In this document: positions 1 to 64,000 of the stretch, in pieces
How the letters are laid out: each line of letters starts with the position of its first letter
How positions within the stretch are numbered: the first letter of the stretch is position 1
Source of the DNA: Kiritimatiellia bacterium
GTDB taxonomy: Bacteria > Verrucomicrobiota > Kiritimatiellia > RFP12 > JAAYLN01
Assembly (NCBI GenBank): GCA_045627605.1
Contig: JAZQOA010000019.1
Coordinates: 124-64,123, forward strand
Direction: 5' to 3'
Length of the DNA stretch: 64,000 nt
Translations under genes and position numbers: made by a program
Notes under the pieces: model-generated
The model's database searches: none
Seen by the model: the letters and a program-made list of their open reading frames with translations, nothing else
What the model was told of the DNA's origin: nothing

Positions 1-235
1 AGACGAGGACGAACGGGATCAGCGCCGCGCAGGTGACGAGGCCGAAGAGCGCGCGGTAGATGTTCACCATCTCCTCCTCCATGTGCCGGAAGGAGTCCGT
101 CGGCCCGTAGTGCGGCGCGGCGTACGGGTTGCCGCCCGCGAGTTGGCGGCGCGTCTTGCCGCTCAGCCGCCGGCGGGGCCGGGCGGCGTCGCTGGCGACT
201 GGTTTTCGCGTTGTCCCCCTGGTCTTCTTTCGCAT
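1..235 (-). CDS. hypothetical protein, N-terminal part (gene continues beyond window start)
   Basis: Minus-strand ATG at 235-233 with GGGAG 9 nt upstream. Reads MRKKTRGTTRKPVASDAARPRRRLSGKTRRQLAGGNPYAAPHYGPTDSFRHMEEEMVNIYRALFGLVTCAALIPFVLV..., a basic N-terminus followed by a hydrophobic segment, open to position 1. No family recognised. Confidence 0.4.
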   Translation of the reverse strand, partial: MRKKTRGTTRKPVASDAARPRRRLSGKTRRQLAGGNPYAAPHYGPTDSFRHMEEEMVNIYRALFGLVTCAALIPFVLV

Positions 236-387
236 CGTTTTGAACTCCCGGAACATGGTTCGCTAAATTACATGTGACAAATCTAACACAACGAGATTTT
301 ATTGTCAATGAGATTTTGCGGAATGTTTTGACTGGTTGATGGTGTAGGTGAAGTTGAAGATGGTTGAATTTGCCGGAGGGTTGGCAT

Positions 388-539
388 GATCAGGATCACA
401 ATTCGAAACGATCAGGATCACAATTCGAAACGGTCAGGATCACAATTCGGCATGATCAGGATCACAATTCGAAACGATCATGATCATAATTCGGCATGAT
501 CTGGATCTCAATTCGGATACGATCTGGATCACAACTCAT
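388..539. repeat. tandem array of seven 22-23 bp direct repeats, consensus GATCAGGATCACAATTCGAAAC
   Basis: Units at 388-409, 410-431, 432-453, 454-475, 476-497, 498-520 and 521-539, head to tail without spacers. Two GATC per unit in all but one unit (13 GATC by hand count). The last three units are degenerate. Confidence 0.95.
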
Positions 540-639
540 GGGACAATCCCGCCTCCCCCGCATTCTTCAAACTTGCGCCACGCGGCTAAATTTGAGAAAA
601 TAGATGAAATGCCTTTAACCTCGCAAGAAGGAGTTTGAA

Positions 640-1275
640 ATGCGCAATATAGCCTTGTTTGCGGCCGTGGCTGTCGCGGCCGCCCTCGCCCTGCCGGCTT
701 TCGCCGAGACGAAGATCGCCACCATTGACCTCGAAAAGGTCGTCCGGCTCCATCCCAACACGGCTTCCGACAAGAAGTTGCTTGAGAAGACGCTCCAGGA
801 CTACACCCAGGAGGCCGATGCTCTTGAGGCCGCCGCCGTGGCGGCGCGCAAGGAGTTCGAGGCCGTCGCCGCCGACATGCGCAACCCCGCGCTTGGCGAG
901 AAGGCGAAGAAAAAAGCCGAGGAAGAAGCCCGCGCCAAGTTTGAGGCGGCCAAGCAGGCCGAGCAGGCGGCAATTGAAAAGAAGCGCAGCCTCCAGCGCA
1001 ACCTCACCGACCAGGAGGTGAGGATGCTCAAGCGCACGCTCGACGAGATCGAGGATGTCATTGCGAAATACGCCAAGGACAACGGCGTCTCCGCCGTGCT
1101 GCCGACCAGCGGCGCCAAGCTGGGCATCGCCCCCGCCGTCTTCTGGACGGACGATTCCCTCGACATTACCGCCGAGATCATGAAGATCATGAAGATCGAG
1201 GACGTGCCCGAGGAGGCCGAAGCCGACAAGGCCACTGAGGCGAAATCCGAGGAAAAGGCCGGGAAGCAGCAATGA
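640..1275 (+). CDS. skp: OmpH/Skp-family periplasmic chaperone
   Basis: 211 aa with an AAGGAG RBS. Signal peptide [22 protein letters not shown], then a Lys/Glu/Ala-rich coiled-coil body. Lies immediately upstream of lpxD, as in the classical skp-lpxD arrangement. Confidence 0.8.
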
Positions 1276-2321
1276 CCGTTCGTGAATTAACCGAGAAGAT
1301 CGGCGGGACTTTCGAAGGTGACGGCGACGCGGTGCTGACGCGCATGGCGAGTCTCGCCGAAGCGGGCGACGGCGACCTTTCGTTCCTTTCCAACAAGCGC
1401 TACGCCGACCAGGTCGCCACCACGAAGGCGGCGGCGGTCATCGTCTCGGACGACTGGCGCGGGGCGTCGTCGGCCAAGGCGCTTATCCGCGTTGCCAATC
1501 CCGACAAGGCCTTTTCACACGCGGCCCCATATCTTGCGCCCCCGCCTCCCGTGCGTATGCCAGGCATACACCCGACGGCGGTGGTCTCGCCCGAGGCGAA
1601 GTTGGGCGCGGGCGTCCACATCGGTCCCTTCACCGTCATCGAGAAGGGCGCCGAGATTGGCGACGGCGGCGTCATCGAGGCGCAGTGCTTCATCGGAGAG
1701 GACGTCAAGATCGGACCGATGGCCCATCTCTATCCGGGCGTCAAGATCCGCGAGCGGGTCCGCATCGGCGCGAAGTTTATCGCGCACTGCGGCGTCGTCA
1801 TCGGCGGCGACGGTTTTGGCTACTCGATCGACATGCCCCCCGGCGGGCTTCCCGTCGTGGAGAAGATTCCGCAGGTTGGCGTCGTGGCCATCGGCGACGA
1901 CGTCGAGATTGGCTGCAACACGACGATCGACCGCGCCCGTTTCGGCGAGACGCGCATCGGCAGCTGCGTGAAGATCGACAACCTCGTGCAGATCGGGCAC
2001 AACGTCCGCATCGGCAATTTCACGGGCGTCATCGCCCAGGCCGGCATCGCCGGCAGTACGACCGTCGGCAACGGGGTGCGCATCTGGGCCCAGGCCGGGC
2101 TTTCGGGCCACCTGCACATCGGAGACGGGGCGCAGGTCGGGCCGCAATGCGGCGTCGCGCGCGATGTCGCGCCGGGCGCCTACGTCATCGGCACGCCGGA
2201 GCAGAGTCTCCGCGATGTCGTGGCAATGCAGGCGGCCCCCAAGCACATCTTGAAACTGAAGTCGCAGATCAGGGAACTTGAGGCGAAAATCGCCAAGCTG
2301 GAAGGAAAATTGGGGCAATGA
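1272..2321 (+). CDS. lpxD: UDP-3-O-acylglucosamine N-acyltransferase
   Basis: 349 aa. LpxD-type N-terminal domain ([13 protein letters not shown]) followed by a long run of hexapeptide left-handed beta-helix repeats and a C-terminal helix. ATGA overlap with the skp stop. Confidence 0.9.
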
Positions 2322-3295
2322 AAGTTCTTGTCACTGGCGGCAGCGGCTACATCGGCAGCGTCACGATCCGGCGGCTGATGGCGGCCGGACATGAAATCGC
2401 AATCTTCGACAACCTCGAACGCGGCCATCGCGAGTCGATTCCCGAGGGCGTCTCGCTCCACGTCGGCGACTTGCGCGATGCCGAGTCGATTCGCGCGGCC
2501 GTGAAGGCCGAGAAGCCCGACGCCGTGATGCACTTCGCCGCCTACGCACTCGTCGGCGAGTCAATGCGCCAGCCCGAACTTTACTTCGGCAACAATGTCT
2601 CCGGCGGCGTGAATCTGCTGGAGGCAATGCGCGCGGAAGACGTCCGCCACATCGTCTTCTCCTCAAGCTGCGCCACTTACGGCGAGCCTGGAACCGACCT
2701 CATCTCGGAGGAGACCCCGCAGCGACCGACCAACCCCTACGGCGAGTCGAAGCTCATCTTCGAGAAGATGCTCCGCTGGTACGGCGAAATCCATGGTTTC
2801 AAGACGATGGCCCTCCGCTACTTCAACGCCTGCGGCGCCGAAGGCGAACTCGGCGAGGACCACCGCGTCCCGTGCGAGACCCATCTCATCCCGCTCGTCC
2901 TGCGCGTTGCGCTCGGACAGGCGGAGAAGGCGAAGATCTTCGGCGACGACTACGCCACGCCCGACGGCACCTGCATCCGCGACTACGTCCACGTCAGCGA
3001 CTTGGCGGACGCCCATTTGCGCGCCCTTGAATCGGGCGTGACGGGCGCCGTGAACCTCGGCACCGGGCGCGGCTTCTCCGTCCGCGAAGTGGTTGAGAGC
3101 GCCCGTCGCGTGACGGGGTGCGCCGTTCCGGCCGAAGTGACGCCACGCCGCGGCGGCGACCCCGACAAGCTTGTCGCGAAGGTTGGCCTCGCCTACGAGA
3201 AGCTGGGCTGGAAGGCCGCCTACACCGACATCGACGCCATCGTCGAAAGTGCCTGGAAGTGGCACGTCGCCCATCCGCACGGCTATTCAAAGTAA
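2318..3295 (+). CDS. galE: UDP-glucose 4-epimerase (NAD-dependent epimerase/dehydratase)
   Basis: 325 aa. Rossmann motif [14 protein letters not shown], catalytic YxxxK ([10 protein letters not shown]), GalE-like C-terminal half. ATGA overlap with lpxD. Confidence 0.85.
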
Positions 3296-3348
3296 GGACG
3301 GCATGGCACCGCGCCCCGCCGCGTCCGCGATTCCCACGGATTCCCGAC

Positions 3349-4224
3349 ATGCTTGAAATCATTGCCGACAGTTTCCTCGACACGGTCAAGGCCCTGCCGT
3401 ATCTCTTCGGCGCATACCTGCTGATCGAATGGCTCGCGCACAAGGCCGGCGAGACGTTTAAGCACGGGCTTTGCAAACTGGGTGGCCTCGGCCCCGTGGG
3501 CGGTGCCTTGCTCGGGCTCGTGCCGCAGTGCGGCTTTTCCGTCGCGGCGGCCAACTTCTACGCCGACCGCATCATAACGCCCGGCACCCTCGCCGCCGTC
3601 TTCATCTCGACGTCGGACGAGGCCCTGCCCATTCTCCTTTCCAATCCCGACCGCTGCCAGTCGATCCTGCCGCTGCTCGGCGTCAAGTTCCTTTTCGCGG
3701 TCGTGCTCGGCCTGGCCGTCGATGTTGGTCTCCGGAGATTCTGGTTGCCGGTCTGGGAACGCGACTCGGAATTGCGCCACGACCACGCGCACGCCCACCG
3801 CGAAGACCACGGCGAAGAAGAACACTGCACGCACACCCACTGCCATGGGGGCATTTGGCGCATCGCGCTTGTCCACGCGCTCAAGGTCTCGCTGCTGATC
3901 TTCGTCATCACGGCGTTGCTCAACCTCGGCCTCGCCGCCCTTGGCGAGGAACGCACAGCGGCCTTCCTGATGCACGGCAGCCGCTTCCAGCCAGTCCTCG
4001 CGGCACTCTTCGGGCTTGTGCCAAGCTGCGCCGCATCGGTTTTCCTCACGCAACTTTACCTCGAGGGGTCGTTGACGTTCGGTTCCGTTGTCGCCGGACT
4101 CGCGACCGGTGCCGGAACGGGCATCCTCGTTCTTTGCCAGGCGTGCCGCAGCAAGAAGGAAGCCGCACTGATCCTGTTCGGTCTCTTTCTCGCTGGCGCG
4201 GCGATCGGCGTGTTGATCGGGTAG
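3349..4224 (+). CDS. putative 10-TM heavy-metal exporter (ArsP_2/DUF2899-like) with a His-rich loop
   Basis: ATG at 3349 is an internal Met of the 368-aa ORF; the upstream part of that ORF is Arg-rich read-through overlapping the galE end. N-terminus MLEIIADSFLDTVKALPYLFGAYLLIEWLAHK and the motifs GLVPQCGFSVAAANFY and STSDEALPIL match my memory of this family. Central loop is HDHAHAHREDHGEEEHCTHTHCHGG. Confidence 0.55.
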   Translation: MLEIIADSFLDTVKALPYLFGAYLLIEWLAHKAGETFKHGLCKLGGLGPVGGALLGLVPQCGFSVAAANFYADRIITPGTLAAVFISTSDEALPILLSNPDRCQSILPLLGVKFLFAVVLGLAVDVGLRRFWLPVWERDSELRHDHAHAHREDHGEEEHCTHTHCHGGIWRIALVHALKVSLLIFVITALLNLGLAALGEERTAAFLMHGSRFQPVLAALFGLVPSCAASVFLTQLYLEGSLTFGSVVAGLATGAGTGILVLCQACRSKKEAALILFGLFLAGAAIGVLIG

Positions 4225-4270
4225 GGGACTTCCCGGTCCACGCCGCGATTTTTTATGGCGGACAGCCCGC

Positions 4271-7200
4271 CTACGGCTTGTCCGTAACCTCCACCTTGTA
4301 GAAGCGGACCGGGTCCGCAGCCTCCGCCGAGAACGGCACGTCTTCGTTTGATGCGCTGAACTTGAAGAGCTCCGTCGTCCACGGGCCGGATGGCGATGCC
4401 GCCGACTTGAGCTCGTAGCGGAGCCCGCCCTTCACGTTCGAGACGTTGAAACTGATCCGTCCGTCGCCCGACAGCGTAAGCGCCGGTCCGTCTCCGTCCG
4501 CGAACGCTGGCGTGACCTTCGTCGGATCGAGCTGTAAAGCCCGTACGATGCCGCCGCTCGCGATGGGAGCGCGGTAATAGTCCGACGGCACTTTGAGATG
4601 AATCTTCGTGAGGTCCTGTCCCTCCGCAAAGGCAATCTCGACACCCGGCGCGAGCATGATGTCGGTGTCTTTCTCCAGCTTCTCCAAAAGCTGCATCTTC
4701 GCTCCGTACGCCGCGCCTTCCACCGTCTTGACGAGTTCGTCCTCCAACACCGTGACCGTATTGGTCGACTTGCCGTCCGCGGACACTTCCTTGATCGTGT
4801 AGCGCGTCACGGACGAGCCGGACTCCAGACAGCCGAGATCGACGTGCTCACCCGCGAGTCGCGGATTGCCGGCAAGGTCCCAGCCTGTCGCCACCCACGC
4901 GAGGTCCTCTCCCGCATCGATGCACGGCGAGCCCGCCGCCAGCGAATACGGTACGGCGTCCGCGCCCGTTGCGTAGCCCGGCGCATCGCCGACGTAGCAG
5001 TTCGACCAGGTCGCGCCGGTCTTCGGACACCACACGCCCGGCTCGCCGCCGAGCGACACGTTGCCGCTCAGAATGCAGTTGACGAGCGAGCCCGCCGTCA
5101 CCGTCGCCTCCTTGTTGTTAGCGAGCGCGAAGTTGACGGCGCCAAACCCGCCAATGAAGTTGTCGGCGATCGTGCAGTTCTCGACCTTGCCCTTGAAGAT
5201 CTGGACGATTCCCGAGTGGTTCGTGTTGGCCGTCGTCTCCGTGAGCGCGTTCGTGCAGCAGGTGATCAGCGAATTGCGCATCACCGCCGAAGCGTGGTTC
5301 ACGACGACCGGAGCCTGGCAGGTGAACGTGGTCTTGTTGTCGCAGTTGCCGCGGATCTGATAGCCGTGAATCCAGCAGCCGTCGACGACGCAAGAGGCGC
5401 CGGTCAGGTAAATGGCCGCCGTGCCGGTGTAGCTGTAGTCGTGGACGTCGAGGCCGCGTCCGTCCAGCTCGCAGCCGACGAGCTTGCCGCTGCCCCAGAG
5501 GTTGACGATCTGGCCGGCCGAGAGACGCCCAGTGTCGCGGATGATGCAGTTTTCCACGGTGCCCGCGCCGATGTCCAGCGCGGCCGCGTAGTTCGCCTGG
5601 ATTGCGGACGACGAATAGCCGCCCGTCAGCGTGAAGCCGGAGACGACCGCCTTGTCGTTGTAGACCGTGAAGTGGCGGTGGACGCGGTCCGTGATCGCCT
5701 TGGAACTGTCGAGGATAGTCTTCTCCGGACCTTCCATGCTCTTCAGCTCGACGGCGCGTCCGATCGCGACACACGGCAGCGGCAGCGTGTACGTGCCGGG
5801 ACCAACCAGCACCCGCGGACTCCCGACCTCAAGCGCCGCGGCGAGGTCGTCCGTCGCCTTGTCCATCGTGTCATACGGCCAGACGCCCTTGCCGCCGTCA
5901 GCCTTCACGTAGCAGACAGACGGCAACACGCGCGCCACGTCCGCAAGCGTGTACGACACCGTCTGTCCGCCGCGCGTCACCGTGAGCGTCACCGCGTAGA
6001 GTCCCGGCGCCGCATAGGAATGGTCGACGACCGGCCAGCCCGTCGCCGTCGTGCCGTCCCCGAAGTCCCAGACCGCCGCGACGTCGCCGGTGCCCGTCGC
6101 CTTGCCGGTGAACGTGACCGCGAGCTGGTGTCCGGGCGCGGACTCCTCCGCGCTCGCCTCGAAGCCGATCTCCAGCTCGTCCGTCGCCTGATGCTCGTAG
6201 CAGCCGAGGTCCACCGCCGCGCCGACGACGCGTGCCGAGCCCGCGAGGTCGAACTCTCCGAAGAGCGACGCGTCGCCGTTCTTCTCGCCGCCCGCGTCCA
6301 CGCACTTCGACAGGCCCGCCAGCCGATAGTCGCCGTTCGCCTCGTCCGCGAAATTCGGATTGCCGTTCAGGTTGTGGTTCGGATTGTCCTTCGTCACGAC
6401 GTCCAGCTGGTCGCAGAGCGTCGTGTAGACATAGCCGACGTTGGCGTTGTTGTAGATGTCGCCGTAGGCGTTCATCGCGGACCGGTTGCCGCGGATGATG
6501 CAGTTCTCGACCAGCGCCGTATTCGCCGCAACGCGGATGCCGGAGTTCGGTCCGCGCACCTCGTTGTTGACGATCGTGCAGTTGATGACACGCGAATGGG
6601 CGTCCGCATAGACGATGTTGCCGCGGTTCGCATTGAGGTCGATGCCCATCTGGTTGTCCGCGACGAGCGCGTTCCGGAGGACAATCGGCGCCGTCGCCGC
6701 CGAGCCCTTCAGGTTGATCATCGAGTAGTTGGCGCTGAGGCCGCCGAGTAGCCAGTTGCACATCGCGAGCCCGTCGATCGTCGCGCCCTTCGCGCCAATC
6801 GCGTTCACGTAGATGCCGCCCTGCACGTTGCCCGCGAGGACCGGCTGCGGCGGCAGCAGGATGTCCGTCGCAAGGACATGTCCGACCGTCGCGTTGATGT
6901 TGAGGAAGGTCGAATTCGCCGCGGCGCGCGCATGGAACGAGACGTCCGAGACCGTGCCCGCCGTGAGGTCGACGCCCAGGTTGCGTCCCGTCGTCGTGTG
7001 CGCCGTGTTCGTGAAGGTGAAGCCCGCGAGCAGCGCGCCGTCCGCCGTCACGTACGCGCCGTTGCGCGGATAGACAAACCCGCCGTCCATCAGCGTCCGT
7101 TCGCGCCCGCCGACGCCGATCACGTTGACGCGCTTGGCGAGCCGGATGCACGTCAGGTAGTCGGCCTTCGCGTTGAAGCTCCGCTCCGTTCCGAAGTAAT

Positions 7201-10200
7201 GTCCCGGCGCGACAAGCACGGTCGCCCCTTCCTCCGCGGCATCGACCGCCGCCTGGACGGTCGCGTACGCGTCGTCCCACGACGTGCCCTTGTTCGCGTC
7301 GTCACCGTCGGGGCTTACGTAGACGTAGTCGCCCGCCGCGAGCTGCGTCATCTGGCGCTCCCACTCGACCTTGGTGGCGAAGCCGTCATGCACATAGTCG
7401 AGCGTACTGCCCGTACCGGAGTCCGTCTCGGTCCACGCGCCCGTCACCGGATCGAGCCGGTAACGCCTCCAGCCCGTGCAAGTCGACTTCGCCCACGCGC
7501 CGTAGGTCTCTTCGGCGGGAACGGAGAGCGTCCGCTTCGCCCCCATCGCGAGCCCGTCAAGCACCGCGTTGCCGACAACCAGGCGTTCGTTAAGGGGAAG
7601 CCCGGCCTCAAGCGGCTTGTCCTGGACGGCGCTCTTCAGGTAGGCTCCCGAGACGGCATCATAGAGCGCAACCTCGGACGAACCGTCAGCGAGGAACCGC
7701 ACGCAGGGCTTTAGGTCAAGGACGGCCTCGCCGGATGCATCGCGCACCGTGAAGGCGTAGAGGCGTCCCGTGAAGTTGGCGCCCGTCGCGGCGGTCGAGC
7801 CGTTGCCGATCAGAAGCGCCGCGGTGGAAGTCGAAGCCGCAACCGACTCCAGCACTTCGCCGTCGATGACGACGTTGCCTGTACCGCGTTCGCGGTAGAC
7901 AACGGTATGGACGTTCCCGTCGCAGAGCGCGACGTTCGTGCCGACGGACTTGCCCGTGCGGTTGGATCCGTTCAGTCCCCAACGCCAGTAGCTGCCGGCC
8001 ATCGACAGCGCATAGTAGTTCGCCCCCTTGGAGGTGCCGAACACCCAGCCGTTGTTCAGGTAGTCGCAGCTGAAGGTCGCCGTCGTCTCGTGGTCGGACG
8101 GGATGACGGACGTCGTCACGTACGCCCCCTTCGGGAAGACGACGGAGTCGAGGAAGCGCGGACCGAAGTCCGCCCGGATCGTGCGCGCGCGGTTCATCGT
8201 CACGGTGATCGTGGGGCTCTTCGGATCGGCCGTGCCAATGTCGCCCGTCCACCCCCAGAATCGTTCGCCGGTCTTGGGCGTGGCGGTCAAGGTGACTGCG
8301 GCGTCGTAAGCCTTCCATCCGCTCGCGGCGGTCACGGTTCCCTTCGTCGCGTCAAGCGGAGCGACGTCAAGCCTGCACTCGACGTCCCACTGGGCGACGA
8401 GCCGCGCGTCCGTGTTGCCGTGGGTGTAGGTGAAGTTCGCGGTCTTGGTCGTCGTCGTGCCGCCCTGCGTCAGCTTCCAGCCCGTGCAGGTCGCGCGCAT
8501 GCCGTCGCCGACAGTCTGCTGGGCGGATGGCTTCTTGACCGCGATCGTCTCGCCCGACTTGTGCCAGTGCGTGACGCCGTACTTGACGCCCAGCGCGTCG
8601 CACGGGAAGCAGATGGGGTTCCCGGAGACTACGATGGACGAGCCTGGCCTGATTAACGCCCACCGGAGCGCCTCGAAGTCACGCGTCCCCTCGCTCGGAT
8701 AGAAGCGGTCCTGCACGGCGTCGTAGAGTCCGTACTTGCCGTTCCGGTAGCTGCCGGCGAGATCCGAGACGAGCATTTCACGTCCGCAGACACGGTCCGC
8801 GAGCTGCATCGAGTAGAAGTCGACTGCGGCGGCGTTGCTCCAGCCAGACCCCGGCTGGTTGTAGCTCATGAAGAGCGACATGTCGCCGCCTGCGGTGAAG
8901 GACGCGGCGGGAGCGGTGAACGCCTTCTGCAGCTTCTGCGTGTCGTAGGTGACGTTGGACATCACGTTGCCGGCGATCGTCAGCTGGTAGAGCGTGTCGC
9001 GCCCGAGCGCCGACTTCGTGTCGCTGCGAACGGGACCGTAGTCGAAGCGCTGGTTCTTGCCGACGGAAAGGAAGTAGGAGAAGTCATCGAGGCTCGTCGA
9101 CGTCCCGCTCGTCCGCGCACCCCACAGGCACTGGTTCACGTCCGCGCTCGGCGCGTTCACGAGCGAGAAGAGCGCGGACGCCACGGTCTCGCTCGACGGA
9201 CGGTAGTCGAGCTGCACGCGCTGGCCCTCCGAACCGCCCGCACCGTCCGTCCGCAGGAAATCGTAGTACGCCCCGTCCGGAACCGCCGCGGCCTCGTCGC
9301 CAGCCATGAAGAGGAGCTGCGACTTGACGTAACGCTCCGTCTTGGTCGATCCGTCGCTGTTGGTGTAGTTCATGATCGTGTAGCCGCTCGCGTAAGACGG
9401 ATCCCACTGCACGGCCGAAAGCTTGCTGGGCAGGAGCGAGCTCTTCATCGCAAGCGTCGTCGACCCGCCGCCGTCCAGCACGTAGCCGCCGTCGCAGCCG
9501 CAGGCCTGGAGCAGTGTGCACGAGTCGAGGTAGGTGATGCCTTTCGAGACCGAGCGCCGTCCGTCGATCACAAAGAGGTAGATGATGCCCGTCTTTTCGT
9601 TGACGCCCAACACGGGGAAACCTGCCGTTGGGTTGCCCGAGGTCCAGGAGGTTCCCTCCAGCGAGCACTTGCCGTCGATGAGCACGCAATCGCTCGGAAG
9701 CGCGTTGTCCCAGTGCTCGAGAATGCGCGGCGTGCCGAAGCCGCGCGTGAAGCGGAAGAGCTTGTAGGGGTCGTTGTCATTGAAGAGGAGCCCGCCGCCA
9801 CCGCTGACGTCCGGGTTCACGACGGTTCCGCCGACCTTCGTGCGGTAGGAGAGCTTGCCGGTCGAAGACGAGTAGAACGTCCCGCTTACGCCAAAGAGGG
9901 CGCCGTTGTTCTTCGTGACGGTCGAGGTGCGCGTCAGCGAGTTGTTGACGACGAGCTTCATCTTGAGCTTCGCCTTCTTGTAGTCGATGCGCAAGAGACT
10001 CACGTCGTCCTTCACGCCGAAGAGCTTCGTGTACTGCGCGAACGAGTACTCGACGCCCGGCATGATCTCGCACCACTTCGCGTTCGTGCTCGAGATGCCC
10101 CAGGCGTCCAGGTCCGCGCCGGGGATGGACGCCTTTATCTTTTTCACGGCGTCGGCACCCGAATACACAGTCGCGGCGCCGTAAAGCGTCGTTGCGGCGG

Positions 10201-10246
10201 CGAGCGCCAGAATCGCTGCAAGAGTAGTTTTCATTTTCATAGTCAA
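4271..10246 (-). CDS. giant secreted multidomain protein (phosphodiester glycosidase-like, LamG-like, two parallel beta-helix modules, PKD)
   Basis: 1991-aa uninterrupted ORF. Signal peptide MTMKMKTTLAAILALAAATTLYGA. N-terminal NAGPA-like block (VLDGGGSTTLAM). InlB-B-repeat-like segments (ERFWGWTGDIG...ITVTMNRARTIRADF). LamG-like segment (LLIGNGSTAATGANFTGRLYAFTV). Two pectin-lyase-fold modules, each opening with YVSPDGDD...GTSWDDAY...APGHY or CYVKADGG...GPGTYTL and ending with NPNFAD..GDYRL or GSPCIDAG. PKD motif WDFGDGTTATG...HSYAAPGLYAVTLTV. Confidence 0.85.
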   Translation of the reverse strand: MTMKMKTTLAAILALAAATTLYGAATVYSGADAVKKIKASIPGADLDAWGISSTNAKWCEIMPGVEYSFAQYTKLFGVKDDVSLLRIDYKKAKLKMKLVVNNSLTRTSTVTKNNGALFGVSGTFYSSSTGKLSYRTKVGGTVVNPDVSGGGGLLFNDNDPYKLFRFTRGFGTPRILEHWDNALPSDCVLIDGKCSLEGTSWTSGNPTAGFPVLGVNEKTGIIYLFVIDGRRSVSKGITYLDSCTLLQACGCDGGYVLDGGGSTTLAMKSSLLPSKLSAVQWDPSYASGYTIMNYTNSDGSTKTERYVKSQLLFMAGDEAAAVPDGAYYDFLRTDGAGGSEGQRVQLDYRPSSETVASALFSLVNAPSADVNQCLWGARTSGTSTSLDDFSYFLSVGKNQRFDYGPVRSDTKSALGRDTLYQLTIAGNVMSNVTYDTQKLQKAFTAPAASFTAGGDMSLFMSYNQPGSGWSNAAAVDFYSMQLADRVCGREMLVSDLAGSYRNGKYGLYDAVQDRFYPSEGTRDFEALRWALIRPGSSIVVSGNPICFPCDALGVKYGVTHWHKSGETIAVKKPSAQQTVGDGMRATCTGWKLTQGGTTTTKTANFTYTHGNTDARLVAQWDVECRLDVAPLDATKGTVTAASGWKAYDAAVTLTATPKTGERFWGWTGDIGTADPKSPTITVTMNRARTIRADFGPRFLDSVVFPKGAYVTTSVIPSDHETTATFSCDYLNNGWVFGTSKGANYYALSMAGSYWRWGLNGSNRTGKSVGTNVALCDGNVHTVVYRERGTGNVVIDGEVLESVAASTSTAALLIGNGSTAATGANFTGRLYAFTVRDASGEAVLDLKPCVRFLADGSSEVALYDAVSGAYLKSAVQDKPLEAGLPLNERLVVGNAVLDGLAMGAKRTLSVPAEETYGAWAKSTCTGWRRYRLDPVTGAWTETDSGTGSTLDYVHDGFATKVEWERQMTQLAAGDYVYVSPDGDDANKGTSWDDAYATVQAAVDAAEEGATVLVAPGHYFGTERSFNAKADYLTCIRLAKRVNVIGVGGRERTLMDGGFVYPRNGAYVTADGALLAGFTFTNTAHTTTGRNLGVDLTAGTVSDVSFHARAAANSTFLNINATVGHVLATDILLPPQPVLAGNVQGGIYVNAIGAKGATIDGLAMCNWLLGGLSANYSMINLKGSAATAPIVLRNALVADNQMGIDLNANRGNIVYADAHSRVINCTIVNNEVRGPNSGIRVAANTALVENCIIRGNRSAMNAYGDIYNNANVGYVYTTLCDQLDVVTKDNPNHNLNGNPNFADEANGDYRLAGLSKCVDAGGEKNGDASLFGEFDLAGSARVVGAAVDLGCYEHQATDELEIGFEASAEESAPGHQLAVTFTGKATGTGDVAAVWDFGDGTTATGWPVVDHSYAAPGLYAVTLTVTRGGQTVSYTLADVARVLPSVCYVKADGGKGVWPYDTMDKATDDLAAALEVGSPRVLVGPGTYTLPLPCVAIGRAVELKSMEGPEKTILDSSKAITDRVHRHFTVYNDKAVVSGFTLTGGYSSSAIQANYAAALDIGAGTVENCIIRDTGRLSAGQIVNLWGSGKLVGCELDGRGLDVHDYSYTGTAAIYLTGASCVVDGCWIHGYQIRGNCDNKTTFTCQAPVVVNHASAVMRNSLITCCTNALTETTANTNHSGIVQIFKGKVENCTIADNFIGGFGAVNFALANNKEATVTAGSLVNCILSGNVSLGGEPGVWCPKTGATWSNCYVGDAPGYATGADAVPYSLAAGSPCIDAGEDLAWVATGWDLAGNPRLAGEHVDLGCLESGSSVTRYTIKEVSADGKSTNTVTVLEDELVKTVEGAAYGAKMQLLEKLEKDTDIMLAPGVEIAFAEGQDLTKIHLKVPSDYYRAPIASGGIVRALQLDPTKVTPAFADGDGPALTLSGDGRISFNVSNVKGGLRYELKSAASPSGPWTTELFKFSASNEDVPFSAEAADPVRFYKVEVTDKP

Positions 10247-10512
10247 CCTTAATTGTACACGAAACGCCTACCGCTGTCACTTCATGCCGCTGATGGCTTG
10301 ACGCGCTGGTCACGCAGACGGCAAGACATGAGGCATGAGACGTGAGACACGGGCGGAGACGCGTGACCGCAACCTCGCACCGGTAGGGCGCGGAGGCTTT
10401 CCGCCTTGTTGCGCGACTGAGTGTAGTTGCGGTGTAAATCCGCGTTTCAACCTTGCTTTTGCACAAAAGGGTTGGTATGCTTTTTGGCGGGCGTTGCAAT
10501 AGCCGGATCGGG

Positions 10513-11937
10513 TCAGTCGGCATCCGCGAAGAGGTCGTCCAGCGTCACTTCGGACTGGACGGCCTGGGCGTGTTCCGTCCGCGCGAGACCGCTGGCCGTG
10601 ACGAGGGTAAGGTGAATGGACTTGCGCGTCTTCGTGACCATTCGGAAGGCTTCGATCACGTTGTCCAGCGTGGCGCGTGTGCGCCCGTCGAGGATGTAAA
10701 GTCCCCGCGAGAACTTCATTTCGCAGACGTTCACGACATTATCCGCCCGGTCAATCAAAAGGTCGATCTGCGCACCGACGGGGCAGGTGTCGTCCGCCTG
10801 GTGCCGCCATGAGCAAACTCCGCAGTGTAGGCCGGAGATGCCCAGTCGCCGCTTGATCTGCGCGACATGCTGTAGGCAGAGAAGTTCGAATGACAGCCCC
10901 AGCCACGTTGAGCGCTGCGGGGAATCTGCCGTTGCTGTCCAGAACGCCGGATCGCCCTTCGCGGTACCTGTCAGGAACCGGTGGTGGAACAGGGAGAAAT
11001 TGTCGACCAGCTGGAAGACAGTTCCCTTTTTCTTCGCGCCGAATGGCAGGTAGGGGCGTATGAAGCCGCTTTGCTCAAGTGTCGCCAGGGCTTCCGTCAG
11101 CTTGCCGGAACTTGCCATCCCGAGTGCTGACTGAAGCTCTGTCTGCCCCATGCCGGTCCTTTTCGTCGCCAGGGCCTCGATGACCGCGGTGTGAAGGGAG
11201 GCGTTCTTGAAAAGCGATGCGTATAGCTCCCGGTATTCGTTTGCGAGGGGGGCGCCGTCGATGAAAAACATGCGGTCGATGTTCTGCGCAAGGCTGAAAC
11301 GCTTGTCAAGGTAACGCCAGTAGTAGGGGATTCCGCCAAGCGCCATGTATCCTTCGGCGATTTCCCTCCGGGACATCGCCAGGCCTCTTTCCGCCGCGAA
11401 CCGCTCGCATTCGCCCAAAGTAAACGGCATCAGGCGAATCCGGCACGTCACGCGGTTGTGAAGTCCCCCGTGATTGGAAAACAGGTTTTTCACCATCCAC
11501 GCCGCGGCCGAGCCGCAAACAACCAGCAGGACATCCTTGCGGTATGTGCAGAAGTCGTTCCAGAATGCTTCGAGCGCCGCGAGAAATCCGGACTTTGGCG
11601 TGTCCATCCAGGGCATCTCGTCGATGAAGACAACCTTGCGGGCAAGTGCGCTTGCTTTCACGACCTGTTCTAGCCAGGCAAACGCCTCACCCCAGTCCTT
11701 CGGGCGGCGCTTTTGCCGACATCCGAAATCCTGCAAGGATTTCAGAAACTGCGACAACTGCCTTTCGCCTCCTTCCTGCGCAAGGCCGGAATGGCGAAAT
11801 GCAAAGCGGTCGGCGAAGACCTCCCGTATCAAATAGGTCTTTCCGACGCGCCAACGTCCGTAAACCGCGACGAATTCCGACTCGCCGGATTCGTACATGC
11901 GGATAAGTTCGTCTCGCTCCTTGATTCGGCCAATCAT
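10513..11937 (-). CDS. AAA+ ATPase of the archaeal-ATPase/DUF234 type with a C-terminal PD-(D/E)xK-like motif
   Basis: 474 aa from ATG 11937 (AAGGA RBS 6 nt upstream; the ORF track start at 11991 adds 18 aa). Walker A YGRWRVGKTY and Walker B VVFIDEMPWMD. C-terminal QIDLLIDRADNVVNVCEMKF resembles the D...E.K block of DUF234. The gene looks lower in GC than its neighbours. Confidence 0.75.
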   Translation of the reverse strand: MIGRIKERDELIRMYESGESEFVAVYGRWRVGKTYLIREVFADRFAFRHSGLAQEGGERQLSQFLKSLQDFGCRQKRRPKDWGEAFAWLEQVVKASALARKVVFIDEMPWMDTPKSGFLAALEAFWNDFCTYRKDVLLVVCGSAAAWMVKNLFSNHGGLHNRVTCRIRLMPFTLGECERFAAERGLAMSRREIAEGYMALGGIPYYWRYLDKRFSLAQNIDRMFFIDGAPLANEYRELYASLFKNASLHTAVIEALATKRTGMGQTELQSALGMASSGKLTEALATLEQSGFIRPYLPFGAKKKGTVFQLVDNFSLFHHRFLTGTAKGDPAFWTATADSPQRSTWLGLSFELLCLQHVAQIKRRLGISGLHCGVCSWRHQADDTCPVGAQIDLLIDRADNVVNVCEMKFSRGLYILDGRTRATLDNVIEAFRMVTKTRKSIHLTLVTASGLARTEHAQAVQSEVTLDDLFADAD

Positions 11938-12103
11938 AAAGAGTCCTTGTTCTTTGGGGAAAATTATGTTGCAAATGACACATTCCGTCAAGTATTTTCG
12001 GGAAATCGCCTTATTTTGGTGCGGAATCGCTGTTTTTATGTGACATTTCGCACCTAAATGTGAGTTCGGCGGGCAAAGGCAAGGCCGGGATTTCCCGTCG
12101 GAT

Positions 12104-12132
12104 TTGACTTCCCTGCGCTTTTATGGCATAAT
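12104..12132 (+). promoter_or_regulatory. sigma70-like promoter for tRNA-Tyr
   Basis: TTGACT (12104-12109), 17-nt spacer, CATAAT (12127-12132), ending 15 nt before the mature tRNA 5' end. Confidence 0.45.
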
Positions 12133-12147
12133 ATTCTCCACATTTCT

Positions 12148-12233
12148 GGTGGGGTACCGAAGTGGCCAACCGGGGCAGACTGTAAATCTGCTGGCATACG
12201 CCTTCCTTGGTTCGAATCCAAGCCCCACCACCA
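12148..12233 (+). tRNA. tRNA-Tyr (anticodon GTA), CCA encoded
   Basis: GGTGGGGTACCGAAGTGGCCAACCGGGGCAGACTGTAAATCTGCTGGCATACGCCTTCCTTGGTTCGAATCCAAGCCCCACCACCA. Acceptor stem GGTGGGG/CCCCACC, anticodon loop CTGTAAA, long variable arm, T-loop GGTTCGAATCC. Closely parallels E. coli tRNA-Tyr. Confidence 0.95.
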
Positions 12234-12300
12234 TTTTGAGAACCCCAAGTCACAGCCGCGAGGCTTGATTGGGGGTTTTTCATTTTTGAGGGTTGAGAAA

Positions 12301-12885
12301 ATGCCTGACGCCGAAGAGAAAAAAGTCGAAGACCTTGAAAACGCCGAATCCGCCAAGTCCGGTGGGGAAGCCCAAGCCGAAAAGACCGCTGAACCCGCCA
12401 CAGAGACCGCGCAGGAGACGTGTGAAATCGAGAAGCTCCGCCAGGAGCTCGCGGACGAAAAGGACCGCGCAATGCGTCTTTTCGCCGATTTCGAGAACTT
12501 CCGCCGCCGCACGGCCAAGGAACGCGCCGAGACTTTCCAGCGCGCCGAGGAGAGCGTCTATGTCGAGCTGCTGCCCGTCGTTGACAATTTCTCTCGCGCC
12601 ATGGGCCAGGCGGGTGACGACCCCTTCGCCCAGGGCGTGAAGATGGTCTTCTCCCAGCTTCTCGAGTTCCTGAAGAAGGGTGGCGTCGAGCCTATCGAGG
12701 CACTGGGCGCCGATTTCGACCCGGCCGTCCACGAGGCGGTCGCCTACCAGCCTTCGCCCGAGGCGGCGGAGGGCAAGATCATCTACGAGACCCGCCGCGG
12801 CTACCGCATGGGCGACCATGTGATCAGGCCGGCGTCGGTCATCGTGTCAAGCGGCGCCCCGGCCGGGGCGGCCGAAAATAAATAA
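12301..12885 (+). CDS. grpE: nucleotide exchange factor GrpE
   Basis: 194 aa from ATG 12301. Acidic N-terminus, then [21 protein letters not shown] and a C-terminal beta domain ([16 protein letters not shown]). Lies upstream of dnaJ. Confidence 0.85.
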
Positions 12886-12929
12886 AGCATAGTACCGCAT
12901 ATTCCACGAAAGGAAACCGGAGGCCACCC

Positions 12930-14102
12930 ATGGCTGAACAAAAAAGGGACTACTACGAGGTGCTTGGCGTCGCCAAGGATGCCTCGGCCGATGAAATCAA
13001 AAAAGCCTACCGCAAGCTCGCGATGAAGTACCATCCCGACCGCAACCCGGGCGACAAGGAGGCGGCGGACAAGTTCAAGGAGGCTTCGGAGGCCTACGAG
13101 ATCCTGAGCAATCCCGAGAAACGCGAGCGCTACGACCGCTTCGGCCATGCGGGCAACCAGTTCGGCCCCGGCGGATTCGACTTCGGGCGCGACTTCTCCG
13201 GCGGCGCCGATTTCGCCGACATCCTCGGCTCGCTCTTCGGCGGGGGTTTCAGTTCCTTCTTCGGCGGCGGACGGTCGCGCCAACGCGACCCCGACGGCCC
13301 CATGCGGGGCGCCGACATCGACTTCGAGATGAACATCACGCTTGAGGAGGCGATTTTCGGCGGCAGCCGCGAGGTCGAGCTCCCTGTTTCCGAAGACTGC
13401 CACGAGTGCCACGGCACTGGTGCGGCGAAGGGCTCCAAGCGCGAGAAGTGCAAGCAGTGCGGCGGCCGCGGCGTCGTCATCGCGGGCGGCGGCTTCATCC
13501 AGTTCCAGCAGACCTGCCCGGTTTGCCACGGCGAGGGCACGATCGTCACGAACCCCTGCCGCGAGTGTCACGGTTCCGGCCGCGTGAAGCAACGCAAGAG
13601 CATCACCGTCAAGATCCCGCGCGGTGTCGACACCGGCAACCGCATGCGCCTCGCCGGGCTGGGCGACAGCGGGTCGCGTGGCGGCCCCAACGGCAACCTG
13701 ATGGTCGTCTTCAACGTCCGCCAGCACGCGATCTTCGAGCGCGAAGGCAACAACCTCGCCTGCGAAGTCAGGGTGCCGCTCCACATCGCCGCGCTGGGCG
13801 GCTCCGTTTCCGTCCCGACGCCAGACGGCCCCGCGCAGTTCAAGATTCCGCCGGGCACGGCCAACGGCAAGCTCTTCCGCTACCGCGGCAAGGGCATGAC
13901 CTCCATCCACGGCGACGTCGGCGACATGATGGTGCGGGTTGTCGTCGAGGTGCCCGAAGGACTGTCCTCCTCGCAGAAGAAGGCCCTCCAGGCCTTCGCC
14001 GACACCTGCAAGGAGGGCAACTACCCCGAGGCGTCGAAATTCGACAAGCAGGCCGCAGAGTTCCTCCGCATGCGCGACGCGCTTCTCAAGGGCGGCCAAT
14101 AG
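12930..14102 (+). CDS. dnaJ: molecular chaperone DnaJ
   Basis: 390 aa. J domain with HPDRNPGD, a G/F-rich region, four CxxCxGxG zinc motifs ([32 protein letters not shown]) and a C-terminal substrate-binding domain. Confidence 0.95.
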
Positions 14103-14117
14103 CCAGCCGGGGCCGCC

Positions 14118-14861
14118 ATGCACCGCCATCGCGTCGCAACAGCCGAACTTGAAAAGGGCGTCGTGGCCCTCGACCACGCGGGTGCGCGCCACTTTCTCAA
14201 CGTGCTGCGCCTGAAGGGGGGCGACGAAGTCGAGCTTTTCGACGGGCTGGGGGCGTCCGCGACCTTCCGCCTTCGCGAGCCGCAGGGGCGGCAGGCCGAA
14301 CTCGAGCGGGTCGGCGCCGTGCGGCGCGCCCAGCCGCCGCGCTGCCGCCTTGTCCTTGGCGCCTGCGTGAGCAAGGGCAAGCGCATGGACTGGACCATCG
14401 AGAAGGCGGTCGAGCTTGGCGTTTCGGAAATCGTGCCGATCCTCTCGCGGAATTCGGTAGTCAAGGTCGAGTCCGCCGCCGACGCCGAAGACAAGCGCCT
14501 GCGCTGGGAGCGCGTGGCGATTGACGCCGCCCGCCAGTGCTCTTCGGCTTTCGTTCCCGCGATTTCGACGCCGCTGCCTTTCGGCGAGGCGCTTTCGCGC
14601 ATCGCGGCTTCGAGCCGCATGTATGTTGGCGCGCTCACGTCGGACGCCATCCCCCTGCGCGATGCGCTCGCCCGCGACCGCGGGCTTCCCCCGCCGGCGT
14701 CCGTCGCCTGGCTGATCGGCCCGGAAGGCGACTTCTCGCCGGAGGAATACGGGGCGCTCCGCGCGGCGGGCGCGTCAATGGTTTCGCTCGGTTCGCTCGT
14801 GCTCCGCACGGAGACGGCCGCGATCTACGGGCTTTGCGTCTTTGGTTCGGAGTGGCTTTGA
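14118..14861 (+). CDS. rsmE: 16S rRNA (uracil1498-N3)-methyltransferase
   Basis: 247 aa. PUA-like N-terminus (HHFLNVLRLKGGDEVELFDG-type) and a SPOUT C-terminus with LIGPEGDFSPEE. Confidence 0.8.
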   Translation: MHRHRVATAELEKGVVALDHAGARHFLNVLRLKGGDEVELFDGLGASATFRLREPQGRQAELERVGAVRRAQPPRCRLVLGACVSKGKRMDWTIEKAVELGVSEIVPILSRNSVVKVESAADAEDKRLRWERVAIDAARQCSSAFVPAISTPLPFGEALSRIAASSRMYVGALTSDAIPLRDALARDRGLPPPASVAWLIGPEGDFSPEEYGALRAAGASMVSLGSLVLRTETAAIYGLCVFGSEWL

Positions 14862-14862
14862 A

Positions 14863-15267
14863 ATGGACATTGCAGGCACCTTCCAGGAAACAGTCGAACA
14901 GTTCCTCATCGAGGACCCCCGCTATCCCCTCGACGCCTACTTCTTCGTCCGCGACGGCTTTGAATATGCCGTGCGCCGCTTCCAGGAAGAGCAGGCGTCG
15001 CTCGGCAAAAACGCCAAGAACACGCTTTCCGGCGCGGAGCTCTCCAACGGGCTCAAGGAATTCGCCCTCGACGAATTCGGCCCAATGGCGGCCTTCACGC
15101 TTGGGGAGTGGAACATCTTCTCGACGTCGGATTTCGGCGAACTCGTCTACAACCTCATCAAGATGAAGCTCTTCTCGCAGAACAAGGGCGACAAGCGCGA
15201 GGACTTCGACAACCTCTTCGACCTCCAGGCGGAACTGCGCCGCCCCTATTCTGACGGGCAGGAATAA
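14863..15267 (+). CDS. conserved hypothetical protein (possibly Minf_1886-like family)
   Basis: 134 aa from ATG 14863, 1 nt after the rsmE stop. Ordinary globular composition (MDIAGTFQETVEQFLIEDPRYPLDAYFFVRDGFEYAVRRF...). Family name is from memory only. Confidence 0.6.
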   Translation: MDIAGTFQETVEQFLIEDPRYPLDAYFFVRDGFEYAVRRFQEEQASLGKNAKNTLSGAELSNGLKEFALDEFGPMAAFTLGEWNIFSTSDFGELVYNLIKMKLFSQNKGDKREDFDNLFDLQAELRRPYSDGQE

Positions 15268-15453
15268 AATTTCCTTCGAAAATGTCTCACGCCGTGAGAC
15301 ATTTTTCCCGGCGCCCAATGGTAGACTTGATGGCGTTGGAGCGGAGAAGACCCCTTGCCAAATACGCGCATATTTGCAAGACTATTCTCTGTTGAAACTT
15401 TGACCGTGCGCGATGTGCGCGGCCGTATGAAACCCGAAGCAAAGGCACTGAAA

Positions 15454-16539
15454 ATGGCAGAAAAGAAATCCCCCGCGACCTCCGGCAACTCGCAGCTCGA
15501 CGCCGTCTTGTCGCAAATCCGCAAGCAGTTTGGCGAAACGTCCATCCAGCGGCTCGGCGATGGCGCGGCCCAAAAGGACATTCCAGTCATCAGCACGGGT
15601 TCCTTCTCGCTTGACCTCGCCCTCGGCGTGGGTGGCCTTCCCCGCGGCCGCATCATCGAAGTTTACGGGCCGGAGTCGTCGGGCAAGACCACGGTGGCCC
15701 TTCATGTCATTGCCAACGCGCAGGCCGCGGGCGGCATGGCCGCCTTCGTCGACGCCGAGCACGCGCTCGACGCCAGCTACGCGCGCCGCCTCGGCGTGAA
15801 ACTTGACGACTTGCTCGTCTCCCAGCCCAACTCCGGCGAGGAGGCCCTCACCATCACCGAGCAGCTCGTCAAGAGCGGCGCACTCGACGTCGTCGTGGTC
15901 GATTCCGTCGCGGCGCTCACCCCGCAGGCCGAAATCGACGGCGACATGGGCGACAGCCACGTCGGCCTCCAGGCCCGCCTGATGTCGCAGGCGATGCGCA
16001 AGTTGACCTCCGCCATTGCGCAGACCAAGACCCTCTGCATCTTCACCAACCAGATTCGCGAGAAAATCGGCGTGATGTTCGGCAGCCCCGAGACGACCCC
16101 CGGCGGCAAGGCACTCAAGTTCTACGCCTCCGTCCGCATGCACATCCAGCGCATCGGCGCCATCAAGGATTCCGCCGGCGCGGTGGTTGGCAACCGCACC
16201 AAGGTCAAGATCGTCAAAAACAAGGTCTCGCCGCCTTTCACCGAGGCGGAGTTCGACATCCTCTACGCGCGTGGCATTTCCTGGGAGGGTTCCGTGCTCG
16301 ACGCCGCCATCACCAACAACGTTGTGCAGAAGCGCGGTTCGTGGCTGGCGTTCGGCCAGGAGCAGGTGGGGCAGGGGGCCCTTGCCTCGACCGAGGCGCT
16401 CCGCGCCAACCCCGACCTGGCGGCCCGCATCATCGCCAAAATCGCCGAGGTCGTCCCCGCGGCGGCGACGATCAAGCCACGCGTCGTCGCGCAGCCGGCC
16501 GACTCCGAAGCCGCGCCCGCCCCGGCATCCGAGGCGTAG
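15454..16539 (+). CDS. recA: recombinase RecA
   Basis: 361 aa from ATG 15454 (alternative starts at 15427 and 15355). [22 protein letters not shown], Walker [29 protein letters not shown]2 loop region. Confidence 0.95.
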
Positions 16540-16550
16540 CATTGCGTGGT

Positions 16551-16574
16551 CGGGCCGCGCGTCGTTGCGGCCCG
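16551..16574 (+). other. GC-rich stem-loop between recA and the permease gene
   Basis: CGGGCCGC (16551-16558), 8-nt loop, GCGGCCCG (16567-16574). No U-run follows. Confidence 0.5.
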
Positions 16575-16600
16575 GCCTTACCCGAGGCGGGTCCCTCCAA

Positions 16601-17590
16601 ATGCTGCGCTATGCGCTTAGGCGGCTCTGGCAACTTGTCCCGACCACTGCGGGCGTCCTGCTGCTGACGTTCGTGCTTTTCCACGTCGTAGGAGGCTCCT
16701 CCGCCGAGGTGGTTCTCGGCCAGCATGCCGACGCCGCGTCAATCGCGGCGTTCAACGCGCGCTACGGCTACGACAAGCCCCTGCTTCTTGGCGGCTGGAC
16801 GGAAACCGCCGGGCAGCCGCTGGCCCGCCGCGTCGGCCACCTCTTCGACACCCAGCTGGTGAACTACGTGGCGTCGCTCGCCCGCGGGGACCTGGGCGAC
16901 AGCGCCGCCTACGGCATGCGGGTCGCGGACGTGCTGAGGGCGGGCGTCGGCCCGTCGCTTTCGATTACGGTGCCGATTCTTCTTGGCGGCACGGTGATCG
17001 CCCTGATGCTCGCCATGTTGGCGGCCGCGCACCAAGGGCGGTTCGCGGACAAGGCCGTGCTTCTGGGGTCGGCCTTCCTGATGAGCGTCAACTACGTGGT
17101 GTGGATTCTCGCGGGGCAGTTCTTTCTCTCCTACAAGCTGCGGCTCTTCCCGATTTGGGGCTTTGAGGGCGTGGCGTATGTCGTTCTCCCGGTGCTGATC
17201 GGCATTTTCAGCGGGCTTGGACGCGATATCCGCTATTTCCGCACGGTCTTTCTCGACGAGATGGACCGCCCCTACGTCCGCACGGCTGTTTCGAAGGGGT
17301 TGCCTCCGCGGCGCGTCTTCTGGGGGCATGTCTTCCCGAACGCGCTGATTCCCGTGGTCACCTACGTGAGCCTTTCGATTCCGTATCTTTTCACTGGGTC
17401 GCTGCTGCTGGAGAGCTTTTTCGGCATCCCCGGCCTTGGCGGCGTCAGCATCAACGCGGTGAATTCGGCCGACATGGCGACAGTTCGCGCGGTCGTGGTT
17501 CTGGGCGCGTTGCTCTACCAGCTTGTCAATCTCGTCACGGACCTTTGCTACGCCTGGCTCGATCCGCGTGTCAGCTACGAGGGCGCGTAG
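16601..17590 (+). CDS. ABC transporter permease, DppB/OppB-like
   Basis: 329 aa from ATG 16601; the upstream part of the 467-aa ORF is Arg/Pro-rich read-through overlapping recA. N-terminus MLRYALRRLWQLVPTTAGVLLLTFVLFHV and cytoplasmic-loop signature YVRTAVSKGLPPRRVFWGHVFPNAL. Confidence 0.85.
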   Translation: MLRYALRRLWQLVPTTAGVLLLTFVLFHVVGGSSAEVVLGQHADAASIAAFNARYGYDKPLLLGGWTETAGQPLARRVGHLFDTQLVNYVASLARGDLGDSAAYGMRVADVLRAGVGPSLSITVPILLGGTVIALMLAMLAAAHQGRFADKAVLLGSAFLMSVNYVVWILAGQFFLSYKLRLFPIWGFEGVAYVVLPVLIGIFSGLGRDIRYFRTVFLDEMDRPYVRTAVSKGLPPRRVFWGHVFPNALIPVVTYVSLSIPYLFTGSLLLESFFGIPGLGGVSINAVNSADMATVRAVVVLGALLYQLVNLVTDLCYAWLDPRVSYEGA

Positions 17591-18131
17591 CGCAATTGGC
17601 GGCGGCGGGGCGCGGGGGCTTTTGCCTTTCCCGAACCGCCTCGTATTTGAGCGGTGTTTCGGCGGCGATGAGTTCGCCGGGTTCGGTCTGGGGCGTTTCG
17701 TATTCGGGCAGTACGCCGCCCGTTATGGCCGCGTAGAGCTTGGCCAGCGTCACGTCGCGGACGAATTGGCGGAGTTCGCATTCCCAGACGACGAAGAGCC
17801 GCCAGCCCATTTCCGCCCATTGCCTTTCGTGAAGGGCGTCGCGTTCGACATTGCGCCTGAACTTCTCGCTCCAGAACTTGACGTGCGACTTCGGCGTTGT
17901 CGCCACCTTGCATCCCGGGTGACGGTGCCAGAAGCAGCCGCGCACCTCGATGATGGCCTTGTATTTCGGGAGTACGACGTCGGGGTGTCCGGGCAGCATC
18001 TTCACGTTGACGCGGAAGCGGAGCCCGCGCGAAAAAAGATAGTGGCGGACGATCAGTTCGGGCTTGGTGTCCTTGCTGTGGATTTTGCTCATCGTGAGGC
18101 TGCGTTCCTCAACTGTAAGCGTATCGGTCAT
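17571..18131 (-). CDS. vsr: very short patch repair endonuclease
   Basis: 186 aa. SKIHSKDTKPE, FRVNVKMLPGHPDVVLPKYKAIIEVRGCFWHRHPGC, FWSEKFRRNVERD and WRLFVVWECEL align residue for residue with E. coli Vsr. About 45 extra C-terminal residues. The 3' end overlaps the permease 3' end by 20 nt. Confidence 0.85.
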   Translation of the reverse strand: MTDTLTVEERSLTMSKIHSKDTKPELIVRHYLFSRGLRFRVNVKMLPGHPDVVLPKYKAIIEVRGCFWHRHPGCKVATTPKSHVKFWSEKFRRNVERDALHERQWAEMGWRLFVVWECELRQFVRDVTLAKLYAAITGGVLPEYETPQTEPGELIAAETPLKYEAVRERQKPPRPAAANCATRPRS

Positions 18132-18184
18132 GCGCCTATTTTACCATATTTTGATATAATAAAGGACTCGTTTGGGAGAACAAA

Positions 18185-19567
18185 ATGGGAAAAAACAGGT
18201 TTTTCACGGCGGTTGCCGTGGCGGCTGCGTGTGCCGGCTTGGTCGTCGGCGCCGAAGAGCAGGGTTGGATTCTGGGGGGCGACCTGAGGGTGCGCCAGGA
18301 AGCGATGGACAACATCCCCGGCCATCCGGGCGATCCGTCGTCGCCGTATCCGACGGCTTCGGGGAAGAACCTCAACTGGATTCGCTACAGGCCACGCCTC
18401 TGGACGGGGTATTCGGGCGAAAACAGCGGTTTCTATTTCCGCGTGGCGGACGAAATGCGCGAGACCATCGTCCGCCACGGGAAGTCCCGCAAGGACTGCT
18501 CGTATAGCTTCCCCGACGAAATCGTCGTCGACAACCTCTACCTCTACTTCAATGGGCTGTGGGATGGCCTGGTCGACGTCAAGGCCGGTCGGCAGGACTT
18601 CGTCGACGGTGGGCGCCCGGCCTTCGGCGCGGGACGCCTCCTCATGGACGGCACCGGCTACGACGGGTCGCGCACCTCGTATTTCGACGCCTTGCGGTTG
18701 ACGTTCCACCTGACGGAGAAGTCAACCCTTGACGTCTTCGGCATCTACAACGACGGGCAAAACCCCCTGCGCCTCGGCCACCCGACGCCCTCGCCGCGCG
18801 CCGCCAACGCCATCGATCCCCGCGACAGCGACGAGATGGACGAGTTCGGCGGCGGCCTCTACTACAAGGGCAGGGAACTTGGCGACGACTTCCCGTGCGA
18901 GATCTACTACGTCTTCAAGCGGGAAACCCCGTTCCACCGCCTCGGCGAGCGCCAGCCCGGCCGCGACACGCATACGGTTGGTGCGCGCCTGACGCCGCGC
19001 CTTTCCGAAACGCTCACGGCGGAGTTCGAAGGCGCGTTCCAGCTTGGCGAAAAGGACAATGGCGCCGACGTTTCGGGCGCGATGGGTTTCGCGGGGCTCA
19101 CCTATAGTCCCGTGGCGGAGGCCGGCAGTCCGCGTCCCTTCTTCAACGCCTCCGTCTACTACCTTTCAGGCGACAGCCGGCGCGGCGCGGAAGACCGCGA
19201 CACAAGCTGGAATCCGCTTTGGGGGCGCTGGCCGCAGTGCAGCGAGATGCTGGTGTACGGCCCGCTCTACGGCCTGGGCTACTGGTCGAACATGACGTAT
19301 CCTTCGCTGGGTGCCGGACTCGACATCGCGCCGCGCCACCGTCTCAACGCCTACGCAGGCCCGATGTTCTGCGCGGTGCAGGACGGCCTTGGCGGCGGCG
19401 ACGAGATGTACAAGGGGCTTTTGGGCGTGGCGCGCTACGACTTCCCCATCCTGCGCGAGCACAATCTCTTCGGCCATGTCCTCGCCGAAGTTTTCGAGCC
19501 TGGCGACTACTATGTGACGGACAAGACCGCCTACTTCCTCCGCTGGGAACTTTCCGTGGCGTTCTAA
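18185..19567 (+). CDS. putative outer-membrane beta-barrel protein (alginate-export/porin-like)
   Basis: 460 aa. Signal peptide MGKNRFFTAVAVAAACAGLVVGA, aromatic-rich alternating strands, C-terminal ...LRWELSVAF ending in Phe. Family assignment unverified. Confidence 0.6.
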   Translation: MGKNRFFTAVAVAAACAGLVVGAEEQGWILGGDLRVRQEAMDNIPGHPGDPSSPYPTASGKNLNWIRYRPRLWTGYSGENSGFYFRVADEMRETIVRHGKSRKDCSYSFPDEIVVDNLYLYFNGLWDGLVDVKAGRQDFVDGGRPAFGAGRLLMDGTGYDGSRTSYFDALRLTFHLTEKSTLDVFGIYNDGQNPLRLGHPTPSPRAANAIDPRDSDEMDEFGGGLYYKGRELGDDFPCEIYYVFKRETPFHRLGERQPGRDTHTVGARLTPRLSETLTAEFEGAFQLGEKDNGADVSGAMGFAGLTYSPVAEAGSPRPFFNASVYYLSGDSRRGAEDRDTSWNPLWGRWPQCSEMLVYGPLYGLGYWSNMTYPSLGAGLDIAPRHRLNAYAGPMFCAVQDGLGGGDEMYKGLLGVARYDFPILREHNLFGHVLAEVFEPGDYYVTDKTAYFLRWELSVAF

Positions 19568-19590
19568 GGCGGACGCAACGGGTTATGCAC

Positions 19591-19630
19591 GAGGCGCGGC
19601 CGGCATCCGGCCGCGCCTCGCTTGTTTTTT
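19591..19630 (+). terminator. rho-independent terminator after the OMP gene
   Basis: Perfect 13-bp stem GAGGCGCGGCCGG (19591-19603) / CCGGCCGCGCCTC (19607-19619), 3-nt loop, followed by GCTTGTTTTTT. Confidence 0.8.
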
Positions 19631-19650
19631 CCCGTGGTCGGAAATAAAAC

Positions 19651-19679
19651 TTGCACAAATTTCCGTCCTGTAGTATACT
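19651..19679 (+). promoter_or_regulatory. sigma70-like promoter of the str (rpsL) operon
   Basis: TTGCAC (19651-19656), 17-nt spacer, TATACT (19674-19679). About 215 nt upstream of the rpsL ATG. Confidence 0.5.
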
Positions 19680-19739
19680 TGATGAATGCGCTGTAAGAGG
19701 AACAGGATGTCCGGGTCAGCGCTTAAAAACTGAATCAGC

Positions 19740-19810
19740 GGCATTTGCGGCCGAAAGAAAGCAGATGCCCGAAGCGGTCGGCTCCGGTATGGCCGACCGG
19801 AATAATTTTT
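19740..19810 (+). promoter_or_regulatory. structured rpsL 5' leader: two hairpins, the second terminator-like
   Basis: Hairpin 1: GGCATTTGC (19740-19748) / GCAGATGCC (19761-19769). Hairpin 2: CGGTCGGC (19775-19782) / GCCGACCG (19792-19799), followed by GAATAATTTTT. Confidence 0.35.
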
Positions 19811-19899
19811 ACGTTGCGCGTAAATGTTATTTGCCATGTCATGCCGGGTGTGGTAAACTACTTGTCCTCTTTTTCCAAAAGGGAAGGAACAAAAAACCA

Positions 19900-20310
19900 A
19901 TGCCTACAATCAACCAACTTGTGCGCAAAGGGCGCAAGCAGCTGACGAACAAGTCGAAGTCGCCGGCTCTCAAGAGCTGCCCCCAGCGGCGTGGCGTGTG
20001 CCTGCTCGTCAAGACGCAGACGCCGAAGAAGCCTAACTCCGCCTTGCGCAAGGTCGCCCGCGTACGTCTCACGACGGGCTACGAAGTGACCGCCTACATC
20101 CCCGGCGAAGGTCACAACCTCCAGGAGCACAGCGTCGTGCTGGTTCGCGGCGGCCGTGTGAAGGATCTTCCTGGCGTCCGCTACCACATTGTCCGCGGCA
20201 CGCTCGACTCCCTCGGCGGGGCGGGCCCCTCCAACACCAACAAGCTCGAGCGTCACGTCAGCCGTTCCAAGTACGGCGTCAAGCGCCCGAAAGCCGGCGC
20301 CAAGAAGTAA
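19900..20310 (+). CDS. rpsL: 30S ribosomal protein S12
   Basis: 136 aa from ATG 19900. [53 protein letters not shown]. Confidence 0.95.
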
Positions 20311-20328
20311 TTGAGCGAGGATTGAAAC

Positions 20329-20799
20329 ATGTCCAGAAGGCGTAAAACATTCAAGCGCGGGATCACGCCCGATCCCAAGTACAACAGCGAGCTCGTCGCG
20401 AAGGTCATCCGCACGATCATGAAGAGCGGCAAGATGACGACGGCGGAGCGCATCGTCTATGGCGCGATCGAGGAGATCGGCGAGAAGACCGGCGAGGACG
20501 CCCTCCAGGTGCTCGACACGGCGATCGGCAACATGAAGCCGAAAGTCGAGGTCAAGTCGCGCCGCGTCGGCGGCACGACCTACCAGGTCCCGGTCGAGAT
20601 CCGTCCCGCCCGCCAGCTCGCGATGGCCCTCCGCTGGGTGCTCCAGTACGCCGGCGCCCGCCGCGGCATGCCCATGCCGAAGGCCGTGGCGGCCGAGCTT
20701 CTCGAGGCCTACAAGGGCGAGGGCAACGTCATCAAGAAGCGTGACGACACCCACCGCATGGCCCAGGCCAACAAGGCGTTTGCGCACTACGCGTGGTAA
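20329..20799 (+). CDS. rpsG: 30S ribosomal protein S7
   Basis: 156 aa. MSRRRK...DPKYNSELVAKVIRTIMKSGK, VEVKSRRVGGTTYQVPVE, ...AFAHYAW. Confidence 0.95.
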   Translation: MSRRRKTFKRGITPDPKYNSELVAKVIRTIMKSGKMTTAERIVYGAIEEIGEKTGEDALQVLDTAIGNMKPKVEVKSRRVGGTTYQVPVEIRPARQLAMALRWVLQYAGARRGMPMPKAVAAELLEAYKGEGNVIKKRDDTHRMAQANKAFAHYAW

Positions 20800-20805
20800 T
20801 CCGAG

Positions 20806-22923
20806 ATGAGCCAGAACGCGAATAGCACCAAGACAACCGGGAAGGACGGCGCGGCCGCCCTTTCCGGTCGTCTTGCCGCCATTCGCAACATCGGCATCAT
20901 CGCCCACATCGATGCGGGCAAGACGACCACGACGGAGCGGATCCTCTATTACACCGGCGCCTCCCACCGCATCGGCATCGTCGACGACGGCAACACGGTG
21001 ACGGACTGGATGGAGCAGGAGCGCGAGCGCGGCATCACGATTACGAGCGCCGCGATTACCTGCCAGTGGAAGGATTGCCAGATCAACATCATCGACACCC
21101 CGGGCCACGTGGACTTCACCATCGAGGTTGAGCGCTCCCTGCGCGTCCTCGACGGCGCCGTCGCGGTCTTCTGCGCCGTCGGCGGCGTGCAGCCCCAGTC
21201 CGAGACCGTCTGGCGCCAGGCCGACCGCTACGGGGTGCCGCGCATCGTCTTCGTCAACAAGATGGACCGCATGGGCGCCGACTTCTCCAAGGCCGTCGAA
21301 GAGATCCGCACGAAGCTCGGCGCCGTTCCCGCGCTCATGTCCCTTCCCTGGGGCGCGGCGGACGATTTCAAGGGAACGATCGACCTTCTCTCGATGAAGG
21401 CGCTCGTCTACTCGGAGAGCGACAACGGCTCAACGGTCGAGGCGCGCGACATCCCCGCGGAACTCTGCGACGAGGCAGCCGCAGCGCGGGCCGAGATGGT
21501 CGAGCTCATCGCGGGCGACGACGAGGAGCTGATCGAAGCCTACCTCGAGAATCCCGACCTTCCGGCCGAAAAGCTGATCCCGGCGATACGCCGGGCCACG
21601 ATTGCCGGAAGAGTCGTCCCCGTTTTTTGCGGCACGTCGCTCCGCAACAAGGGCGTTCAGCCGCTCCTCGACGGGATTGTCAACTATCTTCCCTCGCCTC
21701 TCGACCGCAAGGCTGTCGAAGGCGCGGATCTCAAGAGCGGCGAGCCGGTGACGCGCGAGTGCACCGATCCGCTTCTCTCCAGCCTTGTCTTCAAGATCGC
21801 CACCGACGCCTACGTCGGCCGCCTTTTCTTCGTCCGCGTCTATTCGGGCGTGCTCAAGAAGGGGCAGAACGTCTTCAATCCCCGCACCCGCAAGCGCGAG
21901 CGCATCCTCAAGCTCGTCAGGCTCCATGCCGACGAGCAGATCGAAGTCGAGGAGCTCGGCCCGGGCGAGATCGGCGCCATCGTCGGCCTCAAAGGCGCGA
22001 CGACGGGCGATACGCTCACGGCGGAGATGAAGCCGCTGGTTCTCGAGAGCATCACCGCTCCGGAGCCTGTGATGTTCATGGCGATCGAGCCCAAGTCGAG
22101 GGCCGACCGCGACAAGCTGGCCGAGTCCCTTGCCGAGCTTGCGGCAGAAGACCCGACGTGCGTCATCCGCGAGGACGCCGAAAGCGGGCAGACCATTTTG
22201 AGCGGAATGGGCGAGTTGCACCTCGAGATCCTGGTGGACCGCCTGCGCCGCGAGTTCCATGTGGCGGCCAACACGGGCAAGCCCATGGTTTCCTACTACG
22301 AGACTGTCACGGCACACGGCGCCGGCACGGCAGTCTTCGACCGTGAAATCGCGGGCAAGCGTTTGTTCGCGCAGGTCGCGGTCGAAATCGACCCCCGGAA
22401 GCGTGGGGAAGGCATCGTGGCGGACGCCAAGAACGCGTGCCGCGGTCTTCCCGACGAGCTTGCGGAGGCCGTCGAAGCGGGACTCACGGACGGCGTGAGC
22501 ACGGGTGTGCTTGCGCGGTATCCGATGATGGATCTTGCAGTCCGGGTGACCGGTGTCGAGATGGGCGAGCCCGAAAGCGCTTCGCCCGTCGCGTTTCGGT
22601 CTGCGGCGGTCATGGCTTTTCGCGAAGCCGCGACCGCGGCGGCGCCCGAGCTGCTCGAGCCGATCATGAGGCTCGTCATCGTGACTCCCGCCGAACATGT
22701 CGGCGAGGTCATCGGTGATGTCAACGCGCGCCGCGGACAGGTGCGCGACATGGAGGAACGGGGCGACACGAAGGTCGTGTCGGCCGAAGTTCCGCTGGCG
22801 GAGCTCTTTGGCTATTCAACGGCCATCAGGTCGCTTTCGCGCGGTCGCGCGAGCTACACGATGGAACCCGGCGAATTTGCCGTCGCGCCCCGCACGGTCA
22901 GGGAACAGTTGTTAAACAGGTAA
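20806..22923 (+). CDS. fusA: elongation factor G
   Basis: 705 aa. G motifs [17 protein letters not shown] and NKMD, with EF-G domains II-V. Confidence 0.95.
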
Positions 22924-22934
22924 GCGGTAAAAGC

Positions 22935-23243
22935 ATGCAAAGTCAGCGCATACGCATAAGGTTGCAGGCCTATGATCACAGGGTTTTGGATCAGGCCGTA
23001 GTCAGCATAATCGACACCGCCCGCGGTTCGGGCGCCCGTGTCGTCGGTCCGGTCCCCCTGCCCACGCGCATCGAGCGTTGGACTGTCAACCGCAGTCCCC
23101 ACGTCGACAAGAAGTCGATGGATCAGTTCGAAATGCGCACCCACAAGCGTCTGGTCGACATCGTCAGCCCGACGGCGAAGACGGTTGACGAGCTCAAGAA
23201 GCTCAACCTCCCCGCTGGCGTCGATATTTCGATCCGCGTCTAA
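22935..23243 (+). CDS. rpsJ: 30S ribosomal protein S10
   Basis: 102 aa. [16 protein letters not shown]..., [20 protein letters not shown]. Confidence 0.95.
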
Positions 23244-23265
23244 TCCGAACAGGCGGTGAAACACG

Positions 23266-23895
23266 ATGAATGGTTTAATTGGCAAGAAGGTAGGCATGAC
23301 CCAGGTGTGGGACGCCGAGGGCCGCAGGGTCCCCGTCACGGTGCTTGAGGTCGGTCCCTGCCCCGTCGTCCAGGTCAAGACCAAGGACGGCAAGGATGGT
23401 TATGACGCGGTGCAGGTCGGTTTCGGGGCGCAGAAGCCCCAGCGCCTCACCAAGGCGGTTCGCACGCGCTTCGAGAAGGCGGGTGTCGCGCCTTGCGCCG
23501 AGCTCCATGAGTTCGATGCCGAGGGTGACGCCGTCAAGGTGGGCGACACGCTTGGCGTGGATGTTTTCGATGGCACGGCGCTCGTCGATGTCACTGCGAT
23601 TTCCAAGGGCCGCGGCTTTGCCGGCGTCGTCAGGCGCTGGGGCATGGGCGGCGGCCCCCACGGCCACGGCGGCCACAGCAAGAGGCGTATCGGCTCCATC
23701 GGCGAGCGCGATCTCCCCGGCTGGGTGGCCAAGGGCAAGCACATGCCCGGCCACATGGGCGCGGTCAAGGTGACGGCCCGCAACCTTGCGGTCGTCCAGG
23801 TCCGCAAGGACGACAATGTACTGCTTGTTCGCGGTGCGGTTCCGGGCCCTTCGGGCGCGACCGTCATCGTGCGCAAGGCACTGAAGAAGGCGTAA
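23266..23895 (+). CDS. rplC: 50S ribosomal protein L3
   Basis: 209 aa. GLIGKKVGMTQVW..., ISKGRGFAGVVRRW. Confidence 0.95.
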   Translation: MNGLIGKKVGMTQVWDAEGRRVPVTVLEVGPCPVVQVKTKDGKDGYDAVQVGFGAQKPQRLTKAVRTRFEKAGVAPCAELHEFDAEGDAVKVGDTLGVDVFDGTALVDVTAISKGRGFAGVVRRWGMGGGPHGHGGHSKRRIGSIGERDLPGWVAKGKHMPGHMGAVKVTARNLAVVQVRKDDNVLLVRGAVPGPSGATVIVRKALKKA

Positions 23896-23899
23896 TCCA

Positions 23900-24535
23900 A
23901 TGAGCAAGATCAAATCATTCAGCGCAGAAGGCGTAGCCGCCGGCGAGATTGACTTCGCGGACGAGCTCCTCACGCTCGACAAGGGCGACCAGGCCGTCAA
24001 GGACGTTGTCGTCGCAACGCTCGCGGCCCGTCGCGCCGGTTCCGCGTCGACGCTCGGCAAGGGCGAGGTCAGCGGCACCAACAGAAAGCCCTGGAAGCAG
24101 AAGGGCACCGGCCGCGCCCGCGGCGGCTTCACCCGCTCCCCCGTGTGGGTTGGCGGCGGCGTCGCCATGGGGCCGAAGCCGCATGGCTACGACAAGAAGG
24201 TCAACCAGAAGGTCGCGCAACTCGCGTTTCGCCGTGCTCTCAGCGCGCACATCGCCGACGGCAAGGTCTCCGTCATCGACGCGCTCCCGCAGGATGGCAA
24301 GACCAAGACCATGGCCGCGCTCGTGAAGAAGACGGGCCTTGAAGGCCGCGTCCTCGTCGTCACGGACAAGTTCGACGAGAAGATCGAGCTCGCCATCCGC
24401 AACATCCCCACGGTCGAAGTTCTCACCGCGAAGCAGGTCGACGTCTACTCGCTCCTCCAGGCTCGCGCGGTTCTCGCCACGAAGGAGGGCTTTGAGATTC
24501 TCAAGGCCCGCATGGGCAAGGAGGTGGCGGCATGA
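23900..24535 (+). CDS. rplD: 50S ribosomal protein L4
   Basis: 211 aa. KPWKQKGTGRARGGFTRSPVWVGGGVAMGPKP. Confidence 0.95.
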   Translation: MSKIKSFSAEGVAAGEIDFADELLTLDKGDQAVKDVVVATLAARRAGSASTLGKGEVSGTNRKPWKQKGTGRARGGFTRSPVWVGGGVAMGPKPHGYDKKVNQKVAQLAFRRALSAHIADGKVSVIDALPQDGKTKTMAALVKKTGLEGRVLVVTDKFDEKIELAIRNIPTVEVLTAKQVDVYSLLQARAVLATKEGFEILKARMGKEVAA

Positions 24536-24810
24536 AGCACGCCGACGTGATAAAGAAGGTGCAGGTGTCGGAGAAGGGCACGCTGCTTGCCGAGGCCAAC
24601 CAGTATGTCGTCGAGGTTGCGCCCGAGGCCAACAAAATCGAGATCCGCAGGGCTGTCGAGGCCACGTTTGGCGTCCATGTCCTCGCGGTGAACACCCAGA
24701 ACTACGCGGGCAAGAAGCGCATGCTCCGCAATCGCCAGGTCGTGCAGGCTTCGGACTGGAAGCGCGCGATTGTCACGCTTAAGGCCGGCGAGCGCATCGA
24801 GGCGGTCTAA
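24532..24810 (+). CDS. rplW: 50S ribosomal protein L23
   Basis: 92 aa. ATGA overlap with rplD. VSEKGT..., YVVEVAPEANKIEIRRAVE. Confidence 0.9.
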   Translation: MKHADVIKKVQVSEKGTLLAEANQYVVEVAPEANKIEIRRAVEATFGVHVLAVNTQNYAGKKRMLRNRQVVQASDWKRAIVTLKAGERIEAV

Positions 24811-24831
24811 CCGTCCGGGAGGCTACAGAAA

Positions 24832-25656
24832 ATGGGCTTGAAGAGTTACAAAGCAAGATCGGAGGGCTTGAGGTTCCGCGTTTCGCAGGACTTCAGCGAG
24901 CTCTCAAAGGTTCCTGCCGAGCGCGGCCTCACGGTCGCCAAGCGCAAGACCGCCGGCCGCAACAACCAGGGCCGCATCACGACCCGCCACAAGGGCGGCG
25001 GTGTCAAGCGCCGCTACCGCATCATCGATTTCCGCCGCGACAAGGTTGGCATCCCCGCCCGCGTCGCCACGATCGAGTACGATCCAAACCGCACGGCGAA
25101 CATCGCCCTTCTCAACTACCTTGACGGCGAGAAGCGCTACATCCTCGCCCCCGAAGGCCTCAAGGTCGGCCAGCTTCTGCTTTCCGGCCCCGATGCCGAG
25201 CCGAGCGTCGGCAATGCGCTCCCGCTCGCGAAGATCCCGCTGGGCATGTCCGTCCACGCGGTCGAGCTTACGCCTGGCAGCGGTGCCAAAATCGCCCGTA
25301 GCGCTGGCAACTCCTGCCAGATCCAGGCGAAGGACGGCGACTACGTCAGCCTCCGTCTTCCCTCCGGCGAAATCCGGCGCGTCCGCGCCAACTGCCTGGC
25401 CACCGTCGGCGCAGTCGGCAACGGCGAATGGGAAGGCGTCAAGTTCGGCAAGGCCGGGCGCAAGCGCCTGCTTGGCATTCGCCCGACGGTCCGCGGTGTC
25501 GCGATGAACCCTGTCGACCACCCGATGGGCGGTGGCGAAGGCCGTACTTCGGGCGGTTCGCACCCGCGTTCGCCGTGGGGCAAGCTCGCCAAGGGCGGCA
25601 AGACCCGCAAGCCGCGCAAGGCTTCGAACAAGGTCATAGTGAAGCGGAGGAAGTAA
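24832..25656 (+). CDS. rplB: 50S ribosomal protein L2
   Basis: 274 aa. [48 protein letters not shown]. Confidence 0.95.
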
Positions 25657-25659
25657 CAG

Positions 25660-25938
25660 ATGGGACGTTCAATCAAGAAGGGGCCTTACGTCGAGGCGAA
25701 GCTTCTCGCCAAGGCCGAGAAGATGAAGCAGCAGAGCCGTCCGCAGCCGATCAAGACCTGGTCGCGCCGCTCGATGATCCTGCCGGAGTTCGTGGGGCTC
25801 ACTTTCGCCGTCCACAACGGCAAGCAGCACGTCGCGGTTTTCGTCAACGAGAACATGGTCGGCCACAGGCTCGGGGAGTTCGCCCCCACCCGCCTCTTCA
25901 AGGCCCACGGCGCCACCACGGTCAAGGTAACCAAGTAA
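25660..25938 (+). CDS. rpsS: 30S ribosomal protein S19
   Basis: 92 aa. [11 protein letters not shown]..., [28 protein letters not shown]. Confidence 0.95.
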
Positions 25939-25954
25939 ATCCAGGTGAGCTGAC

Positions 25955-26296
25955 ATGGAAGTTTCCGCAATCACACGCAATGTGCGCCTTTCGGCCCAGA
26001 AGGGCCGTCCCCTGGCGCGCGAAGTACAGGGCAAGCCTGTTTCCGAGGCCCTGAACATCACGGCGTTCAGTCCGCTGAAGGCCGCGTTCCATCTCGAGAA
26101 GACGCTCAAGTCCGCCGTCGCCAACGCGGCCAACAACCATGGCCTCGACGTCGACACGCTTGTCGTCAAGCTCGCAGTTTTCGATGAGGGCACGCGCATG
26201 CGCCGTCACTGGCCCCGCGCCCGCGGCTCGGCAAGCCCGATCGCCCGTCGTCTGTGCCATGTCAAGGTCGTTCTGACCGACAACGTCAACAAGTAA
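25955..26296 (+). CDS. rplV: 50S ribosomal protein L22
   Basis: 113 aa. RLSAQKGRPLAREVQG..., RHWPRARGSASPIARRLCHVKVVL. Confidence 0.95.
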   Translation: MEVSAITRNVRLSAQKGRPLAREVQGKPVSEALNITAFSPLKAAFHLEKTLKSAVANAANNHGLDVDTLVVKLAVFDEGTRMRRHWPRARGSASPIARRLCHVKVVLTDNVNK

Positions 26297-26313
26297 TCAG
26301 GAAGGAGCCTAAC

Positions 26314-26991
26314 TTGGGACAGAAAGTTAATCCTATCGGCTTCAGAATCGCCCTTGACAAGCAGTGGCGTTCAAGGTGGTTCAGCGACAAGAAGCATTTC
26401 GGTGAGCTTCTCGCAGAGGATCAGAAGATCCGTGAGGCCGTCACGAAGGAACTCAAGGCCGCGGCGATTGCCAAGGTCGAGATCGAGCGCTACGCCAACC
26501 GCGTGCGCGTCAACATCTACTCCGCCCGCGCCGGCGTCATCGTCGGCAAGAAGGGCGGCACCGACGTCGACAAGCTTTCGCAGTCGCTTGCGAAGATGAC
26601 CGGCAAGCAGATCTACTTCGAGATCCACGAGGTCCGCGACGCCGATGTCAACGCCCAGCTTGTCGCGGAGAACATCGCCTCGCAGATCGAGCACCGCGTC
26701 GCCCTTCGCCGCGCCCTCAAGCGCGCCGAGAAGGTGGCCATGGACATGGGCATCGACGGCATCAAGGTGCGCTGCAGCGGTCGAATCAACAACGCAGAAC
26801 TTTCGCGCGTCGAGTGGAGCAAGGAGGGCAAGGTCCCCCTGCACACGCTTCGCGCCGACATTGAGTACGGCTTCGCCGAGGCCAACACCACCGCCGGCAA
26901 AATCGGCGTAAAGGTTTGGATTTGCAAGCCCGAAGACTTCAAGCCGCGGATTTCGCAGGCCAGGAGGAGAAACCATGCCCCTAATGCCTAA
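26314..26991 (+). CDS. rpsC: 30S ribosomal protein S3
   Basis: TTG start at 26314, 6 nt after GGAAGGAG. (L)[24 protein letters not shown] domain. The ORF-track ATG at 26254 lies inside rplV. Confidence 0.9.
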
Positions 26992-27388
26992 GCGGGTCAA
27001 GTACCGCAAACAGACCAAAGGCAACCGCAAGGGTTTCGCCACGTCGGGCGCCACGCTCGCGTACGGCGACTACGGCGTGAAGGCGCTGACCCGCGGTTGG
27101 ATCAAGAGCACGCAGATCGAGGCCTGCCGTGTCGCCATGAACCGCTTCATGAAGCGCAAGGGCAAGCTTTGGGTCCGCATATTCCCCGACAAGCCCGTCA
27201 CGAAGAAGCCGATTGGCGTCCGAATGGGCGGCGGCAAGGGCAACCCGGAGTTCTGGGTCTCGGTCGTCATCCCGGGCAAGGTTCTCTTTGAGATCGGCGG
27301 CGTCCCCGAGGCGACGGCGCGCGAGTGCCTCCGCCTGGCCGACACCAAGCTCGGCATCAAGACGCAGCTTGTGACCCGCGCACACTAA
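26975..27388 (+). CDS. rplP: 50S ribosomal protein L16
   Basis: 137 aa (alternative ATG at 26984). [17 protein letters not shown]..., [11 protein letters not shown]. Overlaps the rpsC 3' end. Confidence 0.95.
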
Positions 27389-27399
27389 GGGTGACTAAC

Positions 27400-27417
27400 G
27401 CGCCCCGCGAGGGGCGC
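27400..27417 (+). other. GC stem with GNRA-type tetraloop directly upstream of the rpmC Shine-Dalgarno
   Basis: GCGCCCC (27400-27406), GCGA loop, GGGGCGC (27411-27417), followed by CGGAGCCAACAATG. Confidence 0.5.
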
Positions 27418-27428
27418 CGGAGCCAACA

Positions 27429-27623
27429 ATGAAAGCGAAAGAACTTAGAGAACTCGGCGCCGAGGAACTGGCGCAGAAGATTCGCGAGACCCGCCACGAG
27501 ATTTCCTCGATGCGCATGAGGAAGCTCAGTGGGGTCTCCGTAGAGAACTACGGCAAGATCCGCAACATGAGGCGCGATCTCGCCCGCATGCTGACGGTCG
27601 CAACCCAGCGGGGGATGAAGTAG
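27429..27623 (+). CDS. rpmC: 50S ribosomal protein L29
   Basis: 64 aa. MKAKELRELGAEELAQKIRETRHEISSMRM. Confidence 0.9.
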   Translation: MKAKELRELGAEELAQKIRETRHEISSMRMRKLSGVSVENYGKIRNMRRDLARMLTVATQRGMK

Positions 27624-27625
27624 CC

Positions 27626-27901
27626 ATGAGCGAAGAAGTCAAACAGGAGCGCGGCGTGCGCAAGACCCGCACCGGCGTTGTCATCAGCAAGAGCGGCGAC
27701 AAGTCCGTCGTCGTCCGCGGCGAGAGCCGCCTTCCGCACCCGGTGTACGGCAAGGTCGTTCGCCGTTTCAAGAAGTACCACTGCGACGACGCGAAGAACG
27801 CCTGCAAGGTTGGCGACACGGTCGAGATCGTCGAGTGCCGCCCGCTTTCGAAGACGAAGCGCTGGCGCGTCACGGCGATCATCGCCGAGGCCAAGGAATA
27901 G
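27626..27901 (+). CDS. rpsQ: 30S ribosomal protein S17
   Basis: 91 aa. RKTRTGVVISKSGDKSVVV..., HPVYGKVVRRFKKYHCDD, VEIVECRPLSKTKRW. Confidence 0.95.
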   Translation: MSEEVKQERGVRKTRTGVVISKSGDKSVVVRGESRLPHPVYGKVVRRFKKYHCDDAKNACKVGDTVEIVECRPLSKTKRWRVTAIIAEAKE

Positions 27902-27913
27902 GAGACAGGGACA

Positions 27914-28279
27914 ATGATACGCGAAGAGTCTAACCTCGTGGTCGCGGACAACACCGGCGCGAAAATCGCCAAGTGCTTCCGCGTCATGGGCCAGCGCAAG
28001 GAGTTCGCCCACATCGGCGACGTGATCAAGGTCTCCATCCGCGAGGCCACGCCCACGGGCGCGGTCAAGAAGGGGCAGGTCTGCCTGGCGGTCATCATCC
28101 GCACGGCGGCGCCGATTCGCCGCAAGGACGGGTCAACGCTTTCCTTCGACCAGAACGCCTGCGTGATTGTCGATGCGAAGTTCAACCCGATTGGCACCCG
28201 TGTTTTCGGGCCGGTCGCCCGCGAACTCCGCGATTCCGTCTGCGCCAAGGTCGTCTCGATGGCGCCCGAAGTGGTCTAA
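27914..28279 (+). CDS. rplN: 50S ribosomal protein L14
   Basis: 121 aa. MIREESNLVVADNTGAK..., GTRVFGPVAREL. Confidence 0.95.
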   Translation: MIREESNLVVADNTGAKIAKCFRVMGQRKEFAHIGDVIKVSIREATPTGAVKKGQVCLAVIIRTAAPIRRKDGSTLSFDQNACVIVDAKFNPIGTRVFGPVARELRDSVCAKVVSMAPEVV

Positions 28280-28302
28280 CACGGAAGAGGAGCTTTAGAA
28301 CA

Positions 28303-28617
28303 ATGAGCATTGCACGAATCAAGACTGGCGACACCGTCGTTGTCATCTCCGGCGAGTATGCGGGCAAGACCGGCAAGGTCAAGTCCGTCAGCCCCGAGAA
28401 GGAGACCGCGGTTGTCGAAGGCATCAACAAGGTCAAGCGCGCCGTTCGCCGCTCGCAGGAGAACCCCAACGGGGGTTTTGTCGAGTTTGAGGCGCCGATC
28501 CGCCTCTGCAAGCTGATGCCCTACGACGAGGGCGCGAAGAAAGGCGTCCGCATTTCACGCGTCAAGGAGGGCGACAAGTTCGTCCGCAAGGCCAAGGGAA
28601 CCGGCCGCGTATTCTGA
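28303..28617 (+). CDS. rplX: 50S ribosomal protein L24
   Basis: 104 aa from ATG 28303. IKTGDTVVVISGEYAGKTGKV KOW motif. Confidence 0.9.
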   Translation: MSIARIKTGDTVVVISGEYAGKTGKVKSVSPEKETAVVEGINKVKRAVRRSQENPNGGFVEFEAPIRLCKLMPYDEGAKKGVRISRVKEGDKFVRKAKGTGRVF

Positions 28618-28630
28618 TTGAGAGGAACTT

Positions 28631-29176
28631 ATGTCCAGGTTGAAGGATAAATACACAACCGAAGTGGTGCCGAAGCTCGTCGAGAAGCTCGGCCTCCGCA
28701 ACCCCATGCTCGTGCCGAAGGTCTCAAAGGTCGTCGTCAACATGGGTTTTGGCATCGTGGAGAAAGACGTCCAGAAGAAGCTCGTCGAAGAACTCGCCGC
28801 CATCACCGGCCAGCAGCCGCTGCTTTGCAAGGCGCGCAAGAGCGTGTCGAACTTCAAGTTGCGCGAAGGCATGGTCATCGGCGCGAAGGTCACGCTCCGC
28901 GGCGAGAAGATGTACGAGTTCCTCGATCGCGTCTTCAACGTCACGCTTCCCCGTATCCGCGACTTCCGCGGCCTTCCCAACCGCGGCTTCGACGGTCGCG
29001 GCAACTACACGTTTGGCCTCAAGGACCAGACGACATTCCCGGAAATCGACGCCACGCAGATCCCGGCCGAAAAGGGCATGGACATTTCGATCTGCACGAC
29101 CGGCGACGACAAGTCGGCCCGTGAGCTTCTCACGCTCCTCGGCCTTCCCTTTGCCGGCAGGAACAAGAACAAGTAA
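28631..29176 (+). CDS. rplE: 50S ribosomal protein L5
   Basis: 181 aa. [14 protein letters not shown]..., [24 protein letters not shown]. Confidence 0.95.
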
Positions 29177-29187
29177 GGAGTCAACCT

Positions 29188-29373
29188 GTGGCTAAGACAT
29201 GTTTGATTGTTAAGGCGTCCCGCAAGCCGAAGTTCAGCTCGCGCGGCTATACGCGCTGCTCCCGTTGCGGCAGGCCCCATTCCGTGATCCGCAAGTTCCA
29301 GCTTTGCCGTCTTTGCTTCCGCGAACTGGCGCTGTCCGGGCAGATTCCCGGTGTGACCAAGGCCAGCTGGTAG
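29188..29373 (+). CDS. rpsZ: 30S ribosomal protein S14, zinc-binding type Z
   Basis: 61 aa, GTG start. [25 protein letters not shown] (CxxC...CxxC), ending ...KASW. Confidence 0.9.
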
Positions 29374-29385
29374 GAGACCCACGAA

Positions 29386-29778
29386 ATGAGTATGTCAGAT
29401 CCAATCGCGGATATGCTCACCCGCATCCGCAACGCGCAGAAGGCGCGTCTTCCCGAGGTGTCGATTCCGACCTCCAAGATGAAGGCCGAGATTGCCCGCG
29501 TCCTCAAGGAGTACGGTTACATCTCCGATGTCGTCGCCGGCCCCGGCAAGCGCGAGTTCACCCTCTCGCTCCGCTACGCCAAAGACGGCAACCCGGTGAT
29601 CCGCGGCATCCGCCGCTGGAGCCGTCCCGGCCTCCGCCGCTATTGCGCGGTCGACGAGATCCCGTTGGTTCTCGGAGGCCTCGGCCACACCGTGATTTCC
29701 ACCTCAAAGGGGATCATGAGCGGCCGCCAGGCGCGCAAGATCGGCGTTGGCGGCGAAATTCTCTGCAAGGTTTGGTAA
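29386..29778 (+). CDS. rpsH: 30S ribosomal protein S8
   Basis: 130 aa. DPIADMLTRIRNAQKA..., TSKGIMSGRQARKIGVGGEILCKVW. Confidence 0.95.
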   Translation: MSMSDPIADMLTRIRNAQKARLPEVSIPTSKMKAEIARVLKEYGYISDVVAGPGKREFTLSLRYAKDGNPVIRGIRRWSRPGLRRYCAVDEIPLVLGGLGHTVISTSKGIMSGRQARKIGVGGEILCKVW

Positions 29779-29789
29779 AGGATTAAGCC

Positions 29790-30329
29790 ATGTCGAAAAT
29801 TGGAAAACAACCCGTGGCGATCCCCGCCGGCGTGACCGTTTCGGTCGATGGCGGCAAGATCACCGTCAAGGGCAAGCTCGGCGAGCTTAGCCGTACCATC
29901 CCGGCCGGGATTTCCGCCGAGGTCAAGGACGGCCACGTCATTTACACCCGCGCCGACGACAGCCGCATGAACAAGAGCCTCCACGGCCTCAGCCGTACGC
30001 TCTGCGCCAACATGATCGAGGGCGTCACCAAGGGCTATAAGAAGGAACTCTCCATCGAGGGCACCGGTTTCAAGGCCGTCCTCCAGGGCTCCAAGCTTCT
30101 TCTTTCGCTCGGTTTCGCCTCGCCGAAGGAATATGATGTCCCCGCCGGCATCAAGGCCACGGTTGGCAAGGACGGCGTCCTCGTCTCCGTGGAGGGCTGC
30201 GACAAGGAACTCGTCGGCCAGGCGGCCGCGCGCATCCGCAGCTACTATCCCGCCGAGCCCTACAAGGGCAAGGGCGTCAAGTACGTCGGCGAAGTCATCC
30301 GCCGCAAGCAGGGCAAGAAGATGGCCTAA
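29790..30329 (+). CDS. rplF: 50S ribosomal protein L6
   Basis: 179 aa. MSKIGKQPVAIPAGVTV..., YYPAEPYKGKGVKYVGE. Confidence 0.95.
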   Translation: MSKIGKQPVAIPAGVTVSVDGGKITVKGKLGELSRTIPAGISAEVKDGHVIYTRADDSRMNKSLHGLSRTLCANMIEGVTKGYKKELSIEGTGFKAVLQGSKLLLSLGFASPKEYDVPAGIKATVGKDGVLVSVEGCDKELVGQAAARIRSYYPAEPYKGKGVKYVGEVIRRKQGKKMA

Positions 30330-30355
30330 AGCGGCCTGAAAGGTGTTTTCAGAAT

Positions 30356-30718
30356 ATGAAGAATCGCATTGATCAGCGCAGGCTCCGCCACATGCGCCTC
30401 CGCCAGAAGGTGAAGGGCACGGCGGCTCGTCCCCGCATGTCGCTGTACTTCTCCAACCGCAACGTGACCGTGCAGTTCATCGACGACGACGCGGCGAAGA
30501 CCCTCGCGGCCTTCTCTTCGGTCGGCGCCGACGCGAAGCTCAATGTCGCCTCCGCGGTTGAAGCCGGCAAGAAGGCCGCCGAGGCCGCCAAGGCCAAGGG
30601 CATCGAGACCGTCGTCGTCGACCGCGGCGGCTTCGCCTTCCATGGCCGTGTCAAGGCCCTTGTCGAGGCAGCCGTCGAGGCCGGCCTCAAGATCACCCAG
30701 AAAGAGGAGGCCAAGTAA
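30356..30718 (+). CDS. rplR: 50S ribosomal protein L18
   Basis: 120 aa. RHMRLRQKVKGTAARPRMSLYFSNRNVTVQFIDD, VVDRGGFAFHGRVKALVEAAVEAGL. Confidence 0.95.
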   Translation: MKNRIDQRRLRHMRLRQKVKGTAARPRMSLYFSNRNVTVQFIDDDAAKTLAAFSSVGADAKLNVASAVEAGKKAAEAAKAKGIETVVVDRGGFAFHGRVKALVEAAVEAGLKITQKEEAK

Positions 30719-30721
30719 ACC

Positions 30722-31228
30722 ATGGCTATGGAACAAGGTGAGAGGCGCCGTCCGCGCCACGATGCCGCGCCCGCTAACGAATTTGACGAGCGCGTCGTCT
30801 TCCTGAACCGCTGCGCCAAGACCGTCAAGGGTGGTCGCCGCATGTCGTTTTCCGCCGTCGTCGTCGTTGGCGACCGCGAGGGCAAGGTTGGCTTCGGCTT
30901 CGGCAAGGCCAACGAGGTCTCCGAGGCCATCCGCAAGGGTGGCGAGGCGGCCCGCCGCGACATGATGCCGGTCACGATGAAGGGCCGCACGATTCCGCAC
31001 GAGGTCTTTGGCTTCGCCGATGGCGGCCGCGTCCTCCTCAAGCCCGCGCCCGATGGCTCGGGCGTGATTTGCGGCGGCGGTATGCGCCCGGTCCTCGAGG
31101 CCGCGGGCGTCCGCGACGTCGTGGGCAAGTCGCTTGGCAGCAAGAACAAGCTCAACGTCGTCAAGGCGACCATCGACGCCCTCCGCCAGCTTCGCTCGGC
31201 CGAGGCCCTCGCCGAGGCGCGCGCCTAA
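30722..31228 (+). CDS. rpsE: 30S ribosomal protein S5
   Basis: 168 aa. [39 protein letters not shown]. Confidence 0.95.
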
Positions 31229-31244
31229 TTTCCAAACTCAAGGC

Positions 31245-31268
31245 GGGCGGGGCCAGGCGGCCCCGCCC
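31245..31268 (+). other. perfect 10-bp GC stem-loop in the rpsE-rplO spacer, abutting the rplO Shine-Dalgarno
   Basis: GGGCGGGGCC (31245-31254), AGGC loop, GGCCCCGCCC (31259-31268), immediately followed by AGGAG and the rplO ATG at 31283. No U-run. Confidence 0.6.
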
Positions 31269-31282
31269 AGGAGATTGTCAAA

Positions 31283-31720
31283 ATGGATTTGCATAGCCTT
31301 ACTAATGAACCGGGCGCCCGCCGCGCCGCCAAGCGCAGGGGCCGCGGTCGCGCATCGGGCCTCGGCAAGACTTCCGGCCGCGGCAACAAGGGCCAGTTCT
31401 CCCGCAAGGGCCACAAGTCGAAGCTCGGCTTTGAAGGCGGCCAGATGCCGCTTCTCCGCCGCATGCCCAAGCGCGGCTTCAAGAACCCGAACCGCTGCCC
31501 GTTCTTCGGCGTCAACGTTTCCGCCCTCGACAAGTTCGAGGCCGGCGCGGAAATCACGCCCTGCATGCTCGCTGAGGCTGGTCTTTTCGATGGATGCCGC
31601 GTGAAGATTCTCGGCTCCGGCGAAGTCAAGGCCGCCCACACGGTCAAGGCCCACGCCTTCTCCGAGTCCGCCAAGGCCAAGATCGAGGCCGCCGGCGGCA
31701 AGTGCGAAGTCATCGAATAA
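31283..31720 (+). CDS. rplO: 50S ribosomal protein L15
   Basis: 145 aa. GRGRASGLGKTSGRGNKGQ..., GFEGGQMPLLRRMPKRGF. Confidence 0.95.
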   Translation: MDLHSLTNEPGARRAAKRRGRGRASGLGKTSGRGNKGQFSRKGHKSKLGFEGGQMPLLRRMPKRGFKNPNRCPFFGVNVSALDKFEAGAEITPCMLAEAGLFDGCRVKILGSGEVKAAHTVKAHAFSESAKAKIEAAGGKCEVIE

Positions 31721-31750
31721 CCAAGAACCCGGAAACTGGGGAAGTCCATT

Positions 31751-33112
31751 ATGCTCGGAGCATTCGCTAACACTCTCAAGGTTCCCGAATTGAGGAAGCG
31801 CATCCTCTTCACGGTCGGTCTTGTCGCCATCTGCCGCCTGGTCTCGATGGTTCCGACGCCGGGAGTGGACTGGCGCGCCCTTTCGGAGGCTCTCGACCGC
31901 ATCCGCGAGTCGGCGGGGGCCTCGGGCGGTCTCATGGGCATGGTGGACGTCTTCTCCGGCGGCGCCCTTGGGCGCTGCTCGGTCGGCGTTCTTGGTATCT
32001 GGCCGTACATCAGCGCATCGATCATCTTGCAGCTGATGACGGCCATCGTCCCCGCTCTTGAACGAATGGCGCGCGACGGCGAGTCGGGCCGCCAGAAGAT
32101 CAACCAGTGGACGCGCTACTTCACGATTGTCATCTGCCTTTTCCAGGGCTGGTTCCTTGCGCGTACGCTTGAACACCCCGACTACCTCGGGCTTTCCGGC
32201 CTCCCGCTCGTTTCCAACCCCGGCTTCGGCTTCGAGTTCATGACTGTCGTCGCGATGACGACCGCCGCCATGCTCGTCATGTGGCTGGGCGACCAGATCA
32301 CGGCCCGCGGCATTGGCAACGGCATCTCGCTTATCATCATGATCAACATCTGCTCCCGCCTCCCGATGGCCGTCTTCGACGCCTGGAGCAGGTACTTCTC
32401 AAAGCAGGCGACTTCTTCCGTCTTTGAACTCATCCTCCTGCTTTTGGTCGCGTTCCTTGTCTGCGCCTTCACCGTGATGCTCACCCAGGGCGTCCGCAAA
32501 GTCCAGATTCACTCGGCGCGCCGCTCGGCGGGGGCCAGCGCCTATGGCGGTCTCGCCAACTACATGCCGCTCCGCGTCAACTTCTCGGGCGTCATGCCGA
32601 TTATCTTCGCGGGCCCGATTCTCCAGATTCCCGGCTCCTTCCTCACCAAGCTCCCCTCCGATCGCTTCCCCTTCCTCCACGGCATCGGCCAATCCCTTGC
32701 CGAGGGTATGAGCTGGGGCTATGTCATCCTCTTCTCTTTGCTCGTCCTCTTCTTCAGCTTCTTCTGGGTCGCGACCCAGTTTAACGCCGTCCGCATCGCC
32801 GACGACTTGAAGCGCACCGGCGGCTACGTCCCCGGCATCCGCCCTGGCCGAGCCACGGCCGAATATCTTGACCATACGATGTCGCGCGTGACGCTTATCG
32901 GCGCCATTGGCCTCATCATCATCGCGATTTTCCCGACGCTTCTCCGCGCCCACCTCAATCTCCCCTGGGAGATGGCGAGTTTCTTTGGCGGAACGTCGCT
33001 TCTCATTATCGTGGGCGTTGCCCTCGACACCCTCCGCCAGATGGAGTCGTATCTCACGATGCGCCACTACGACGGATTCCTCAAGCACGGCCGCATCCAG
33101 GCCAGGAGGTAG
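31751..33112 (+). CDS. secY: preprotein translocase subunit SecY
   Basis: 453 aa, 10 TM segments. LRKRILFTVGLVAICRL..., GIGNGISLIIM, GGYVPGIRPGRATAEYL. Confidence 0.95.
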   Translation: MLGAFANTLKVPELRKRILFTVGLVAICRLVSMVPTPGVDWRALSEALDRIRESAGASGGLMGMVDVFSGGALGRCSVGVLGIWPYISASIILQLMTAIVPALERMARDGESGRQKINQWTRYFTIVICLFQGWFLARTLEHPDYLGLSGLPLVSNPGFGFEFMTVVAMTTAAMLVMWLGDQITARGIGNGISLIIMINICSRLPMAVFDAWSRYFSKQATSSVFELILLLLVAFLVCAFTVMLTQGVRKVQIHSARRSAGASAYGGLANYMPLRVNFSGVMPIIFAGPILQIPGSFLTKLPSDRFPFLHGIGQSLAEGMSWGYVILFSLLVLFFSFFWVATQFNAVRIADDLKRTGGYVPGIRPGRATAEYLDHTMSRVTLIGAIGLIIIAIFPTLLRAHLNLPWEMASFFGGTSLLIIVGVALDTLRQMESYLTMRHYDGFLKHGRIQARR

Positions 33113-33119
33113 TTGAACC

Positions 33120-33773
33120 ATGAAGATTGTCGTCATCCTCGGCGCCCCCGGCTCGGGCAAGGGAACGGTTGCCGCGCGCCTCGTCAAGACCCTTCCGCTC
33201 AAGCATGTTTCCACGGGCGACCTTCTCCGGGCCGCCGCGAAGAATGCCGATTCGCCCCTCGCGAAGTCGGTTGCCGAGACGATGAAGAAGGGCGAGCTCG
33301 TCTCAGACGAAATCGTTGGGGCCCTCGTCGTCGAGCAGCTTTCGAAGTGCAAGGGACAGTTCGAATACTTCCTTCTCGATGGCTACCCCCGCAACGAGAA
33401 GCAGGCTGAGTTCCTCGAGTCCGAACTCGCGAAGAACGGCGAGAAGGTTTCCAAGGCCGTCTGGCTCGAGGTTCCCGAAGAGGTTCTTGTCGGCCGTCTC
33501 AGCGGACGCCGTACCTGCCCGAAGTGCGGGGCCGGCTTCCATGTCGAGACGATGAAGCCCAAAGTCGATGGCATCTGCGACGTCTGCGGCGCGGCACTTG
33601 TGCAGCGCCCGGATGACGCCCCGGAAAACGTCGCCAACCGCCTCAAGGTCTACCATGCCAAGACGGCTTCCCTTCTCGGATGGTACGAGGGCAAGGGTGT
33701 CTTGGCGAAGGTTTGCGGCGTTGGCGAGGCCGATGCCGTCGCGGAAGCCGTTGCCGCCGCCATTTCGAAGTGA
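33120..33773 (+). CDS. adk: adenylate kinase (Cys4 zinc lid)
   Basis: 217 aa. P-loop GAPGSGKGT and lid CPKCG...CDVCG. Confidence 0.95.
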   Translation: MKIVVILGAPGSGKGTVAARLVKTLPLKHVSTGDLLRAAAKNADSPLAKSVAETMKKGELVSDEIVGALVVEQLSKCKGQFEYFLLDGYPRNEKQAEFLESELAKNGEKVSKAVWLEVPEEVLVGRLSGRRTCPKCGAGFHVETMKPKVDGICDVCGAALVQRPDDAPENVANRLKVYHAKTASLLGWYEGKGVLAKVCGVGEADAVAEAVAAAISK

Positions 33774-34525
33774 AAATCGCTTTGAAAAAGGGCAGGGCGC
33801 TTGACGGCATGCGCGAAGCGGGCCGTCTCGCCGCCGAAGTCCTGCGCGTCTGCAAGGATTCCGTGGAACCTGGCATGACGACGGGCGACATCGATGCGAT
33901 TTGCCTCAAGACGATCCATTCGCTTGGGGCGGAAAGTTCGACGCTGGGCTTTTGTGGTTTCCCCGGGGCGCTTTGCGTCTCGGTGAACGAGGAGGTTATC
34001 CACGGGATTCCGGGCAAGCGCGTCATCCACCTGGGCGACGTCGTGAGCTTGGACGTGACCGTCAAATACGGCGGCTACCACGGCGACAACGCCGTGACAG
34101 TTGCCGTTGGCGCGGTTCCCCCCGAAACGGAGGAGCTTCTGGCGGTGACGAAGGCGGCGCTTGAGGCGGGAATAGCCGCCGCAGCTCCGGGGAGGCATTT
34201 GTCGGATGTCTCCGCGGCGGTCGAGAAAGTCGCCCGCGCCGGTGGGTGTGGAATTGTGCGCGAGTTCGTCGGTCACGGGATCGGCCGCTCGATGCACGAG
34301 GAACCTCAGGTTCCGAATTTCGGCCGTCCCGGCCGGGGTCCGATTCTTGAGGAGGGGATGGTCTTCTGCATTGAGCCGATGCTCACGCGGGGATCGCCCC
34401 GGATCGAGGTGCTTGACGACAAGTGGACGGTTGTCGCGAAGGATGGCAAGCCGGCCGCGCACTTCGAGCATACGGTGGCAATCGTCCCCGGAGGGGTTGA
34501 AATCCTGACTCCGAGGGACTTTTGA
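33770..34525 (+). CDS. map: type I methionine aminopeptidase
   Basis: 251 aa from GTG 33770 (GTGA overlap with the adk stop). VKIALKKGRALDGMREAGRLAAEVL, VNEEVIHGIP, DVTVKYGGYHGD, FVGHGIG, EPM, FEHT. Confidence 0.9.
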   Translation: MKIALKKGRALDGMREAGRLAAEVLRVCKDSVEPGMTTGDIDAICLKTIHSLGAESSTLGFCGFPGALCVSVNEEVIHGIPGKRVIHLGDVVSLDVTVKYGGYHGDNAVTVAVGAVPPETEELLAVTKAALEAGIAAAAPGRHLSDVSAAVEKVARAGGCGIVREFVGHGIGRSMHEEPQVPNFGRPGRGPILEEGMVFCIEPMLTRGSPRIEVLDDKWTVVAKDGKPAAHFEHTVAIVPGGVEILTPRDF

Positions 34526-34634
34526 GTTGGCGCGGAGACCTTGGGTTTCCGCAGGAATGAATTTTTTGGTGGACAATGTTCGCCTTTTAAGGTAAACTAT
34601 TTGTCTTGCATTTTAATGAGGGAGAACAAAGGCC

Positions 34635-34748
34635 ATGAAGGTTAGAAGTTCGGTTCGTAGAATCTGCGAGCGGTGCAGGATCGTGCGCCGCAAGGGAGTT
34701 GTGCGCGTCTGCTGCACCAACCCCCGTCACAAACAGCGTCAAGGATAA
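34635..34748 (+). CDS. rpmJ: 50S ribosomal protein L36
   Basis: 37 aa, [37 protein letters not shown], with GGAG RBS. Too short for the supplied ORF track. Confidence 0.9.
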
Positions 34749-34762
34749 CTGGAGAAAATACC

Positions 34763-35164
34763 ATGCCGAGAATAGTGGGTGTGGACGTTCCTGGTAAGAA
34801 GCGCGTCGACTACGCGCTCCGTTATATCCATGGAATCGGTCCTGCAAGGGCCAACGAAATCGTGGCCGGCTGCAACATAGACGCGTCTAAGCACGCAGAG
34901 CTGCTTACCGCTGACGAGCTCCGTCAGATTATCGCGTTTATCCAGGAGCATTACCGCGTCGAGGGCGATCTCCGTCGCGAGGTGGCGCAGAATATCCGCC
35001 GCCTTATCAGCACGGGGTCGTACCGCGGCCAGCGGCATCGCCGCGGGCTTCCCGTCCGCGGCCAGCGTACGCGCACCAACGCCAGAACGCGCAAGGGCGC
35101 CAAGAAGACCGTGAGCGCGGTCCGCGACAAGGAAGAGCGCAAGGCGATGAAGGCCGGCGCGTAA
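34763..35164 (+). CDS. rpsM: 30S ribosomal protein S13
   Basis: 133 aa from ATG 34763. [15 protein letters not shown]..., [25 protein letters not shown]. Confidence 0.95.
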
Positions 35165-35178
35165 TTGAGGCTTAACTC

Positions 35179-35685
35179 ATGAGCGAAGAAAAAACGGATG
35201 TAAAGGAAGAACAGCCCGTCGACACCGCCAAGAGCGAGGCGATGGCTGTCTTGAACATGGGCGGACCCGATGTCGCGGCCGCCGCACCCACCGAGGGCGA
35301 GGACGCCAAGGCCAAGGGCAAGAAGGCCCGTGGCAAGAGCATACCCGCCGGGATCGCCTTCATCAAGGCGACCTTCAACAACACGATCGTCTCGATCACC
35401 GACGCCCGTGGCGGCGTGATTTCCTGGAGCTCGGCTGGCAAGGCCGGTTTCCGCGGGTCGCGCAAGTCCACTGCGTTTGCCGCGACGATGATCGCGCAGG
35501 ATGCTGCCCGCCAGGCCGCAGCCAAGGGCATGCACGAGGTTGAAGTCCGCATTCATGGCGCCGGAGCCGGGCGTGAGTCCGCCGTCCGCGCAATCCAGAA
35601 CGCGGGTATCCAGGTGAGCATGATTCGCGACTGCACTGCAGTACCTCATAACGGCTGCCGTGCTCGTAAACGCAGGAGAGTATAA
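35179..35685 (+). CDS. rpsK: 30S ribosomal protein S11 with an N-terminal extension of about 40 aa
   Basis: 168 aa with GAGG RBS 8 nt upstream. Core [15 protein letters not shown]..., [26 protein letters not shown]. The N-terminal 40 aa are acidic and Ala-rich; internal Mets at residues 22 and 27 are alternative starts. Confidence 0.9.
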
Positions 35686-36315
35686 ATGGGCAGGTATTCC
35701 GGTCCGACTTGCAAGATGTGCCGCAGAGCCGGCACCAAGTTGTTCCTTAAGGGCGCTCGTTGCTATTTGGGCAAGTGCGCCATTGAGAAGGGGCGCGCGG
35801 CCCCTGGCGTGCATGGTGCGAAGAGGAGTCGCAAGGCATCCGACTATTGCACGCAGCTCCGCGAAAAGCAGAAACTGCGCCGTCAGTACGGCATGCAGGA
35901 GGGTCAGTTCCACCGCTTCTTCGAGAACGCATTGCGTGCGAAGGGCGTCACGGGCGTCAACCTCCTCCAGCATCTCGAGATGCGCCTTGACAACGTCGTC
36001 TACCGCATGGGGCTTGCACCTTCGCGTCCGGCGGCCAGGCAGTTTGTCCTCCACAAGCACGTCTCCATCAACGGTCACATCGCCAATGTCCCCTCGATGC
36101 TCGTGAAGGTCGGCGACATTGTCGAAGTCCGCAACCGCCAGCGCAGCCGCGACGAGGCGGCCCGTGCGCTTGAGTCCGCCACGCAGGCCCAGACGCCGAC
36201 TTGGATTTCCATTGACCCCAAGGCGTTCCGCGGTGAAATCCTGAGTGTCCCGACCCGCGAGGAAATCGCCCCGGTCGCCGACGAGCAGGCCATCGTCGAA
36301 CTCTACTCCAGGTAG
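35686..36315 (+). CDS. rpsD: 30S ribosomal protein S4
   Basis: 209 aa. MGRYSGPTCKMCRRAGTKLFLKGARC, LEMRLDNVVYRMGLA S4 domain. Confidence 0.95.
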   Translation: MGRYSGPTCKMCRRAGTKLFLKGARCYLGKCAIEKGRAAPGVHGAKRSRKASDYCTQLREKQKLRRQYGMQEGQFHRFFENALRAKGVTGVNLLQHLEMRLDNVVYRMGLAPSRPAARQFVLHKHVSINGHIANVPSMLVKVGDIVEVRNRQRSRDEAARALESATQAQTPTWISIDPKAFRGEILSVPTREEIAPVADEQAIVELYSR

Positions 36316-36372
36316 TCGTGGTAGCGCACGGCGACTCGTTCGCCGGGCGTGGAGAGCGAAAGGCTTACCATC

Positions 36373-37413
36373 ATGTCAGAGAAAAATTTCGTTATGCCCG
36401 AGGGCGTGCAGAAGGACGAAGCCACGGCGACGCCCACATACGCACGTTACGAAGCCGGGCCTTTCGAGAATGGATACGCGCAGACGGTCGGCATTTCGCT
36501 CCGCCGCGTTCTCCTCTCCTCGATTGAGGGCGTCGCGATTACGGCCGTGCGCATCAAGGGCGCCGACCATGAGTTCACCACGGTTCCCGGCATCGCCGAG
36601 GACGTGACGGACATCATCATCGCCCTCAAGCAGGTGCTGATCAAGACCACGGGTTCGATACCCGAACGCATCTTCATCCAGAAGAAGGGGCCCTGCACCG
36701 TGACGGCCGGGGACTTCGAGACGGCGAACGCCGTGACGATTGTCAACCCGGAACTCCCGATCGCGACTGTTTCCGCCGGGGCCGAGTTCCAACTCGAGGC
36801 GGAACTCGCCAATGGCTACGGCTTCCACCCCGCCAACTGGAACCGCCCGGCCGAGCAGATCATCGGCCTCATCCCCATCGACAGCATCCATTCCCCGGTC
36901 ACCCGCGTCAACTTCTCCGCCGAAGCGAAGCGCGTTGGCGACAGGACCGCCTCCGAGAAGCTCGTCCTTGAGGCCTGGACCGACGGTCGCATCACGCCCG
37001 ACGACGCGCTCCACACCGGCGCCGAGCTCATCCGCCGCCATTTCGACGTCTTCCTTGGCGGAGCCCCCGCCATCGAGCCCGAAATCATCCCCGTGGCCCC
37101 CAAGGCCGACGCCCCCGCCGCGTCCCCGTTGATTGCGGCGCCTGTCGCCAAGGGAACCGACAAGATCGCCGCCACGCTCGCCATGAACATCAGCGAGCTT
37201 GAGTTGAGCGTCCGTTCGTCGAACTGCCTCAACAGGGAGAAGATCACGACGGTCGGCCAGCTGGTCTGCACCTCCGAGGAGGAGATGATGAACTTCCGCA
37301 ACTTCGGCCAAAAGTCACTCGACGAGATTCGCGAAAAGCTGAACAGTCTCGGCGTTGGCGACTCCTCCAAGATCGCGCCGGAGCTGCTCGCCCCCTACAA
37401 GAAGGCCAAGTAA
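36373..37413 (+). CDS. rpoA: DNA-directed RNA polymerase subunit alpha
   Basis: 346 aa from ATG 36373 (ORF-track GTG at 36349 is the alternative). GISLRRVLLSSIEG, C-terminal domain ELELSVRSSNCLNREKITTVGQL. Confidence 0.95.
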   Translation: MSEKNFVMPEGVQKDEATATPTYARYEAGPFENGYAQTVGISLRRVLLSSIEGVAITAVRIKGADHEFTTVPGIAEDVTDIIIALKQVLIKTTGSIPERIFIQKKGPCTVTAGDFETANAVTIVNPELPIATVSAGAEFQLEAELANGYGFHPANWNRPAEQIIGLIPIDSIHSPVTRVNFSAEAKRVGDRTASEKLVLEAWTDGRITPDDALHTGAELIRRHFDVFLGGAPAIEPEIIPVAPKADAPAASPLIAAPVAKGTDKIAATLAMNISELELSVRSSNCLNREKITTVGQLVCTSEEEMMNFRNFGQKSLDEIREKLNSLGVGDSSKIAPELLAPYKKAK

Positions 37414-37439
37414 CCTTTTTTTGAGAAAAGAGCGCAATC

Positions 37440-37844
37440 ATGCGACACAAATGCATTGCTAAGAAATTCGGCAGGTCGATGTCCCACCGCAAGGAGCTGA
37501 TGGAATCGCTTGTCGCCAACCTCATCCTCAACGACCGCATCATCACGACGCTTCCCAAGGCCAAGCAGGCCCGCCGCGACGCGGAGAAGATGGTGACGCT
37601 TGCCCGCAAGGGCACGCTCGCCTCCCGTCGTCTCGCCGCCTCCCGCCTCCGCAGCCCCGAGGCTGTCCGGAAGCTTTTCGACTCGGTTGTCCCGGCGATG
37701 GATGGCCGCCCCGGCGGCTATACCCGCATTGTGAAGACCGGCACCCGCCGCGGCGACGCCGCCGAAATGGCGCTCCTCGAGTGGGTCGCGGCCCCCAAGG
37801 CCGTTGTCGCGCCGGAACCTGTCGAAGAGCCGGCCAAGGCCTAA
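37440..37844 (+). CDS. rplQ: 50S ribosomal protein L17
   Basis: 134 aa. MRHKCIAKKFGRSMSHRKELMESLVANLI..., GGYTRIVK. Confidence 0.95.
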   Translation: MRHKCIAKKFGRSMSHRKELMESLVANLILNDRIITTLPKAKQARRDAEKMVTLARKGTLASRRLAASRLRSPEAVRKLFDSVVPAMDGRPGGYTRIVKTGTRRGDAAEMALLEWVAAPKAVVAPEPVEEPAKA

Positions 37845-37866
37845 CTAAAACTTTAGGAAACAGAAA

Positions 37867-38298
37867 ATGAAGTCCTTCCTTCCAAAAGACCCCGGCGCCA
37901 ACCGCGAGTGGATTCTCGTCGATGCCGCCGACAAGCCCCTCGGCCGCCTTGCCGTGGCAATCGCCAACCACCTCCGCGGCAAGCACAAGCCCACTTTCTC
38001 CCCGATGGTCGACACCGGCGATTTCGTCGTCGTTGTCAATGCTGAGAAGGTCAAGCTTTCCGGCTCCAAGGAGCAGAAGAAGATCTACGAGAAGTACACC
38101 GGCTGGCGCGCAGGCCGCCGCACGATGACCGCCGAGCAGGTCCGTGCCCGCGATCCCAAGCGCATGATCGAGCAGGCCGTTTTCGGTATGCTCCCCGGCA
38201 ACCACCTCTGCCGCAGGATGATGACCCGCCTGAAAATCTTCGTCGGCCCCGAGCATGCCCACGCGGCCCAGAAGCCCAAGGCCGTCGAACTCGTCTAA
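37867..38298 (+). CDS. rplM: 50S ribosomal protein L13
   Basis: 143 aa. REWILVDAADKPLGRLAVAIANHLRGKHKPTFSP, VVVVNAEKVKLSG. Confidence 0.95.
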   Translation: MKSFLPKDPGANREWILVDAADKPLGRLAVAIANHLRGKHKPTFSPMVDTGDFVVVVNAEKVKLSGSKEQKKIYEKYTGWRAGRRTMTAEQVRARDPKRMIEQAVFGMLPGNHLCRRMMTRLKIFVGPEHAHAAQKPKAVELV

Positions 38299-38336
38299 CG
38301 CCCGGCCATCCAACATAACGAAAGAGGAGTTTAGAT

Positions 38337-38732
38337 ATGTCCACGATTATTGCAGCAGCCACCGGGCGCAGGAAGACGGCCGTTGCGCGTGTCCGCCTTG
38401 TCGCCGGATCCGGCAAGATCACGGTCAACGGCCGTGACGCCGCCGAGCTGTTTCCGAGCGAGGCTACCCGCACCTTCATGTGCCAGCCCCTGGTCATCAC
38501 CGGCACGGCCGAGAAATTCGACGTTGTCGCATACGCCTCAGGCGGTGGAACCACAGGCCAGGCCGGCGCCATCCGCCATGGCTTGGCTCGCGCACTTTGC
38601 GAAGCCGACAAGGAAAACTACCGTGCGCCGCTCAAGGCCGCCGGTTGCCTTACTCGCGATCCTCGCATGAAGGAGCGCAAGAAACCCGGTCAGCCCGGCG
38701 CCCGCAAGCGCTTCCAGTTCTCCAAGCGCTAA
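38337..38732 (+). CDS. rpsI: 30S ribosomal protein S9
   Basis: 131 aa. [14 protein letters not shown]..., [29 protein letters not shown]. Confidence 0.95.
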
Positions 38733-40270
38733 TGGGTATTTTCAGCAAAATCGCCTCCTTGTTCCGCAAGGATGCGCAGCCTGAAAAGGATGCCTCGCCC
38801 GCTTTGGGCGAGGCGTCTCTTTCACGGAAACCGGGCGAAAAGCCCGTCAGGCCTTCCGCGCAGAAAGGCGAGCGCAAGTCTCCGCCGTGCGAACGCGCCA
38901 AGGTTGAAAAGCCCCGTCATCCCGTTTCCAACTGGACGGTTGCCGACTTCCCCGTCGAACCCGAAGAGGGCAAGCGCCGTTTCCACGACTTCGACCTCCC
39001 CGTCGAAATCATGCATGCTGTCGCCGATCTTGGCTTCAAGTATTGCACCCCGATTCAGGCGGCCAGCCTCGACAAGGCGATGGCGGGTCAAAATGTCGCC
39101 GGGCGGGCCCAGACGGGCACGGGTAAGACAGCGGCTTATTTGGTTTCCATCCTCACCCGGTATCTTCGCACGCCCGACAAGCGCCAAAACAAGGTCGCCA
39201 CGCCACGCGCCCTGGTCATTGCGCCGACGCGAGAGCTTTGCGTCCAGATTTGCTCCGACGCGCAGGCTCTTGGAAAATACTGCAACTTGCGCTCCCTTGC
39301 CGTTTACGGCGGCATGGAATATGCCCGTCAGCAGAAGCAGCTCCAAGACGATGTCGTCGACTTGCTGGCCGCCACGCCGGGCCGTCTCATCGACTTCATC
39401 CGCCAGCACATCGTCGACCTTTCGAAAATCGACACGCTCGTCATTGACGAGGCCGACCGCATGCTCGACATGGGCTTCATCCCCGATGTCCGCAAAATCA
39501 TCCGCGCCCTTCCCCAGGCCCGCCAGACGCTGCTCTACAGCGCGACGCTGAACGACGACGTGATGCGCCTCGCCTCGCAGTGGATGCCCAATCCCGTCAA
39601 GGTCGAGATCGAGCCCGAGCAGACGGCCAACGCCAATATCGAGCAGAAGGTGCTCATCGTCACTTCGCAGCAGAAGTTCGCCGTGCTGTGCAACCTTCTC
39701 AAGCAGCACGAGGGGCAGCGCGTCCTTGTCTTCGGCAACCGCCGTTCAAGCACCGATATGCTGGCGGATCGCCTGCGCCGACATGGCTTTCCCTGCGAGC
39801 TCCTTTCCGGCGACGTCAACCAAAACGTCCGCATGAAGGTTCTCGAAGATTTCAAGTCTGGGGCAACGAAGCTTGTCGTCGCCACCGATGTGGCGGGCCG
39901 CGGACTCCACATCGCGGACATCGGCCTGGTCGTGAATTTTGAACTTCCCTACGAAGCCGAGGACTACGTCCACCGCATTGGCCGGACCGGCCGCGCCGGC
40001 AAGGTCGGCACGGCGGTTTCGTTCGCGGACGAGGACGAGTCGTTTGTCATTCCCGAAATCGAGGAGTATCTGGGCGAACCGCTCAAGACGACGATGCTCG
40101 ACGAGAACGACCCGCTTCTCGCCCCGCCACCGCCCGCCCAGCGCCGTTCGCGCGAGGAAGGCGGCGATTCCCGAGAAGGCGGCGGACGTCCCCCGCGCCG
40201 TTCCTCAGGCGGTGGAAGAGGTGGCTTTGGACGAGGTCCACGCCATGCAGGCCCAAGAGCGCACCGCTGA
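38732..40270 (+). CDS. DEAD-box ATP-dependent RNA helicase, RhlB-like, with an N-terminal extension and RGG-type tail
   Basis: 512 aa from ATG 38732 (TAATG overlap with the rpsI stop). Q motif FKYCTPIQ, motif I AGRAQTGTGKT, DEAD (VIDEADRM), SAT, motif VI HRIGRTGRAG. C-terminus SGGGRGGFGRGPRH. Confidence 0.9.
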   Translation: MGIFSKIASLFRKDAQPEKDASPALGEASLSRKPGEKPVRPSAQKGERKSPPCERAKVEKPRHPVSNWTVADFPVEPEEGKRRFHDFDLPVEIMHAVADLGFKYCTPIQAASLDKAMAGQNVAGRAQTGTGKTAAYLVSILTRYLRTPDKRQNKVATPRALVIAPTRELCVQICSDAQALGKYCNLRSLAVYGGMEYARQQKQLQDDVVDLLAATPGRLIDFIRQHIVDLSKIDTLVIDEADRMLDMGFIPDVRKIIRALPQARQTLLYSATLNDDVMRLASQWMPNPVKVEIEPEQTANANIEQKVLIVTSQQKFAVLCNLLKQHEGQRVLVFGNRRSSTDMLADRLRRHGFPCELLSGDVNQNVRMKVLEDFKSGATKLVVATDVAGRGLHIADIGLVVNFELPYEAEDYVHRIGRTGRAGKVGTAVSFADEDESFVIPEIEEYLGEPLKTTMLDENDPLLAPPPPAQRRSREEGGDSREGGGRPPRRSSGGGRGGFGRGPRHAGPRAHR

Positions 40271-40287
40271 TGCGGTGCGTTTTTTTG
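40260..40287 (+). terminator. rho-independent terminator after the helicase gene
   Basis: CGCACCGC (40260-40267), TGAT loop containing the stop codon, GCGGTGCG (40272-40279), then TTTTTTT. Confidence 0.7.
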
Positions 40288-40418
40288 TCGCCTGCCTTTT
40301 CAATGATTTCCGCGGGCGTTGATCTGCACGGGAAAATTAGGACTCTTTACTTTGCGGGACGCGGGTGCTAATATCGAAGTGCTGGCGTCAAGGACCGCCT
40401 ATAGCAAAGTGAGGGAAA

Positions 40419-42650
40419 ATGACCGCATCTTCAATTACACCCGCCCCAACGCCTGCCGACCCGTTCTGGACGGTGGCTGATCCAATCGCGGACGTCGTCG
40501 CCCCAGATCCGTTTGTCTGTTTCGACGCCGCGAGCGGATGGTACTATTCGCTCTTTACGAGAAGCACCAGGGTTGAGATATTCCGCAGCCGCGATCCCGG
40601 GAGTCTCCTCGCCGACAACGACAGCGCCGTGGTTTTCGAGGTTGGCGCCGCCGTCGGCATCTACTCCTGCGTCTGGGCCCCGGAGATGCACCGCGCACCG
40701 AACGGCAGGTGGTACATCTACACGAGTGGCAACACGATTCCCGGCGACACGTGGAAGCTCCGCCTCTTTGTGCTGGAATCAAAGACGTCCGACCCGTTCG
40801 ACGGCTTCGTTTTCAAGGGGTTTCCGCTTCCAGGCGTCGAGGCCATCGACCCGACGGTCTACGCGGCGCCCGATGGCCGCCGCTACCTCGTCTGCGCCCG
40901 TATGGGCGGTGGCGGCGAAAGCCTCTGGATGACCGAGCTTGAAAATCCCTGGACCTGCAAATCCGAAGGCGTGGAGCTGGTGCGTCCTGAACTTGACTGG
41001 GAACTGTCCTGCGGGCACATTGCGGAAGGTGCCTTCTTCCTGGAGAACGGCGGAAGGCTCTTCCTCGTCTATTCGGTCAACGACTGCCGCGCCGACACCT
41101 ATTCGCTCGCCATCGCCGAGCATGTCGGCGGCACCCTTATGGATGCGGCCAACTGGAAGAAAGGCGAAGCCCCCCTCCTCGTGCAAAGCGAGGGCATCTA
41201 CGGTCCCGGCCATGCGTCGTTTTTCAGGAAACCAAATGGCGAAATTTGGTGCGCCTACCACGCGCGCACCGTTCCAAACGCCGGCTTTGGCAAGCCCGAC
41301 TCGCGGAAGTTCTTCCTCCGCAAACTCAATTTCGACGCCGAAGGACGGCCCTCTTTCGACTGGGTTGCGATCCGCGCCATGCCCGACCGCCGCGTTTTCG
41401 TCCGCACCCCCAACTACGATCCCTTGAAAATCGCCCCCTACGAGCTTGAGGATCCGCTTGTGTTTTGCGACGGACGCAAAGTCGCCGATGCCGCCGGATG
41501 GGCGGAGCGCCGCCAGGAAATCCTCGGCATTTTCGCCCGCGAAATGTATGGTCAGCCGCCCCCGCCGCCAGAGGCGGTTGTCACGGAGCTGGCGGACGAA
41601 AAGATCGGCGTCGCTGCCGGCTTCGCCATCCGCCGCCAGTACCGCATGTGGTTCAAGGCCGACAAATCCGGCCCCTGCGTGAACTGGATCCTGTGGCTGC
41701 CGCGCTACGCGAAAAACCCCGTCCCCGTCATTTCATTCCTCAACTACAAGGGCAACCACGAGCTCGTCCCCGACGCGGACGTGCCCGTTTGCACGGCGTG
41801 GGTGCGCGGCTGCGCGTCGCATCGTTCCGACGAAGGCCTTCGCGGACGCATGCAGGATCCCGAATGTGACGCCGTCTTCCCGCTGGGCATGATTCTCGCC
41901 CGCGGCTACGCCGTGATGAGCGCCTGCTACGCCGAAATTTCACCGGATCCCGACCGCGCGGGCTGGGCGGATGACGCCGACAAGTTTCCGCAGGCGACTT
42001 TCGCCTACAAAGGTGTCTTCGACCTGTGGGGCGAACGCGATTCCCGCCGTTTGGACAACCCGACGGCGCTTGGCGCCTGGGGCTGGGCGCTTTCGCGCGG
42101 GCTCGACCTTGCCGAACGCATCCCCGAAATCGACGCGAATCGATCGGTTGTCACCGGCTATTCGCGCCTCGGCAAGGCGGCGCTTCTGGCGGCGGCGCGC
42201 GACGAGCGCTTCGCCGTGTGCGTCCCCAACCAGACGGGCGGCGGCGGCGCACCGCTTGCCAAACGCGACTACGGCGAGAACGTCTCGACGGAAAACACCA
42301 ACTTCATCCACTGGTACTGCCCCGCTTACGCGAAGTACGCCGCCGATCCGGCCCGGACGTTGTTCTTCGACCAGCACCTGCTGCTCGCCTGCGTGGCCCC
42401 GCGCGCTTTGCTCGTCGAGGGCTTTGACGAACCATGGTTCGACACGGAGGGCGAATACCTCGCTGTCAAGGCGGCGAGTCCCGTCTGGGAGTTCCTGAAG
42501 GGTGGCGGCATGCCGAATGTGGATTTTCCTCCTGATTTCGACACTTCGGCGATTGGCCGCCATCTCGGCTATGTTCGCCGCTGCGAAAAACACGGCATCT
42601 CGGCCTACGACTGGCAATGGCTGCTTGATTTTTCGGATTCAAAATGGTAG
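40419..42650 (+). CDS. bifunctional-looking glycoside hydrolase family 43-like N-terminal domain fused to a CE15 glucuronoyl-esterase-like C-terminal domain
   Basis: 743 aa with GAGGG RBS. The N-terminal ~320 aa carry beta-propeller GH43-type blocks (DPFV, VWAPEMH, HIAEGAFF). The C-terminal half resembles bacterial CE15, with the nucleophile motif GYSRLGKAAL (compare the GCSRxG consensus). No signal peptide at MTASSITPAPTPADPFW. Confidence 0.6.
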   Translation: MTASSITPAPTPADPFWTVADPIADVVAPDPFVCFDAASGWYYSLFTRSTRVEIFRSRDPGSLLADNDSAVVFEVGAAVGIYSCVWAPEMHRAPNGRWYIYTSGNTIPGDTWKLRLFVLESKTSDPFDGFVFKGFPLPGVEAIDPTVYAAPDGRRYLVCARMGGGGESLWMTELENPWTCKSEGVELVRPELDWELSCGHIAEGAFFLENGGRLFLVYSVNDCRADTYSLAIAEHVGGTLMDAANWKKGEAPLLVQSEGIYGPGHASFFRKPNGEIWCAYHARTVPNAGFGKPDSRKFFLRKLNFDAEGRPSFDWVAIRAMPDRRVFVRTPNYDPLKIAPYELEDPLVFCDGRKVADAAGWAERRQEILGIFAREMYGQPPPPPEAVVTELADEKIGVAAGFAIRRQYRMWFKADKSGPCVNWILWLPRYAKNPVPVISFLNYKGNHELVPDADVPVCTAWVRGCASHRSDEGLRGRMQDPECDAVFPLGMILARGYAVMSACYAEISPDPDRAGWADDADKFPQATFAYKGVFDLWGERDSRRLDNPTALGAWGWALSRGLDLAERIPEIDANRSVVTGYSRLGKAALLAAARDERFAVCVPNQTGGGGAPLAKRDYGENVSTENTNFIHWYCPAYAKYAADPARTLFFDQHLLLACVAPRALLVEGFDEPWFDTEGEYLAVKAASPVWEFLKGGGMPNVDFPPDFDTSAIGRHLGYVRRCEKHGISAYDWQWLLDFSDSKW

Positions 42651-42684
42651 CATTTCAAATAATACTGAAAAAGGAGACAGTTTT

Positions 42685-43455
42685 ATGAAACGTTCCATCA
42701 CCCTTGTCGTCGCGGCGGCGTTTGTTGGCTCGGTGGCGCTTGCCGACAGCGCGGCCAATGCCTACGTCACGGTCGCGGCACCTGGCGCAAAGACCGCCGG
42801 CGGCGTTGATTTCGCGACCTCCGCATCGGGCGATTCCGTGATGGTCGAGGTCAAGGCCAATCCCGGCTGGGTGCTGACCTCCCCTTCGACACTTGTCATC
42901 CCGAAGGGCCAGGCCGGCGCGTGGTCGGCGCGCAGTTTCTATGGCGAGAGCGACTCCGGTGGCGAAATCTGCATTCCGCAGACGACGACCACATCCAACC
43001 ACGTGAAGCCCCCGCGCGGCGAGGTGAAGCTTCAGGTCAACCACGGCAACAACAACCCGGGAGCCTCTGCGGGGGCCGGCGCGGGCCACGGCGACAAGGA
43101 CCGTGGCGGGGTGATCAATATCGGCGCGTCGCTTTTCAAGGACTCCGCCGGGCTCCACCGCGTTGTCACGGCCCACGACTCCTGCCCTGGCGGGAAGTCC
43201 AACAAGCACACCGAGGAGAGCGGCGACGAAGCTGTCTTGCCCGACACCTTTGCGTGGACCTGGTCCGTCGGCGACGTTTCCGGGAGTTCGCGTGAAGAGA
43301 CGCTGCTGGTCAGCGGCGTCGTGTTGCCGCGCGGAAAATACACCGTCACCGTGACGCTTTCGGCTTCCTCCTCCACGTGCCCGTCCTGCAAGCTCTCGGC
43401 GACCGCCACGCGCGAGATCAATATCGGCAACGGCGTCATTGCCGGCGTTGACTGA
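42685..43455 (+). CDS. secreted hypothetical protein
   Basis: 256 aa from ATG 42685 with AAGGAG RBS. Signal peptide MKRSITLVVAAAFVGSVALA, Gly/Ala/Asn low-complexity centre, beta-rich C-terminus containing CPSC. No family recognised. Confidence 0.65.
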   Translation: MKRSITLVVAAAFVGSVALADSAANAYVTVAAPGAKTAGGVDFATSASGDSVMVEVKANPGWVLTSPSTLVIPKGQAGAWSARSFYGESDSGGEICIPQTTTTSNHVKPPRGEVKLQVNHGNNNPGASAGAGAGHGDKDRGGVINIGASLFKDSAGLHRVVTAHDSCPGGKSNKHTEESGDEAVLPDTFAWTWSVGDVSGSSREETLLVSGVVLPRGKYTVTVTLSASSSTCPSCKLSATATREINIGNGVIAGVD

Positions 43456-44873
43456 TGACGTCGCCGGACTTGCTTAGGCGTGTGGGCGCGGCTGTCGCGG
43501 CGCTCGTACTTCTGGTTGCGCTCCCGCTTCTTGCGGCCACCCCCGAAAAGCCCGGGCTCGGCCACTTGTTTTCCGCGCCGCAGTCGCCCGAACTTCAGGC
43601 GATGCTTTCGCGCTACCACCTCAAGGCCGGACGCTACGAGCAACCCCGGGCCTTTTCGCCGTCGGCCGAGGCGGACCGGGAACGCTACCGCAACGTGAAG
43701 GGCAGGCCTTTCCCCACCAGCCTCCTCTACCTTCTTTACACGCCGGACAGCCGCAACGCGCGCAAGGCCCCGCTCATCGTCTATTTCCCCGGATCCGGCG
43801 AGGTCGGCTCCGACCAGATGAAGCAATTCCGCCAGCGGTCGATTTTCGACATTGTCACCTCGGCGGACTTCCAGGATCGACACCCCTGCTTCTTCCTTGC
43901 CGTCTCGCTGCCAGACGGGACGCGCACGCTCTACGACGGGCTTCCCGGCGAACCATCCGCGATGCAAGACCTCGTCATGGGGGCCGTCCGCACAGTCGCC
44001 GCGGCGCAACAACGGCCGCTGGCCGACATGGACCGCCTTTACTCGGTTGGCTTTTCGCTCGGGGGCGAGTGCGCCTACGGCATTGCCCTCGCGTATCCAG
44101 GTTGCTTTGCCGGGACGATTTCCGTCGCCTCCTTTCCGCCGCCCGCGCAGTATGTCTCCGAAAAGCACCCCGGCTCGTGGTGGCACATCTACAACGAGGG
44201 TGACTACACGGTGCACGGCGTGACCGGCGACATGCTGGATCCTTTCGTCGACAGGGTGCGCGCCCTGGGTGGCGAGTTCCGAACCGGCACCTACCCGTGC
44301 GACGGCCACAACGCCTGGAGCGCCGCGTGGCGTGAGTCCGCCGCCTGGGACTGGCTTTTCTCCAAGTCGCTCGGCGACCACCCCGCGCCGTCATTCCGTG
44401 CGAAGCCCGAACTTTCCGCGCCGCGTTCGGTCGGCAAATCGGCCGCCGAGAAGATGCAGGAGACAGTCGCCATCGACCTGACCGCGTCGAAATGCACGGC
44501 GAGTGCACCGGGCAAGGGGCGCGCCTCGCAGCCCGCGATGGCGGTCGACGGACTTGACGGCACGGCCTACGTCTCCGGTCGTCCAATGAAAAAGGGCGAC
44601 TGGTTCGCGGTCGAATTTCCATCGCCCGTGGGCGGCGTCATTGTCGTCAAGACCGGCCACGCAGGCGCCGCGGCGAAGGACAAGCTCGCGAAGGGCCATG
44701 TGGAGGTTTCCACCGACGGGCTCGAATGGAAGCGTCGCGGACACTTCTCGGGAAAGTCCGGCGAGTGCGAAGTCAAGTTGCGGGATGACCTTGTCAAGTT
44801 CGTCCGCGTCCTGCCTGAGCCCGATTTACCGCGTGAACTTGTCGTCCGTGAAATCGCCGTGGTCCCGCAATGA
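43455..44873 (+). CDS. secreted alpha/beta-hydrolase (esterase) with a C-terminal F5/8 type C (discoidin) domain
   Basis: 472 aa. TGATG overlap with the upstream gene. Signal-like N-terminus, PLIVYFPGSGE, nucleophile elbow GFSLGG. C-terminal AMAVDGLDGTAYVS...WFAVEF...VEVSTDGLEW pattern typical of discoidin domains. Confidence 0.7.
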   Translation: MTSPDLLRRVGAAVAALVLLVALPLLAATPEKPGLGHLFSAPQSPELQAMLSRYHLKAGRYEQPRAFSPSAEADRERYRNVKGRPFPTSLLYLLYTPDSRNARKAPLIVYFPGSGEVGSDQMKQFRQRSIFDIVTSADFQDRHPCFFLAVSLPDGTRTLYDGLPGEPSAMQDLVMGAVRTVAAAQQRPLADMDRLYSVGFSLGGECAYGIALAYPGCFAGTISVASFPPPAQYVSEKHPGSWWHIYNEGDYTVHGVTGDMLDPFVDRVRALGGEFRTGTYPCDGHNAWSAAWRESAAWDWLFSKSLGDHPAPSFRAKPELSAPRSVGKSAAEKMQETVAIDLTASKCTASAPGKGRASQPAMAVDGLDGTAYVSGRPMKKGDWFAVEFPSPVGGVIVVKTGHAGAAAKDKLAKGHVEVSTDGLEWKRRGHFSGKSGECEVKLRDDLVKFVRVLPEPDLPRELVVREIAVVPQ

Positions 44874-46549
44874 AAATAGGCCGGGAAATTTTCGCGGCGG
44901 TCGCCCTTTGCTCATTGCTTTTCAATTTTCCCGCCCTGTTTGGTATCGCGCGGCAAACCCTTGCGCCTGGCGGTGACTTCACCCGCGATTTGGCGAGGCT
45001 TGTCCGCGACGCGCTTCCGGAAGGCGGTTCGGTTTGTCTTGTTTCGTCGGACGACAGCCGCGAGGCCTCGGTCGAAACGGCAATGCGGCAGGCAGTGGCC
45101 TGGGAGGTGGCGCCCGCGCCGGTCCCGCAGGGCGGCGCCGCGGAATGCGGACGGCTGGCGGACGCCGTGCTGTGCCCGTCCTGCGCCACCGGTGACATCG
45201 CGTGGCTGGCAAATCCCGGCAGCGGTTTTACCAAGGTTGGCGAGGCGATGGGGCGCGAACTCTGGGTTCGCGAAGGCGACGCCTCTGCGCGGCGTCCGAG
45301 TGCGGACGTCTCGTTGCGAACCGAACTCATCGGCCTTCTGCCTGTCGCCATAGTCGTCGTTTCCGGGTTGTTGGTGGGGGGGACGCCGGGAATGCTTCTG
45401 GCGGTTGTCGCGCATTCCCTGCTGGCAATGGCCGTGGCGCTTGGCGGAATCGCCTTTTCGCGTCCGCTGGCCTGGGGAATCGTCCCCCTTGCGGTGGCTT
45501 GCGCAGGGTTTGCGCGCCGGGGCGTTCCGCGAGACGGAGTGCGCCGCCTGGCCTCGCCGTCCGCTACGATTTGCGCCTGCCTTATATTCGCCGTGGTTTC
45601 CGGACTGGCGTTGGCGCACCGTTTCGTGCCGCCCTACGGACTCGCCGTGACGGGTGGCAAGGCTAAGGCGTGGTTTCTGGCGCAGGGGGCGCATCCGTCG
45701 TTTTTCGCGGACGCCGTCTGGCGTGTTTTCGAGCCGGCCTATCCGCCGGGATGCGCCGCGCAGGTTCTGGGCTGCTATGCCGCCGCGGGGCGGTGCGGTG
45801 ATTTCGCCACGCAGCTGCTGACGTGCGTGTTCCTGGCGTTGCTTGCGGCCGCCGCTTTGGCGCAGATGCACGGGGCGTGGCGCAAGGTGTGGCTGGCGGC
45901 GCTCTTTCTGGCGCCCGCCTCGCTGATGGCCGCCGGGCAGTTCTATCCCGAGCCGCTCATGGCGCTTTGCGTGCTGGTCGGTTGGCTTTGCGTGGGGGAA
46001 GGCAAGTCCGTTCCCCTGGGGTGGTTCCTGCTCGGAATGTCAGGATGGTTCAAGAACGAGGGGCTGGTCTTTCTGTTGGCCGCATGGGTGGCCTGGCGGC
46101 TGGCGGACTGCCGCCGCGCGGACGTCCGCGACCTTTTGCTTGGCGCGGCGCTTCCCGTCGCCTGGCACATTGGCTGTCGCGCCGCCGGCGCACACCTAAA
46201 CGGCTATGCCGCGCCGGGGCAAATTTCCGCGCTTCGCGGCGCACGGGCCGCCGCCGAGGTATTGCGCCGGGCTTTCCTCCGTCCGTGGGAGACGGTCTTC
46301 GCCTATCCCGCGGCGGCCGCCGCGGCGGTGTGGATACGCCGTCGTGGCGAGTTCCTTCCCCGGTCTTTCAAGGCCGCGCTTGTCTTTGCCGTGCTTTCGT
46401 TGTTGTCTTTTTGCGCAATCTACGCCTGTGGCGACGCGGCAACCGACTTGCAGTGGCATTTGCGGACGAGCCTGCCCCGCCTTTTGCTGACGCCGGCGTT
46501 GATTCTCGCCTGTGAAACCGCGTGGCTTGGCGAGACTTTTGGGGATTGA
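44870..46549 (+). CDS. polytopic integral membrane protein (possibly glycosyltransferase-C or O-antigen-ligase-like; unverified)
   Basis: 559 aa. ATGA overlap with the upstream gene. One N-terminal TM segment, a soluble segment of about 130 aa, then at least 10 hydrophobic segments. Ala/Leu/Gly-rich. Confidence 0.6.
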   Translation: MKIGREIFAAVALCSLLFNFPALFGIARQTLAPGGDFTRDLARLVRDALPEGGSVCLVSSDDSREASVETAMRQAVAWEVAPAPVPQGGAAECGRLADAVLCPSCATGDIAWLANPGSGFTKVGEAMGRELWVREGDASARRPSADVSLRTELIGLLPVAIVVVSGLLVGGTPGMLLAVVAHSLLAMAVALGGIAFSRPLAWGIVPLAVACAGFARRGVPRDGVRRLASPSATICACLIFAVVSGLALAHRFVPPYGLAVTGGKAKAWFLAQGAHPSFFADAVWRVFEPAYPPGCAAQVLGCYAAAGRCGDFATQLLTCVFLALLAAAALAQMHGAWRKVWLAALFLAPASLMAAGQFYPEPLMALCVLVGWLCVGEGKSVPLGWFLLGMSGWFKNEGLVFLLAAWVAWRLADCRRADVRDLLLGAALPVAWHIGCRAAGAHLNGYAAPGQISALRGARAAAEVLRRAFLRPWETVFAYPAAAAAAVWIRRRGEFLPRSFKAALVFAVLSLLSFCAIYACGDAATDLQWHLRTSLPRLLLTPALILACETAWLGETFGD

Positions 46550-46601
46550 CCGGTTCTTGCCGCGGCGCGGGCGGGAAACTTGTTGCGGTGGCCGGATGGG
46601 C

Positions 46602-47177
46602 TTATTCCCGCATCTTCCAGAGCAACCAGGCGGAGAGGGTCTTGGCATCCGAGATCGTGCCGTCGAGCATCGCCTTTTCCACGGCGTCTTCCGTGAAGAG
46701 CAGCGTTTCGACGTTTTCGTCCGGGTCGAAGTCCGTGTCGCCGGGCTTGTCTTCGACCTCGGCGAAGAAGAGGTGCAGCTGCTCCTCGGAATAGCCCGGG
46801 CAGGCGTAGATCGAACCCAGCGGCAGAAGTTGCTTCACGAGGTAGCCGCTTTCCTCGCGCAATTCGCGGTGCGCGGCCACGTCGGGCACCTCGCCTTCCT
46901 CCATGCAGCCCGCGGGAATTTCGATGTAGGCCTGCTCGATGCACTTGCGGTACTGGCGGGCGAAGACGAAGCGGCCATCCGGGCGTCGCGCCAGGATGGC
47001 GACCGCGCCGCGGTGGCGGACGCACTCCCTCACGGCCTTCCGGCCGTCGGGCAATTCGATGTCGATGATGTCCACGGTGATGGCGCGCCCCTTGAAGCCG
47101 TTTCTCACGCCCAGCGTCTTTTCGTGCAGGGGGGAGTTGGCCCCGCGCATCGCCTCGGTCCTGTTGTCTGCTTGCAT
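46602..47177 (-). CDS. NUDIX hydrolase (ADP-ribose pyrophosphatase-like)
   Basis: 191 aa. Nudix box GCMEEGEVPDVAAHRELREESGY. Confidence 0.8.
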   Translation of the reverse strand: MQADNRTEAMRGANSPLHEKTLGVRNGFKGRAITVDIIDIELPDGRKAVRECVRHRGAVAILARRPDGRFVFARQYRKCIEQAYIEIPAGCMEEGEVPDVAAHRELREESGYLVKQLLPLGSIYACPGYSEEQLHLFFAEVEDKPGDTDFDPDENVETLLFTEDAVEKAMLDGTISDAKTLSAWLLWKMRE

Positions 47178-47292
47178 AAACCTTGTCCTTTAGGTAAACT
47201 AATAAGGTTAGTCTTTTGCGCAAGTGTGATTTTAGCATAATTCCCGCCTTCGCGCCAACGACTGTCACACAAGAACCAGACAAGGAACAGCC

Positions 47293-47856
47293 ATGTATAC
47301 TTCATCCGACCTCCGCAAAGGCCTCAAGATCATGATCGACGGCCAGCCCTGGATCATCACCGAATTTGACTTCTCCAAGCCGGGGAAGGGCCAGGCGATC
47401 TACAACTGCAAGCTGAAGAACATGCTCAACGGCTCCACGATGAGCCGCAGCTACCGCAGCGGCGACCGCTTTGACAAGCCCGAGCTCGAGAATGTCATCG
47501 TCCACTTCTCCTACGAGGACGGCGGGGTCTATGTCTTCACCGACGAGAACTACGAGGAGGTGCGCGTCACCACCGACACGCTCGGCGACAGCCGCTTCTT
47601 CCTGATGGACGACATGGAGTGCGAGGCGCTCCTCTTCCAGGGCACGGTCATCGAAGTGACGCTTCCGAACTTCGTCGAGCGCAAGGTCGTGAAGTGCGAC
47701 CCCGGCGTGAGGGGCAACACCGCCAGCGGCAAAGTCACCAAGCCCGCCACCCTTGAGGGCGGCTACGAGCTTCCCGTCCCGCTCTTCGTGACCGAGGGCG
47801 ATGTCATCCGCATCGACACCCGCACGGGTGAATACACCGACCGCGTGAAGTCCTAA
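47293..47856 (+). CDS. efp: elongation factor P
   Basis: 187 aa. DLRKGLKIMIDGQPWIITEFDFSKPGKGQAIYNCKLKN. Confidence 0.95.
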   Translation: MYTSSDLRKGLKIMIDGQPWIITEFDFSKPGKGQAIYNCKLKNMLNGSTMSRSYRSGDRFDKPELENVIVHFSYEDGGVYVFTDENYEEVRVTTDTLGDSRFFLMDDMECEALLFQGTVIEVTLPNFVERKVVKCDPGVRGNTASGKVTKPATLEGGYELPVPLFVTEGDVIRIDTRTGEYTDRVKS

Positions 47857-47874
47857 GGCACGGGACTCATCCAG

Positions 47875-49407
47875 ATGCTCGCGAAGGTTTGCTCGGGAGC
47901 TGTCTTGGGCGTCGACGCCTACCCCGTCGAGATTGAAGTCAATTCGGGGTCGGGCGAAATCAACGTTGTCATCGTCGGCCTTCCCGACGCGGCCGTGCGC
48001 GAAAGCAAGGACCGCGTCTGGACGGCGATTTCAAACAGCGGCTTCGAGCCGCCAATGGGGCGGACGACCATCAACCTCGCCCCGGCCGATACGAAGAAGG
48101 AGGGCCCGAGCTTCGACCTCCCGATTGCGATTGGCGTCCTGCAGGCGGCGGAGGCCCTGCCCGTCCCCGCCTATTCGTTCGCGATGATCGGTGAACTGGC
48201 GCTTTCGGGCGAGGTCCGCCGGGTGAGGGGCGTCCTGCCGATCGCCATCGCGATGCGCGACGCCGGCATTTCACGCATTCTCGTCCCCGCCGGCAACGCC
48301 GAGGAGGCGGCTGTCGTGGACGGCATTGACGTGATTCCCGTCGCGTCGCTTTCCGAGGCGGCGGCCTACATCGCCGGCACCTGTCCGGTCGCGCCGCTGA
48401 AGCTTGGCCTTTCCGATGTCGCGGCGGAGAACCCCGCCGACGTCGGCGACTTCATCGACGTCCGCGGCCAGGAGAGCGCCAAGCGCGCCATTGAAGTCGC
48501 GGTTGCCGGCGGCCACAACATCCTGATGATCGGGCCGCCCGGCACCGGCAAGACGATGCTGGCCCGCCGGCTGTCGTCGATTCTCCCGGCGATGACGCTT
48601 GAGGAGTCCCTTGAGACGACGCGGATCCATTCCATTGCCGGGACGCTCGGCCCGCATCAGTCGCTCGTCGTCTCGCGGCCATTTCGCGCGCCGCACCATA
48701 CGATTTCCGACGCCGGGCTTCTGGGCGGCGGCACGCATCCGATGCCGGGCGAGGTAAGCCTCGCGCACAACGGCGTCCTTTTCCTCGACGAACTCCCCGA
48801 GTTCCACCGCAATGTGCTCGAAGTCATGCGCCAGCCGCTTGAAGACGGCTTTGTGACGATTTCACGCGCCGCGGGGTCCGTGACCTTCCCCTCGCGCTTC
48901 ATCCTCGTCGCGGCGATGAACCCGTGTCCCTGCGGCTATTACGGCGACCCGCGGCGCAACTGCAACTGCGGCGCGGCGCGCGTCCAGCAATACCGCAACA
49001 AAATCTCCGGCCCGCTCCTCGACCGCATCGACCTCCACGTCAACGTCTCGGCGGTGGGCTACGGCGACCTTCGGCAGTCCGCCCCGACGGGCAAGGACTC
49101 CGCCACGATGCGCGCCGAGGCGCAGCGCGCCCGCGCCATCCAGCAGGAACGGTTCCGCGCCGCAGGTCTTTCGATCGCCTGCAACGCCGCCATGGGCGCG
49201 CGGGAAATCAACCGGTTCTGCACGCTTTCAGGCTCGGCCGAGGCGATGCTGCAAAGCGCCATGACGGCGTTTTCGCTGAGCGCCCGCGCCTATTCGCGCA
49301 TCGTCAAGGTCGCCCGTACTATCGCCGACCTTGAAGGCGCCGCCGAAATCGGCGAACTCCACGTCGCCGAGGCGATCCAGTACCGCCAGCTCGACCGCGG
49401 AATGTAG
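47875..49407 (+). CDS. comM: YifB/ComM-family Mg-chelatase-like AAA+ ATPase
   Basis: 510 aa. Lon-like N-terminal domain, Walker A GPPGTGKTM, Walker B LFLDELPEF, C-terminal Mg-chelatase domain. Confidence 0.9.
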   Translation: MLAKVCSGAVLGVDAYPVEIEVNSGSGEINVVIVGLPDAAVRESKDRVWTAISNSGFEPPMGRTTINLAPADTKKEGPSFDLPIAIGVLQAAEALPVPAYSFAMIGELALSGEVRRVRGVLPIAIAMRDAGISRILVPAGNAEEAAVVDGIDVIPVASLSEAAAYIAGTCPVAPLKLGLSDVAAENPADVGDFIDVRGQESAKRAIEVAVAGGHNILMIGPPGTGKTMLARRLSSILPAMTLEESLETTRIHSIAGTLGPHQSLVVSRPFRAPHHTISDAGLLGGGTHPMPGEVSLAHNGVLFLDELPEFHRNVLEVMRQPLEDGFVTISRAAGSVTFPSRFILVAAMNPCPCGYYGDPRRNCNCGAARVQQYRNKISGPLLDRIDLHVNVSAVGYGDLRQSAPTGKDSATMRAEAQRARAIQQERFRAAGLSIACNAAMGAREINRFCTLSGSAEAMLQSAMTAFSLSARAYSRIVKVARTIADLEGAAEIGELHVAEAIQYRQLDRGM

Positions 49408-49470
49408 GAGCGAATGGAGAGTTGCGAGTTTGCCCAACCTTCAACCTCCAACCTCAAATCTGTCGGCATT

Positions 49471-49479
49471 TGGTATAAT
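49471..49479 (+). promoter_or_regulatory. extended -10 element (TGGTATAAT) upstream of the purH-like gene
   Basis: TGG TATAAT at 49471-49479, 28 nt before the ATG at 49507. No good -35. Confidence 0.35.
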
Positions 49480-49506
49480 TGAAACTTCAACTTTACGGAG
49501 GAACTT

Positions 49507-50772
49507 ATGGATCTCAAGGCAGCTTACAAGACGATTATGGACGACCACTTCACCCCGCGCATGGAGATTTCCTTCATCGACGGCGAGACGCGCCAGACCC
49601 TCGTCTACGAGAAGGTCTCGTGGGTGATTGACGGCGAGAAGAAGGGGCTTCGCTACGGCGAGAACCCCGGCCAGGAGGCGGCGGTTTACAAGCTTGTCAA
49701 CGGCAACCTCGCGTTGGGCGACGTCCGCTCGATCGATGCCGGGCAGATTCTCGCTTCCGACCCCGAACTGCTCCAGTCGGGCAAGCACCCCGGCAAGACC
49801 AACCTGACGGACGCCGACAACGCCCTCAACATCCTCCGCTACCTCACGGACGCCCCCTGCGCGGTAATCGTCAAGCACAACAACCCCTGCGGCGTCGCCA
49901 AGGGCGCGTCGCTTGCGGACGCCTACAACCGCGCCAACCGCGCCGACCGCCTCGCCGCCTTTGGCGGTTGCATCGCGCTCAACCGCGAATGCGACCTCGA
50001 CACCGCGCGCCTTATTTGCGAGAATTACGCCGAAGTCGTCGTCGCCCCCGAATTCGCCCCCGGCGTCATGGACCTCTTCGCCGAAAAGAAGAACCTCCGC
50101 GTCTTCCGCATCGGCAACATGAAGCGGCTCACCGACTTTGTCGCCAGGCGCGTCGTTGATTTCAAGTCGCTCATCGACGGCGGCATCGTCGCCCAGTGGT
50201 CGTTCGTCCCCGAGGCCCGCTCGCCCGAGAAGTTGATGCCCGCCGAGTGCGTCCGCAAGGATGGCACCGTCCACCGCATCAAGCGCCTTCCCACCGCGAA
50301 GGAATACGACGACCTCGTCTTCGGCTGGCTTGTCGAGGCGGGCGTCACCTCCAACTCGGTGCTCTACGTCAAGGACGGCGTCACGGTCGGCATCGGCACC
50401 GGCGAGCAGGATCGCGTCGGCGTCGCCGAAATCGCGCGCGACAAGGCCTACCGCAAGCTTGCCGACCTGATTTCGTGGGACAAGTATGCGACGCCCTACA
50501 ACGACCTCGTTCTCAAGTTCGGCGACGACGGCGCGAAGAAGCGCGCCGAAATCGACGAAGAAGTCGCCGCGCGCAAGGGTGGGCTCCCCGGCTGCGCAAT
50601 GGTCTCCGACGCCTTCTTCCCCTTCCGCGACGGTGCCGAAGTCGGCATCCGCGGGGGCATCACCTCGATCGTCCAGCCAGGCGGCGCCTTGCGCGACTGG
50701 GATGTCATCGACTGCTGCAACGATGCGGGCGTGGCGATGGTCTTCACGGGGCAGCGCTCCTTCAGGCACTAA
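49507..50772 (+). CDS. AICAR transformylase-domain protein (PurH C-terminal-like, lacking the MGS/IMP cyclohydrolase domain)
   Basis: 421 aa. LRYGENPGQEAAVY (compare RYGENPHQ of PurH), VIVKHNNPCGVA, GGCIALN, EVVVAPEF, SNSVLYVKDG..VGIGTGEQDRV, SDAFFPFRDG. Confidence 0.75.
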   Translation: MDLKAAYKTIMDDHFTPRMEISFIDGETRQTLVYEKVSWVIDGEKKGLRYGENPGQEAAVYKLVNGNLALGDVRSIDAGQILASDPELLQSGKHPGKTNLTDADNALNILRYLTDAPCAVIVKHNNPCGVAKGASLADAYNRANRADRLAAFGGCIALNRECDLDTARLICENYAEVVVAPEFAPGVMDLFAEKKNLRVFRIGNMKRLTDFVARRVVDFKSLIDGGIVAQWSFVPEARSPEKLMPAECVRKDGTVHRIKRLPTAKEYDDLVFGWLVEAGVTSNSVLYVKDGVTVGIGTGEQDRVGVAEIARDKAYRKLADLISWDKYATPYNDLVLKFGDDGAKKRAEIDEEVAARKGGLPGCAMVSDAFFPFRDGAEVGIRGGITSIVQPGGALRDWDVIDCCNDAGVAMVFTGQRSFRH

Positions 50773-50800
50773 AATTCCGCACCAAAAGACGCGGGACGGC

Positions 50801-50834
50801 AAAGGGGCGCGATGTTTTCCATCGCGCCCCTTTT
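50801..50834 (+). terminator. rho-independent terminator after the purH-like gene
   Basis: 14-bp stem AAAGGGGCGCGATG (50801-50814) / CATCGCGCCCCTTT (50820-50833), loop TTTTC, T-rich tail. Confidence 0.7.
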
Positions 50835-51350
50835 GGGTAGAATGACTTTGTTCCTTTTTCCTCGCATTGGCGCGGGGAAAGCCGCGGTAACGCAGGATGT
50901 TCTTTCAAGACGGCGGATGCACATCGGACCGGGAAAAAAAGGAGACAGGGAAACCCACCCGGGGCCCAGTAAACATACGCAACACGTTGCGCATTAGTTG
51001 AGTTGTAAAATATCGATGAAAAAACAATTTGCATGAAATAAACATGAAAGTGAATGTGCAAATCCAAATATTGCAAAAGGTGAGAAAGTGTGGATGTTCT
51101 TCCAGTTATCATCCCAGCGTAAGATAGAGGGACAGTCCCCTTGTTGCAAAGCCTCACAATATTGTAAATTAAGCAAATTTAATCATGGTTGACTTTTTGG
51201 GGGTGATGCAATTGCCGGCACATGTCCGGGGACCTTTCGAACGACTCCTTGCGTAAAATGACGAGATTTGTAAAAATAAGTGCGTTGTCCGAATCGTTCC
51301 CTGTCGGCCGGGGGAGTGCAATTACTTTTCCAGAGGAAAGAGGTTTGACC

Positions 51351-54300
51351 ATGGATTCGCTCAAGTTTTTGCCCTGCGCCATTGCCGGTGCAGTTGCGAT
51401 TGCCCTTTCGGGTGTCTGCCAGGATTCGCCTGGGCTGGCGAGTTCGTCCCGCGGCGGGGACGAGCTGAGGAATTTGTCGGCGGCGATGGTCCCTATCCCC
51501 GGCAAGGACTACAGCCTGTGCAAATACGAGGTGACGCGGGGGTTGTGGGCGGTCGTGATGGGCGGCGATTCGCCCGACGCCGGCGAAGCGGAGAAGCCCG
51601 TCTACCAGGTCTCCTGGTTCGACTGTCAGAAGTTTTTGGAAAAGTTGAATGCGCTGGATCCGGGGCATGGCTATCGATTGCCGACGCTGAACGAGTGGGA
51701 ACACGCCTGTCGCGCGGGAGGCAAGGGGGCATGCGGGAAATTGGCCGACGGGCGCGAGGCGGTCGTTGACGAGGTGGCCTGGTATGTCGGGAATGCTTCC
51801 GGCCGGGTGCAGAGGGTCGGGCAGAAGCTGCCGAATGCCTTTGGCCTCTACGACATGCTCGGCAACGCGAGTGAATGGGTGTCGACGGACGTCTGCGGCG
51901 ACAGGTACTATCTTGGCGGGGAGAGCTGTAACCCGGCCGAATGGATGAGGTGGCGTGGCCGGAGTTGGTGCCATCCCTCGCACAGGAGCTGCGGGTTGCG
52001 CGTTTGCGCCGGCCTGTCGGCCGCGCAACGGGAGGCTGCGGGGAAAAAGGCCGCCGAGATGCGGGCCGAGGCGTTGCGGGAGCTACCGTCGACGATGGTG
52101 CCGATCCCCGGCAGGAGCTACAGCCTTTGCAAGTACGAGGTGACGCAGATCCTCTGGGAGGCCGTGATGGGCGGCAAGCCGTTGGCCTATGTGGGCGACG
52201 ACCTGCCCGTGAGCGATGTCTCGTGGGACGATTGCCAGCAGTTCCTGGCGAAGTTGAACGAACGATGCCCTGGCCACGACTACCGCCTCCCGACCGAGGA
52301 GGAGTGGGAACACGCCTGCCGTGCGGGAAGCACGGGGAAGTTCGGTAATCTCGCCGATGGGCGCGAGGGAAAGCTCAAGGAGCTGGGGTGGTATCATGAC
52401 AGTCCATACGGCACCCCTGACGTCTACCCCGTGGGGGCGAAAAAGCCCAATGCCTTCGGTCTCTACGACATGCACGGCAATGTGGCGGAATGGACCTCCA
52501 CCCCGGTTGGAAGCGCGTGGGTCATTCGCGGCGGGGGATTGCGCAACGAGGCCGCCTGGTGCGAGGCGGGATGCCAAAATTTGGGCTACCACGATGTCCG
52601 CAGCCCAAATATCGGCTTCCGTCTCTGCGGCACGTTTTCCGCGGCGGAGCGCGAAGCGGCGTCCGCGATAACGGCTGCGGAACTGGAAAAGGCCGCTGCC
52701 GCCGAGGTGGATGCCAGAAGCGAGGCCGTGGAGTTACGGAAGACGGGCGACGCCATGCTGAAGAACTTGCAGAACCTCATGGTGCGGATTCCGGGTGGCG
52801 GCGTTTACATGTGCAAGTACGAGGTGACCCAGGGGGTGTGGGCTTCCGTGATGGGAACGGCACCTTCGTTCTTCAAGGGCGCCGACTTGCCGGTGGAAAA
52901 TGTCTCGTGGGACGACTGCCAGGAGTTTCTGGCGAAGTTGAATGAAATATCTCCCGGCCACGACTATCGTCTCCCGACAAGGAAGGAATGGGAATACGCC
53001 TGCCGCGCGGGAAGCGAGGGGTTGTACGGGAGGCTGGCGGACGGCCGCGAAGGAACATTAGGCGAGTTGGCGTGGTACTACTGGAATTCTGACTCGAAGA
53101 CCCATCCTGTCGGACAAAAGGCACCGAACGCCTTCGGTCTCTACGACATGCACGGCAACGTGGCGGAATGGACGTCGACGGCCACCAGGGAGCACAGGGA
53201 TTGCTGTGGCGGCGGTTTCAGTTTTTGGGATGCCGAGTGCGCATCGGACATGCGCCGTTCGCCACTTCGCGACACGCACGACAAGTGCTTTGGTTTCCGC
53301 ATCTGCTACAGTACCGCGTTGACCGAAGAGGAGCGGGAGGCACTCGAAAAGACCAGGGCGGAGGCCCGTGCGGCGGTTGAAAAAGCCATGGCGGAAGCAG
53401 TGGCGGCCTTGCCGTCGACGATGGTTCAAATTCCCGGCAAGGACTTCTGCCTGTGCAAATACGAGGTGACGCAGGCGTTGTGGGAGGCTGTGACGGGCGA
53501 AAACCCCGCGCGTTTCAAAGGTGTTGACAATCCGGTCAACAACGTTTCGTGGGATGATTGCCAGGCGTTTCTCGTGAAGCTGAATGAAATGTACCCTGGC
53601 CGCGATTTCCGCCTCCCGTCCGAGGAGGAGTGGGAGTACGCCTGCCGAGCGGGAAGCACGGGATGGTATGGCCTTGTGGCGGATGGCCGAGAAGGTGAGC
53701 TTGATAAAATAGCATGGTACAAAAGCAACAGCGGAGATAAGTCCCACCCCGTCGGGCAGAAGGAGCCGAACGCCTTCGGCCTCTACGACATGCACGGCAA
53801 CGTGAGCGAGTGGACGACGACTGTCAATGGCTACCAGATGGTTTATCGCGGTGGAAACGCGTTTCAGGGGAGGGCCTCCTGCCGGGTTGACTTTGTCAAC
53901 TCAGCGGGGCGGCGGTTCCGCTCCGACACTGTCGGGCTCCGCCTCTGCGGCAAGTCCATGCTGACCGACGAGGAGCGGGCCGCGATTGAGAAGGAAGAGG
54001 CGGAGGCCCGCGCGGCGCACGAGAACGTCCTGGCGGAAGCCCTGGTCACCCTGCCGTCGACGATGGTTCAAATCCCCGGGAAGGACTACTGCCTTTGCAA
54101 GTACGAGGTGACGCAGGCGCTCTGGGAGGCCGTGACGGGCGAAAATCCCGCGCGTTTCAAGGACGTTGACAATCCGGTCAACAACGTTTCGTGGATTGAT
54201 TGTCGGGACTTCCTCAAGAAGCTGAATGAAATGTGCCCCGGCCGCGATTACCGACTCCCAACCGAGGAGGAGTGGGAGTATGCCTGCCGAGCGGGAAGCA

Positions 54301-54611
54301 CGGGCAAATACGGTGCCCTCGCCGACGGGCGCGAAGGTACGCTTGATGAAATGGGATGGTACAACGACAATGCCAATAACCAAGTGCATGTCCCCGGGCT
54401 GAAAAAGCCCAATGCCTTTGGCCTTTACGACATGCACGGCAATGTCGGCGAGTGGACATCCACGCCCCAGGGGGATGATTGCATGGTCTGCCGAGGCGGT
54501 GACTTTGCGCACGGCGGAATCATTTGCATGGCCGGAGTTGACAAATTGTACGGGCTGGGGTACAGGAGCAACACGGTCGGGCTCCGTCTTTGCTGCAGGC
54601 CTGCGCCGTAG
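51351..54611 (+). CDS. secreted protein or lipoprotein composed of five tandem FGE-sulfatase (SUMF1-type) domains joined by Ala/Glu-rich helical linkers
   Basis: 1086 aa from ATG 51351. N-terminus MDSLKFLPCAIAGAVAIALSGVCQ. Each module carries MV.IPG...Y.(L/M)CKYEVTQ..W..V, VSW.DCQ.FL.KLN, (H/R)(D/G)(Y/F)RLP(T/S)..EWE(H/Y)ACRAG, NAFGLYDM(H/L)GN..EW, ..GG...., (I/V)G(F/L)R(L/I/V)C. Confidence 0.85.
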   Translation: MDSLKFLPCAIAGAVAIALSGVCQDSPGLASSSRGGDELRNLSAAMVPIPGKDYSLCKYEVTRGLWAVVMGGDSPDAGEAEKPVYQVSWFDCQKFLEKLNALDPGHGYRLPTLNEWEHACRAGGKGACGKLADGREAVVDEVAWYVGNASGRVQRVGQKLPNAFGLYDMLGNASEWVSTDVCGDRYYLGGESCNPAEWMRWRGRSWCHPSHRSCGLRVCAGLSAAQREAAGKKAAEMRAEALRELPSTMVPIPGRSYSLCKYEVTQILWEAVMGGKPLAYVGDDLPVSDVSWDDCQQFLAKLNERCPGHDYRLPTEEEWEHACRAGSTGKFGNLADGREGKLKELGWYHDSPYGTPDVYPVGAKKPNAFGLYDMHGNVAEWTSTPVGSAWVIRGGGLRNEAAWCEAGCQNLGYHDVRSPNIGFRLCGTFSAAEREAASAITAAELEKAAAAEVDARSEAVELRKTGDAMLKNLQNLMVRIPGGGVYMCKYEVTQGVWASVMGTAPSFFKGADLPVENVSWDDCQEFLAKLNEISPGHDYRLPTRKEWEYACRAGSEGLYGRLADGREGTLGELAWYYWNSDSKTHPVGQKAPNAFGLYDMHGNVAEWTSTATREHRDCCGGGFSFWDAECASDMRRSPLRDTHDKCFGFRICYSTALTEEEREALEKTRAEARAAVEKAMAEAVAALPSTMVQIPGKDFCLCKYEVTQALWEAVTGENPARFKGVDNPVNNVSWDDCQAFLVKLNEMYPGRDFRLPSEEEWEYACRAGSTGWYGLVADGREGELDKIAWYKSNSGDKSHPVGQKEPNAFGLYDMHGNVSEWTTTVNGYQMVYRGGNAFQGRASCRVDFVNSAGRRFRSDTVGLRLCGKSMLTDEERAAIEKEEAEARAAHENVLAEALVTLPSTMVQIPGKDYCLCKYEVTQALWEAVTGENPARFKDVDNPVNNVSWIDCRDFLKKLNEMCPGRDYRLPTEEEWEYACRAGSTGKYGALADGREGTLDEMGWYNDNANNQVHVPGLKKPNAFGLYDMHGNVGEWTSTPQGDDCMVCRGGDFAHGGIICMAGVDKLYGLGYRSNTVGLRLCCRPAP
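51486..54608 (+). repeat. five in-frame tandem coding repeats (module anchors at 51486, 52095, 52779, 53421, 54063)
   Basis: Anchor ATGGT(N)C(N)(N)AT(N)CC(N)GG recurs with spacings of 609, 684, 642 and 642 nt. Modules 4 and 5 are identical at roughly nine positions in ten in a hand alignment of about 260 nt (53411-53670 versus 54053-54312). Confidence 0.9.
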
Positions 54612-54635
54612 CCAACCTTCGTGTTCGTGCTTTTT

Positions 54636-54664
54636 TTGCCTCACGCGCGCTTTTAGAGTATAAT
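54636..54664 (+). promoter_or_regulatory. sigma70-like promoter of nifU-nifS
   Basis: TTGCCT (54636-54641), 17-nt spacer, TATAAT (54659-54664). Confidence 0.55.
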
Positions 54665-54752
54665 AATACGCTTCGGTTTCGTTTGAAAATGTCGTTTCCG
54701 GTGGGGCATCCGCGCCGGGCGGTGTTTGGCTTAATGGCTTATTCGAGGTTTT

Positions 54753-55601
54753 ATGTGGAATTACACTGACAAGGTCCTGGATCACTTTCGCAACCCCCGC
54801 AACGTCGGGAAGATCGAGAATCCCGACGGCACGGGAACCGTCGGCTCGCTCGCCTGCGGCGATTCGCTTACGCTGACTTTCAAGCTCGACGGGAACGGAC
54901 GCATCGCGGACGTCAAATTCCAGACTTTCGGCTGCGCCTCGGCCATAGCGTCGTCGTCGGCGCTTACGGAGCTTGTGAAGGGCAAGACGCTTGAGGAGGC
55001 GGAGAAGATCACCAACAAGGAGATCGCCGACTACCTGGGCGGCCTCCCCGAGCAGAAGATGCATTGCTCCGTCATGGGCCGCGAGGCGCTTGAGGCGGCG
55101 ATTCACAATTACCGCACCGGCGAGACGGTTGTCCGCGACCTCAAGGAGGAGAAGATCGTCTGCAAGTGCTTTGGCGTCTCCGAGGAGGAAATCGTCCGCG
55201 TCGCCACCGAGAACGGCCTGACGACCGTCGACCAGGTGACGCACTATTGCAAGGCGGGCGGCGCCTGCGGCCAGTGTCGCGGCGAGATCCAGGCGGTTCT
55301 CGACCGCCTCGCCGCGGAGCGCGCGAAGTCCGCCGCTCCCGCCGAGGCGCCGAGGAAACTCACGAATCTCCAGAAGATGAAGCTCGTCGAAGAGGTCATC
55401 GAGCGCGAAATCCGCCCGGCCCTCCGCCGCGACAGGGGCGACATCGACCTCATCGACATCGCCGGCGACAAGGTGACGATCGCCTTCCGCGGCATGTGCT
55501 CGGGCTGTCCGACGGCCGAGGTCACGCGCCGCGACTTCATCCAGGCCAAGCTCCGCGAGTTTGTCTCGCCCGAAATCGAAGTCGTCGAGGAGAAGGCGTA
55601 A
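54753..55601 (+). CDS. nifU: Fe-S cluster assembly scaffold NifU (three-domain type)
   Basis: 282 aa. IscU-like N-terminus (GSLACGD, FGCASAIASSSA, MHCSV), BFD-like 2Fe-2S centre (CKCFGV...CKAGGACGQC), C-terminal NifU domain (CSGCP). Confidence 0.9.
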   Translation: MWNYTDKVLDHFRNPRNVGKIENPDGTGTVGSLACGDSLTLTFKLDGNGRIADVKFQTFGCASAIASSSALTELVKGKTLEEAEKITNKEIADYLGGLPEQKMHCSVMGREALEAAIHNYRTGETVVRDLKEEKIVCKCFGVSEEEIVRVATENGLTTVDQVTHYCKAGGACGQCRGEIQAVLDRLAAERAKSAAPAEAPRKLTNLQKMKLVEEVIEREIRPALRRDRGDIDLIDIAGDKVTIAFRGMCSGCPTAEVTRRDFIQAKLREFVSPEIEVVEEKA

Positions 55602-55602
55602 A

Positions 55603-56772
55603 ATGGCGGAAAAGCCCTTGGTTTACCTCGACAACAACGCCACGACGAGGATCGCCCCCGAAGTGACGGAGGCGATGTTGCCTTTCTTCACCGAGAAATG
55701 GGGCAACCCGTCGAGCATGCACCTTTTCGGCGGCCGCGTGATGGCGGATGTCGACGCGGCCCGTGCGCGCATCGCGGCCTTCATCAACGCCGACCCCGCC
55801 GAGATCATTTTCACAAGCTGCGGCACGGAGAGCGACAACACCGCCATCTACGGCGCAGTCGAGGCGCTCGGCCCCGAGACGACGCTGATCACCTCCAAGG
55901 TCGAGCATCCCGCGGTTCTCGGCCCCTGCCGCCATTTCCGCGACGCCCACGGCCACCGCCTTGTCGAAGTCGGCGTCGATGGCGGCGGCCACCTCAACCT
56001 CCACGAACTCGCCGCCGCGCTCGCGCTCCCCGGCCCCAAGGCCGTCTTCCTGATGTGGGCCAACAACGAGACCGGCGTGGTTTTCGAGATGGAGAAGATC
56101 GCCCGCATGTGCAAGGACGCCGGCGCCTTCCTGCATACCGACGCCGTCCAGGCCGCCTCGAAGATTCCGCTCGACGTCTCCAAGGTCCCGGTCGACACAC
56201 TTGCCTTCGCCGGTCACAAAATCCACGCGCCGAAGGGCATCGCCGTGCTCTACGTGCGCCGCGGGACGCGTCTCCGCACCTACATGATCGGCGGCCACCA
56301 GGAGAATGGCCGCCGCGGCGGCACCGAGAACGTCCCCTACATCGTCGGGCTCGCAAAGGCCTGCGACCTCGCCGCGGAGCATCTTCGCGACACGTCCGGG
56401 ATGGCGCGGCTTCGCGACAAGCTCGAGAACGGGCTTCTCGCCTCGTGCCCCGACGCCAGCGTCAACGGCGACCGTGCGGCGCGCGTCCCCAACACGACCA
56501 ATGTCAGCTTCTCGTTTATCGAGGGCGAGGCGATGCTCTACCATCTTTCCGATCTCGGCATCTGCGCGTCGTCCGGCTCCGCGTGCTCGTCGGGCTCGCT
56601 CGAACCCTCGCACGTGATTCGCGCCATGGGCATTCCCTTCACGCAGGCCCACGGTTCGCTCCGCTTCAGCCTCAGCCGCTACACGACCGAGGCCGAAATC
56701 GACTACACGCTCGAGCACATGCCGCGAATCGTCGCCAAGCTCCGCGAGCTTTCGCCCTTTGTGGCGAAATAG
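55603..56772 (+). CDS. nifS: cysteine desulfurase NifS
   Basis: 389 aa from ATG 55603. YLDNNATT, PLP lysine GHKIHAPKG, active-site SSGSACSS. Confidence 0.9.
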   Translation: MAEKPLVYLDNNATTRIAPEVTEAMLPFFTEKWGNPSSMHLFGGRVMADVDAARARIAAFINADPAEIIFTSCGTESDNTAIYGAVEALGPETTLITSKVEHPAVLGPCRHFRDAHGHRLVEVGVDGGGHLNLHELAAALALPGPKAVFLMWANNETGVVFEMEKIARMCKDAGAFLHTDAVQAASKIPLDVSKVPVDTLAFAGHKIHAPKGIAVLYVRRGTRLRTYMIGGHQENGRRGGTENVPYIVGLAKACDLAAEHLRDTSGMARLRDKLENGLLASCPDASVNGDRAARVPNTTNVSFSFIEGEAMLYHLSDLGICASSGSACSSGSLEPSHVIRAMGIPFTQAHGSLRFSLSRYTTEAEIDYTLEHMPRIVAKLRELSPFVAK

Positions 56773-56777
56773 GCGCC

Positions 56778-59700
56778 ATGGCGGAACTTGTCCAGACCCC
56801 GGCGCCCGGCAGCCGTCTCCTTAGGTGCGCGGGAGACCGCCTCATCCTCTCGCTTTCCGTTCCGGCGGGTTTCGCCAAAGGCCGCGCCTTCGCGCGAACC
56901 AATATCGACGGCGTCTCGTGGAAGGACCTGCCGATGGCCCCGTCGGCCGCGCCGGGTTCCGATGGCGCCGCAACCTACGTGCTTGAGCTTCGTCCCCGCG
57001 CCGTCGGCGTCTTCGCCGCCAAGACTTATTTTCTGCCGGATGGCGCGAGCGAGCCCGTCTGGCCTTCGGGCGCCGACGTCCTTGTCAAGGTGGCGCCCGC
57101 CTGGACGCGCTGCGGTTGCTCGATTTATACGGCCTTCACCCGGCAATTCCGCGCCGACGACGGCCGCGCGGCCACCACCGCCTTGCGCGATGAGATCGCC
57201 GCCCTCGATCGCGCGGGCTATGCCGTGATTCCGCCTTCCGGGACTTTCAGAACCCTTGCGAAACGCCTCGACCACATCATCGGCGGGCTTGGCTTCAACA
57301 TCGTCCAACTGCTGCCGGTCCACCCGGTGCCGACGACCTATGCGCGCATGGGGCGCTTCGGAAGTCCCTTCGCGAGCCTCGACTTCTACTCGGTCGACCC
57401 GGCCCTGGCGGAGTTTGACGAGTCCGCCACGCCGCTCGACCAGTTCGTGGAGCTGGCGGACGCTGTCCATGCCCGTGGTGCGCGCCTCTTCCTCGACCTC
57501 CCCGCCAATCACACCGGATGGGCCTCGACTTTCCACACGCACCACCCCGAATGGTTCCGCCGCAATGGCGACGGGTCGTTCCACTCGCCCGGCGCCTGGG
57601 GCGTCACCTGGGCCGACCTCGTGGAGCTTGACTACTCCCGCCCCGCCATTCGCGACGCCATCTCCGATGTTTTCCTCTTTTGGTGCGCCAAGGGCGTCGA
57701 CGGCTTCCGCTGCGACGCCGGCTACATGATCCCGTGCGAGGTCTGGCGCCATGTCGTCGGGAAGGTCCGCGCGGTTTTCCCCGACACCGTTTTCCTGCTT
57801 GAGGGGCTTGGTGGCAAGCTCGAGGTCACGGACGCCCTCCTCTCCGACGCCGGGCTTGACTGGGCCTATTCGGAGATTTTCCAGCAGGGCAACCGCGATG
57901 CGCTTTCCTGGTACTTGCCGCCGGCTATCGGCCGGTCGGAGTCGTTCGGCCCGCTCGTCAATTTCGCCGAGACGCACGACAACAACCGTCTTGCCGCGAA
58001 CGGCAATGCCTACGCCTCGATGAGGACGGCGCTCGCCGCGCTCCTGTCGCAGCAGGGGGCCTTCGGCATCACCGCGGGTGTCGAGTGGTTCTGCCGCGAC
58101 AAAATCGACGTCCATGGAGCGCCGCCCCTCAACTGGGGCGCATCCGAAAACCAGTGCCGCCTCATTTCGCGGCTCAACGCGATTCTCGCCGCGCACCCGG
58201 CGTTCCAGGTTGGCGCACACCTTGAGATCGTGACGCGTGGCGCGGGCAATGTCATCGCCGCACTGCGCACGGTGCCGTCCCCGGCTGGAAGCGCCGCCGC
58301 CGAAGGCACCGTCCTCGTCGCGGTGAACCTCGATTGCGCAACCCCCGCGCGCGTCGAGTGGCCCGCCGGGTTTTTTGCCCCGCAAGTGGCCTGGGATCTT
58401 GTTTCCTCGAAGCCGGCATCGATTCTCGCCGCCGGCGAAACGGCGGCAATCGATCTGCCGCCAGGGGGCTTTGCCGCGCTCGTCCCCTCCGCCGACACGC
58501 TCCGCGCCGTCGAAACGCAGGAGGAGGCGCGTGTTCGTTCCGGTTGTGTTTCATGCGTCCCCGCTTCGCCGCAGTTTTCCGGCAGGGTTGTCGAGTTCGA
58601 CTTCCCGCGCGATGCGCGGCGTACGGTAATGGTGCCGCCGGGCTTCGCCCTTCGCATCGCCAGTCGAAGCCCGTTCCGCGCCCTGCTCCTCGACGGCGAG
58701 GGGATGCCCGTGGCGTCTTGCGTCTCCACCCCCGCGGGCGCGACATTCGCCGCGTCTGTCGCGGTGCCGGCGGGCGACACGCGCCGCTTCTACACGCTGT
58801 CCGTGACATGCTATGGGGAGGAAACTGCGCGGACGCAATCCCCGGTGCTCGCACTGCCGTCTGCGGACAAGGCGGTGTTCAGCCTTTGCGCGGCTGGCGG
58901 ACGTATTCGCGACGGCGAGGATGTTCTCGCCGTGCTGGCGAACCGCCGCGGCGCGATGGCGCAGGTCCGTGCCGCGTGGGGCGAGATCCGGAGCCAGTAC
59001 GACGCCTTGCTTGCGGTCAACCCAGACCCGCGCGTCCCGGCGAACAAGCAGGTCTTCCTTGCGCGCTGCAAGGCGTGGGTGCGCCACTGCGGCTACTCGT
59101 TCGAGCTTGACGCCTCTTGCCTTGAGTCGTTCCGACTGCTTTCGGAACATGCCGCGGCGTGGAGGTTCTCCACGCCTGTCGGGCGGGGCGACACGGCCGT
59201 GGTCGAGGTTGTTCTCTGCCTCTCGGAAGGCGACAACCTCGCCACGCTGCGCTTCTCAATGCCGGAACTTCACCGCGCCGGAAACGAAAAGACTTCGGCG
59301 CCGATCGAGCTTGTGCTGCGGCCCGATGTCGAGGCGCGCGACTTCCATGGCCCGACGCTGGCCTACGCGGGCGCCGAGCAAGTCTATCCGGCCGCGGTGC
59401 GCACCTTGCCCAACGGCTTCGATTTCGATCCTCCCGGGTGCATCGCCTGCGGTCTTCGCCTGCCGGACGGCACATTCCACAAGGACGGCATCTGGTCATA
59501 TTCGGTGCCGCATCCTGTCGAGGCGGAGCGCGGTCTCTCCCCGACGGGCGACCTCTATAGCCCCGGATGGTTTTCGATTCCGCTTGTGACTGGGCGGAGC
59601 GTATGTCTCGTCGCGGGCGAAACCTCCGTCGTCGATGCGTTTTGCGCGGGGAATGGCGATTTCGGCGGTGCGAATGCCGCAGACGCCATGGGTGCGCCAT

Positions 59701-60911
59701 ATGGCGACACCATACGGTTGGGCGATTGGCTGGCGTCGAACCCCGCCCGGCTTTTCGTCGCGGACAGGGACGACCTCAAGACTGTCATCGCCGGCTACCC
59801 GTGGTTCCTTGACTGGGGCCGTGACACGCTCATCGTGCTCCGCGGCCTGCTCGCCGCCGGCGAAACCGACACGGCCCTCGCCATCCTGCGCGAGTTCGGC
59901 CGGTTTGAGGAGGGGGGTACGCTCCCCAACATCATCCATGGATCGACAATCGGCAATCGCGACACCTCCGACGCGCCGCTTTGGTTCGTCGTCGCGGCCG
60001 GCGACGCGATGGCGCTTTGCGGCGACAAGGCCGTCGCCTCGCTTGATTGTGGCGGACGCCCCCTTGGCGAGGTGATGTCCGCCATTGCGCGCGGCTACCT
60101 CGCCGGCACGCCCAACGGCATCAAGGTCGATTTGGAAACCGGGCTTGTCTTCAGTCCGTCGCATTTCACGTGGATGGATACGAACTACCCGGCCGGAACT
60201 CCGCGCGCGGGTTACCCCGTCGAAATACAGGCTCTGTGGATCGCGGCGCTTGCGACTATTCGCGAAAGGCTCGGCGTCCGCGACTTCGAGGCGGTTGAGC
60301 GCAAGGCGCGTGAATCGCTGGTCAAGTACTATGTCCTGCCCGAAGGCTGGCTCGCCGATTCGCTCCGGGTTCGTTCCGCTGTCTTTGAGCCGGCGTCCGC
60401 AGCCACGCCGGAGGATGCGCTGCGCCCCAACCAGTTGCTTGCCGTGACGCTTGGCGCACTCGACCCGCGCGGCGAGACGGCGCGGGCCGTTGTCGCGGCT
60501 ACGGCTTCGCTTCTCGTGCCCGGCGGGATTCGGTCGCTGGGCGACCGCGCCGTCAACGTGCCGCAGCCGGTCTGGAACGGCGACCGTCTGCTCAACGACC
60601 CGATGAAGCCTTATTGGGGCCGCTACGAAGGCGACGAAGACACCCGCCGCAAGCCAGCCTACCACAACGGCACGGCGTGGGGATGGCAGTTCCCGCTCTG
60701 GTGCGAGGCCTGGGCGCTCGCGGGCGGGGAGGAGGCGCGCGAACCGGCCCGCGCGGTTCTCGCCTCGGCGGCGGCGCTGCTGGAGACGGGGTGCCTGGGG
60801 CAGCTCCCGGAAATCCTCGACGGCGATTCGCCGCACATCCAGCGCGGTTGCCTGGCGCAGGCCTGGAGCATTTCGGAGTTGCAGCGCGTGTGGCGCGCGC
60901 TGGATCGGTGA
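56778..60911 (+). CDS. fusion of a GH13 alpha-amylase-family catalytic domain with a glycogen-debranching (amylo-alpha-1,6-glucosidase, GDE_N plus GDE_C) module
   Basis: 1377 aa from ATG 56778; the 5' 1080 nt of the 1737-aa ORF overlap nifS out of frame and are Arg/Pro-rich. GH13 blocks: FLDLPANHTG, GVDGFRCDAGYMIP, FLLEGLGG, NFAETHDNNR. C-terminal (alpha/alpha)6-type blocks: GYPWFLDWGRDT, PVEIQALW, YHNGTAWGWQFPLW, LPEILDGD...CLAQAWSISE. Confidence 0.8.
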   Translation: MAELVQTPAPGSRLLRCAGDRLILSLSVPAGFAKGRAFARTNIDGVSWKDLPMAPSAAPGSDGAATYVLELRPRAVGVFAAKTYFLPDGASEPVWPSGADVLVKVAPAWTRCGCSIYTAFTRQFRADDGRAATTALRDEIAALDRAGYAVIPPSGTFRTLAKRLDHIIGGLGFNIVQLLPVHPVPTTYARMGRFGSPFASLDFYSVDPALAEFDESATPLDQFVELADAVHARGARLFLDLPANHTGWASTFHTHHPEWFRRNGDGSFHSPGAWGVTWADLVELDYSRPAIRDAISDVFLFWCAKGVDGFRCDAGYMIPCEVWRHVVGKVRAVFPDTVFLLEGLGGKLEVTDALLSDAGLDWAYSEIFQQGNRDALSWYLPPAIGRSESFGPLVNFAETHDNNRLAANGNAYASMRTALAALLSQQGAFGITAGVEWFCRDKIDVHGAPPLNWGASENQCRLISRLNAILAAHPAFQVGAHLEIVTRGAGNVIAALRTVPSPAGSAAAEGTVLVAVNLDCATPARVEWPAGFFAPQVAWDLVSSKPASILAAGETAAIDLPPGGFAALVPSADTLRAVETQEEARVRSGCVSCVPASPQFSGRVVEFDFPRDARRTVMVPPGFALRIASRSPFRALLLDGEGMPVASCVSTPAGATFAASVAVPAGDTRRFYTLSVTCYGEETARTQSPVLALPSADKAVFSLCAAGGRIRDGEDVLAVLANRRGAMAQVRAAWGEIRSQYDALLAVNPDPRVPANKQVFLARCKAWVRHCGYSFELDASCLESFRLLSEHAAAWRFSTPVGRGDTAVVEVVLCLSEGDNLATLRFSMPELHRAGNEKTSAPIELVLRPDVEARDFHGPTLAYAGAEQVYPAAVRTLPNGFDFDPPGCIACGLRLPDGTFHKDGIWSYSVPHPVEAERGLSPTGDLYSPGWFSIPLVTGRSVCLVAGETSVVDAFCAGNGDFGGANAADAMGAPYGDTIRLGDWLASNPARLFVADRDDLKTVIAGYPWFLDWGRDTLIVLRGLLAAGETDTALAILREFGRFEEGGTLPNIIHGSTIGNRDTSDAPLWFVVAAGDAMALCGDKAVASLDCGGRPLGEVMSAIARGYLAGTPNGIKVDLETGLVFSPSHFTWMDTNYPAGTPRAGYPVEIQALWIAALATIRERLGVRDFEAVERKARESLVKYYVLPEGWLADSLRVRSAVFEPASAATPEDALRPNQLLAVTLGALDPRGETARAVVAATASLLVPGGIRSLGDRAVNVPQPVWNGDRLLNDPMKPYWGRYEGDEDTRRKPAYHNGTAWGWQFPLWCEAWALAGGEEAREPARAVLASAAALLETGCLGQLPEILDGDSPHIQRGCLAQAWSISELQRVWRALDR

Positions 60912-60948
60912 CGGCAGATTGTAAAGCATCCAAACAGGAGGCATGCCA

Positions 60949-61809
60949 ATGAACAGGATCGTGGAGAAAAAGCGGCTTTCGGAACTGGTCTACGTGATGA
61001 AGGTCGAGGCGCCGCTCGTGGCGGAAAGCCGCAAGCCCGGGCAGTTCGTCATCCTCCAGGTCGATCCGGAGTGGGGGGAGCGCATTCCGCTGACCATTGC
61101 GGACGCCGATCCCGCCGCCGGAACCGTCACGATAGCCTTCCAACCCGTCGGCTACTCGACGAAACTCCTCGCGGCGAAACAGGTCGGCGACATGCTCCCC
61201 GCCTTCCTCGGTCCGCTTGGCAATCCATCGGAAATCGAAAACTTCGGCCATGTCGTCTGCGTCGGCGGCGGTTTTGGCACCGCGCCGCTTTACCCGATTG
61301 TCGAAGGGCTCAAGAAGGCGGGCAACAAGGTTACGGTCATCATCGGCTACCGCAGCAGGTCGCTCATCATCATGGAGGACGAAATGCGCCGGATGGCCGA
61401 CGAGGTCGTCGTGATGACGGACGACGGCTCGTATGGCCGGAAGGGGCTTGTGACGGAGCCGCTCAAGGAACTTTGCGAGTCGCCCTCCCCGCCTGACCGC
61501 GTCATCGCCATTGGTCCGCCCGTGATGATGAAGTTCTGCGCCGAGACGACGCGCCCCTTTGGCATCAAGACCGTCGTCTCGCTCAACACCATCATGATCG
61601 ACGGCACCGGCATGTGTGGTGGATGCCGCGCGACGGTCGGCGGTGAGACGAAGTTCGTTTGCGTCGACGGGCCCGAATTCGACGCCCACTTGGTTGATTT
61701 CGACAACATGATGAAGCGGCTCAAGGCCTTCGTCCCGCAGGAGAAGGCCATGCTTGAAAGGCACGTCTGCAATCTTCAGGTGGCGGCCGACAAGCTTGCG
61801 GCGCGGTAG
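60949..61809 (+). CDS. nfnA: sulfide dehydrogenase / NfnA-like FAD-NAD(P) and 2Fe-2S subunit
   Basis: 286 aa from ATG 60949, 7 nt after AGGAGG (the ATG at 60943 is too close to the RBS). PGQFVIL, RIPLTIAD, GGGFGTAP, CGGCRA...FVCVDGPEF. Confidence 0.8.
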   Translation: MNRIVEKKRLSELVYVMKVEAPLVAESRKPGQFVILQVDPEWGERIPLTIADADPAAGTVTIAFQPVGYSTKLLAAKQVGDMLPAFLGPLGNPSEIENFGHVVCVGGGFGTAPLYPIVEGLKKAGNKVTVIIGYRSRSLIIMEDEMRRMADEVVVMTDDGSYGRKGLVTEPLKELCESPSPPDRVIAIGPPVMMKFCAETTRPFGIKTVVSLNTIMIDGTGMCGGCRATVGGETKFVCVDGPEFDAHLVDFDNMMKRLKAFVPQEKAMLERHVCNLQVAADKLAAR

Positions 61810-61827
61810 CGGAAGGAGCATGCTGTA

Positions 61828-63243
61828 ATGACGACGAAGGAGAAAATGGCGGTTCCCGCACAGGAAATGCCCAGCCAGCCGCCTGCCGAACGGCGGCGCA
61901 ACATGGGCGAGGTCGCCCTTGGCTACACCGCCGAAATGGCCCGCGCCGAGGCGAGCCGCTGCCTGAACTGCAAAAACGCGCCTTGCATGACGGGTTGCCC
62001 CGTGAAGATTCGCATTCCCGATTTTCTCGCGAAGGCGGCCGAAGGCGATTTCGACGGCGCCCTCGCCGTCATCCGCCAGAGCTCGCTTCTTCCAGCCGTA
62101 TGCGGACGCGTCTGCCCGCAGGAACGCCAGTGCCAGGCGGAGTGTACGCTTGGCAAGGCGCTCAAGGACGTCGGCAAGGCGGTGGCGATCGGGCGGGTGG
62201 AACGTTTCTGCGCCGACCAGCGGCGCATGGTTGGCGGAGGCGATGTCGCCGCGACCGCGCCGAAGACCGGCAAAAAAGTTGCCGTCGTCGGTTCCGGGCC
62301 CGCGGGCATCACGGTGGCGGCGGACTGCGCCCGCGCCGGACACGACGTCACCGTTTTCGAGGCGCTCCACAAGCCCGGCGGCGTGTTGGTTTACGGCATT
62401 CCCGAGTTCCGCCTCCCCAAGGCAATTGTCCGCGAGGAAATCGAAGGACTTAAGGCGATGGGCGTCAAGATCGAGACGAACTTCATCGTCGGCCGTACGC
62501 GGAAGATCGCGGATCTTCTCGGCAAGGACGGCTTTGACGCCGTCTTCATCGGCACGGGCGCGGGGTTGCCGAAGTTCATGGGCATTCCGGGCGAGAACCT
62601 CGTCGGCGTTTACTCGGCCAACGAGTACTTGACGCGTGCGAACTTGATGAAGGCCTACGACGCGGAGCACGCCCATACGCCGGCGATTACGTCGGGCAAG
62701 GTTGTTGTCCTTGGCGGTGGCAATGTCGCGATGGATTCCGCCCGCATGGCGCTTCGTCTGGGCGCGGAGGAGGTGCACCTCGTCTATCGCCGCACCGAGA
62801 AGGAAATGCCGGCCCGCGCCGAGGAAGTGCTTCACGCCAGGGAGGAGGGCGTCGCCTTCCACATGCTTGAGAACGCCGAGGAGATTCTCGGCGATGAAAA
62901 CGGACGTGTTTGCGCGGTCAGGTGTGTGCGCTTTGAATTGGGCGAGCCAGACGCCTCGGGTCGCCGCAGTCCGGTTGAAATCCCCGGAAGCGAATTCACG
63001 ATTGCGGCCGATACCGTCGTTGTCGCGATTGGCAACGGCTCCAACCCGTTGGTCTCGCGGACGACCGAGGGACTCGCCGTCAACAAGCGCGGCAACATCG
63101 TCGTCGATGAAAAAGGACGGACGTCCGTCGAAGGTGTTTACGCGGGCGGCGACATCGTCCTGGGGGCTGCGACTGTCATTCTCGCGATGGGCGAAGGACG
63201 GCGCGCGGCGGCCGCGATCAACGAATACCTGGCGTCGAAATAG
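61828..63243 (+). CDS. nfnB: NADPH-dependent glutamate synthase small-chain-like oxidoreductase (NfnB/GltD family)
   Basis: 471 aa. Cys clusters CLNCKNAPC..GCP and CGRVCPQERQCQAEC. Dinucleotide folds VAVVGSGPAG and VVVLGGGNVAMD. YAGGD. Confidence 0.85.
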   Translation: MTTKEKMAVPAQEMPSQPPAERRRNMGEVALGYTAEMARAEASRCLNCKNAPCMTGCPVKIRIPDFLAKAAEGDFDGALAVIRQSSLLPAVCGRVCPQERQCQAECTLGKALKDVGKAVAIGRVERFCADQRRMVGGGDVAATAPKTGKKVAVVGSGPAGITVAADCARAGHDVTVFEALHKPGGVLVYGIPEFRLPKAIVREEIEGLKAMGVKIETNFIVGRTRKIADLLGKDGFDAVFIGTGAGLPKFMGIPGENLVGVYSANEYLTRANLMKAYDAEHAHTPAITSGKVVVLGGGNVAMDSARMALRLGAEEVHLVYRRTEKEMPARAEEVLHAREEGVAFHMLENAEEILGDENGRVCAVRCVRFELGEPDASGRRSPVEIPGSEFTIAADTVVVAIGNGSNPLVSRTTEGLAVNKRGNIVVDEKGRTSVEGVYAGGDIVLGAATVILAMGEGRRAAAAINEYLASK

Positions 63244-63253
63244 GGGGCTTTTT

Positions 63254-64000
63254 ATGGATGGGAAAGGAACGGCGCTCGTCACGGGCGGTGCGCGCGGCAT
63301 TGGTCTTGGAATCTCGAAGGCTCTTGCGGCGAAGGGCTTTTCGGTTGCGGTGTGCGGCCGCAGCGATGCCGCGAAGGTGGTGGACGCGATGGCGTCGATC
63401 CGTGCCTTTGGCGTGACGGCGGAGTATTACCCGTGCGACGTCTCCTCGGCGGAGGACCGCGCCGCGATGCTGGCCGCCGTCGAGGCGCGCTTCGGAGTGC
63501 CGGACGTGCTTGTGAACAATGCGGGCGTGGCGCCGGAGGTGCGTGCCGACGTTCTTGAGATGACGCCCGAAAGCTTCGGGCGCGTCATGCGCGTCAACCT
63601 AGAGGGACCTTTCTTCCTGACGCAGGCCGTTGCCAGGCGCATGATTGCCGGCGGGGACGCGGGGCGTTTCCGTTGCATTGTCAACACCGGGTCGGTATCG
63701 GCCGACTATGCCAGCGTTACGCGTGGCGAATATTGCATGTCGAAGGCGGGCGTCGCTATGGCGACGAAATTGTGGGCCTGGCGGCTTGCGGAGTATGGAA
63801 TCTCCGTCTACGAGGTACGGCCTGGCGTGGTGCATTCCGATATGACGGCCTGCGTCACCGCGAAGTACGACAAGATGATTGCCGAGGGTCTTACGCTCCA
63901 GAACCGCTGGGGAGAGCCGGAAGACGTGGGTCGCGCGGTTGCGTCGCTTGCGTCGGGGGATTTTGCCTATTCCACGGGGCAGGTCGTCAATGTCGATGGC
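63254..64000 (+). CDS. short-chain dehydrogenase/reductase (3-oxoacyl-ACP reductase-like), 3' end outside the window
   Basis: Open frame from ATG 63254 to the window end. TGGARGIG, NNAG, catalytic YCMSK, PGVVHSDM. Confidence 0.8.
   Translation, partial: MDGKGTALVTGGARGIGLGISKALAAKGFSVAVCGRSDAAKVVDAMASIRAFGVTAEYYPCDVSSAEDRAAMLAAVEARFGVPDVLVNNAGVAPEVRADVLEMTPESFGRVMRVNLEGPFFLTQAVARRMIAGGDAGRFRCIVNTGSVSADYASVTRGEYCMSKAGVAMATKLWAWRLAEYGISVYEVRPGVVHSDMTACVTAKYDKMIAEGLTLQNRWGEPEDVGRAVASLASGDFAYSTGQVVNVDG

Follow-up and report, generated by a model that had tools for sequence, protein, structure and literature searches.

The window, by which we mean the whole 64,000-nucleotide stretch analysed here, comes from an uncultured Kiritimatiellae bacterium, an assignment borne out by the named Skp homologues, and is chromosomal in character, carrying skp-lpxD-epimerase-ArsP_2, grpE-dnaJ, tRNA-Tyr and rpsL; a ribosomal-protein cluster also appears to be present, as judged by ORF layout only. 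At its left end, the 5' part of a minus-strand gene is divergent from an operon whose genes encode Skp/OmpH, LpxD and an epimerase. The sequence-only reading that preceded this analysis had described the divergent gene, the skp-lpxD-galE genes downstream and a long AT-richer gap between them (236-639). All three were borne out, the divergent gene being real (GC3 = 0.92) and the gap having a GC content of 40-46% compared with 63.6% for the window. Within the gap, we observed a tandem array located between two predicted divergent core promoters (Table 1). The distance from the end of the array to the skp -35 element is 30 bp, and the array extends from ~-67 to -220 relative to the inferred skp start site (near 608, plus strand) and from about -115 to -270 relative to the inferred start site of the divergent gene (near 273, minus strand), each uncertain by ~2 bp.

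Table 1. Coordinates of the array, its neighbours and the array of the paralogous locus L041 (window positions unless L041 is named).
Feature	Position	Strand	Description
Divergent family gene, 5' part	1-235	-	78 codons; full length 441 aa in P0063/L040
Spacer, upstream region of the divergent gene	236-387	-	AT-rich; from ~335 leftwards homologous to the region upstream of the L041 paralogue
Predicted sigma-70-type promoter of the divergent gene	280-308	-	TTGACA (308-303), 17 bp, TAGATT (285-280)
Tandem array	388-541		unit order A A B A C D E; consensus GATCAGGATCACAATTCG + AAAC/GCAT
Degenerate skp-proximal units D + E	498-541		every allele ends in D, G or H, then E; copy-number change confined to the left of them
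8-mer GACAATCC	542-549	+	abuts the right edge of the array; also in the skp upstream region of array-less relative L027
Predicted skp core promoter	573-601	+	TTGCGC (573-578), 17 bp, TGnGAAAAT (593-601)
skp-lpxD-epimerase operon	640-3295	+	skp 640-1275, lpxD 1272-2321, galE-like epimerase 2318-3295; then an ArsP_2 permease gene
L041 array	L041 9598-9790		~140 bp upstream of the -35; seven full 25-26-bp units after a 14-bp partial, GTGGTGCGAGATACTACAATTTCGC; TRF score 222

Several further features of the window were observed. The minus strand encodes a giant NAGPA/PKD/beta-helix protein of 1991 aa (4271-10246), with strain counterparts in L001 (1987 aa) and L038 (2014 aa), and a 492-aa protein (10513-11991) that matched an archaeal-type ATPase_2 domain and, weakly, an IclR-like winged helix. 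Two exact-protein look-ups aimed at the far end of the contig gave no match. A vsr gene (17571-18131, minus strand) encodes a Vsr very-short-patch repair endonuclease (PF03852, E 6e-28), and its neighbour (18185-19567) encodes a 460-aa protein with no family match. The tetramer CTAG is nearly absent from the window, with 2 sites (11670 and 63599) compared with 55 expected under a second-order Markov model. The C-terminal region of Skp contains a 9-bp coding repeat, AGATCATGA, present in 2.6 copies (1175-1197; KIMKIMKI) and kept in an 81%-identical relative (L026 1753-1774).

The array consists of seven head-to-tail units of 22-23 bp, starting at 388, 410, 432, 454, 476, 498 and 521. TRF called 388-534 with a period of 22, 6.6 copies, 82% matches and 0% indels, and placed a 44-bp period (86% matches) slightly ahead of the 22-bp one. 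Seven matches to the 18-nt core GATCAGGATCACAATTCG were found in the 64-kb window at <=3 mismatches, every one of them within 388-538, compared with an expectation of 0.08 from shuffles. Each unit comprises two direct GATCWN hexamers followed by AATTCG and a variable tail of 4-5 nt. When the base before them is included, the two hexamers read as a quasi-palindrome, TGATC-NN-GATCA (core TGATCAGGATCA), and unit C is a perfect palindrome, ATGATCATGATCAT. These palindromic cores were the source of the single-strand DNA fold of the array, for which z was only -2.2. Between the region around the start codon of the divergent gene (234-244, ATCGTTTTGAA) and the unit junction TTCGAAACGAT (402-412 and 468-478), complementarity is 91%, and ~1 match of this type is expected by chance.

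Both TRF and core matching thus confirmed the tandem array of seven 22-23 bp units proposed in the sequence-only reading, and its statement that the array matches no described element stands. The strict alternation of GAAAC and GGCAT unit ends that it had described was replaced by the unit order given in Table 1. It had also placed every site on one face of the helix; 22 bp slightly exceeds two turns (~2.1), so successive sites would rotate round the helix with a drift of ~34 degrees per unit. The claim that no ORF covers the array was corrected in that two spurious ORFs (480-638 on the plus strand and 536-973 on the minus strand) clip its edge. A CRISPR array, already dismissed on the lack of spacers, was rejected here as well, as the units abut and no cas domains were found among the neighbours. 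No match to Rfam covariance models was obtained for positions 1-3000 at E <=1, and a structured RNA was rejected on this basis.

Contigs from other strains were gathered from other samples by exact look-ups of Skp and of the members of its 90%-identity cluster, and were assigned to the same species because their flanks were 96.4-97.7% identical to the window. Six different alleles were observed in six strains, with 4 units (ACHE in L002), 4 units (ABDE in L032/L033), 6 units (ABAFGE in L001/L003), 7 units (AABACDE in the window), 8 units (IAIKLCDE in L038/L039) and 9 units (AAABIAJDE in L030). All alleles derive from short-read assemblies; three of them were recovered identically in ENA-megahit and Logan assemblies, while for the 9-unit allele the sole Logan contig (L031) spans the last units only, and those match. 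The array is one of just 2-3 gaps per 4-11 kb between strains. Its inner units varied and were reshuffled, with the first unit on the left and the degenerate pair next to skp being kept. Several short contigs begin within the array or at its edge, as would be expected if those samples were heterogeneous or thinly covered. A copy-number-variable promoter element was among the roles suggested earlier, together with a comparison of repeat number across strains, and the 4 to 9 units observed give direct support for the variability. As the strains are 2-3.6% diverged, the six alleles are no proof of a high switching rate.

In the relatives outside the species, no array was found. In four relatives whose Skp is 66-81% identical, the skp operon and its promoter were kept and the array was absent, and the array was missing from all relatives below ~90% Skp identity. 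The TTGC and TTTGAGA.AAT elements of the skp promoter were invariant in the four array-less relatives, which have different upstream genes and short skp upstream regions (107-246 bp); the operon is conserved despite different upstream neighbours. The promoter motif TTGC..(17)..TTTGAGAAAAT was likewise kept across Kiritimatiellae relatives L026-L029, whose upstream neighbours are wholly different. Local alignments of a proto-unit to the four array-less relatives were no better than those of shuffles. The sharing of GACAATCC with the skp upstream region of one of them suggests that ancestral skp upstream sequence restarts at the array edge, at 542.

Public collections were also scanned. A degenerate two-unit pattern run against 185,579 GTDB representative genomes and JGI metagenomes returned nothing like this array. 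Two pattern scans of IMG/VR and one protein scan were all empty, and a phage origin was rejected on these results. A blastn search of PLSDB plasmids with the region gave no match. The uniqueness of the unit, which the sequence-only reading had proposed to check, therefore extended to the 64-kb window, the GTDB representatives, the JGI metagenomes, IMG/VR and plasmids, none of which held a second copy.

A word-indexed homology search with the 81-aa fragment of the divergent gene product found nothing, while an exhaustive HMMER search led to a full-length protein, P0063 (441 aa). No match to P0063 was found in Pfam, PHROG, NCBIfam, PDB sequences or Foldseek, and the AF2 model was weak (mean pLDDT 53). 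Its homologues in the ENA and Logan assemblies were observed in Kiritimatiellae-type metagenome contigs only, and the sole named homologue is from a Kiritimatiellae MAG; the family is Kiritimatiellae-specific, with members of about 440-480 aa. Further members are P0069 and P0071-P0080, among them the NCBI MAG protein IKE55_01790. The alignment of the family has four parts: a basic N-terminus, one hydrophobic segment, a conserved core running to ~residue 255 and including MLRFGSMLCDLEAYVDN, and a hypervariable, low-complexity C-terminal half that carries coding tandem repeats. One such repeat, of 24 bp in 3.9 copies (GMAKGIAS-like), was observed at L041 10928-11021, with more copies in P0071. 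Each assembly of the species (L001, L002, L030, L032 and L038, from two pipelines) stops 210-285 nt into the divergent gene. Family loci L040 and L041 are 97-99% identical over the first 300 nt and then ~50%, and we attribute the universal contig breaks to this 5' segment being near-identical between family members.

One homologous locus, L041, was recovered with long flanks. It encodes P0070, which is 64% identical to P0063, and it is not next to skp. L041 comes from the same sample as L001, has an equal GC content and has no single-copy gene in common with the window, on which grounds the window gene and the L041 gene are probably paralogues within one genome. The promoter and 5' gene region of L041 are 91% identical to those of the window, the core promoter itself being nearly identical (L041 9928-9956). 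An array is also present upstream of this paralogue (Table 1), and it contains 0 GATC and ends 25 bp short of the start codon of the neighbouring gene. We tested for homology between the units of the two loci and rejected it, as it was not significant in either orientation. In the ~119 kb of Kiritimatiellae DNA examined, these were the only two strong non-coding arrays. With non-coding arrays occurring about once per 60 kb, a second one would fall in that particular 430 bp with a chance of < ~1%.

Since the array at the equivalent position of the paralogue is unrelated in sequence and free of GATC, the window array appears, on the basis of the two loci, to go with the upstream region of the divergent gene and not with skp. 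The sequence-only reading had tied it to skp; the L041 array, upstream of the paralogue and away from skp, shifts the evidence in favour of the divergent gene family. The combination of near-identical promoters and unrelated units argues against a common sequence-specific binder. With spacer-less head-to-tail repeats, a strain-polymorphic copy number and a promoter-bearing intergenic position, the array belongs to the known class of promoter-associated VNTRs, with the twist that paralogous genes each have a private array.

The 13 GATC counted in the sequence-only reading were all present within the 152 bp, while the densest 152-bp stretch elsewhere in the window has 5 and the mean is 0.59. Its accompanying claim that GATC is uncommon in this genome did not hold, as 259 sites were found in 64 kb (observed/expected 1.21 by mononucleotide composition and 0.86 by a second-order Markov model). 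The local excess is explained by the amplification of one GATC-bearing unit, and we infer that the GATC richness of the array is an incidental by-product of amplifying a unit with two GATC. Variation among the 12 unit types affects 11 of 22 positions, including 1 of 8 GATC positions and 10 of the 14 others (hypergeometric p ~0.012 on the unit table), and this hints modestly at constraint. In all 12 unit types the second GATC is unchanged, while the first tolerates GGTC, a variant unit that persists in four alleles.

A Dam/SeqA-style switch had been proposed for these sites. In such a switch, Dam-type methylation of the 7-16 clustered GATC would either contend with a binding protein or attract one resembling SeqA, resulting in a heritable ON/OFF state. 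The density of 13 GATC within 152 bp and the retention of the second GATC in all 12 unit types are consistent with such a switch, and its likeness to the pap and agn43 Dam switches and to the SeqA-bound GATC clusters of oriC lies in the locally dense GATC of a regulatory region. Those systems, however, have 2-3 GATC inside Lrp or OxyR sites, or lie at oriC, and belong to Gammaproteobacteria; to our knowledge SeqA is known only from some members of that group. Here the GATC density comes from unit amplification. The ordinary, unconstrained frequency of GATC in the genome, the toleration of the GGTC unit in four alleles and the complete lack of GATC in the L041 array all weaken the proposal, and no Dam gene was seen in the scanned part of the 64-kb window. 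We consider a methylation switch most unlikely.

The palindromic cores also bear on an operator or activator array for skp-lpxD, in which the units would be CRP/FNR-type boxes (TGAT-N4-ATCA, right half GATCACA) with dimers stacked upstream of the skp promoter. The CRP consensus is TGTGA-N6-TCACA and the FNR consensus is TTGAT-N4-ATCAA, and the resemblance of TGATCAGGATCA and of the perfect palindrome in unit C to both, together with the 30 bp left between the array and the skp -35, is what such an operator would present. Against it, neither exact consensus matched anywhere in the window, and TGAT-N4-ATCA occurred in the window only at 387 and 453, both in the array; a CRP/FNR regulon was rejected for the lack of further boxes. 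The left half-site is complete only in units preceded by T, the array-less relatives run the same skp promoter, and the array of the paralogue differs in sequence and adjoins an unrelated gene. An operator of this type is therefore very improbable.

Direct repeats of 22 bp beside an AT-rich stretch also have an iteron-like or sopC-like anatomy, and a replication origin (iterons or oriC) or a partition centromere was weighed on that account, the ribosomal-protein cluster and the location of most rightward genes on the plus strand being in keeping with it. The likeness to plasmid iterons and to the F sopC centromere extends to ~22-bp spacer-less direct repeats (44-bp super-period), each with a short palindrome. 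The array differs from them in its chromosomal housekeeping context, in having no Rep or ParB partner and no DnaA boxes, and in its unconserved copy number, which varies freely between strains. No DnaA box was found at <=1 mismatch within 11 kb, the nearest match to TTATCCACA at that threshold being at 11898. There is no adjacent rep, dnaA or par gene, no Bac_DnaA domain was detected among the scanned proteins, and neither plasmid or phage similarity nor a GC-skew switch was observed. The oriC and iteron candidates were rejected on the DnaA boxes, the skew and the plasmid search, and the probability of an origin or centromere is close to negligible. The iteron-like platform suggested in the sequence-only reading would at most be a generic protein-binding array, as no rep gene, DnaA boxes or plasmid or phage relatives were found.

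Chance matches aside, the GTDB and JGI degenerate-pattern scans mainly returned the left ends of acidobacterial IS21-family elements (L008, L015, L018 and L019), in addition to L014 and L022, each a short GATC-rich repeat. In the IS21 elements, five 22-23-bp GATCGTGATCA..ATTCCGG units precede istA by ~110 bp, and about two more, inverted, follow istB. For L008 the repeats are at 7203-7317 (istA-proximal) and 4557-4607 (other end), and its istA appears frameshifted. The terminal inverted repeats of IS21 (L1/L2, R1/R2) are direct repeats ~23 bp apart that are bound by IstA (PMC10122671). The window array may be considered as marking where a mobile or duplicated cassette ends: it would be a multi-repeat transposon end or relic, in the manner of IS21, Tn7 or Mu, at the edge of an inserted family-gene module. 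Both arrays lie at the outer edge of that module, with GACAATCC resuming at 542 in the window and the L041 array stopping just before the neighbouring start codon, and the family gene is in different genomic contexts at the two loci.

The likeness to the IS21 ends (PMC10122671; L008, L015, L018 and L019) covers abutting 22-23 bp direct repeats, a GATC-NN-GATCA core with an ATTC block, and a location ~100 bp upstream of a gene start. The likeness of the unit core, however, was imposed by the search pattern itself. Moreover, no IstA or IstB was found in the window (tblastn, nothing better than E 0.05), no TG...CA terminus was present, and no inverted copy of either unit was observed, whether in the 64 kb of the window or in L041 up to 10 kb to each side. 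The flanks had no significant similarity to IS21 ends; one 11-mer, CGGAATGTTTT (window 319-329), is common to the inner edge of the acidobacterial ends (p ~0.03), and it is in the wrong order, on the other side of the array, so that the match is probably chance. Homology to IS21 ends was rejected on the absence of IstA and IstB, the dissimilar flanks and the pattern-forced core. Seven to nine abutting units with copy variation at the strain level are also atypical of functional transposon ends, the array having 4-9 units compared with 2-5 in IS21. We regard a cassette border as improbable.

We favour a reading of the array as a young, lineage-specific minisatellite, a promoter-associated VNTR in the spacer between the two predicted divergent promoters. 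The adjacent gene would be a member of a repeat-prone paralogous family in which the promoter and N-terminal half are conserved and the C-terminal half is hypervariable. Units would be gained and lost by slipped-strand mispairing or by unequal recombination among the inner units, with the degenerate skp-side units staying fixed. The number of units would set the copies of a short quasi-palindromic site (TGATC-NN-GATCA + AATTCG) upstream of both genes, and a changed number of sites would tune transcription in the fashion of a contingency locus. Copy-number-dependent tuning of the family gene, possibly also of skp, is the likeliest function in our judgement, held tentatively and at a little under even chances. 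In M. tuberculosis, promoter tandem repeats that vary in copy number give rise to phase variation (PMC12817950). The window array resembles those promoter repeats and contingency VNTRs in its head-to-tail units, its promoter-bearing intergenic region and a copy number that differs between close strains, and a further likeness to contingency loci is that the neighbouring gene is itself repeat-rich and variable. It differs from them in lying upstream of both predicted core promoters, in duplicating no promoter elements, in the unrelated sequence of the array at the same position in the paralogue and in its host. Against the tuning reading, any sequence-specific binder would have to differ between the two loci despite their near-identical promoters.

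The chief alternative reading of these observations is a selectively neutral minisatellite, in which a 22-bp segment of a permissive AT-rich spacer was multiplied by replication slippage and neither promoter is affected. The array of the paralogue would then reflect a common mutational propensity, or a common history as an insertion junction, and not function. The absence of the array below ~90% Skp identity and the lack of any unit sequence common to the two arrays agree with neutrality; the degenerate edge units and homogenised inner units are the expectation under neutral concerted evolution, and no further copies of the motif were found in 64 kb to suggest a regulon. Set against this are the recurrence of a seven-plus-unit array at the equivalent position of the paralogue, at the low chance given above, the lower variability of the GATC and AATTC positions compared with the rest of the unit, and the retention of at least 4 units in 6 of 6 strains. 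A neutral array is somewhat unlikely in our view, though it carries real weight.

A more speculative extension of the tuning reading is that the private arrays of 22-26-bp sites at each family member might be locus-specific protein-binding platforms, iteron- or centromere-like, read by the basic, membrane-anchored family protein or a partner, so that each change in site number between strains would heritably turn up or down, like a rheostat, the family gene and, at this locus, the essential skp-lpxD envelope operon. In Vibrio cholerae, TTTTGAT heptad repeats upstream of ctxAB are bound by ToxR, and the likeness lies in direct repeats that precede a promoter and differ in number between strains, with a family product here that is basic and membrane-anchored. 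The ToxR-bound repeats are 7 bp compared with 22 bp here, and the family protein has no wHTH or recognisable DNA-binding domain. We give such a rheostat only a slim chance.

If neutral, the array is an ordinary minisatellite. It may be used as a strain-typing marker, and the near-identical 5' ends of the family systematically break short-read assemblies of the species. The analysis also exposed a new, repeat-prone gene family in which the promoter and N-terminal half are conserved, the C-terminal half is hypervariable and the arrays upstream are private. The window array is positioned directly upstream of an outer-membrane biogenesis operon. Kiritimatiellae are a little-studied PVC lineage of which few members have been cultured, and contingency regulation of the VNTR type, if the array tunes transcription, would be a first example among them.

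Follow-up and report, generated by a model that had tools for sequence, protein, structure and literature searches.

The gene at positions 51351–54611 (plus strand) of the window, as we call the whole 64-kb stretch of Kiritimatiellia DNA analysed here, encodes five tandem modules of the formylglycine-generating enzyme (FGE) type on one chain, and the product is probably an exported, non-enzymatic, multivalent binding protein. Each module would combine a conserved scaffold of ~135 residues with a distinct loop surface of ~37 residues (EW.ST...GG...C...G[FL]R), the positional equivalent of the ligand-binding variable region in variable proteins of diversity-generating retroelements (DGRs). With modules that are probably not fixed in their mutual orientation, one chain would present five fixed, differing binding surfaces, and this predicted multivalency may give avidity or multi-ligand capture of a putative surface, glycan or protein ligand. 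Such a protein would make no formylglycine. Its diversity would be germline-encoded, arising from old duplication and divergence of modules with no retroelement acting at the locus, and the gene would be an accessory one inserted in a housekeeping block of a Kiritimatiellia lineage.

Five FGE-type modules on helical linkers

The window contains an unbroken ORF at 51222–54611, within which translation probably starts at 51351, as originally predicted, since a ribosome-binding site (GAGGAAAGAGG, 51333–51343, plus strand) ends 7 nt before this ATG and the database gene call also gives 1086 aa (plus the stop codon). The spacer upstream (50773–51350, plus strand) is AT-rich (GC 47%, compared with 65% in the flanking genes) and presumably contains the promoter or regulatory region; no Rfam family matched it. 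At 50801–50833 on the same strand, an inverted repeat (14-bp perfect stem followed by TTTTGG) forms a terminator-like hairpin of the upstream gene, suggesting independent transcription of the array gene. The N-terminus (MDSLKFLPCAIAGAVAIALSGVCQ, 51351–51422) shows, judged by eye, the three regions of a Sec-type signal peptide (charged, hydrophobic and small-residue), and homologs likewise begin with signal or lipoprotein signal peptides. Of the signal or lipoprotein-like N-terminus expected at the outset, the signal peptide was thus recovered, whereas L-S-G-V-C departs from the canonical lipobox in having Val before the Cys. No C-terminal sorting signal was found, the protein stopping 5 aa past module 5. 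Export of the protein is therefore predicted from its N-terminus.

Pfam PF03781 (FGE-sulfatase) matched the whole protein five times with 416.8 bits (cut-off 23.3), and no other Pfam domain was detected in the 1086 aa. When each module was scanned singly, all five were significant (80.7–98.1 bits, E 1.8e-22 to 8.8e-28), confirming the five FGE/SUMF1-type domains that had been proposed. The modules begin at MVxIPG (aa 46, 249, 477, 691 and 905) and finish at G[FL]R[LVI]C. Module 1 (aa 46–219, 51486–52007; variable tail 51888–51992) is the most divergent, matching PF03781 at profile positions 69–192 with an E-value of 1.8e-22. Module 2 (aa 249–426, 52095–52628; tail 52503–52613) and module 3 (aa 477–652, 52779–53306; tail 53181–53291) gave E-values of 7.4e-27 and 1.6e-27, and module 4 (aa 691–866, 53421–53948; tail 53823–53933) and module 5 (aa 905–1086, 54063–54608; tail 54465–54578) gave 8.8e-28 and 1.6e-25 respectively. 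Between them, all on the plus strand, lie four linkers of 29, 50, 38 and 38 aa: linker 1 (aa 220–248, 52008–52094), linker 2 (aa 427–476, 52629–52778), linker 3 (aa 653–690, 53307–53420) and linker 4 (aa 867–904, 53949–54062).

The linkers had been described as helical and Ala/Glu/Arg-rich, and both points held: their Ala/Glu/Arg/Lys content is 53–63%, and AlphaFold2 modelled all four as long single helices (aa 224–244, 431–471, 659–686 and 873–900). They had also been predicted to be coiled coils, of which the model supports the helical character. The mean pLDDT of the model was 83.7, with modules 2–5 above 90, and the pTM of 0.45 fits domains without a fixed mutual orientation. Confidence was low for aa 140–222 of module 1, the C-terminal half of which may be degenerate. 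The top 50 Foldseek matches in the PDB were all FGE-fold proteins, namely TvpA, PvdO, CarF, PorK, FGE, SUMF2, CalU17, OvsA and EgtB.

Catalytic cysteine residues and relationship to TvpA

TvpA, the DGR variable protein of Treponema denticola, is the closest structural relative of the modules, rather than FGE. Among PDB entries it ranked first both in sequence comparison (E 1.9e-19 with the whole protein, 5.4e-17 with module 2) and in fold comparison (Foldseek E 8e-14; TMt, the TM-score normalised by target length, 0.55); FGE enzymes followed far behind in sequence (E about 1e-6). The tail of module 2 aligns with TvpA residues 248–291, the GG-to-GFR stretch of modules 2–5 has the same length as that of TvpA (28 aa), and the variable surface is at the same site in both proteins.

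The catalytic residues of human FGE, Cys336 and Cys341, occupy positions 6 and 11 after GG. We scored these positions after aligning the sequences at GG and GFR, with an FGE reference sequence that had been checked against PDB chains 1y1e and 8aru (100% identity). None of the five modules has the pair: modules 1–5 have N, N, F, Q and H, respectively, at position 6, the position-11 Cys is the only one of the two in modules 2–5 and in TvpA, and module 1 has neither. Module 2 bears a C-x3-C pair (WCEAGC) that might bind metal, and the region after GG is different in every module of the alignment, as the original prediction had stated. Of 223 modules of the family, 77% have a Cys at position 11 and 2% have one at position 6, whereas <1% have both. 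The modules are thus read as probably non-catalytic binding units, in line with what had been proposed. TvpA itself has no FGE activity, is exported and is thought to bind ligands (PMC5758913), and it is from homology to TvpA that we infer a binding function for the array protein. Unlike TvpA, which has one module with a tail that its own template repeat and reverse transcriptase (RT) rewrite, the array protein carries five modules per chain on helical spacers, with neither template repeat nor RT in the window.

A catalytic FGE array, or the scaffold for sulfatase maturation offered in the original prediction, would account for the PF03781 matches of all five modules, for the name ‘formylglycine-generating enzyme family protein’ borne by relatives in databases and for the sulfatase-rich character of Kiritimatiellia (PMC6388578). 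FGE (SUMF1/FGE; PDB 1y1e, 6muj and 2q17) shares its Pfam family and overall fold with the modules, but it is ~280 aa long compared with ~175 aa and has the copper-binding Cys pair, the lack of which largely refutes an enzyme array here. TvpA, PvdO and PorK all match the modules much better than FGE enzymes do. The 64-kb window contains no sulfatase signature or nearby sulfatase gene, the flanks are housekeeping genes, and absence of the array gene from the closest relatives is a poor fit to a core maturation factor. Moreover, FGE requires O2, whereas the characterised cultured members of the lineage are anaerobes with a single anSME (PMC6388578). We therefore regard formylglycine chemistry or its scaffolding as hardly credible. 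An unlikely reading, with somewhat more in its favour, is a structural envelope component in which the FGE fold serves assembly and not ligand capture, on the model of PorK/GldK/GldJ (T9SS rings) or PvdO (a periplasmic accessory protein). PvdO, PorK and GldK come next in sequence and fold similarity and are exported or lipoprotein FGE-fold proteins that have repurposed the fold without the catalytic Cys residues, as here; PorK was judged non-enzymatic from the absence of the two Cys residues (PMC12421860). However, NCBIfam scores summed over the five modules fell far below the equivalog cut-offs (PvdO 247.8 against 500, GldK 201.7 against 350 and GldJ 113.5 against 458.2), and the N-terminus has no canonical lipobox, so that identity with PvdO, PorK/GldK or GldJ was rejected. 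Modules of only ~175 aa leave no room for the PorK insertion domains, there are no adjacent partner genes, the gene is accessory, and PorK/GldK, GldJ and PvdO are not tandem arrays with divergent tails; tails that differ in each module are hard to square with a conserved assembly interface.

Two further groups were considered and set aside. The sulfoxide or selenoxide synthases EgtB, OvoA and SenA scored 86.5, 58 and 48.6 against cut-offs of 360, 400 and 420, and no DinB-like domain accompanies PF03781. An anti-phage STAND/VMAP ternary system with an FGE-type sensor was rejected because PADLOC defence models had no match in the window, Pfam found only PF03781, and the array gene has a purH-like gene, nifU and nifS as neighbours.

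Variable tails and their origin

Of the features of a DGR target, a C-terminal variable region in an FGE-type C-type lectin fold (TvpA/CLec1 type) is present in the array protein. Across the family, entropy rises from low values in the core to high ones in the tail. In DGR-positive relatives, the codons corresponding to template-repeat adenines sit on the tail columns of highest entropy (3.57 compared with 1.84 bits, Mann–Whitney p=2e-5), a mapping that rests mainly on the two of six DGR modules with tails in match columns, the raw strings of all six agreeing. At the adenine-codon columns the five modules of the window also vary more (4.06 compared with 3.00 distinct residues per column, p=0.01). 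The region that varies between modules is the positional equivalent of the DGR variable region.

A cognate template repeat and a DGR RT were both absent from the window. No template-like copy of any tail was found across the 64 kb, nor any adenine-biased repeat pair, using a scan that was validated on phage BPP-1 and that detected six related loci; six-frame ORFs of the window gave zero RT HMM matches at E<=10, the control being an independent RT (L054) recovered at E 2e-148. The five tails differ pairwise at all three codon positions, with 33–52% nucleotide identity. With no template repeat or RT in the window and with differences at all codon positions, the array appears to be hard-wired, its diversity being germline-encoded. 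Six related single-module loci do carry true TR/VR pairs, with 95–100% adenine-specific mismatches and RTs in five of the six; a DGR was carried by six of the 49 single-module loci examined, in contrast with none of the 36 multi-module loci.

Modules 4 and 5 had been described as about nine-tenths identical with an exact 642-nt period. The 642-nt spacing is real, but 88–92% identity is confined to 53427–53546; the core reaches 80%, the tail 52% and the whole 642-nt unit, aligned without gaps, 68.5%, and a 3-nt indel moves the period to 645 in the tail. Given these values and a core dS of 0.72, the duplication cannot be called recent, contrary to the earlier claim. The longest exact string common to any two repeat units is 30 nt, so that an assembly artefact is unlikely. 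Core dN/dS is 0.14–0.30 in all ten module pairs, which indicates sustained purifying selection on the scaffold. In the tails it is 0.34–1.03, and values of up to ~1 with saturated dS fit relaxed constraint equally well as diversifying selection; the tails could be merely poorly constrained loops.

These data bear on two further explanations. One is that the tails are variable regions continually rewritten by a DGR elsewhere in the genome, outside the 64 kb. Their homology of position with the TvpA variable region, the TR/VR pairs of the six single-module loci, and the documentation of remote DGR targets and of tandem three-module targets (PMC5758913 and PMC10907252) agree with this, and the closest five-module relative, P0002, has DGR-compatible tails, with K/E/Q/M/W making up 1.5% at the DGR-equivalent columns. 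In the window tails, however, these residues amount to 14%, which AAC-templated mutagenesis cannot yield, and since the tails share no fixed non-adenine positions and differ at all three codon positions, one template cannot explain them. Together with the empty window and the lack of DGRs at multi-module loci, this makes an active remote DGR highly improbable. The other holds that a former DGR-target array has lost its retroelement and is now drifting as a decaying or functionless accessory gene. Its lineage-specific insertion, its GC3 of 0.76 (0.85–0.89 in the neighbours), a tail dN/dS near 1 for several module pairs, and the aberrant, poorly modelled tail of module 1 are as decay would have it. 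Against it, the frame of 1086 codons is unbroken and retains its ribosome-binding site and signal peptide, motifs and Cys residues are kept in all modules, and the scaffold remains constrained in every pair; we consider decay very unlikely. The preferred reading remains that of a maintained binding protein with fixed, divergent tails.

An accessory member of a large family

The array gene lies in a lineage-specific inserted segment of 3981 bp (50772–54752, plus strand) between an IMP cyclohydrolase (purH-like) gene and nifU, identified as an insertion because nifU directly follows the IMP cyclohydrolase gene in the closest relatives. By blastn, window positions 49503–50771 correspond to L088 9997–11265 (88.6%) and 54753–56902 to L088 11419–13613 (81%); the insertion position is occupied by 153 bp in L088 and by 38 bp in L090 and L091. 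The gene thus appears to be an accessory one set into a conserved housekeeping block of this Kiritimatiellia lineage.

It had been supposed that a five-fold array of this kind was undescribed, which did not stand. The top 120 homologs carry 2–7 modules (five in 12, six in 5 and seven in 1), 4520 of 8000 candidates scored gave matches at E<=1e-10, and the named matches are annotated ‘formylglycine-generating enzyme family protein’. Hosts of the multi-module family include Kiritimatiellia, Verrucomicrobia, Planctomycetes, Lentisphaerae and gut Bacteroidales MAGs (e.g. P0002, P0003 and P0013). Its members have signal peptides and are built of the same unit, a helix, MVxIPG...CKYEVTQ...SWDDCQ...YRLPTE.EWEYACRAG...NAFGLYDMHGNV.EW, a variable tail and GFRL; the closest relative is only 49% identical to the array protein. 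The protein is an ordinary member of this large family, for which our literature searches found no experimentally characterised member. There is no module-by-module orthology between the array protein and its relatives, suggesting that the arrays expanded or were homogenised independently. Tandem FGE-type DGR targets have also been published, with three tandem FGE/C-type-lectin domains (PMC5758913 and PMC10907252), including a vWA domain plus three tandem C-type-lectin domains in Thiohalocapsa (PMC10907252). As here, several FGE-type modules share a polypeptide, each with a variable C-terminal region. Those proteins, however, are cytoplasmic conflict-system components (vWA/MoxR/STAND contexts) or adjoin a DGR cassette, and their variable regions derive from one common template, whereas the array protein is predicted to be exported, has five modules without an NTPase or vWA domain, and has no DGR nearby.

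The codons at which family variability is concentrated are those mutated by DGRs in single-module relatives, but DGRs were absent from the 36 multi-module loci. This is a hint that one scaffold may diversify its binding surface by two routes, through somatic hypermutation or through fixed paralogous arrays. As a tentative and somewhat doubtful extension, tandem arrays might be a hard-wired alternative to DGR hypermutation, in which fixed modules vary at DGR-targeted positions and are gained and lost as accessory polyvalent, antibody-like adhesins or capture proteins; the modules may have descended from DGR targets. If so, their ligands would be variable, for example host or algal glycans or the surfaces of other cells. 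The significance of the two-route idea is modest and its biological interest tentative; if it is true, such arrays could supply stable, modular binders.

The practical value lies in annotation. Strictly anaerobic Kiritimatiellales have 11–20 genes with PF03781 domains, for which an alternate function was suspected (PMC6388578). Labelled as formylglycine-generating enzyme family proteins, such proteins are added to the sulfatase-maturation capacity of PVC bacteria rich in sulfatases. This gave rise to a paradox in the literature, that strict anaerobes have oxygen-dependent FGEs (PMC6388578), which the hard-wired-array reading, if true, would explain. Lacking the catalytic Cys pair and resembling the DGR binding protein TvpA, the array protein and >99% of the 223 related modules are best read as probable exported binding modules.

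The array gene and its modules

The feature proved to be real and its outline description in the original prediction correct. The array gene occupies an intact ORF (51222–54611, + strand), in which ATG 51351 is the likely start because a ribosome-binding site, GAGGAAAGAGG (51333–51343, + strand), ends 7 nt before it and the database gene call is also 1086 aa long. On inspection of the sequence, the N-terminus runs in the order MDSLK, FLPCAIAGAVAIAL and SGVCQ, and it looks like a Sec signal peptide. A canonical lipobox at L-S-G-V-C was ruled out by the Val before the Cys. The N-termini of homologs are signal peptides or clear lipoboxes (e.g. LAGC in the homolog P0005).

PF03781 (FGE-sulfatase) was the sole Pfam family in the protein, with five stretches totalling 416.8 bits, and modules 1–5 scored individually gave E-values of 1.8e-22, 7.4e-27, 1.6e-27, 8.8e-28 and 1.6e-25, confirming the predicted FGE fold. 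The modules start with MVxIPG at aa 46, 249, 477, 691 and 905 and end with G[FL]R[LVI]C, the spacing between successive units in the DNA being 609, 684, 642 and 642 nt; these periods exceed the 500-nt limit of Tandem Repeats Finder, which gave no match. The linkers are 29, 50, 38 and 38 aa long with an Ala/Glu/Arg/Lys content of 53–63%; scanned separately against Pfam, they had no meaningful match, and all four were modelled by AlphaFold2 as single long helices (aa 224–244, 431–471, 659–686 and 873–900). The mean pLDDT of the model was 83.7 for the whole protein and above 90 for modules 2–5, and the pTM of 0.45 for the whole protein suggests that the modules have no fixed mutual arrangement.

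Each module consists of a conserved core (first ~135 residues; 49–78% pairwise identity among the five modules) and a variable tail (last ~37 residues, from after EW.ST via GG...C... to GFR; only ~23% identity), and the same division was seen in the family-wide entropy profile. For the module pairs of the window, dN/dS was 0.14–0.30 in the core and 0.34–1.03 in the tail. Modules 4 and 5 had been described as about nine-tenths identical at the DNA level and recently duplicated. We measured 80% identity in the core, 52% in the tail and 68.5% over the ungapped 642-nt unit, with 88–92% confined to 53427–53546; the core dS of 0.72 speaks against a recent duplication, and dS was saturated (above 1) for all other module pairs. 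Judged by this divergence, the array is old. A collapsed or expanded assembly, raised as a concern for the repeat number, is unlikely since the longest exact string common to any two repeat units is only 30 nt.

Fold relatives, catalysis and tail diversification

The best match among all PDB sequences was TvpA (2y3c; E 1.9e-19), the variable protein of a Treponema denticola DGR (diversity-generating retroelement), followed by PvdO, PorK/GldK, CarF (5aoh, whose chain carries the label 'Spore coat protein CotH' in the sequence table) and SUMF2, with true FGEs reaching only ~1e-6. Foldseek against the PDB also placed TvpA first (E 8e-14; target-length-normalised TM-score, TMt, 0.55), above PvdO, CarF, PorK and FGEs. 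The likeness to TvpA includes the tail, as that of module 2 aligns directly with TvpA 248–291, the DGR variable region, and from GG to GFR both TvpA and modules 2–5 span 28 aa. With the NCBIfam models PvdO, GldK, GldJ, EgtB, OvoA and SenA, the array protein scored far below every cut-off. The best viral structural match was a protein of Microcystis phage LMM01 that has one FGE-like domain (BFVD A0A7F1; 39% identity over 219 aligned columns, E 6e-18).

We anchored the comparison with human FGE, whose C-terminal sequence was checked as 100% identical to chains 1y1e and 8aru, on the common GG and GFR motifs, which places Cys336 and Cys341, its catalytic pair that binds copper, at position 6 and position 11, respectively, after GG. 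Modules 2–5, like TvpA, have a Cys at position 11 only, their position 6 being occupied by N, F, Q and H, respectively; in module 1 both Cys are missing. The pair is absent from all five modules, in agreement with the proposal that most are non-catalytic; on these defining residues FGE catalysis by the array protein is excluded, because no module holds the catalytic pair, and a five-fold FGE enzyme was rejected. In a set of 223 complete modules taken from the top 120 homologs, the position-11 Cys was present in 77%, the position-6 Cys in 2% and both in under 1%. By parallel reasoning, PorK has been argued to be non-enzymatic from its missing catalytic residues (PMC12421860) and TvpA to be without FGE catalysis (PMC5758913). 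In the tandem-array family, the tail columns that correspond to template-adenine codons in the DGRs of single-module relatives are those with the highest entropy (3.57 vs 1.84 bits, p=2e-5), and the five modules of the window have 4.06 distinct residues per adenine column vs 3.00 at the other tail columns (p=0.01). Depletion of K/E/Q/M/W as a DGR fossil signature was not discriminating (window 14% vs 9% at non-adenine tail columns). A scan for template/variable repeat (TR/VR) pairs, validated by its detection of the Bordetella phage BPP-1 pair, found no adenine-biased pair in the window; a template-like copy of any tail was absent throughout the 64 kb; and no reverse transcriptase (RT) was found in six-frame ORFs using a profile built from relatives, which recovered an independent RT (locus L054) with an E-value of 2e-148. 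With no template repeat, TR/VR pair or RT, an active DGR target in cis was rejected for the window. Moreover, nt identity between the five tails is 33–52%, with differences at every codon position, and therefore a single template cannot explain them. The array gene is judged to vary at a DGR-type surface, but with variation that is germline-encoded and old.

True DGR pairs, with 95–100% of mismatches at adenines, were found in six related loci (L079, L051, L064, L068, L062 and L054), in each of which the gene has a single C-terminal module. An RT (YMDD or HMM-detected) lies beside five of the six genes; none was seen on L064, a short contig. DGRs were thus present in 6/49 single-module loci vs 0/36 multi-module loci, a difference that is suggestive only. 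The L079 locus (Prevotella sp.) contains six consecutive genes with one FGE module each (3096–13521), one YMDD reverse transcriptase (11214–12218) and a template repeat (12237–12368) that matches three variable regions with 17–18 adenine-only mismatches, one pair having an additional mismatch at C; it is a multi-target DGR from paralogous genes, not one tandem-array gene. In P0002, the closest five-module relative, the module cores share 85% identity with one another and the tails 47%, and K/E/Q/M/W, unreachable by AAC-templated mutagenesis, make up only 1.5% of residues at the DGR-equivalent tail columns, making P0002 a candidate five-variable-region DGR target. As a precedent, a DGR target with a vWA domain and three tandem C-type-lectin domains has been described (PMC10907252).

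The preferred reading of the array protein is that of an exported multivalent binder without catalytic activity, with both binding and export predicted, in which TvpA-like modules would be carried on helical spacers.

Genomic setting and insertion

By its EF-G, the window belongs to an uncultured Kiritimatiellia bacterium, the best named match being a Kiritimatiellae MAG with 83% identity. The window lies in the core chromosome and includes a ribosomal protein operon (20–38 kb). The array gene seems to be a transcription unit of its own, because the upstream IMP cyclohydrolase gene ends in a strong hairpin with a T-run after it (50801–50833) and then a 578-bp, 47%-GC spacer. No synteny was found among 79 genome loci retrieved via the array protein, and orthologous loci were reached via the neighbouring IMP cyclohydrolase. 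In the closest relatives (IMP cyclohydrolase 93–94% identical), nifU, nifS and the amylase/GDE fusion gene follow IMP cyclohydrolase directly; since the array is absent between IMP cyclohydrolase and nifU there, we regard it as an accessory gene gained in the window's lineage. The insertion breakpoints by blastn are 50771/50772 and 54752/54753, a 3,981-bp segment standing in place of a 153-bp (L088) or 38-bp (L090/L091) spacer. GC3 is 0.76 in the array gene vs 0.85–0.89 in its neighbours, and the insertion borders bear no mobile-element traces in the form of flanking direct repeats or an Rfam family. The slot between the IMP cyclohydrolase (purH-like) gene and nifU is a possible hot spot for insertions. 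In L088, the nearest relative, the 153-bp spacer (11266–11418) is a simple repeat whose units are of the CACTC(G/T)TCACTC type. At another related locus, L092, the slot is filled by a 122-aa PF05635 gene (1842–2210); this family, 23S_rRNA_IVP, has the DGR accessory protein Avd among its members. The L092 locus yielded no RT.

The suggested link to sulfatase maturation gained no support, as neither a sulfatase nor an RT occurred among the Pfam-scanned window ORFs and no sulfatase signature was present in any frame. A second FGE-type gene near 41.1 kb was discarded as a chance, weak blastn match inside a gene encoding a fusion of a GH43 glycoside hydrolase and a glucuronyl esterase (CE15-like; 40419–42650, + strand). 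Downstream, the alpha-amylase, GDE_N and GDE_C fusion gene (56787–60911, + strand) is conserved downstream of nifS in related Kiritimatiellia; a 1737-aa ORF from 55698 is an over-extension of it that crosses nifS in another frame. The window further encodes, at 4271–10246 (− strand), an exported protein of 1990 aa whose domains are NAGPA phosphodiester glycosidase, InlB B-repeat, PKD and DUF5123, and near the beginning of the window lies an overlapping direct repeat of 89 nt and 85% identity (383–537). At L086/L087, three adjoining FGE-type genes of 398, 236 and 687 aa (6761–12064) lie upstream of an amylase/GDE fusion gene 46% identical to that of the window, and a 253-nt repeat (93% identity) stands upstream of the 398-aa gene and of an adjoining 298-aa gene with no Pfam match; this is a dynamic paralog cluster of another organism.

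A family of tandem arrays

The protein search gave 4520 matches at E<=1e-10 among 8000 candidates scored, the named ones being annotated 'formylglycine-generating enzyme family protein' in Verrucomicrobia and Planctomycetes MAGs; relatives occur in Kiritimatiellia, Verrucomicrobia, Planctomycetes, Lentisphaerae, Acidobacteria and gut Bacteroidales. The original prediction named no precedent for a five-fold array; the top 120 homologs carry two (14 proteins), three (32), four (56), five (12), six (5) or seven (1) modules. The architecture of the array is thus not unusual. Its modules cannot be paired one-to-one as orthologs with those of the closest arrays, so the arrays are considered to expand or homogenise independently.

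We found no literature on a characterised exported tandem FGE-domain array. The strictly anaerobic Kiritimatiellales F1 and F21 have 20 and 11 genes, respectively, with one or more PF03781 domains, for which an alternate function was speculated by their authors (PMC6388578), and FGE-type domains have been described as sensors or 'neutralising' effectors of conflict systems (PMC7159879, PMC13581612). The array protein belongs to a large and unstudied family, misannotated as FGE. Its arrays vary exactly where DGRs mutate the single-module relatives, suggesting that tandem arrays may be a hard-wired counterpart to DGR diversification.
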